39,622 nucleotides of DNA from Conidiobolus incongruus B7586 (lineage: Eukaryota), in the NCBI GenBank assembly GCA_000697335.1, contig JNEM01011395.1:1-39622 (forward strand), in the 5' to 3' direction. The first letter of the stretch is position 1. The number at the start of each line of letters is the position of its first letter. The translations under genes and the position numbers were made by a program. Positions 1-39,622 of this stretch are shown piece after piece. Below the pieces are notes generated by a model that had not been told where the DNA came from, searched no databases, and was given only the letters and a program-made list of their open reading frames with translations.

Positions 1-292
1 TTTATTTTTATTTTTAATATATTAAATTTTTAATTTATTTTAAATTTTAAAAAAAAAATTATAATTTAAAATCTAAAATAATAAATGAATTAAATTCAAG
101 AACTAAATATATTATAAACTATTCTTTATAAAAGTGTAATTAATCAATTTTTGAAGTTTATTTAAAAGAAAAAATGATTAAAATATTAAAACAAGTAATA
201 TTTATTAATATTCTTCTAATTAGTTTATGAAATATAATAATTTGATAATTATATTAAAATATCAATTATATAATTTAAGATTATAATATAAG

Positions 293-689
293 TGCAATAG
301 TAAAAAATTACCAATATAATATAGAGGAAGACTTGATATAGAGGTAGCATGACACAAAATATGGTAATATAATGTGGGATGCAATATGAATATGTAAACA
401 AAGTTTAATTAAGCTTCAAACTAGGATAAGTCACTGATATATTAAGATTTATATTAGGTAATGCCAATATATTATAATATTGACAGAATATAGTCTTAAT
501 CTTAGAAATAGTGAAAAGGATAAGAAATAGTAAGAATTGAGAGGAAAAAGAAAAACCTGGTTTATTAGATAATTTAATGTTATTTATATAATTAATTTAA
601 CTATAAAAGTATAAATTAATTATATAATTTATAATTAGTTGAATTATAAAGAAATATATGTAAGAATTTAAAGAACTAGTCTCTTAACA
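293..689 (+). repeat. ~400 bp dispersed repeat, putative solo LTR (copy A)
   Basis: Aligns along its length to the reverse complement of 29220-29602, e.g. TTAAGCTTCAAACTAGGATAAGTCACTGATATATTAAGATTTATATTAGGTAATGCC vs TTAAGCTTTAAACTAAAATAAGTCACTAATATATTAAGATTTATATTAGGTAATATC. The homology is bounded by TG...CA in this copy. The repeat is directly visible; LTR identity is inference. Confidence 0.7.
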
Positions 690-789
690 CATAAAAACCA
701 GTTATTATGATTATATCATAAAACTAAATAATAAAAATATTTTAAATTTTCTGTTTAAAAATTTTGAGTGTTTTTATTTAAGTTTTTTT

Positions 790-960
790 TCCTCCTCAAT
801 TTATAATAATTAAAAGATTTATAAAGAAATAAACATTTATAATAATGGTATGCATTCGGAAAACAATTGAAAAAAGCTTTTTTGATTGTTGGATATTTAT
901 CAATATATTTCATATTTTTTATTTTTGAATTAATTTTTCTAACCAAACAAACAAACATAA
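790..960 (-). pseudogene. possible decayed Mutator/MULE-type transposase fragment
   Basis: Translation IDKYPTIKKAFFNCFPNAYHYYKCLF resembles the MULE 'D...I..A....FP.A.H..C.FH' segment. Only one short motif is visible. Confidence 0.3.
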
Positions 961-2762
961 ATATTAAATATATTTATTATAATACCTTTTTATTGTCTTA
1001 TTTCAATAAATAAGTAATATCTAATAAAAATAATTAAGTCAGAAATATTAAATAATTTGCTATAGTTCTTTTCATATTAATAAAAATAAAATAGTTAAGT
1101 GAATACAAAAATCCAGATCAAATTGAATTTTTTATAATCTATAAATTATTCTATATAAATTAACAGGTTTACATAATAAGTTCCGAGAAGTTAAATAAAT
1201 AAAAAAATTAATTAAGAATAAATCATAGGATACATTGTTAATATATACTAGGAGCTTAAAAATCTTTAAACAATATATATTAGTCAGGTTGAAAGATATT
1301 TAAAACAGATCTTTTTATTATGTATTTGATTTTGAGTATTTTGTCTTTGTATTCTACTTTTTGTTTATTTTTAATTTTGTTAGTCTAAGATGGAATTCTT
1401 TAGCTCCTCCAGTATGTTGGAATGATTAATTCAAATTTATTCCACCAAGTAAATTTTCTGTGTTTTTGGAATATAAAGGTGGTTAATGAATTGTAAAAAA
1501 GTTATGACTCTGGTAACATTTACTTTGAAAATCTAATTAACACTATTTATTACTTATTTCCTAATATTCAACTGTAATAATTATCATTGTATTTTTTTAT
1601 AATATCTTAAAGCCATACTTGAATTAAATTTTTATTTAATTTTGACTATAAATTATTTATAATATAAATTTTTTAAGTTGAACTTGTAATTTTATGTTTG
1701 AAGTAATATTTAAAAATTCTCAATATAATATATTTTTCTATTATTATTTTCAATATATAGAAAAAAAATAATATATAATATCATTATTCAATTTAACTGA
1801 ATTTTTAAAATTAATTTAAGAATATCAATATTATATAAGTTTTTAATACAAAGTTTGAATAAAACAAAAAATTTATAATAGCCTCCATAGAATAACCATA
1901 TCTTGCATTATTACTACACAAAATAATTTCAAAAAATTTTAATACATATTAAAATATACTTAATTCCCAAATAAGTTAGCCTACTTTAATAAAATATTAG
2001 ATAAATATATAATAAATATAGAAAATCTAGCTAGATTTTCATTAGTAAAAAATTCAAATGGAATTAAAATGATTGAAATGTTAATTATCATAACAAAATT
2101 TTTATTATGTATTAATTTAACTTATGGATAGATTGATAGGAGAACTATTATACTAAATACACATATAGTCAATGAGAGTATAGAAATAATATTAATAGTT
2201 TACTAATGTCATGGATAATAAACATTATTATTATTATTATTATCAAGTATCATGTAAATATGTTTTTAATATATTATAAAGTTTATTTAACTGATATTCA
2301 AATTAATTTCAAAATATCTTGGGAATATATAATGATAAACTAATAGAAAATATGTTTATTTCTGTAGGATTTAATTGACTATATTAATATTTTTAAAAAT
2401 TTGGATATAATATAAAATTCAGAAATCTAATATAAAGTTAACATTAATTTATTTAATATTGTAATTATTTATAATATAAAAATATTTTAATATTATAATT
2501 TATTTAAAATTTAAAGTCTAATTAATCCAATATTGTCACATTAAAATTTATAGATTTGAACCTCTAAAAATTTTAAATTCCCTCCCAGTTATTATTAAAC
2601 TAGTAATTAATAAACAAACTTGTAATTATTTTAAATATGTTATTTTATTGTTAATTAATATTAATATTAAGATAATTTAAATGATATTAAATCACATTTG
2701 ATATTTTCATATTTTATGAAATAATCTAAATAAAAACATTTTATAGTTAATTTATAATTGGA

Positions 2763-3320
2763 TTAAATAATGAAGGCTTTTCTCATCATAGTTTGAACAA
2801 ATTTCTTGGTTTGATCACTAGTTATTGTTTCGGCAATCGCATATTTTAAAGGTAATTTCATAGGTACTTCCTCGCCATCCATAGCGTGCATCCCATTATT
2901 CTGAATAATTTGCTGATAATTCTTGAATTTTTTATAATTGGTCTCAGTCCAATCCTGAAGTTCAGGAACTTGACTCAATTGGTACGTTAGTTCTAAACTC
3001 ATCTGACCGTAAGATACCAACTGTTTGGCGGTCTTTTCGCTTACGTAAGGACTCATAAACGGTATAGCTAAAGGTAGCAGATCGATTACATCCTGAAGTT
3101 TTGGCTTCACAATAGGTATATCATCTAAGGGAATCGACTCAATAGCATCTTTAATTTCTGCAAGGATTGGATCAAAACTATCATCGACCACAGTTTCATT
3201 ATATTGTGCTGTAAATGTTGGTTCAGATTCAAAATATTGTTGTTTATTACTTGCTGTACATGATAATCCAGTAATTAATAATAGTTGATAAAATATGGTT
3301 AAATTTATATTGAATTTCAT
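2763..3320 (-). CDS. hypothetical secreted protein, 185 aa, family not recognised
   Basis: Uninterrupted ATG-TAA ORF with GC clearly above the flanks. The N-terminus MKFNINLTIFYQLLLITGLSCTA is signal-peptide-like, and a TATA-like element (TATAAATA on the minus strand) lies at ~3374-3381. Confidence 0.75.
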   Translation of the reverse strand: MKFNINLTIFYQLLLITGLSCTASNKQQYFESEPTFTAQYNETVVDDSFDPILAEIKDAIESIPLDDIPIVKPKLQDVIDLLPLAIPFMSPYVSEKTAKQLVSYGQMSLELTYQLSQVPELQDWTETNYKKFKNYQQIIQNNGMHAMDGEEVPMKLPLKYAIAETITSDQTKKFVQTMMRKAFII

Positions 3321-6300
3321 AGCTTTGGTAAAATTAAGTAATAAAATTTGAGTATATTACTGTGATGGTGAGGTATTTATATCATATTTATTTGTTTCAT
3401 TTTTTATGGCTTTAATGGTTGTATGCATGAATAGCTTGTGACTTTTTCTTTGATGCATAATGCAGGATAAAGTGAATGATTGGTCTTTGATAAATTGAAT
3501 TAAACATTAAATTTTGGTGATTCGTCAATTGAAAAATAAAATTCCTTAGTCCATAAGAGTTAATATGCTGACAAAATTCAAAACAATTTAATCTCTTGAT
3601 AATTAATACTTTTTAAAAATTACCAAAAAAATACTATAAACAGTATAAAAATCTTTCCAATCTGTACTAAAAGTGAAAGGTTCTTCAAATTATATATTAA
3701 TATTATAAATTCTTCCATTACAGAATAATTTTTTTAATTCTCGAATCAAAATTAAAAACTATAAGATAATAATTGACTGTAAAATAAGTTTTAAAATAAT
3801 ATAATATTGAAATAAATTAAATAACTTATAATATATATTTATGGTAATTTTATTGGTATATGATATTTTTTTATAATATGAATGTATTCTCACAAGAAAC
3901 TCCAATATTTATATTATCTAATAAAAATTATTTTTTCTTATTATACTAACAAATTACATTTTCATTTGTTTCAGCCAACTTATTTATCCTTTGGATATTA
4001 TTATAATCAATAACAATGCTATTCAAATTTCAAGATATGGTTGATTTGGAAAATATTTTATTTAGGTGAGATGTCTAATTTCAATAGCTTCAGCTTTTTG
4101 TAAAATTATCATAGTAGGATTAATATGGAAACTTTGAGATGAAATTCTCGTAATTTTAACAGAGGAAAACCATACTGTTCAACCTTTTTTGGAATTTATA
4201 ATATCCAATATTTAGAGTGAGATTTTAACTTAGCACCTATATTTATATAAATATAATTAAGATCCAAAATTGAAATAGCTATGGTCAATAAGGATGATAT
4301 ATTGGTATAAGCTTCAATGATATGAGTAAAATTCAAAAGGGTTTGATAATCGATTATTTAATCGAAAATATTTCTATATAAAATATCAATATTTATTACA
4401 TTACCAACAAAATTTTCAAAACATTTATATTTAATTACTATTTGAGATAATAATAGTTGAATATTATTACAATTATAAATTGGATTGTTGATGATATATT
4501 AAATAGTTCTTTCATTAAAAAAATTGAATTTTGAATTATCTGGTACACAAAATGACTGCTCATCTATTTATTGTTATATGAATATACTTAGGATTAATAA
4601 CTATATATATTGTATATTAACTTGAAATTATATTTTCCAATATTATAACACAAAAAGCGGTTAAAATATTTTTGTATAGGATATTGAAAATATGTTCAAT
4701 ATTAATATTTTGGGCTAAGATCCTTAAATATTTCCATTCACTAAAATGATTCGACAATAAAATATAATTAAATATTGATATTTATATAAAATACAATTTT
4801 GCGAAGAATAAATAATTTACCTCTTATTATATGAATAGCTATCTTCAATTAATATAGAAATCATAATTATTATATATAGTTTTATTTTTTAAATATTTAT
4901 CTCATTGAATCATTAATAAGTTTGTAAAATCTAGATTTAACTTATGAATATTTATAAGTGAAAAAATTAAGAAATCGATGTAATATAATAATGGCAATTG
5001 GTCTAATATGGATAATTTAATAATTGTTTCATAACTTTAAATTCTTTTGGTTTCCAACATTATTAATGTATTGATTGTTATTTTCATAATAAATTTATTT
5101 GGTTCTTGTATATAGGTTTGAATTGTTTTAAATAAGCAATTAAATGCTCAAAAAATTATATTATATATTATGTATTATATATTTTAATAGTATTAAGTAT
5201 ATACAATATAATAAAATGACTACCCAAATATTGTAATTCAATCATATAAACAAAATCTTAAAGTTGAATGTATCTTGTGAAAGAAAGTTTAAAAAGAGAT
5301 ATTATGAAAATCGTTTGTAAAATTATTATTCAAATTTCTAGAATTAGAAATATTCATTATCACTGTTTACATTTACATTCGGGTTGATTAAATCCAGATC
5401 AGACTATTTTTTTTAATAAAATATAATAAAAATTTCCAAACTTTGATTTGAAATAATAACCAAATTTACAATATTTAAATTATGATTATGAATATCATTA
5501 TTTCATAAATAATTCTTAATATATTTTTATTGCTAAAGAGTAATCCAATAAATATTATTACAATATAATTAATGACATTAAAATTTAGCGATTGTGTTAA
5601 CTAATATTGATAATTTCAGCTGATGGAGTTAATAACTTGATATTCTAATAAATGCTATATAGTAAAAATATATAATATATAACAGAAAACATTCGAATGG
5701 ATCAAATTTTGAGTAGTATATAAAAAATCATATACTTATTAAAATTTCTATTAACAATGTTTTTATGCTAATTATAAGATTATTAAATGTTATTTTTCAC
5801 TGCTATATCTTTACACAAGCTAGTGGTAATATTCTACCTGAATCACATCCTTCCTCTCTTTAAGATTTAGTTATTTTATTCAAATACACCACTTAAGAAC
5901 TATCAATATAAAAAATAAATAATGGAAAAATTTTAAAATAAAAATTAGATAAAATCTCAAATATATAATATATAAAAATAATTAAATAAATAATATAGAA
6001 TTAATGCCCTATTTTGTTATTAATAACCTTTTGATATATCTCTTGCAAGCTTATAACAACTAAAAAACTGTTTTGTTGATTAATAAATTAAATTTAATAT
6101 TTAATAAACTAATTAAATTTGTTATTAATAATTTTCTGACTAGCAAACTGCTTAGTTATATAAATTAACTATAGTTACATAGGTTATAAACTATTTTATA
6201 TATTTAACTTTATAGTTTCCTTATTATTGAGTAAAAAATATTTTACATTTTAAATTTAATATATCAATAGTTATTATGTACCTAGTAAGTATTTATAGTT

Positions 6301-7086
6301 TATAATCAAAATACTAAGCAAAAGTTATTTTATTTAAGAATATGAATTTATATTAAACTAAAATAAATTTAAAAATATAATGAATAAATAAATTCTTCTG
6401 ATTAATTACAATAATAAGCATTTATTTAGAAATAAAATATTTATTTATTGGAATTTATAAAAGGGATTCTATCAACTTAAGCTAGTATTTTTATTATTTA
6501 TAAATAAAAATAATATTAAGGAATTAATGGTTTTATTATTCTATATGATTTTTGTTATATTTTAATAAACTTTATTTAATTATAATTATTTTAACCTTTT
6601 TCTAAGGTTTTGTTAAGTTTTAAGATATTTATTATATATTTTCATTAATTAAATAAAGTTTATACAAATAAATATAATATTAATAACTATTCAATCAAGA
6701 TAAAAAATGTTTTTTATATACTTTTTTATTATAATAATAAAAAGAAAGGATAAAAATTAACCTTTAGATTTGTAATACTTTAAATAATATTATTTTGATC
6801 TGCAAAATAACTAAGCTAGTAATAAATGGTAGTTTTAAGTAAATAATCCTTTTATAAAAATTTATCAATTTTTAATGATTTCAAATAGTTTATGATTAAG
6901 TTTCAATAATATTTCTAATAAAAAGTTTAATAATCATTATATTATTTAAGTATAATTAAATTAAATAATAAATTTTTGAATAAAATTATTTTGATACAAA
7001 GATTAATATAAATGAATATATATAGTTTATAAATATTAATTCTTTTATATTTATTCTATATAATTTAATTTTTAAAGTTAAAAATA

Positions 7087-7120
7087 TATTAGCTTGCAAA
7101 AGTAAGTCATAAAATTAAAA
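7087..7120 (+). repeat. left terminal inverted repeat of Tc1 element
   Basis: TATTAGCTTGCAAAAGTAAGTCATAAAATTAAAA; pairs with 8617-8650. Confidence 0.88.
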
Positions 7121-7315
7121 ATATAAATATTTCTATTAATATTTTAATTTATTCTAATTTAAATAAATTTATATTAAACTATGTTATTAATATATATTTT
7201 TTATTTATAATATAATATATAAAGTTAAATTTAATTAATTATTAATTGATATATTAAAACTAAAAGTATAGCTAAGATAAGTTATAAATTTGTAGATTTT
7301 AATATTGATAAAAAA

Positions 7316-8330
7316 CTAATATCTAGTTTATCTATCTTTTGTATTTTTAACTTCTTTAAGTTTGTAAGATATAAAGTCAACTAGCTTCTTATATTAAACA
7401 AGATTAATATTATTCTAAGCTTCTTGAATATACTCCCAAAGTTGATCTAAATTTTTTATTAAAGGGAAAGCTTTAATTGATTTTTTTAGTTGATTTAAAG
7501 ATATTCAATTAGGTTAAGATTAAGAGATTGAAGAGGTTATTTCATAATAGTTATTTTGTTATCTTTAAGCTATTTAATAATAGAATTTATAATATAACAA
7601 GGGGTATTATCTTATAAGAAAATAATATTTGATTTATTTAACCATACTACTTAATAATTTTTTTCAATTTATTGTTTAAAATATTTTAATACATCTCAAT
7701 ATTAATTCCCTTATTAACCTTATCAAAATACTATACATTTAAAGATAACATATATCTTTAAACTATAATTAACCTATTATTGTATTTTTAGGTTATAATA
7801 ATATAATGGTTATAAAGTAATTTTTTATCTTTTTTGAAATATCTAGCTTTTCTATTAAATTTATTAAAATATATCTTTGTTTTATTATACTAAATAATTT
7901 TACTCTAGTTAATTTTAGTTCAACTTTAGTATTGGCATTTAAATTCTTACCTAGTTTTATGATAAGACTTCTTTAATTAAAGGTGTTTTTTCTTGAAATA
8001 TAAATGATATCTATTTTAACTTACAATATATATAATAGTATTAATACTAATTAATATTCTTATATAGTTTTATAATTCTTATTGTACTTCTACAATAGTA
8101 TTATATTTACCTATATTAACTAATTTATAAATATACTTTTCATTATATATATTTATAATTTTAATATACTTAAGTTTTAGTTTAAGTGTTTCTTTAGCAT
8201 TATTCTTAATAATCTTAACTATAGTAGATTAGCTAATATTAATAATTCCAATAATCTCATAAGTTAATTTATTTTTATTATAAAGTTAATTAATATGTAA
8301 GTGAACTTTTTTAGAGAGAGATTTAAACAT
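7316..8330 (-). pseudogene. Tc1 transposase pseudogene (~338 codons, many stops, small frameshifts near 7640 and 7490)
   Basis: Manual translation from ATG 8330: N*SKII*YNKTK (=DW.KVIW.DETK), KYNNRLIIV*RYM (=KHGGGSIMVWGCM), FL*DNTPCY (=F.QDNAPCH), K*PLQSLNLNLIEYL* (=WPPQSPDLNPIEHLW), and terminal KDR*TRY*. There are exactly 34 residues between the second D and the E. Confidence 0.92.
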
Positions 8331-8616
8331 TATAATATTAATTTTAAAATATTAGCTTAATAGTTTTATAATATATATAATATAATAAGAAAAAAAAGAT
8401 ATATATAAGTTTTGTTATTTATACCCTTTTAATATATAAACCTATAGATTTATAACTCACCTTGGTTAAATTTTAGGTTTTAATCTATTAACCAATAGTT
8501 AATAAAATATAATCAAATATAGTTAGTTATAATCAACTAATATAGGTAAATTATATATTTTAAATTAAATTTATTTAATTAAGAATTGTTTAAGATATAA
8601 GTAAATATATAAGTAA

Positions 8617-8650
8617 TTTTGATTTTATAACTTACTTTTGTGGGCTAGTA
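8617..8650 (-). repeat. right terminal inverted repeat of Tc1 element
   Basis: Reverse complement TACTAGCCCACAAAAGTAAGTTATAAAATCAAAA; six mismatches to the left TIR, all transitions. Confidence 0.88.
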
Positions 8651-10477
8651 TATATTTAAAAAATTAAAATTAAAAAATTTGATATTTTTTGGTTAAAAAA
8701 TAATATAACTAAAATAAATTTATATTTACTTTAAAAAGTTTTCTTAAATAAGAATTTTATTAATATAAAATTAATTTCAAAACCAAATATAAAAATTTAA
8801 TCCTTATATAAATAGCTTTAGTTTATTATATATCTAAATAATCTCTTGATATATTTATTTTAAATATTTTACAAAGATTTATATATATTGCAATCTTAAA
8901 TAATTATTAAAAAATTATTTTAATATAATAACTATATAAAAATGAATTATAATAGCATTTGTTTTTATTTAATTTAATTTATATAATATATGATAATTAA
9001 ATAATATCTATTTATTTTATGTTTTTAACTTAAATATTAATTTTTATATTTATTTTAGATATAATAATCTATAGTTAATTATTTAATTTATCAAATATTA
9101 TAATTTTTAATTATAAATATTTTCAACATTTTAAATTATTTTTAATATTGTCTCTATAAAATTACTCACTAAAAACTATTATTTAAAATAAGTTTGAGAA
9201 TTTTTAACTTAAAAAATATTTATCATATAATATTTTACATATGAATGTGAAAAATAATGTGAAATTTATTAAATATCAATTATTAATAATTTTACCAATT
9301 CTATTATATATTCATTCTGAATATTATATAAATCATTAACAGATATATTGATGGCTAAAGAAATATTAATCTATATATATAATGTTCATTTTATTATATA
9401 ATGGTGAAATTAGGTGAAAATTATTTTAAGAAGTGATGTTATTTATATTTCATAATATGAATGATATGATAATTCAATTAATTTTTAATCTATTAAGGAA
9501 TTTCCAAGTATTGACTAGTTTGTTATATTATTTATAGAGTTCACTGTTATTTTAGTGTTATCAAGAACATCTCAAATTTCAAAATAAAATATATTTAAAC
9601 AATTTTGCTTTTGACTAGCTTTGTATGAATCAATATCAAGAGTAATATTCAATACAAATGTTATGACTTTTACCACTAAATTGCTGAAATAAGATTAAGA
9701 TGAACATGAGAAAAACCATATGGTGAATAATGATAACCGCCTTAGTTTTCCATTAATACAAAAAGTGGTTGGATTTCGGATCAATATTCTGATGATAAAT
9801 TATTTAAACATGATGGATCAAATACTGTAACACATTCATTTAGGAATTATTTAAAAATCAGTAAAGCTTGATTATAAATCTTCAATTTAAAATATTATAA
9901 ATTTTTTATCTTGGTTAATATTAATTACAGAATTGAAATTGAATATAAATATTATACATAGTTAAGTCATATTACTTTGACTGTTGCAAAGATTGAATTT
10001 TACTTAGTTCGCTTCAAGTTATACGTTTTAATTAAAAATTTATAGATTGAAGTCTCATTACTTGTTTTATTAATACTCATTTGATTTTAATTAATATCCT
10101 TCAGTAATTAACTCTCCAGCCTAGTTAGTTCAAGTCAAAAATCCAGCTTTAACAATTAATCTATATTACAAATTTATTAATGTATTAGATTGATATTAAA
10201 ATGTCGATAAATATATTAATATTATGATATAACAATTAAATATCTCTTATTGTTGGTCAATCATTTATTTGATCATAATCAATTTCGCTGTAAACATAGC
10301 ATAGTATATTACCCTTTAAATTTTTATAATTGCTTTATTATCTTTTAATTTATTCAAATATTCTATTAATTGAATATTAGATTGAGAATATATGTGACTG
10401 TGCGCTGCAAAACCACTTTTATCAATTACTTCAACAGTAAATATTATAACGTTAGTGATACAAAAACAGAAGTTTAT

Positions 10478-11236
10478 CTAGTTAATAGAGCCGTTGAATT
10501 TTGTAAAAGTGATTTTTTCATGTTTAAGACACCAGTAATATTTGCTAGGATTGGTATTAGGGTTATCAGGATCTGGCATGGGTTTCACTCTGGAGTATCC
10601 AGCATCCGTGAGAACACGATGAACTGTAGATGAACCTACTTTCATTCCCTCTTCGGTAAGCTCTTTAGCAATATCTCTACACGACTTCTCCCTTCCATTA
10701 ACACCATTAACTTTGGCGATTATTGCATCCACAGTGGATTGTTTACGGGGCCTTCCAGATTTGGGACATTCTGCAAGGTGTTCATTTTTAATCTGAATTG
10801 GCAAAGAGCTAGGATTAAATCCACGTTTAACGGCCATGCTCCAGATAGAGCCCACAGTTCCTCGCGATACTCCGAGGTTTTTGGCGATTTGATTGTTGGA
10901 CATATCTGTGAACACCTTTAGTGCTATAATAGCACCCCTTGTCGCAGTATTAGTTAGGTTGGATACTTGTTTCTTTTCTTTGTCCCTGGGCTCACCCTGA
11001 GTAGTTGTAATTGAGTCGTTTTGCGCCGTATCAGCACCAGTATTGCTCTCTACTTGATTTTCTCGTGTATCGCCCTGGGAGACAGTATCTAAGTTATTTT
11101 GATTTGAATTTTCGTTCGAATTAGATTCCTGTTGAATAGTGCTAGACTGATTCTTGGAGGTATCATTTAAATCATTTGATTGAGTATTTTCTAAACTAGT
11201 AGTAATAGGAAAATTTTCTGGCTGATTAGAACTCAT
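10478..11236 (-). CDS. Tc1 transposase-derived HTH DNA-binding protein without DDE domain (array copy 1, intact, 252 aa)
   Basis: Low-complexity N/S/Q/T N-terminus, HTH1 (SNNQIAKNLGVSRGTVGSIW), KSGRPRK AT-hook-like linker, HTH2 (SCRDIAKEL..EGMKVGSSTVHRVLTDAGY), then YYWCLKH and a stop. Confidence 0.85.
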   Translation of the reverse strand: MSSNQPENFPITTSLENTQSNDLNDTSKNQSSTIQQESNSNENSNQNNLDTVSQGDTRENQVESNTGADTAQNDSITTTQGEPRDKEKKQVSNLTNTATRGAIIALKVFTDMSNNQIAKNLGVSRGTVGSIWSMAVKRGFNPSSLPIQIKNEHLAECPKSGRPRKQSTVDAIIAKVNGVNGREKSCRDIAKELTEEGMKVGSSTVHRVLTDAGYSRVKPMPDPDNPNTNPSKYYWCLKHEKITFTKFNGSIN

Positions 11237-11994
11237 TAAAAAAACTTATTTACAAAATTTATTTAGTAAAAATATAAGAATATTAATAATTTTAATTTTA
11301 AACAACTCAATTAAATAATTTAATTTAAATGCTGATCGACCTTTGTTATATACATTTTGTTATTTTAATAATTAATTATGGTATCAAATTCAAATTCAAA
11401 CTTGATCAAATTGTTGAATTTGTTTGCAGTTAACTAATTTGAATTTAAATTATTCACCTAAAAATATAATCAGATCAAGTTATCAAGTATATTACACATG
11501 TCGATATAAAAAAGATATTGCGATTAGTATAGCTCTAAATATAAGGTATTTGGTATAAGGTAGATTTGATGATAATATGATCATTGACATCAGGACAATT
11601 TAAAAATAGTCTTTATACAATCAGCTGATCATTTGATTATTTATGCAATTTTAAAATACAAAAATTATCTGCCAAAAATACCTGTTTTGTGTTTAATGTT
11701 CAGTTTATTAACTTGAGATCATAAATAAATTTTTAAAATTCATGATTTTATATTATTATCAGTTAATTTACTAATTTTTATGATTTAAATATATGATTAA
11801 ATATGTGAATTGATTAATTTATATGTTCTCTCAGTTTCCAATTGAGGAAATGAATATATTATGTAACGTAATCCAATATTAAATTGATTGATTTTTAATT
11901 TACAAGTATATGAGGTAGTGTATAAGACAACAAGATCCATTTCATTTCTAGTATTGTATCATTCAATACCCAATCAAAGTATAAAACAGAATAT

Positions 11995-12729
11995 TTAGTT
12001 TGGCTAGATATTGGATTTTATAAAAATGATTTTTTTCATTTTTAAGACACTAATAATATTTGTTAAGGTTGATATTATAACTGAATGGATTTTGATAGAT
12101 TGAACTCAGAAGTATCCAGCATCTGTAAGAGTACGATGAACTGTAGTTGAATCTACTTTGGTTGTCCCTTCATTAAGATCCTTCGCTATATCATTTACCA
12201 ATTTCTCTCTCCCATTGATACCATTAACCTTAGCAATGATTGTATCTCTTGCACTCTGCTTGCTCGGACTTCCATATTTGACAATATCTGAAGATGTTCA
12301 CTACGTATACAAAGAGGTTTTAGTTTAGGACCGAAACATTTCTAATTGCTAGATCATAGTTTTTACCTACAGTGGTTATACTAATTTGGAAATTGGACAT
12401 ATTCGTGCATACTTTCAATGTTAAAATAGGACCCTTAGTCGTAATATAAGTTAAGCGACTTCCTCGTTTCTTCTCTCCTTCTTGAATTGTAATCTGTGAA
12501 GTAGTCTCCTGATTGTTTTGCACTGTATTATTCACTGTACTGGAACAACTTAAGTTTCTCAAAATTGCCTCTGGGAGACAGAAATTGAAATGGTTTTTTA
12601 GTACTATCAACAGCATCAGGTTCTACTTCGTTTGCTGAAGCTTTATTTTGAGTGTTACCACTCAAATAGTTGTGAAATATTTTCAAATCTATTCGGAATA
12701 AGAAATCCTTCCCGTGGATTTTACATCAT
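11995..12729 (-). pseudogene. array copy 2, pseudogene
   Basis: Nucleotide-level similarity to copy 1 (AGTATCCAGCATCTGTAAGAGTACGATGAACTGTAG vs AGTATCCAGCATCCGTGAGAACACGATGAACTGTAG). TKGPILTLKVCTNMSNFQI is retained, YYW has become YY* (TGG->TAG), and there are frameshifts/a deletion. The 5' end is approximate. Confidence 0.85.
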
Positions 12730-14118
12730 TACAAATATGACTTAAACAAAAATATCAATTAAAACTAAATAATTTTAATTTCCAAGCTTGAATGCATATA
12801 ATTTTAAACTATTGATAATTTCAAATCCAATTATTGTATCAAATAGAAAATTAAACTATGTAAATTTAATTTTGATTTGCATTTACTATATGCACAAGTT
12901 ATAAAGGTAGATCAACTAAAAAAATTATATTTGTTAAATATATTTTATATTGAATTAATAAAGGTATAATGGAATAAATTCATTACCAACTATAAAATAA
13001 TCCTCTGTAAATTGAATAGTATCATGGTGTCTGATATCAGAACTAAATTGCATAATATATATCAATAAATCAGCTGATTAATTGTTGTTATATACATTTT
13101 CAAATTACAAAACCAAATTTTAAAGTCGCAACTATCACTTTGATTTTCAAATTTTTTAACTAGAGCTGAATTTTTAATTGGTTATAATTTAGGGTTTAAT
13201 ACATTGTTAGCAAACTATGTTTAAAAAATAGAGATTATGAACGTATTTGTAAATCATTTCAATTTTTACTCATTTAAACAGGTTCCATTTGATAAATAAA
13301 TAACCATTTTAAAAGAAAATTGTAAATATTATATGTTCATTGAACAATATATATTCGTTTTAATTAATAAATTTCAATTCAGATTTTGTGTACCATTTCA
13401 TTATATAGTCCTGTTAAATTATTTATATCGATATTGCATTATTAAGTATTAGGACTATATTAAATAATATAAAATTGAATTTTATGAAATGTATAATTAA
13501 GAAAATCTGCAAAAATATAAAATATCTTTTAATTTAAAAAAATTTTAAAATTATTAGGATTTTTACTAAATATATTTAATATGAATTCTTATAATAATAT
13601 TGTCAATATTTGAGGCTTAGAAATTTCCTTAGTTATAATGAAAAATATTAATCTTAAAATTTAAATATTTTGGTAAATTAAATCACTTTATCAAAATAAA
13701 CTGTGTATAAAATACATTTTTTGTTATATTACAATTAAATATTATTAAAATCTTGAGCTGAAAATATGTTGCATAAAATGATGTAACTATGAACCTGATT
13801 GAAAAAGTGATAAATATTTCGGATAAAATCATAAGTGTTTGCTTACTTTGTGTTTAATATGAAAAGTTACATACTTGTAAGTTTTTGTTAATTTTTTATA
13901 AATCATTTCAATATATAAATAAAGGATTGTATTCGTCAATCGATATAATCTCTCAGCTTCGATTTGAGAATATCATTATAATTTTGCCTATGATAAACAT
14001 ATATTATATTCACTGATTTTTTTTGATTGAAAGTATATGTGATTATTGGCAGTGAACAACATGTATTCATTTCTTCCATTGTATTTTTAATATTTCATTA
14101 CAGGACAAAATAGAATTT

Positions 14119-14938
14119 TTTATAACCACCAATTAAATTTTGAGAGTCATTTTTATGCTCAAGACAGCAATGATATTATTTTGGATTGGAAATTGAGTTG
14201 TAAAGATTGGGAATAGGTTTCGCATTAAGGTATCAAATATCAACAAGAGTACGATACACTGTAGAAAGACCGACTTTCATCACATTCTCACTAGGTTTCT
14301 TAAAAATCTCCCTCACAACTTCTCTCTACAGTTAACTTTTGCAATAATTGCATCTTGCTCTTGGGTTGCTTGGTTTTTGATATTTCAAATCTTTCAGGTG
14401 TTTATTAAGCGTAAAAATTGGATTCAATTTTGTATTCAACTCGTTTTTAATAGCCAGACTAAGTTTGAGAGACTCTGTTCATACACACCAAGTTTTTGTT
14501 CAGTTTTTATATTTTATATGTTTGTGTATGCTTTCAATACTAAAATAGTATCCCTTCACCGCCATATTATTTAACAATTTCCTTGTTCCTTTTCTTTTTC
14601 CCTATCTGTGCTCTTGAAGATATTATTTTGATTCTTTTTTAATAATTTTTTACTCTATTGAATTCGAATTGACTTGTTCTATACCATGAACCACATTAAA
14701 TACCACCAAATTTTTGAATCTCATTCCGAATCATACTTCTCAAATCATTTTATTCTCTATTACCGAACACTTTGGATAGTATTGTGTCAGTTTGGATTCT
14801 GTCCTTGGGTATAAGGTTGATGCTGGTTTCCATTGTCTCATGTTTAGTATAGTGATAAATGTTATTAATATAAATTATGTCCAATGACATAACTTTATAA
14901 TTCGAAGCTAATTTATATTCATGTTGGTTAAAATTCAT
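14119..14938 (-). pseudogene. array copy 3, pseudogene
   Basis: MKVGLSTVYRTLVDI*YLNAKPIPN matches copy 1 MKVGSSTVHRVLTDAGYSRVKPMPD, and CLEHK is present at the 3' end. Probable start MNFNQHE at 14938 (cf. MSSNQPE). Multiple disruptions. Confidence 0.8.
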
Positions 14939-15702
14939 TTAAAGTGATATATTTATAATTGCAAAGTTTATAGTTCACCATTGAATTAATTTTTTTTTCA
15001 AAAAATTCAATAATCAAAATCTATGATATTAAAAAAATTAATTGTTTTCAAAAATAAAAGCCTATTGAGATGAAATGATTATAGAAAATTTTGATAGGTT
15101 AAAATATGATTAATTTTTTCCTTATCAATTTTATACTCTAAATTGTTTTAAATAATAATTTCTCAGTAATATCATGCTAATAAATTTGGGATAATATTAT
15201 ACAGATTGGAAATTTGAAAATTATTCAGTTTGTGACTGTGATTCAATTTTTGGATTTCATTGTGAAAATTTGTAAGTCATAACCCTGAATCTAATTAAAT
15301 TATTTTCTCATAATAAAATTAATAATCAATATGAATATACTTTTGAAAAATTGATACTCTTTAATTTATAGCTACGAACTATTTGGCTGAATTGTATTGT
15401 ATCATGCATTATTATTTATTATTATAATATATACTGTCTTAAAGATATTATTCAAATTATCGTTAAATTTTAAAATATCTAATCATAATCAAATAAAGGC
15501 TAAATATCGTAAAAGATGATTATTCACTATTAAGGATTTAAATTAATTAATTAATTGTATAATTGCATAATTGAATTGCTTATCGTTGTAGAGGTATCAA
15601 ATTAAATTTTTGAATTTTACATCTTGCTCTAAATATTAAAGCTCTCAAGATGATTAAAGTTTTTTTCATGAACACCGCATTTAAATATGTCAAAAGAGAG
15701 TT

Positions 15703-16564
15703 TTAATTAATGAGAGATCAACTATACTGGTTATAATTAGTAATTTATTCCGCTAGTGAATTGATCAGCTGATTCCTAGAATATCCAGCTTCTGTAAGGA
15801 TCCTGAAAACCTTAAAGGTATTAGTTCAAATTCTCTGATCCTTCAATCCCCTACAAATCTCATCCAGTAACTTGTTCCTTCAATTCTCATTCTGTACAAT
15901 TGCAATATCAGAGTTCCTAATCAGATTATTTGGCACCGAACACTTATAAAATAGTACGCCTCTGAATACTTGGTACGCAGCTGAATTTGTGTAGCTTTGG
16001 GATCGAAGCCTCGTTTCAGAGCTTGATTGTAAAGAACAAACGACAACACTTTCCACACTGGTCCTTCGTGAAGTTTCACTAATTGACCTTGCAAAGAGCT
16101 GTAAACTGCAATAAATGCTCGTGTTAATGTGTCCGTAGTTTTGCCTTCTCACTCTTCTCCAGGCTGAGCTATTCCTTGATTGGGGTCGTTCAATTTGCTT
16201 TGGTCAATATTGTCACCAGTATTGGAGATTTCATTTGTTTGGTTGGTAGCAACTTCATCCCGAATGTTATTGCCAGAGTTAACTTTGAACTGTTTACAGG
16301 AAAAAGACGTACTTTTGACGTCCAATTTCAAATAAGATCTAATTGTTCAAATTGTTATACTTTGTGCTGTTAGTATTAACTGTGTAGATATTAGATTAGA
16401 TATCAATTAGTAGAACGCTAGTTAAATTTCTATTCTCGAAGTTATTAGCAGCATTGGAGGTTACTATTTTGGTTTAATAACTATTCTGGGTAATAGTATT
16501 AAAATTGGTTTTCTATTTTATCAAAATAATCATAAACTAAATTTTCAAGTTGATTAGAACTCAT
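15703..16564 (-). pseudogene. array copy 4, pseudogene
   Basis: Starts MSSNQLEN (copy 1 MSSNQPEN). Contains DTLTRAFIA, SISETSRRTSV (HTH1) and VFRILTEAGYSR (HTH2), and ends YS*SL. Frameshifts split it into the short ORFs in the track. Confidence 0.78.
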
Positions 16565-17199
16565 GAAAACATAATCTTATCTAATTTTGATAATTTTGAA
16601 TATTCATAATAATATTTTAAGATTAAATTGAATATTATTAATTCTATAATTCATTAGAGTTAAACTGATTTAGAATTCCAAATTTAATTTTGATATTCGG
16701 ATTGAGAATGTATTCAAAAAATATCAATATTCTAATGATTATGCCAATTATAGTATTTATGTAGTTGAAATAGTTGCCAAAATAATTTTTGAGCATTATT
16801 AGGTGCTTTAGTTGATAATATACCCAATCTTTTATATTTTTACCAAGGTGTAGATATCAGTGTATATTTTGAAAACTTCTGTATTAATTTAATGAATCTT
16901 TAAATATGCATAATATTCAATAATATATAATGTATAAAAAGAGTTTAAATATCTTAAATCCCAAAGTGTTTTTTTTCAGAATTTAATGTTATTTTCAGTC
17001 TACACTATTTTGAAAATATTTTGTCGAAAAATTTGAGACCAAATTGAAAATATCTTAGGAAATAATATGCAATTGTATTAAATTAGGAATAAGTGTGACT
17101 GTTAATTTCAGGTCTACCTCAATTTGATCCCTTAGGATATTTTATTACACTTCATTTCAAGCCAATTAGAATATTCTTAGTTAAAGTGATTATTTTCAA

Positions 17200-17900
17200 C
17201 TATGTTACAGTAGTATACTTATCCTTTAGTGACCAGTAGTATTAGTGAGGATTGCTATACTGGTCTCAAGGTATATTAATTAATTTTGCCTCGGAATATC
17301 GCGCACTTATCTAGATTGAACTGATTTGATACTGTACTCAACATACTGGAGTTGGAGCTTGTTAGATATTTCACTAAGCGCCATTTTCCTACTATTCAAT
17401 TTCTTGAAAGTTGCTATGAAGGCTTTTTTTACATGAGAATTATGCAACAGAGGCTTTATTAGATGATTTGGGTTGAGAAGTTCCTTACGCAGATGGAATA
17501 AAACAACGTTGTGATTGAAATCGCGTTTTAGAGCTAAAGCACAAATTGAACGGACTATAAATCTAAAGATGCCCACCTTTCTTGAAATTTCGAAATTGGT
17601 CATAATTTAGAGTCCTTTATATGCAACAATTGTTGCTCATGTCGTTATGTCTGTATGAAATCCTTTCCTTTTACTCTCTTATCTGGGCTGGGACCATCCA
17701 AAATTTGTGGGATTTATATTGTCGTGTGGGATATCAAGAGAGTTGGACATTCTAATTGCTCGATCATTGTGCATTTCATCTTGAGTTTTATTACTGGAAT
17801 TTTCAGGTTCTATATTTATCAAAGAATGTACTTTCCTTATGATATTGCGAATATTGCTATATAGGATATTAGACAAACTGACATGCTTTCCACCTGTATA
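17200..17900 (-). pseudogene. array copy 5, pseudogene
   Basis: TDITT*ATIVAYKGL*IMTNFEISRKVGIFRFIVRSICALALKRDFN ... YYWSLK, with in-frame stops. The 5' end is approximate. Confidence 0.8.
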
Positions 17901-18698
17901 TCATCGGATTGTATTTCATTGAATTGATCCTAACTGTTTGAGCTACTATTAAAATTGATAACTTCCAATATATCAAATATTCTAAAAATAAGAACATTGG
18001 ACTTATTCAAACTAATTGTTGTTTCTGGTAACAATAATATTTGTATCCAGTAATATTTTTAATTTTAATATTAACAAAATGATATTAATTCAAATTTCGA
18101 AATCAGAGTGAATTAGCTTATTAAATTAGAATATTATAAATTCAGAGGATTTAAACTCTTTTATTGTATCATTTTAAGATAAGACATTCAATATCAAATG
18201 TATAAAATACAGAAATATCAAATTGAATATATTTCCATATTAATAGTATTGTAAATCTTCAATTTATCAGCAATTTACATGTAAAAATCATTCCAATCCA
18301 ATTATAGTGATTTTTTTAGCACAATAGTCTACTGAAATTAAAATGCTACATATAAGAAATTTTATTTATAAACTATAAATAAATTGTAAACATCTGCCTT
18401 TGGTAAAAAATTGATATTTTACCATAGTTTATATATGGTTTTATATTAATAATCTCAAAATCAAATAAAATACATTGAATAGTTTGTTGTCTATTTGGAT
18501 AGATAACTGTGTAGTTTTTTAATTCAATCAAATATTTAATTGTAAGGTACTAATAATTACCTGATATTTATTAGTCATTTTAAAATTAAAATATTTAATA
18601 TTACTGGGGCTGAGCACTGCAAAGGGTCCTAAAAATTACACCCATATCACATTAGAATCCCTAGTAATTATGTCTCTCCAATGAACCAACAAAACTAA

Positions 18699-19418
18699 TT
18701 ATTTCTTTGTATTGGGATTAACAGTACGCGACCAATGATATTTATATTTAAACAAAGACCCAATTTGCATAGGTGAATTGACCCAATTGTAGCCCGCATC
18801 ATTCATAATCCTGGTGACTTTATCCCTACCGATCTTAAGTCCCTGTGCTCTCAACTCTTTGACGATCGCATCAGATCCCTTCTCAATGCCGGTAGGTTCG
18901 CTAGTGACCTTGTCGAGCACTGCAGTCCTGACGATATCTGGAATATCTTTGGGACCTCCACCATTTTTAGGATTGTTCCTCGAATAGTCGAACAGTTCGT
19001 TGGTGATGGGGTGTTCTGCAAATGGACTGAAGCCCTTCTGTAATGCTTTGGCGTAAATGTTATCGACTGTACTCCTGTCGATTCGTAAGCATTTAGCGAC
19101 GTCGGACGACGGCATATCGCAAAAGCCTTTTAGAGCTACGATGGCCCCTTTCATCGAGATGTCCACTACAGTTCTTGTGGTGGCTTTGGGTTTTTTGTTA
19201 GCGTTGTTGTTGGCATTGTTGGTACTGATATTTGTATTATTGTTATTGTTGGGTGTATTATTAGTGTTAGCACCTTCCGAAGTACTAACTATCGCAACAT
19301 CTTGGGTATCTTCGTGAGGTCTTTTATTACTTTGGCTAGAAGCTTGCAAAGTATTGACTAAAACAACGTTATCAATTTCAGAAGTTCCACCATTGGAATT
19401 TTCTTCATTTAAACTCAT
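18699..19418 (-). CDS. Tc1 transposase-derived HTH DNA-binding protein without DDE domain (array copy 6, intact, 239 aa)
   Basis: Asn-rich N-terminus, DISMKGAIVALKGF, HTH1 (SSDVAKCLRIDRSTVDNIY), ALQKGF, HTH2 (IVKELRAQGLKIGRDKVTRIMNDAGY), KYHWS. The GRP linker is replaced by GGGPK. Confidence 0.85.
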   Translation of the reverse strand: MSLNEENSNGGTSEIDNVVLVNTLQASSQSNKRPHEDTQDVAIVSTSEGANTNNTPNNNNNTNISTNNANNNANKKPKATTRTVVDISMKGAIVALKGFCDMPSSDVAKCLRIDRSTVDNIYAKALQKGFSPFAEHPITNELFDYSRNNPKNGGGPKDIPDIVRTAVLDKVTSEPTGIEKGSDAIVKELRAQGLKIGRDKVTRIMNDAGYNWVNSPMQIGSLFKYKYHWSRTVNPNTKK

Positions 19419-19957
19419 CCCAATACCTTAATAAAATAACTTAATTATTAACAATAATTAATATTATTTAGTTGATATTAAAAAATTATTAAATAATGGA
19501 TTTTTAATTCAAAGTTAGGTTTGATTCAAATGGGCAAGTTGTAAATTCATTTTATAATTTAATGTTTATTAATATAAAATTATGGTATTTTTGGGGACTG
19601 ATTCAATTTCCTCAAATTAATCTATAATTTTAATTAATTTTTTAAATTTTAAAATTATTTAGTATTGCATATTTGAATGATCATTACACTTTCAATTACG
19701 CGGATATTGATTAATTAAAAAACTCAGTCTTTTTAGTACAAATTTGAATATATAATACAATAATTATATTTATTTATTTTGTTTTGAAATATAATAACTA
19801 TTGAATTTGAACAGATATCTAGATTCCAATTTAAATTTAATTTTGTTCAATTTTGTATCAATTTGCAACTACTTATTTGCTAAACTTGAACTATTCATTG
19901 TGTAAAAGTAAGGGTTTTCCATGATAGAATATGTTTGAAATAGATTCAATTAATCCT

Positions 19958-20557
19958 TTAATTCTTACGACACCAATAAAATCGATTAGTATACACTGAT
20001 CCATTGACAACTGGAGCTTTCGTCCAACAGTAGCCAGCTTCCTTTAATACTTGACTCACAGTCTCTCTACTCACTTTAAAGCCTTGAGGCTCCAACTCCT
20101 GGGCGATTACTTTACATCCCTTCTCCAATCCACTGGGATCACTATGAATCTTAGCCAAAATCGCCTCCTTAATATTATCAGCCGTCCTTGGTCTTCCCGA
20201 CTTGGGCGTCTTTTCAAAATACTCATCCTTCAAAATTGGATGTGTCGCGAACTGGTCGTACCCCCTCTCAACTGCTTTAGCAATAATTCTCTCTATGGTG
20301 CGACGGTGAACTTGCATTTTGGAGGAGATTTCCGATGTCTTCATCCCCGCTACCGTCTTCAGAGCTACTATAGCAGCTTTTGTGGCAATGTTCATCTGAC
20401 TTTGAGATTGGGTTTTACTTTTTTTTCCTGATTTTATACCCTCATCCTGATGAGTTGGGTTGTCGTCGTCCGAATTACTTAAAATAACGTTGTGACTATT
20501 TTCTTCTTCCAGTTCTCTCTTGCGTATTATTTCTTCTGAAGATTCTGTTGAATTCAT
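19958..20557 (-). CDS. Tc1 transposase-derived HTH DNA-binding protein without DDE domain (array copy 7, intact, 199 aa)
   Basis: First ATG at 20557 (MNSTESSEE). NIATKAAIVALKT, HTH1 (TSEISSKMQVHRRTIERII), AVERGY, PKSGRPR, HTH2 (GCKVIAQELEPQGFKVSRETVSQVLKEAGY), FYWCRKN. Confidence 0.87.
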   Translation of the reverse strand: MNSTESSEEIIRKRELEEENSHNVILSNSDDDNPTHQDEGIKSGKKSKTQSQSQMNIATKAAIVALKTVAGMKTSEISSKMQVHRRTIERIIAKAVERGYDQFATHPILKDEYFEKTPKSGRPRTADNIKEAILAKIHSDPSGLEKGCKVIAQELEPQGFKVSRETVSQVLKEAGYCWTKAPVVNGSVYTNRFYWCRKN

Positions 20558-20619
20558 TGTACTGACAATTCTGTGAATATATTTATTATAATAATAGTAT
20601 ATAACAAAAATTAAATGAC

Positions 20620-20646
20620 AATAATAATAATAATAATAATAATAAT
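20620..20646. repeat. (AAT)9 microsatellite upstream of copy 7
   Basis: Direct reading; it explains the poly-Tyr in the ORF-track extension. Confidence 0.9.
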
Positions 20647-21199
20647 CAATATAACACAATATAGTTAATTTTCGCAACAAACTATATTCAGAGTCCAACT
20701 AATTTTAAATTAATTACAATTTTGTAATTTAATTTATGGTTTTGGATTTTAAAGTTTGGTTTGGCTTTTGACGTCAATTTAATGTCACAATTCAATAATT
20801 TTCAGATCATCTATTTTCATTAATATACCATTTTATTTTGATCTAGCATATGTTAGTGTATAGAATTCAACGTCACAAAACATAAATAATTTTTTATATA
20901 TCTAAAATTAATATGTTCTTAGCATATTCCATTGACATACTAAACCAATATACTATTTAGATATAAAACATGATTACCTTGATAATTTCAATACTAAATT
21001 AGTTATTTAATAATTTCAAATAAATTTCAATTCACAATTAATATTATTTTATATTTTTATCTAATACTTTTTTAAATCAATTAAATTATTCAAAGATTAG
21101 AATCACTTTTATATATATTGATTGATAGTCGAAGTTTTATTAATTTAATATGTTATATGAATTATATATATGAAAACAGGAAATAAATATGTATATTAA

Positions 21200-22260
21200 A
21201 ATATAGTCGAGCTTAACCGGGACAGCCATAATCCCAATCACATCTATTTAATTGAAAGGATCTATTTGAAAAATTCCTAAGCCCTACCAATACCATTCTC
21301 AATTATCAAGCCGCAGCAACACCCTGAAATCTTGGTACTCTCACCAAATATAACAAGAATTTACCACGATTTAATTTGTGTTATGGTAGGTTCACTATAT
21401 CTTCGGTGGCTTAGACATAGTATATATCCATCCAATTTGATTCTATCCTTCGAATCAATAATGCACGATCTTCTTCCTTCTATATATTCTTGGGATATTT
21501 TAAATATCCTAAACTAAAATCCATGATAGATAAATATAAAATACCTGAATAAATATGCTAAGGAAATGAGTCAACTTAACCAGAGTCCTAATCTCTTCAA
21601 CCAATTGCATCCATATTTCGAAAAGCATTGGTGACTGGCAATATTCGAACCATCCTTACCTGACACTGTTTTCATCGCCTTATAAAACCAAAGTCCTTAA
21701 TCCTCCGCTTCACAATTAGAAACCTCAGCTAGAGGCTCCCAAAAGCTTTACAAATTATTAATTAGACAGCTATAAATAGCAGAAGCAAGATTGGTCTGGT
21801 ACCAGACTAGGAGGATGCCATTTGAGTTGAATAAATTTTTCAAAATTTAACTCAATGAAGGAAACTCAATAATAAGCATATAAAGTATGTCAAAGTAGTA
21901 TTAAATACTGATACATAGTTCAATGAAATATTAACTTCCGAAAAATTTAATCCACATAAGCTTCTCCCTAGCTCGCCACAATCATAATCGCAATAGTACA
22001 AATGTTGTTAGGTCCATTCCGTTATGGTCAGGAATGTCTCGTATGTTACTTAGAACTCGCCATGCAACCTCCGCATTACATCTCTAAGCCCTAATATGAG
22101 GCTTGAGGACCTTCTACAAAATGGCGCCGAAGAAGCAGCTATGATACACGAGATGGCTGCATGTACATAGCCATAGCGGCAGGTTTCGTGTGAGTTGGGT
22201 TGAATTTATGGAAGAGAAAAGTAATGGCTATGACGAGATTTGAGGTATTTAAATTAGTGA
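21200..22260. pseudogene. unidentified decayed coding-like segment interrupting the array
   Basis: About 1 kb with GC and CpG content like the genes but stops in all frames. No array motifs recognised. Confidence 0.35.
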
Positions 22261-22996
22261 GTTCACAAACCCTAGTATTTTGGCTGGATGGAGAGGTATA
22301 AATCAATTCAATTTGAAATGATGAAATTTATGATCTGATCTAATTCTTTTCAAATTTGAATTAATCAATCAAATATTAAAATTATAGAAAAGTTAAATTG
22401 TTGGAATTAATGGAGTCACTAATATATCACCAAATAGTGATTATTAGATTTTCAATTGAAATTTCAGTCATATTTACAATGTGATTACAAATGATTAGTA
22501 TGTTATAAGCTTTCTATCCAATATTGACACTAGTTTATTTGAAATAACCAACCAGTTTCTTTAAATCTTTATCTCAAAATACGATTTTGAAAATTTTGGG
22601 AAATTAAACCAATCAAATTTGATAATATTAAAAATAAAAACAATTGAGTTTAATATGATATTATTAATTGATATACTAGATAGTTAAAGTTAGAATATTT
22701 TTTCGATTAATAAGAGTTTAATTTGAATTTATTGTATTTCAGTATTAGAATAAATATAATAAATTGACCAGTTTCGTAATTTAATTTTTTTTCTCATTTA
22801 AATTTGCTTTATTTTTCATTGTTGAATAAATTTCATTATTAAAAGCATATAAAACAGATTATATAATATCTATAATTGATCTAAATAAAATTTCAACTAT
22901 TCACAATTCTTTAACTTGTGTTCAATAATTCTAAATTCGAAATTCAAATTTTGGAAATATATATTTGAATCCACAATAAAATTTAATAAATTCTAT

Positions 22997-23575
22997 TTAA
23001 TTTTTTATGTTTAACCACTATTTAAATTGATCTTTAAAAGCTTTGCCATCAGGCACCTGTGAGTCGGCCCAAGAATACCTATCATCCATAAGTATACCTC
23101 GCAAAATGTGATAAAAAATTTTATACCATCAAGTCCCAATTCCATTGCTAGTACTTTACTTCCCTTCTTCAAAATCTCAGTATCTCAGTAAACCATGTCC
23201 AAAATGTCTTCCTTAACCCCGTCTCTAGATCCCGGTGTTCCATGAATTGATGCTCTTTCGAAGAATTCCTGCCTCAAATCCGTTGAATTGGATTCGAGAT
23301 TATACCCACGTTCCTGAGCTCTCTTCAGTGCTCTCTTAATTTTTGTGCAAATATTAAACCATTGGTTAAATTTTCCAGGTTTCATAGCTCTAATAGTGCT
23401 TAGACCGAAAATTGCAGATTTTCAACAAGCATATATTGTGAAACCTAGTTGGATTTTTGGTTCTTTGGAAATTCTTTGTCTGAAGCACTGTTAGATTCAT
23501 TGATTTTCGAGCCATAAGAAAATGGTCATTTTGTGGAAGTTTTTTCAAATTTTTAAAATTCATTATACTAGTCAA
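22997..23575 (-). pseudogene. array copy 8, pseudogene
   Basis: ALKRAQERGYNLES..LRQEFFE...GVKEDILDMVY*DTEILKKGSKVLAMELGLDGIK, then YSWADSQVPDGKAFKDQF after a frameshift. Closest in style to copy 7. Confidence 0.82.
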
Positions 23576-24819
23576 TTATTTTATAATTATTTAATGCTTT
23601 GAATGAATAATTATACTAAAATACTATATGATCAAGAATATCAATAAAAAGCAATAATACTTTCATTATATAAATAAAATTGATCAAATAAGTACTTGGA
23701 TTGAATTTCAATTTATACATTCTCTAATAGGTTGGGATTAATGGGGTATTTATGACTAGTTAATTATATTTGAATAAGAGAAATCCTTAAGGGTATTTAT
23801 TTCTATTGATGTTTGAAAATAAAAACAAATTAGTATATATTGGATAACTATGTGTTATAATTAAATATGTAACTAAAATTTCAAATACAATTCTTGTTTT
23901 AAAACATTATTTATAATAATATATATCTACATACTATAGATAATGTGAAACCATGCATAATTTAGATTTTAATGACGAATTTATAAAGAATAATTATTAC
24001 TTTTTTATAGATTTTATTGATTTTATGACAACTTTCAATAATTTGCTTCATCATCCCCAAACTGATTTAACAACTATACAATATTATCATGTTTGTATAG
24101 AGTTGTGGTTCTACTGATTGCTAATATGGTATTGTTAATAGGGAGGGAACTGTTTGCTTGTGGTTTGTTTAGTAGTTTGGGCTAAGTCGTTTTATTAGGG
24201 TTCGTCAAGGGTTTAATGAGCTTCACATAAGACCGCAAGTGATATTGAAAATGTATTCCGACAATGCTTCTTTTGTAGTCGGTCATAGATAGTGTAAAGG
24301 AGTGTATTAGGTCTTCAGAAAAATAAGACCTTGAAGTGTTGTTACGGGTATTTCGAATTATCTCTCCATAAGGTATTAGATTGTGGGATGAAGTTGGTCG
24401 AGCGGGTTACATTTTAACAATCACAGAGTAATTTGCTTGATAAATAGATGTTTACTATTAAGTTTTGAATTTATTATAAAAATTTGATGTTATTTACATT
24501 CAACTACAAATGTAGTTATTTGATAATTTAAAACATAAAAATATTTTAAAGGTATGAATCAAATTTCAATCTTAATTGATAGTAGAAATATTGTGCAGAT
24601 GAATCATTATACAAATAATTCTGTGACCTATAGGTTTAATTGCTTAAATAAATATAATTACCAATTTGAAATATTTATCAAACCTTTCACATGAAATAAA
24701 AGATATCATTATAATATTCAACTCTTTCATAAACTTGTAAGGAATATATTATAATATAATAAATTTTTCATAAAAATTAATGTTCTTCGATTATGATTAA
24801 TTATTGAAGATATTAACAT

Positions 24820-25340
24820 TATCTCGACTTTTGCTAATGCAATACCATGTAATTCATAGCATCATGATCCTTATTATGGGAAAATTTATCCCTATGTCTC
24901 ACTATCAAACATCTGAACTGATTTCAAGAGTATCGGGCATTCATAATCATCAGGCGTAAATGAGTTTTGATGCTTTCATCCCTCTGAACTCAATTTCTTT
25001 TGCAATTGCTAGACATCCTCTGTCCAGCATGGAAGAATCTTCATTTATTGTCTATAGTCTGTTGCTTGGTTTGGACTGGCATCCTAGGTTCCTTAATGAT
25101 AAAGATCCTGTCAAGGTATTCTTCGAGCTCAACCGATTGGAATATGGATTGTATCCACTTCCTTGAATTTTCGATAAGATTCTTTTGATCATTCGTGACG
25201 ATATTATGGATTATTTGGCGATTAGATACGATTTCATATAGGCTATAGTACTAAGTGTGGATACTGCAACTTTTTAGCAGTTTTCGAAGCAGTTATGCTT
25301 ATTTTTTTATTGTTGGAACTTTCGTATTCTGAAGAATGGT
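24820..25340 (-). pseudogene. array copy 9, pseudogene
   Basis: QGSGYNPYS...DSSMLDRGCLAIAKEIEFRGMK matches DPSGLEKGCKVIAQELEPQGFK of copy 7. Stops and frameshifts present. Confidence 0.75.
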
Positions 25341-25769
25341 GAGCGTAAAAAATCGGATTAGTAGAACAATGGTCGTTATGTAGGTAGTTTTTTTAAGTTT
25401 TAAGAATTCACTATAATTATATAATACTATAGGGTTATTTCTAATTATTCAAAAAAAAATAAGTCATTTTAATTAAAAATTAAAAATTAATAATAATAAA
25501 TTTTTTCAAATTTTCATTTTAAAATTTAAAACCGTCCTTTAAATTGAGAATAAATTTATGTATTTGTGACTGTTATCCAAAATGGGTGATATGTGAGAAT
25601 ATTTTACTTATTCCCAAGGTTCATTTTTTTATGTCTATTATAGAATATATTATTGAGAGTGGCAGGTACTATTTATCAAACTGTAGTTATCAATTCAAGT
25701 GTAATAGTTAGTATATTATATTACTTATAAATCTCTATAATATTGTAATACTACTTCAATCTATTACAG

Positions 25770-26337
25770 GCTTTATAGGTTCAAGAACTCATTCTTACGA
25801 CAGCATACAATCTGTAGATTGGAGATTGGAAGGGAATCATGAATTAATGAATCCATTCCCTCGAAGAATTCTAGCTATTGCATTCCTAGACACCTTAATA
25901 TTTTCACTTTCCAACTCTTAAACCAATATTCTAGCACTCTTCACTTTATTGTGATCATTAGTCACCTTGGAAACAACTGCTTCTCTTGTATGATCCCTGG
26001 CTTCCTTGCATTTCCAAAGCTTTGATTGCTTATCAAAATGTTCCATAGTCAAATTGAAGGATGCTGAGTCGGGATCAAATTCGTGTTCCTTATCAGTGCT
26101 GCAAACGAGATCGATCCTCTTCCTGGAAATACTGAAATGTATCACATTTTCAAAGTCTTCATACCTAAAATGGTCTTGAGTCCCAGTATATCTGCCATCC
26201 TTGAAGTGTTCAGAGATTGAGATATTATATCGCGTCCTTTTAAGTTGATTCCACTCTTATTGGAAGAATTCAATGAGCATTCTAATATATTATTTAGACT
26301 CACTTAATTTGCTCTGACTATTATCATTTTAACTCAT
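25770..26337 (-). pseudogene. array copy 10, pseudogene
   Basis: FDPDSASFNLTMEHFDK...REAVVSKVTND...ILV*ELESENIKVSRNAIARILRGNGF, with terminal CRKN as in copy 7. The start ATG AGT is followed by a stop. Confidence 0.78.
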
Positions 26338-27274
26338 TAATTGACAAAATATTGAAATTTATAAAATTCAGCTTAAAAAATTGATGACAATGATTGATAA
26401 AAATTAGAAAAATACCTTGATTTCAACCGTAGGACTAAATCATATAAATTAATTACCCTATCCCAAGTTTAAAATTTAGAGTTAGTTATTTTTTATCAAT
26501 ATGGAATTCAGATTATAATATAAATTGTACCTTGAAAAACATTATTTTAATTAAAACCTGAAACTGTTAATATCATTATCAAATAAAAAATCGAAAAATA
26601 TATACTATGTTCACTTACAAGTCTTAATTTTTTTAATTCCCCAATTTTTATACAGTGATTTTATTGTTTTTTTGAAACTATTCTACACAAATTATCAACT
26701 ATTTTATAAATTCATAGAGATTATATCACTTTAATTTAAAATATAGCAATCAATATGATATTTTTACAAGATGGCATTTGGGTGATTTTATTGCAGTTTG
26801 TGAATATTACACTGATAATATTCAATTATTGGGTTAATTCATTCTCATATACTTATTAATGAATAAGATAATGAACTTTAATGGATTGAATTAGTTTTAA
26901 TTAATTCATCTAATTCAAATTTGATTTCATAAATTTCAAAATATATTATGGATATTGGGAGTTGAAAAGTGTAGTAAGAATATTATTCAATCAATATAAT
27001 AATAACTTTAATTAAATCTTACAACTTATTAATTTTGATCACTTTTATACATATTTGAAATAAACTTTGAAAAATTATTTCAATTTTTTTACATTGTTGA
27101 GGATATTAAAGATTGTTTATAAAAATGATATTTGATATATATAATGGTATCAGTTCAACATATTAATACCATATCAGTTTTGATTAACATTTAATAGATC
27201 AGATTTCCTACTGTGTACAATCCTTCAAAATTGGCTAATTTGAATTAATTCTTAAATGAATATTGATAATATAT

Positions 27275-27887
27275 TTAAATAGTATTAGAATCACGAATGC
27301 AACAATGATATCGATTTTTAAAGTCAATACCAATCTGGTATATCCCTTTCATCTAAAAGTAACCAGCGCCTTGAAAAACCTCATTCATGTACTTTATGTT
27401 GGTTTCAATATCTTGTGACTCCAATTCCTTAGCAATCATTAGGTATCCTCTATTAAGCCAATCGGGATCACTAAGAACCTTCACCAAAATCTCTTCCCTT
27501 GCATTAGCTTAACACTGTTTCTTGCAGGGATGTTCGATCCTCGCAGTATTGTCGATTTGCTCGTCTAAAAGGATGGAAAATTCTCACCAAGAGATTGAAT
27601 CCGCGCTCTACAGGTGTCTTGTACACTTCGCCCGTTGCACCCTCGGAGAAATTGGCTCTACGGGCGATTTCAGCATTAATTAAATTGATGAATCCCTTTA
27701 GGGTGATAAGTTGAGCCGTCGCAGCAATATTTAATTCGCGCCTAGATTTCGCTTTTTTGGCGTCTGGATATACCTCCTTCTGCTAAAGCTCTGAAATTTC
27801 TGCAACTGATAAATTGTTGGCATCGCAATGTAAAAAGGTTCCAAGACTTCTCTGAGATGGACTCGTGTGAATGTTTTGAGTATTCAT
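27275..27887 (-). pseudogene. array copy 11, pseudogene (absent from ORF track)
   Basis: LNIAATAQLITLKGFINLINAEIARRANFSEGATGEVYKTPVERGFN ... REEILVKVLSDPDWLNRGYLMIAKELESQDI...GAGYF*MKGIYQIGIDFKNRYHCC. Contains in-frame stops and a frameshift. Confidence 0.85.
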
Positions 27888-28059
27888 GTTGAATTAAATC
27901 ATTATTATGTAAAGATATGGATAATAGTAATTAAAATGAAAAAATATATATGGAATAGTTTTTATAATTGTAATTCTTAATTCCAAGCCAATTTAAATAT
28001 ATTTAAACTGTTAGATTACTTAATTTAAAATGCCTCCGCAAAGTATTTTACTTCATTAT

Positions 28060-28440
28060 ATTCAAAGTATTCAGTGTACAGCAAATCTTTGCAACTGGAT
28101 ATTTTACAACAAAAATTATCATCTACTACCTCTGGTTCATCTTCTGCATCACCGTTTTCATCCACATAAGCTATTTTATTTAAGATTCTAACAGTATCTT
28201 GGCTGTATGTACCTTTAATTACAATAGTAATGATTCGATAGTAAGAATTAAAACACCATGACTTTAGAATATGAAAGATCTTGAGCCAAATTTTTTAACA
28301 ATTGGTCAAAACTCTAATTGTATAAATTCTATATCTAAAGCTTCATTGATTTACTCAGGATCCACTTTGATCTTTGGTAGTGTTCTGAATAGATAACGGC
28401 CTATCATATTTTTTTTTAATTTTTTTAAGGTATTGAGATG
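28060..28440 (-). pseudogene. possible highly decayed array copy 12
   Basis: Weak SQDTVRILNKIAY resembling the HTH2 recognition helix (SRETVSQVLKEAGY). Position and strand fit the array. Confidence 0.3.
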
Positions 28441-29219
28441 ATATAGTGATTAGTTGATAAATTAAAATTATGAGTTTGTGACTTTCTAATTATCCCTATA
28501 TTTTATAAATGAAAACTTGAACTATATATTACAAATAAATCCTTGCAATATGTTTAGATTTGTGAACACATCTTAATTACAGTATAATTTATTATAAATA
28601 ATTCATTTCAATTATTGAAATATATGTTGAATATGTTAATTTCATATATGAATGTAATTCAGTAAATCAGAAATATTTTATAAATATGCAAATATATATA
28701 TATCAGTTAAAATCACACATAAAAATATTGATAAGTTTTCTTATTTTATTTAGGTTTAATCAATGTTTGAATATAATAAAAAATAATTTAAACTAATCAT
28801 TTATATATGTAAATTGATATGATTTTTGGTTAAATATCTATTAATATATCTATACTCTATGCTTTGAATATTTGCTGATATTAATAAACAATCTATATTA
28901 ACACCTTAAAATTAGGTTAATATATAAATATTACTTTGTATATTAAGTAATAAAATTAATTATAATTCTCCAATTACTTAAATATTTTATTAATTTATAG
29001 TTCAACTTATAGAAAATAACTAGATATGTTTATAGGTTTGTGGAATATATATATACATATATATTAATTTACAAAAACCTTTCATTTGAAAATATAATCA
29101 CATATTTAATCATACTTTTACTAAATATTAAAATTTAATAACTTTTAATTTTAGTATAACCAAAATTCTATTATAAACCTTATAAATTTTTTTTAAATTT
29201 ATATACAAATTATAAAGAT

Positions 29220-29602
29220 TACTAAAAGGCTAGTTCTCTAAATTCTTATATATATTTCTATATAATTCAATTAATTATAAAATATATGATTAATTTATAC
29301 TTTTATAGCAAAATTAATTATATAAATAGTATTGAATAATTTAATAAACTAGGTTTTTCTTTTTTCTCTCAATTCTTACTATTTATTGTCTTTTATATTA
29401 TCTCTTAAAATTGAAACTATATTCTGTTAATATTATAATATATTGATATTACCTAATATAAATCTTAATATATTAGTGACTTATTTTAGTTTAAAGCTTA
29501 ATCACACTTTTTTTACACCTTTATATTATATTGTTATATTCTATGCTATATTGTTTTATATTAAGTTTTTCTCTACACTATATTAGTTTAACCACCACTA
29601 TA
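29220..29602 (-). repeat. ~385 bp dispersed repeat, putative solo LTR (copy B, inverted relative to 293-689)
   Basis: Reverse complement aligns to 293-689, with differences dominated by C/T and G/A. Confidence 0.7.
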
Positions 29603-29879
29603 TTTATAAAAATAATATCTTATTTAAAATCACTAATTATAAGTGAATTTATAAACTTAAAAGGAAAATCATTTAAAATTTATTAATTTGTAATATTTTT
29701 CATTTCTATTCATTTCTAAATAAGTATAATGAAATTAATAAAAGAAATATTATGAAAAACACCTTATTAGTTGATTTAAAATGATTTTAAAGCACTTCAA
29801 TTATAGTTGTATATATGTTATATATTATAAAATTCAAATTTGGATTTAATAATAAAAATATAAAATAAATATTTTAAAA

Positions 29880-30070
29880 ATTTTATTGGCTTAAAAAACC
29901 TAAAATAACTATACCTAATTCAAACCCATTAGAATATATCTAAATACCAAGCCTTTATATCCAATTATTATAATTAATGTACTATAAATCCTCTAAAATA
30001 TCCTTATTATTAAAATCTTAATAAATTATTGATATAAAGTAAAAAATAACTTTTATAAATCCTAATTAAC
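29880..30070 (+). pseudogene. possible Tc1 transposase C-terminal fragment
   Basis: 29914-29943 reads PNSNPLEYI*, matching PDLNPIEHLW. It is preceded by YWLKKPKIT, with an apparent deletion. Confidence 0.4.
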
Positions 30071-30099
30071 AAGCTTTATATTTTTAATTTAATTTTCGT

Positions 30100-30517
30100 T
30101 ATTAAAATATATTTCAATAATATAAAAAAATTTTATATAGTTTTTGAAGGTAGGAGGATTAATAATAAATGTTATATTTATTAAATTTTTTTAATTAGTA
30201 TTTGGAAACAAATTGGAAATGCATAATGTTTTGCATAAAAATTATAAATTATACAGAAATAAAGTGGTAGAATATTTTTCTTAATAAAAATAAATAAAGA
30301 AACTACCATATGAAGCAACCTCACTGGATTATAGCCCTTGGGATTGTAAATACTTTGAGCAATTAAAAAATACTTGCAAAAAACAAATTTGAGCCAATAG
30401 AAAAAATTGTTGATGAAAAATAATATGTTCCAATTCTTAATAATAGAAATGCTTTTTGGTATTAGAAATTGGTTAAAAGAATAATAAAGAGTTATTAATA
30501 ATAATATTGTGTATTAA
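30100..30517 (+). mobile_element. mariner (DD34D-type) transposase relic, C-terminal half
   Basis: EGRRINNKCYIY*I (=G.TIN...Y..QL), VLHKNYKLY (=LHDN..PH), KLPYEATSLDYSPWDCKYFEQLKN (=LPHP.YSPDL.P.D..LF..LKN), FGIRNWLKE**RVINNNIVY* (=GI..LP.RWQ.VI..DG.Y). There are 34 residues between the second catalytic position and the final D. Confidence 0.7.
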
Positions 30518-31587
30518 TTGTATATATTTTATTTTATAAATTTTTTATTGAGCAATATGCTTAAATTTGATTATAAGTATCAATGCGTGATCTTATTTTT
30601 AATATAAAAAATCAAAAACTCAAAACAATTATTCGTTTGATTTCTAATTTAATAAATATAAATTAATAACCTAATATAACTTCTATATTTGGCAAAAGTA
30701 AAAAATATGTAGTGTTTAATTGATTAATTATGATATCTAAGAAATCCAATCACTTTGATTTAAAATTATTTGAAAAACATTTGATCTTAATTATTGTTTC
30801 AAATTTATAGACTAAATTAATTTTTATATATGGTTAATTCTTTGTGGTCATTAACTCTCAAAGATGTTACTAGTTATATAAGTGATTCAAGCTATGTTTA
30901 AATTCTTTATTAAAATAATCCGTATTTATAAAAATAGATATCAACTCTAAGTTTTGTCATTGGTTTGCTAACATCATCGTTCAAAATATTACACTATTAA
31001 AAATATTTCATGTTAATTTGATTTTTAATTGTGAAAATTGTAACCAAGATAAAAAAACATAATATGATTAAAAAATTGAAATAAATTTATTTGAATATTA
31101 TTTGATTAAGAACTAACCATGATCAATTGATATGATGAGTTATATAACAAGTTGATAATAACTGAAAATTAAAAGTTTGCGTAGATATATGTTTTCAATC
31201 GAATTTTCTTATGATTTAATATTTGATGAATATATTAAATAAATTTAATAACCTCCAACTTAACAATCAAGTGATTTCCATAATACTTATTGAATAAGAT
31301 TATGCCAATTTTATACTCCAAAGAGAATTAAAATTCCTTTTGACTTCAGTACTTTGATATATTTATTTAATACTTAATATCATTTTCAAAATTTAATAAA
31401 TTTACCAATTTGCAAAAAATTTTTTTGCAATGACTAAATGAATGAGAATAGTTGGCCCAATTTCAATCGAAAATTATCCCACAATATAATCAAGAATTAA
31501 ATTAGATTAAAATTACTTATCACATATATTCAAAGTTGATGGCATATTAATTCTAGATCAAAAAAATACAAATTAAAAATTTAAAAT

Positions 31588-32610
31588 ATGGCAAAAATTC
31601 AAAGTCCTCCATTATTCGATCCCGATCGCAGTACGGATCAATTCTCCAGTTACGAATTACAACGTTTGAAAGCTATTGAAAATAACAGGAAGATGTTAGA
31701 ACAATTGTTTATTCCTAGTTTAATACCAGATATCAAGCCTTCAACCATTAAGAATGAGTCTAGTTCGCCAGAATTGAAATCTAAGCCCAAGCCAAAATTG
31801 ATTAAAAAGGTTTATTTGACCAGGGCTCAAGCTAAGGAGAAGGGAATATATATGGCAGATGCTTTGAAGAAGGAGCGCAAGGGTCCCATGACTAGGACAG
31901 CTAGAAAGAAGTTGGAGGAGGAGAGGAATGCTAGAGAAGTTATGGATATCAATGGCGAAAATATGGATGAAATTCAAAGGCGATTTCCCAAGCATCCCAA
32001 AGTGAATCACTTTGGTCATATACCAGGTATTCCGGTTGGCACCATTTTCAAAAGTAGGATGGAATGCTCGGAAGCTGGAGTACATCGGTAATAACCTATG
32101 ATCTACCACTATCTTTATTAAAACTAACTCTAATTCTTCTAGTCCCACGGTAGCTGGAATTTACGGTACAAGCGATAAAGGCTGCTACAGTATTTGCTTT
32201 TCGGGGGCAAGTGAATATCCACCACCACAATGATCCATTCAATTAACCACATGATTTAGGGCTATGCGGACGATATCGACCAAGGCGAATGCATTTTATT
32301 TTCAGGATCGGGTGGCCGAGATCTCAAAGGAACTAAAGCCAAACCTAAAAATTTGAGAACTGCACCCCAGACATTTGACCAAGAGTGGACTAAATCTAAC
32401 TTGATGCTCAAAATTTCAGCAGATAACAATCGTCCTATCCGAGTGGTTCGCGGCTACAAGGGCAAAGCTCCCTATGCGCCCGCAGAAGGCTACAGATACG
32501 ATGGATTATATAAAGTGGTGGAATACACCAGAAAGAGGGGGAAATCAGGATTTTTAATATGTCAATTTAAGCTGAAGAGGCTTCCCAATCAACCTCCATT
32601 AAAATATTAA
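31588..32610 (+). CDS. stand-alone SRA/YDG-domain protein (UHRF1-SRA-like methylcytosine reader), 304 aa; exons 31588-32087, 32143-32206, 32260-32610
   Basis: Splicing reconstitutes the SRA motifs FGHIPGIPVG..F.SRMECSEAGVHRPTVAGIYG, CYSICFSGGYADDIDQG, SGSGGRDL.G, RTAPQT.DQ, PIRVVRG, YAP.EGYRYDGLYKV, QFKLKRLPNQP. Intron 1 is GTAATA..CTAAC..TAG (55 nt); intron 2 is GCAAGT..TTAAC..TAG (53 nt). Confidence 0.92.
32207..32259 (+). other. non-canonical GC-AG intron in the SRA gene
   Basis: Only the G|GCAAGT donor keeps the frame and restores SGGYxDD. The nearby GT at 32211 gives a frameshift with this acceptor. Confidence 0.8.
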
Positions 32611-33134
32611 CAACATTTAATTTAATCAATAATATTTTTCATATTTTTAAGGATTGTACTATTTGATATTTGAAATAAATATTTATATTTTATTATTTTG
32701 ATTTAATTTTTTTTAAATTCAATTTTATATTTTTAAATTTAAAAAATAATTCAATTATTTTCAATTGAAAAAATTATTATTTAATATATCCTTTTAAATT
32801 TACTAAATTTTTAATTCATACTAAATTAATTTTTAAAAAAATTAAAAATTAATTATCAATAAAAAAACAAAAGATAATAATTAAATTTTATTAATATAAA
32901 TAATATTTTTTTTCTGATTGTAAGGACCTAATATAATTAAAAAGAGTTAAGTTATATATAAAATGAATATCATTTTAAAGGAAAAGAATTTAATATATAA
33001 AAAATGATATTAAAGACGAATAAATTATATATTAAAATTAGAATCGTGAAAGGTATATATGAAGATTATTGAATAAAATATTGAGAATAGTAATTCGAAC
33101 TCTTTCTAGATTTAATTTTAAACTCCATCATCAA

Positions 33135-33206
33135 TCCGATATGGTCCAGTGGCTAGGATTTCTCGCTCTCACCGAGACGGCCAGGGTTCGATTCCCTGTA
33201 TCGGAG
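33135..33206 (+). tRNA. tRNA-Glu(CTC): tRNA-Glu, anticodon CTC, intronless
   Basis: 72 nt cloverleaf: acceptor TCCGATA/TATCGGA, D arm with TGG..AGTGG, anticodon stem TCTCG/CGAGA with loop CT-CTC-AC, T arm CAGGG-TTCGATT-CCCTG. No encoded CCA. Confidence 0.97.
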
Positions 33207-33227
33207 ATATTCCTTATTTTGATGTCA

Positions 33228-33233
33228 TTTTTT
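33228..33233 (+). terminator. RNA polymerase III oligo-T terminator
   Basis: T6 run 22 nt downstream of the tRNA. Confidence 0.6.
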
Positions 33234-33758
33234 CAAAGTTCATATATATTATTATTTTCACAAATTTTTAATTCATTTCTCTTGGGAATTTTTTTTAAAA
33301 TCAATTTTTTATTATTAAGAATTAAGTTATTAATTATTTATATTAGTGTATTTAATAGATCAAATTATAACATATTAGTTTGTATCTCAATAGTTAAAAT
33401 ATAATACGTTTAAAAAGATTCACAGAACAAAATACTTTGATATTGATTAATTTTGATTTTGGAGGATTCATATAAATTTGGCCGTAACTAGTCTTAGAAA
33501 CATTAAGTGTAAAATGGATATTCAATTTCTATAAATTATTATTGAGAATTGTACATTTAACATTAGTAAATATAAATTTCATATAGCCTAAATTTGAGCT
33601 TTAAATAAATTAATATATAATTTTTAAAACAAGGTCTATCTATTCCAAAGGCAGCCAAATAGAATATATTATTGAATCGACAATCTGAATTGAATTTCCA
33701 TTAACCAAAAAAGACCACTTACCTAGCAAACAATCCCAATCCAATTCCAACAACATAA

Positions 33759-34322
33759 CTATCATTCAATATTCCACTCCCACATAACTACCAATCCCAT
33801 ACAAGCGACCGACCCAAGATCCCAACTCCAGATAAGTCGAATCCAGCGCAAAAGAAGACAATTCACTTAACAAAAAAATCCAAAACAAATTATGGTGCAG
33901 TTACCGGGGCAGCAATCATCTGTTTAAAAGCATATGTAAGCATGAAGCCCTCTAAAGTCTCACAAATCTTCAATATGGACAGACGAACAACCTCAAATAC
34001 TTACAATAAAAACTTGGGACGCGGTCTCAAACCCGAGTCCAATCCCTTAAATTTGAGACTTGAGCATTTGAAGGATGTGCCTAGGAGTGGGAGGCCTAAA
34101 ATAAGGGAGAACATTATGACTGCAATTCCAAAAGAGATTGGGAATGGGAGTTTGGAGAAGGATTGCTCTGATATTGTCCCAGAGTTTGTATCTGAGGGTT
34201 TGAAGGTGAGCAGAGAGAGCGCTACCCGAGTTGTGGGGGAATCGGGATATGTTTGGAAGTATTGCCAAATACAAATTGGAGATATTATAAGAATGAAATG
34301 TTATTGGAAAAAAGCAAAATGA
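33759..34322 (+). pseudogene. array paralog 13, displaced and inverted; DNA-binding part open, 5' end frameshifted
   Basis: Homology (VTGAAIICLKAYVS) extends in frame upstream of the ATG at 33942. The frame is open back to a TAA at 33756-58 with no ATG, and KRPTQD (cf. KRPHED in copy 6) lies in another frame. Retains PRSGRPK, SEGLKVSRESATRVVGESGY.W and QIG...KCYW. Confidence 0.78.
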
Positions 34323-35071
34323 ATAATATTTCAAAATTGTTTTAATTATTATTTTATTCCACTTAATTTATAGCAATTTAATGAATACCTTTTTTGATTA
34401 TTTAAAATATTATAAACCAATAAAAAATCTTAAATAAATTCCATTAACTATTTTTTTAGAGTAGTTTTTGATAATTTCATAATTATTCAATATGGATTGA
34501 ATATATCAATTCAAAAGCTATGATGTAGTTATAACATTATTCAATTCAATTCAACACTAATACTGAATTTATCAAATCGACTCCAATATATCAGAAATTA
34601 AAAAAGATTTTCAACATTAAAATTAATAAAATTATAATAAATAGCTTTCAAAACTAGATAATTTTTATATCTATATTTTAAAGAAAAATCTATCAAAATT
34701 TTAAAAAATTATCAAATTGAGTTACTATTCCAAATATTTATGATTATTAAAAAATCAATAAGGTGTAATGGAAAATTTAACAATTATAAAAAAATCATTC
34801 TAAATAATAGCAAATAATTGCTAAAAATTTAAATGGTTTTATAATAATAAAAATAATCAGTATTGAATCAAAAATTATTTATTTGTAAGTTGAAGTAACT
34901 CTAACTATTGAATCTGATATAATTTTAGAAATTTTGAATCAGGTTATGAAAGTATAATAAAAAATAATTTTTGAAAAAAAATGAACTGTCTATAACAACC
35001 ACTAATAAATCGTTTAAATATCAAAATTTATAACAGTATTAACTAAATCCTATAGTTCTATATTTCGACTA

Positions 35072-38000
35072 TTAGTTCAATTTTCTAACCTTCGTACTCT
35101 TTTCAATATTGTCCAATACTTCCCTATCCAATGTAGCTTCTTTCTTCTCGATACGTTCCGTAGAAGGATCTACAGATAAGCCTTCGATCTTAGGTTCCAC
35201 AAGTTGAATTAGTACACTTTGACGTAGTCCACCTTCACCACCACCGACTAGTTGTTTGGCGACGGAGATACGTACCATAACCTTTTGGAACATCTCAATG
35301 GTAGCTGGGCTACCACCTGAGGGTTCGAAGTGGAGTACATCTTGAACCTCGTCGTGCTGCACTTTAAGCGAGGTTTTGGCACCATCCTTGGCAGTTGCGT
35401 GGATGAGACCCTCGAGACCGTACTTGGGCACCAGTACGACGAAACCATTTTTCATCACGCGAATAACATAGCCCTTTTCGATTAGAACACGATCCCTGAA
35501 GTAATAATGAGTAAATACTTCCACAGAGCCTCTGGATGCTTTTTGGGCCATAGTGTGACGGAAGTTCAAATTATCACATACGGTCTTGACCTTTTCGCAA
35601 TCCAAGAGATTCCTGTCGAGCTGGACGTTGGGATTGATACTAGCTTCCAAAAGCCTATGAACCAAAACATCGGAGTAACGACGGATAGGTGATGTAAAAT
35701 GCGTATAGATATTGGTAGCTAAACCGTAGTGGTGGAATTCTTCCTCGCTGACTTTACCGGAACAGATGTATTTGGCCTGCAACATGCAACGAGTCGTCAT
35801 GATTCTCAGCAATTTGTTGAAGTAAGGATCTCCAGGTATTACAGCTTGATCCAAAGAATCTGCCAACTCTTTGGAACTTCCGTGCTTTATTTCAATACCG
35901 AATTTGTGGACTGCTTTCTTCAACTTTTCGAAATTACTATCAGGGGGTGTAGGATGCATACGGAGTACCGAGCACGATGGGAATTTGGTGAAGATGTGGG
36001 CGGCGACCGAAATATTCGCGAGTAACATGAATTCTTCGACGAGGGCGTTGGTGTCTTTAAGCTCTTTCATTTCGACGTCTACAGGATCTTGACTTTCATT
36101 CTCGAGACTGAAACGCACTTCGGGACTTGAAAGAGTTAAAGCACCGTTATCGAAACGACGTTGACGTAAGATTTTGGCGATCTTGTTGAGTGCTCGAATG
36201 CTTTGGGTCAAATCGTCTTGGGCGTTGGGGTCGTCAATACGGTTTTGGGCTTGTTCATAGGTGAAGGAGGCTTTACTGCGGATTACACTCTTGGTGAATT
36301 TGGTATCAACAATATTGGCATTTTGGTCAATTTCCCAAATGCAGGAGAATGCAAGTCTGTCAACGTTGCAGTGTAAAGAACACAAATTGGTTCCTAATAA
36401 TCCCGGAAGCATATCAATACGCTTGTTCACCAAGTATACGGTGGTACCTCTGTGAGCAGCTTCATTATCCATATGAGTACCTGGCTTAACAAAGTGGGTA
36501 ACATCGGCAATATGAACACCAACTTCGTAATTACCATTAGGTAAAAGTCTAGCGTGGAGAGCATCATCAATATCAGTACAACCTGGAGGATCGATACTAC
36601 AAATGTTAAGATCTCTAAGATCTTGTCGTCCTGGAAGATGTTCGTCACGAACAATCCAATCAGCCCCTTCTGGAGGCAATTCGTTGAGGATCTGCTTGCT
36701 AAATTCACTGAACGGCACATCGTGCTCCAATAGAAGTACGTGAGTTTCGGTATCTTTATCGCCAGCCATACCCAAACTCTTGACGAAATGACCATCCGGG
36801 AATCTGCGATCGATATTCCAATGATCGATGGAAACCACAATACGTTGATTTAATAAGCGAGCAGCCTGTGAAGTTCTGATTTTAATCTTGGGGATTCTTT
36901 GATCCATAGGAAAAAATGTAACCATTTGAGACACTGCATTCGATTCGTGGACGTTAGAAATGCTGTTACGATCTAAAAATCCACAATAGGGACGCCAATT
37001 CCTCTTTAAAATACCCACAACTTTACCACAAGGCTGCAAATTCTCTTCAGTTGAAGCTTTTTCGGAATCTAGGGCGGATTCATCTTCTTCGTTAATTACA
37101 ATGGTACCAGATTCGCCACGCCATTGGCTTTTGGGGAGGATTTCAACTACTACAATATCGTCCTGAATGGCGCGATTCATATCCATTCTACCAAGAATTG
37201 AAATGGCTTGCTCTTTGCCTTGGTATTTGGTATAAATGCTGCCTTCGAGATAGTTGTGCGTGCTCACATTCAATTTGCCCTGGTAAAATGTACCATTTTC
37301 AACACCGGCTTTGAGAACTACTTCTGGTAAGTGCTAATTTACAGTTAATTAAATAGATAGGCTAATATTAAAAATAAATGCTTACTTCCGGATACCTAAT
37401 CTGTTCCTTATCCTTTTTATCATCTTCACTACACAGCATATCGACCAAGTCGGATCTACCCTCTAAAGCCTCAACATACTCCCTGGTACTGACTGCGACC
37501 AAACCATCAGCAATAGCCTTCCTACGATTGTCGGCATCGTCGGTAATCAACACAACGCCAACACCAGGCTGCAAATGTTGCTGGAACCAAGCAGTCGCCC
37601 TCCTAATCGTCCTATCGTTGTAGTCATTAGGGGTCTCATCTGGTAATCTTTCAATAAACGTCTCCCTATGGTGATCGTTGGGGAACATTTTGACATTTGT
37701 ATCCAAGCCCAATCTACTTGTAATTAACTGCTTCATCTTCTGGTATGTTGAAATACTTCTATGTTCGACTTCTTTCAATACGGTTTGCAACAATATGAGA
37801 GGTTCTAATTGGGTAATAACATCCAACTAACAAAATTAATATTCGAAAACAAAACCAAAAATAATTCAATTTACCTGATGCAACAAGACGTTAGTATCTG
37901 GAATCAAATAATGAGGCTTCTTCAACACTTTCTCATTCTGACACTTTTCAACTTCTAAATTCTTGAGTAGGGAGTTTGGTTTAGTATTTTGGATTAACTC

Positions 38001-38120
38001 TATGCATTTTGGGCAGCCGTTAACACCACAAGGGATATCGTCACGTAAGTAGTGTTCTCGCACTACTTTCACGACTTTGCCCTTAGCGGTACGCTTGTGA
38101 AATGTGTTAGTTCTTAACAT
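35072..38120 (-). CDS. DIS3: exosome catalytic subunit Dis3/Rrp44, 982 aa; exons 38120-37875, 37826-37386, 37333-35072
   Basis: N-terminal REHYLRDDIPC..C..C CR3 motif, PIN domain (PDTNV, NDRTIR, TDDADN), RNB catalytic motif IDPPGCTDIDD, YTHFTSPIRRY.D, and S1 domain. Two phase-0 GT-AG introns of 48 and 52 nt join the three ORF-track pieces in frame. Confidence 0.97.
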
Positions 38121-39259
38121 TTCAAAACAATATTTAGAATTGATATAAATAAAATTTTAAAGTTTATAATTATATAAAAATTCAAGATTGAATATATTAA
38201 AATCTTCAAAAATTTGATGTTAATTAAACTTTTGTTATATATTGAACCTTAAATATGATAAATTTGAACGAAAATTCTAAATCTATAATTTAATCAATTT
38301 TGAATTTCATTAACGATTTATGGGATTTCAACAGTTTTGGATCAAATTATTTATTATCAAATGATAATTCTATTACAAATAATTTTAAACTATTAAAATA
38401 TTAGTCTATTCTGAATAAAATTCAACTATTCAAATTTTCTAAATAATTTACTCTTCAATTCATATTTATAAACTTTTGAATAAGGCTGAATATTGTATTA
38501 AACTTGGACAACTTATTTTCTTTTAATAATTAATACAGTTAATAAGAAATAGGATGGTATACGATAATTATATAATTGATACAAGTTTTATTTTACTAAA
38601 TTAATATCATTGTAAATATTGATGATTAAATAACTATTATCATTACCCTGTTTACTATGATTATATTCATAATAAAACTGTTCACTAAATGAAAAAATGG
38701 TTCAAATTACTTAATTGATCATCCAACTATGATGATAAAAACAAATATTTTATTCCAAGCTATTTATCATTTTATATAACCTTTTTAATTATGTTTGTGT
38801 CTTTTGAAAAATGAATATAATAAATCCTCTCCAATTTTGTGGGCAATTGATAAATTCCTAAAATAAATTAATCAATATATAACTTAATGGCACTAATTAC
38901 TAATTCTGAGTTAACCTAAAAATTCAAATGTTTACTATAGGGTTCGAAATCAAATAATGGCACTTTTTTCAAATTAGTTTTAAGTAAAATTGTTAATATA
39001 AAATGTTATTAAATAAATATACTCTATAAAAATAATACTCTCCTTTATTATTAACTTTTTGGCAAAAATATAGTAAGGTTTCAATATCTAAAAAACACCC
39101 TCTTTTATTTAAACTGAAATTTAATATTTCATAACCCTTGTTAATTTATAATTTGGAATTTGCTTTCTTATGATCTTATTTTTAACTTATTTGATCAATT
39201 ATTATCACTTAGGTTATAATCCAGTGAACATACTAAGTATAGTAGCTTTTATTTGCTGT

Positions 39260-39390
39260 TTAATTAAGAAAAGTGTCTATAACTTTAGCTCTATATATTT
39301 TATAGGTATTATATTAAAATAGTAATTTTTTAGGTTAGAAACAAGTTTTTAATACTTATATATAAATTTTATATTTCATATTTGACTTTA
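39260..39390 (-). pseudogene. possible hypermutated Tc1-family transposase fragment
   Basis: SNMKYKIYI*VLKTCF*PKKLLF*YNTYKIYRAKVIDTFLN reverts by transitions to a 'M...Y..VL......FQHD...IH.AK.V..FL' DDE segment. Confidence 0.4.
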
Positions 39391-39622
39391 AATAATAAAT
39401 TGAATTGTTTTATTAAGATTAATATAATTATTTAAATAATAATGATTCAATTAATATATATGTTTTTTCTCATTTATTGATTTTTCTAACTATTATAATT
39501 ATTTAAATTTAATATTATCATTTTCAATTTAATAATACACTAACTTATAAAAATAAGCTACAAAATAAAAATTATTTTTTTATTTTCTTGTATTTTAACA
39601 AATTTTATTTAAATTAATTTAA

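What the first reader, a model, noticed from the sequence alone, without database searches (positions are those of the whole stretch)
10478..28440. Tandem birth-and-death array of ~12 domesticated, catalytic-domain-less Tc1 DNA-binding genes
Seen: 11 clear plus 1 doubtful same-strand paralogs over 18 kb, of which 3 are intact (10478, 18699, 19958). All share a low-complexity N-terminus + HTH1 + (SGRP) + HTH2 + Y[YH]W end, and I saw no DDE sequence or TIRs around any of them. Established: the Tc1/mariner bipartite HTH binds TIRs, and transposases normally disperse rather than form head-to-tail arrays. Inference: this is a host gene family of transposase-derived sequence-specific DNA-binding proteins diversifying rapidly, functionally reminiscent of KRAB-ZNF clusters. 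They could act as TIR-binding repressors or as co-opted transcription factors. I do not know a described equivalent.
Basis: partly seen in the sequence, partly recalled or inferred. Interest (0 to 1): 0.9.

Follow-up and report, generated by a model that had tools for sequence, protein, structure and literature searches.

The report
Tamed transposon DNA-binding gene array
A fungus close to Conidiobolus carries eleven head-to-tail copies (three intact, eight broken) of a gene made from only the DNA-gripping half of a jumping-gene enzyme; one copy has a counterpart in Conidiobolus coronatus, so these are old host genes that likely regulate other genes or possibly restrain transposons.

Summary
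Largely confirmed. There are eleven same-strand paralogs at 10478-27890: three intact (252, 239, 199 aa) and eight with 2-8 lesions each. The doubtful twelfth is not above chance. A further, probably broken copy lies on the opposite strand at about 33700-34322.

They derive from an ascomycete-type DD34E Tc1 transposase and stop before its first catalytic aspartate. No catalytic remnant or convincing terminal inverted repeat was found.

New evidence for domestication: copy 18699 has a catalytic-domain-less ortholog in Conidiobolus coronatus (KXN68094, 58% core identity). The family forms one clade apart from transposases (99/97), and its duplications predate that species split (AU p=0.0004). 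dN/dS is about 0.35 for copy 10478. The copies keep CpG, whereas a transposon fossil in the same window has none.

Best reading: an old host family of two-HTH DNA-binding proteins with a new disordered N-terminus and, in one subfamily, a new predicted beta-hairpin, turning over by tandem birth and death. They are more likely transcription factors than TIR repressors. Expression, targets, synteny and genome-wide copy number are untested. Fast adaptive change is not shown. Precedents exist (Drosophila CG4570; tandem P sequences of D. guanche), so this is a new variant, not a new category.

The parts
10478..11236 (-). c1, intact gene (252 aa). The most transposase-like copy: keeps GRPR, GREKSC and the linker up to just before the catalytic VIWSDE
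12000..12745 (-). c2, pseudogene of the c1 subfamily (core 12029-12466; 2 stops, 3 frameshifts); outer limits approximate
14125..14835 (-). c3, pseudogene of the c1 subfamily (core 14143-14580; 3 stops, 5 frameshifts); limits approximate
15690..16565 (-). c4, pseudogene (core 15721-16136; 3 stops, 3 frameshifts); limits approximate
17190..18000 (-). c5, pseudogene (core 17209-17654; 4 stops, 1 frameshift); limits approximate
18699..19418 (-). c6, intact gene (239 aa); ortholog of C. coronatus KXN68094 / CONCODRAFT_79918; GRPR lost; predicted C-terminal beta-hairpin
19958..20557 (-). c7, intact gene (199 aa); passes the Pfam HTH_Tnp_Tc3_2, HTH_32 and HTH_23 cut-offs
23000..23530 (-). c8, pseudogene (core 23000-23421; 2 stops, 1 frameshift); groups with c7 in the quick tree
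24825..25385 (-). c9, pseudogene (aligned core 24965-25273; 1 stop, 2 frameshifts in that part)
25790..26340 (-). c10, pseudogene (core 25846-26225; 1 stop, 1 frameshift)
27278..27890 (-). c11, pseudogene (core 27278-27749; 2 stops, 1 frameshift); last supported copy of the array
Core open for 148 codons (33876-34319), but no in-frame ATG before helix 1 and two in-frame stops upstream: likely a young pseudogene, or a 126-aa form from ATG 33942
10393..10401 (-). ACAGTCACA, recurring spacer motif (also 15231-15239, 17094-17102, 25565-25573); contains the HomolD box CAGTCACA; role unknown

Best explanation
These are host genes, born once from the DNA-binding half of a Tc1 transposase and multiplied by tandem duplication, whose three intact members likely act as sequence-specific nuclear regulators, most likely transcription factors. 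Step 1 (shown by homology and tree): an ascomycete-type DD34E Tc1 gene lost its catalytic domain and, as far as can be detected, its inverted repeats. Step 2 (shown in the sequence): it gained a 54-105-residue polar, low-complexity N-terminus ending in a basic cluster; in the c6/c7/c13 branch the transposase linker became a new motif, predicted to be a beta-hairpin. Step 3 (shown): unequal-crossover-type duplication made the array before the split from C. coronatus; most copies later died, and three stayed open under purifying selection. Step 4 (inferred): the two helix-turn-helix domains read DNA as the Tc3 and Pax paired domains do, the basic cluster carries the protein into the nucleus, and the disordered N-terminus recruits co-regulators. 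Step 5 (inferred): the paralogs differ in their recognition helices and so would bind different sites. c6 keeps a non-transposase HTH2 recognition helix nearly unchanged across species, which points to a stable host target. c1 keeps transposase-like residues and is the best candidate for binding transposon ends.
For: Ortholog: P0007 = C. coronatus KXN68094, 272 aa, with no catalytic domain and the same end; 85 of 147 core residues identical against 22 of 76 in the N-terminus. A second, metagenomic version (P0005) matches P0007 at 148 of 150 core residues but 82 of 104 N-terminal ones, with 45 gap columns. Tree: 8 family rows form one side against 30 transposase relatives at 99/97, c6 with C. 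coronatus at 100/99. A window-only clade is rejected, p-AU 0.0004. Selection: dN/dS 0.35 (c1-c2) and 0.34 (c1-c3), below all 600 neutral simulations (minimum 0.39); the chance of an intact ORF staying open at 0.2 substitutions per site is 0.5% or less. End branches of intact c1 (0.14) and c7 (0.10) are shorter than those of their pseudogene sisters (0.43-1.39). Tandem origin: spacers c1-c2 and c2-c3 align at 67% over 235 nt, E 5e-11, and the 3' flanks align. Not treated as a transposon: CpG observed/expected is 0.47-0.97 in the 12 copies and 0.00 in the Tc1-sized fossil. Fold: two three-helix domains plus a hairpin at block-mean pLDDT 93-97. Pax5, Pax6 and Tc3 are among the top six Foldseek rows, E 0.015-0.035. 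The hairpin motif is in c6, c7, c13, P0005 and P0007 and in 0 of 150 relatives.
Against: No expression data. Only one other named species shows the gene, and only for c6; c1, c7 and c13 have no ortholog among the best 150 of 548 hits. Lineage-specific synonymous versus non-synonymous counts for c1 against c2+c3 are not significant (Fisher p=0.10). The HTH1 recognition helix differs between c6 and its ortholog (DRSTVDN versus SQYAVEN), which is odd for a conserved two-part binding site. No Foldseek match reaches E 0.001, and c6 passes no Pfam cut-off. 8 of 11 copies are dead. Nothing here tests activation or DNA binding.
Confidence: 0.55

Rival explanations
1. Domesticated transposon repressors. 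The proteins would occupy Tc1 inverted repeats or poison transposase dimers, or recruit silencing to them as fission-yeast CENP-B proteins are recalled to do. Copies would be born and die as Tc1 families come and go.
For: c1 keeps the GRPR hook and a transposase-like HTH2 helix, 35% identical to full transposase P0019 over 155 aa. High pseudogene turnover fits tracking of changing targets. The window holds decayed transposon DNA. One C. coronatus relative, C. incongruus, is described as TE-rich (PMC5751038, passages).
Against: No transposase nests inside the family clade among 63 relatives, though only one Conidiobolus proteome is known to be sampled. c6 and its ortholog have lost GRPR and share a conserved helix unlike the transposase one. 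No positive selection was seen. The fossil element in the window gives at most a marginal score with this family's catalytic profile (40 versus shuffled maximum 35).
Confidence: 0.27
2. One functional gene (c6) with hitch-hikers. c1 and c7 would be redundant duplicates on their way to loss, so the array itself would carry no repertoire function.
For: Only c6 has an ortholog in the searched collections. c13 shows that a copy can keep an open core while having lost its start. No expression data exist for c1 or c7.
Against: c1 and c7 are only 34-38% identical to c6 and to each other, yet open from ATG to stop. Their branches are short beside their dead sisters. dN/dS is about 0.35 for c1.
Confidence: 0.12
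3. A nest of decayed or non-autonomous Tc1 elements, or first exons spliced to a distant catalytic exon, with no host function.
For: Short DNA-binding-only fragments of this Tc1 family are common in the protein library: most of the 150 listed hits are under 200 aa. Genome-wide copy number could not be checked.
Against: The ortholog has the same truncation and the same new C-terminal motif. No TIR and no DDE remnant. 5 of 10 internal spacers, including those after c6 (698 nt) and c7 (539 nt), are shorter than the 768 nt the catalytic region needs. The longest open stretch downstream of the four open copies is 37-58 codons at 17-23% GC. CpG is retained.
Confidence: 0.06

Closest known systems
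Drosophila CG4570 and cag, DNA-binding-module domestications of Tc1/mariner (PMC13548663; abstract, sections 3, 7, 20 and passages read)
   Same: Only the N-terminal HTH module of a Tc1/mariner transposase is kept (CG4570 is 225 aa); no TIRs; purifying selection; own clade apart from transposases.
   Different: Those are low-copy genes with shown expression and synteny; the word 'tandem' does not occur in that paper's main text. Here there is an 11-copy array, mostly dead, in an entomophthoralean fungus, from a separate Tc1 lineage.
Pax paired domain (structures 1k78, 6pax, 1pdn) and the Tc3 bipartite DNA-binding domain (1u78)
   Same: Two three-helix HTH domains joined by a GRPR-type linker. 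These structures are among the best Foldseek rows; the paired domain is described as Tc1/mariner-derived (PMC13548663, section 3).
   Different: No Pfam PAX match; Foldseek E-values are only 0.015-0.16; independent origin; a longer linker and a predicted C-terminal hairpin.
Tandem P-element-derived neogenes of Drosophila guanche / obscura group (Miller et al. 1992: title seen in the references of PMC4107273; details recalled, paper not read)
   Same: A tandem cluster of immobile, truncated transposase genes; recalled as lacking terminal repeats and encoding repressor-like proteins.
   Different: A different superfamily (P element, THAP domain); recalled as keeping most of the transposase and as closely similar copies, not 28-38% identical paralogs.
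Fungal domesticated transposases: K. lactis alpha3 (MULE) and Kat1 (hAT) (PMC13469147, passages); S. pombe CENP-B homologs from pogo (PMC5391189, listing only; details recalled)
   Same: Host genes from DNA transposases in fungi.
   Different: Other superfamilies; they keep the catalytic fold; no such tandem array is recalled.
Ascomycete-type DD34E Tc1 transposases (P0006, P0019; Penicillium members named)
   Same: Source family: 35-39% identity over the DNA-binding region.
   Different: They start at HTH1, carry the KPTRKPG linker and a catalytic region of about 256 residues.
KRAB zinc-finger clusters (recalled)
   Same: Clustered paralogs, birth and death, varied DNA-contact residues.
   Different: No conserved effector domain, no repeat-based code, few live members, and no shown transposon targets or positive selection.

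Membership tests
Domesticated transposase gene (five criteria listed in PMC13548663) | Homology to a known transposase | tested here: met
   c7 passes Pfam HTH_Tnp_Tc3_2 (36.9 bits, cut-off 31.5); c1 versus P0019 E 2e-26
Domesticated transposase gene | No TIRs or target-site duplications | tested here: met
   IR scores 30-46 versus 159 for the fossil control; 2 of 12 beat all 40 shuffles with A/T-rich gapped matches only. Very short or very old TIRs could be missed.
Domesticated transposase gene | Low copy number, no dispersed expansion | not testable with these tools
   No genome held. In the window there are 12 copies, none near-identical (closest pair 75% over 238 nt).
Domesticated transposase gene | Intact ORF under purifying selection | tested here: met
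   3 intact ORFs; dN/dS about 0.35 for c1 pairs, below 600 of 600 neutral simulations; protein-level constraint for c6. The lineage-specific test was not significant (p=0.10).
Domesticated transposase gene | Intact ortholog in another species | tested here: met
   c6 = C. coronatus KXN68094; none found for c1, c7 or c13
Domesticated transposase gene | Conserved microsynteny | tested here: inconclusive
   DNA around P0005/P0007 could not be fetched. The DIS3 search gave an unnamed 88% cluster on a 3.6-kb contig.
Domesticated transposase gene | Own clade apart from active transposases | tested here: met
   99/97 support, careful tree of 38 rows; weaker (80) in two quick trees
Domesticated transposase gene | Expression | not testable with these tools
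   No RNA holder was listed; this is no evidence either way
Autonomous Tc1 (DD34E) element | DDE catalytic domain | tested here: not met
Non-autonomous Tc1 derivative | TIRs with TA duplications and near-identical dispersed copies | tested here: not met
   No TIRs; open copies 28-38% identical; dispersed copies outside the window untested
Pax / paired-box transcription factors | Pfam PAX paired domain | tested here: not met
   No PF00292 hit at E up to 1; fold resemblance only
KRAB-ZNF-like anti-transposon cluster | Binding to transposon sequences and a silencing effector domain | not testable with these tools
   Needs binding and reporter assays; no known effector domain found
KRAB-ZNF-like anti-transposon cluster | Positive selection at DNA-contact residues | tested here: inconclusive
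   Recognition helices differ among paralogs, but only c1/c2/c3 are close enough for dN/dS, which shows purifying selection

The most novel reading that the evidence does not exclude
An early-diverging fungus took up an ascomycete-type Tc1 element and turned its DNA-binding half into an expandable repertoire of transposon-recognising repressors. Copies are born and discarded as Tc1 families invade, and one member (c6) has graduated to a conserved host regulator: a small fungal counterpart of KRAB zinc-finger clusters, built from the transposon's own parts.
Probability: 0.2. Interest if true: 0.85.

Novelty: new variant of a known kind. Interest (0 to 1): 0.57.

Why it matters
Domestication of Tc1 DNA-binding modules is known from animals (Pax, CG4570), mostly as low-copy genes. 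I found no paper on such genes in Entomophthorales, nor on this gene: no paper in the library holds its identifiers, and searches listed none. The array shows several stages in one locus: a transposase-like copy (c1), remodelled copies (c7, c13), a conserved ortholog-bearing copy (c6) and eight dead ones. It is a tractable case for asking how a transposase becomes a transcription factor family, and whether such arrays serve transposon defence. It would also add a regulator family that Pfam cut-offs miss (c6 and its ortholog pass none) in a poorly studied fungal group.

Tried and rejected
- Whole genome: none held, so copy number, dispersed copies and a cognate Tc1 family could not be searched.
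- Sequencing runs: no RNA holder was listed; no conclusion on expression, and no reads were laid.
- Word-indexed homolog search with c7 alone found nothing. The six window proteins looked up are not in the collection by exact sequence.
- Locus searches for DNA around relatives found nothing usable. The one locus (47% over 38 residues, a Myxococcales MAG) was set aside as likely chance.
- Synteny by matching contig length through DIS3 was inconclusive.
- Blocks 21200-22250, 24050-24400, 28050-28440 and 9400-10000 were tested as further copies on both strands: none clearly above shuffles (28-41 versus shuffled maxima 29-42); no informative Pfam hit in the first three.
- A weak + strand match to the catalytic start at 24251-24319 (E 0.14) was not supported by the profile searches.
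- ACAGTCACA as a TIR end with a TA duplication: the two bases before CAGT are CA, CA, AA, AA, never TA. The true TIR of this family could not be obtained.
- PDB sequence search: best E 0.026. Rfam: only tRNA. The bacterial promoter scan is not applicable.
- Earlier scan notes held nothing on this genome or sequence; the four word matches are unrelated bacterial cases.
- Supplements of PMC11105155 (3 files held) do not contain the ortholog's identifiers; other supplements were not seen.


Full report
SETTING. The window is A+T-rich fungal DNA with a spliced SRA-domain gene, tRNA-Glu and DIS3. DIS3 is 88% identical to an unnamed cluster and 58-63% to Entomophthora, Massospora and Neoconidiobolus. 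The best named relative of the array genes is from Conidiobolus coronatus (Entomophthorales). I infer a Conidiobolus-like species other than that strain. No genome is held.

OBSERVATION. Three minus-strand ORFs are intact: c1 10478-11236, c6 18699-19418 and c7 19958-20557. A frameshift-aware alignment of 22 region/strand pairs found eight broken copies scoring 116-226, against at most 54 for shuffles (4 per region), with 2-8 stops and frameshifts each. The doubtful twelfth copy scores 40 against 34 and is not supported. A further copy, c13, lies on the + strand at 33876-34319; its core is open but it has no in-frame ATG before helix 1 and two stops upstream. The lesions are unlikely to be assembly errors, since a 704-codon DIS3 frame and the three intact genes are clean (inference).

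ORIGIN. c7 passes three Pfam HTH cut-offs, including HTH_Tnp_Tc3_2; c1 and c6 score below cut-off. Profile searches returned full transposases (P0006, P0019) with DD34E spacing (counted by hand on P0006) and 548 relatives at E up to 0.001, of which 150 were listed. Named ones are Penicillium, and the nearest Atlas clusters are mainly Ascomycota. c1 aligns with the transposase up to the residue before WSDET and then stops. A catalytic profile from 5 relatives finds nothing in six frames. In a frameshift-aware scan, 13 array-flank regions score 26-48 against shuffled maxima of 32-43, while simulated decayed domains score 170-319. Five of ten internal spacers are too short for the 768-nt catalytic region. 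Inverted-repeat scores around 12 copies are 30-46, against 159 for a real fossil element; c2 and c6 beat all 40 shuffles, but with A/T-rich gapped matches.

DOMESTICATION. The top hit (E 4e-41) is C. coronatus KXN68094, 272 aa: same low-complexity N-terminus, same end, no catalytic domain. It matches c6 at 85 of 147 core residues (HTH1 62%, linker 39%, HTH2 63%, tail 65%) and 22 of 76 N-terminal ones. A metagenomic version differs from it at 2 of 150 core residues but 22 of 104 N-terminal ones, plus 45 gap columns. In a careful tree of 38 rows (8 family rows; the first 30 of 63 long-enough relatives; six more decayed copies left out), the family is one side of a branch at 99/97 and c6 joins C. 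coronatus at 100/99 (bootstrap not fully settled). Quick trees give the family branch 80. Holding the four open window copies together without C. coronatus is rejected (p-AU 0.0004), so the duplications are older than that species split. dN/dS (Nei-Gojobori) is 0.35 for c1-c2, 0.34 for c1-c3 and 0.58 for c2-c3. Neutral simulations give means of 0.80-0.94 with a minimum of 0.39 in 600 draws. A polarised count is in the same direction but not significant (p=0.10). Intact ORFs would rarely stay open under drift: 5 in 1000 or fewer at 0.2 substitutions per site. The copies keep CpG (0.47-0.97 of expectation), while a 1.6-kb fossil has 0 where 9.3 are expected. C-to-T decay of repeats is plausible in this order (PMC11105155, passages), so the array appears to have escaped it (inference).

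TANDEM GROWTH. Neighbours are kin: c1 with c2 and c3 (100/97), and c7 with c8 and c9 (SH-aLRT 91, quick tree). The spacers c1-c2 and c2-c3 share 235 nt at 67%, and the 3' flanks align. Whole units were therefore duplicated with their flanks, not inserted one by one.

ANATOMY. The AlphaFold model of c6 (28-row alignment) has a disordered N-terminus (pLDDT about 50), helices 87-127, helices 161-207 and a hairpin at 210-231, the last three parts at block means of 93-97; c7 gives the same layout. Foldseek ranks Tc3 first for c7 (E 0.08), and Pax5, Pax6 and Tc3 within the top six for c6 (E 0.015-0.035); none is significant alone. The N-termini are 61-72% N/Q/S/T/D/E and end in a basic cluster. Among 150 relatives, 14 have 40 or more residues before the domain, and none exceeds 38% of these residues. 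The hairpin motif occurs in c6, c7, c13 and both C. coronatus-type proteins, in 0 of 150 relatives, and not in c1. The third helices of the HTH domains, which read bases in Tc3 and Pax (established knowledge, recalled), differ among paralogs. HTH2 reads SSTVHR in c1 (transposase-like), RETVSQ in c7, RDKVTR in c6 and RDRVTR in its ortholog. HTH1 differs even between c6 and its ortholog, and GRPR is lost in both.

MECHANISM. I put about 0.9 on a domesticated host family. Within that: transcription-factor family 0.55, transposon repressors 0.27, one useful gene with redundant passengers 0.12; a dead transposon nest gets 0.06. The lean to transcription factor rests on the conserved, non-transposase HTH2 helix of c6, the new disordered N-terminus and the lack of a cognate transposase in the clade. 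All three are indirect, and taxon sampling is thin. DNA binding, nuclear import, activation and expression are inferred, not shown.

KNOWN SYSTEMS. DNA-binding-only Tc1/mariner domestication is described in Drosophila (PMC13548663: abstract, sections 3, 7 and 20, passages). Tandem P-derived sequences in D. guanche are known (reference title in PMC4107273; details recalled). Yeast alpha3 and Kat1 are fungal cases from other superfamilies (PMC13469147, passages). PMC5751038 (passages) lists Tc1/mariner in C. coronatus, and its one 'domesticat' passage is general. Searches listed no paper on this gene or on such an array in fungi; the library lacks most subscription journals.

VERDICT. It is less exotic than claimed: an old, slowly turning-over array with three live genes and partial precedents. 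New variant of a known kind; interest 0.57.

Noticed in passing
window 7064-8668: Decayed transposon of Tc1 size: 229-nt inverted repeats (73%), 15% GC, no CpG. Minus-strand frames show relics resembling Tc1 catalytic motifs (judged by eye against recalled consensus; no Pfam hit). Probably not the array's family.
   Followed up: partly
window 383-686 and 29223-29527: Two inverted 305-nt copies (87% identical) of a CpG-free repeat, 28.5 kb apart, bracketing the array and the 185-aa gene. Most likely two insertions of a dispersed repeat; a large composite element is not excluded.
   Followed up: no
window 10393, 15231, 17094, 25565 (minus strand): ACAGTCACA occurs four times in array spacers (0.09 expected by shuffling; top 9-mer, p 1e-8 over 262,144 tests). 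It contains the fission-yeast HomolD core promoter box CAGTCACA (PMC5769750, listing only). A GTCACA also lies about 117 nt upstream of the 185-aa gene. It may be a promoter element or a binding site, and it survives beside dead copies.
   Followed up: partly
window 21200-22250 and 24050-24400: Two blocks of 36% GC with CpG retained inside the array that match neither the family nor Pfam; probably unrelated decayed coding sequence.
   Followed up: partly
window 2763-3320 (-): Intact 185-aa ORF with a hydrophobic, signal-peptide-like start (by eye) and no Pfam match, isolated among transposon fossils.
   Followed up: no
window 31588-32610 (+): Small spliced SAD/SRA-domain gene next to the array; SRA domains are recalled to bind methylated cytosine, which is of interest beside CpG-free repeats.
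   Followed up: no
protein P0050: 577-aa protein joining a Tc5-type HTH, a PB1 domain and this same Tc1 DNA-binding module: a possible independent host-transposase fusion in another organism.
   Followed up: partly
window about 20768-20775: TGACGTCA palindrome (CRE/ATF-type site, recalled) about 210 nt upstream of the c7 start codon.
   Followed up: no
proteins P0006-P0156: The source Tc1 family seems mainly ascomycete, so its presence in an entomophthoralean ancestor may reflect horizontal transfer; not tested.
   Followed up: no
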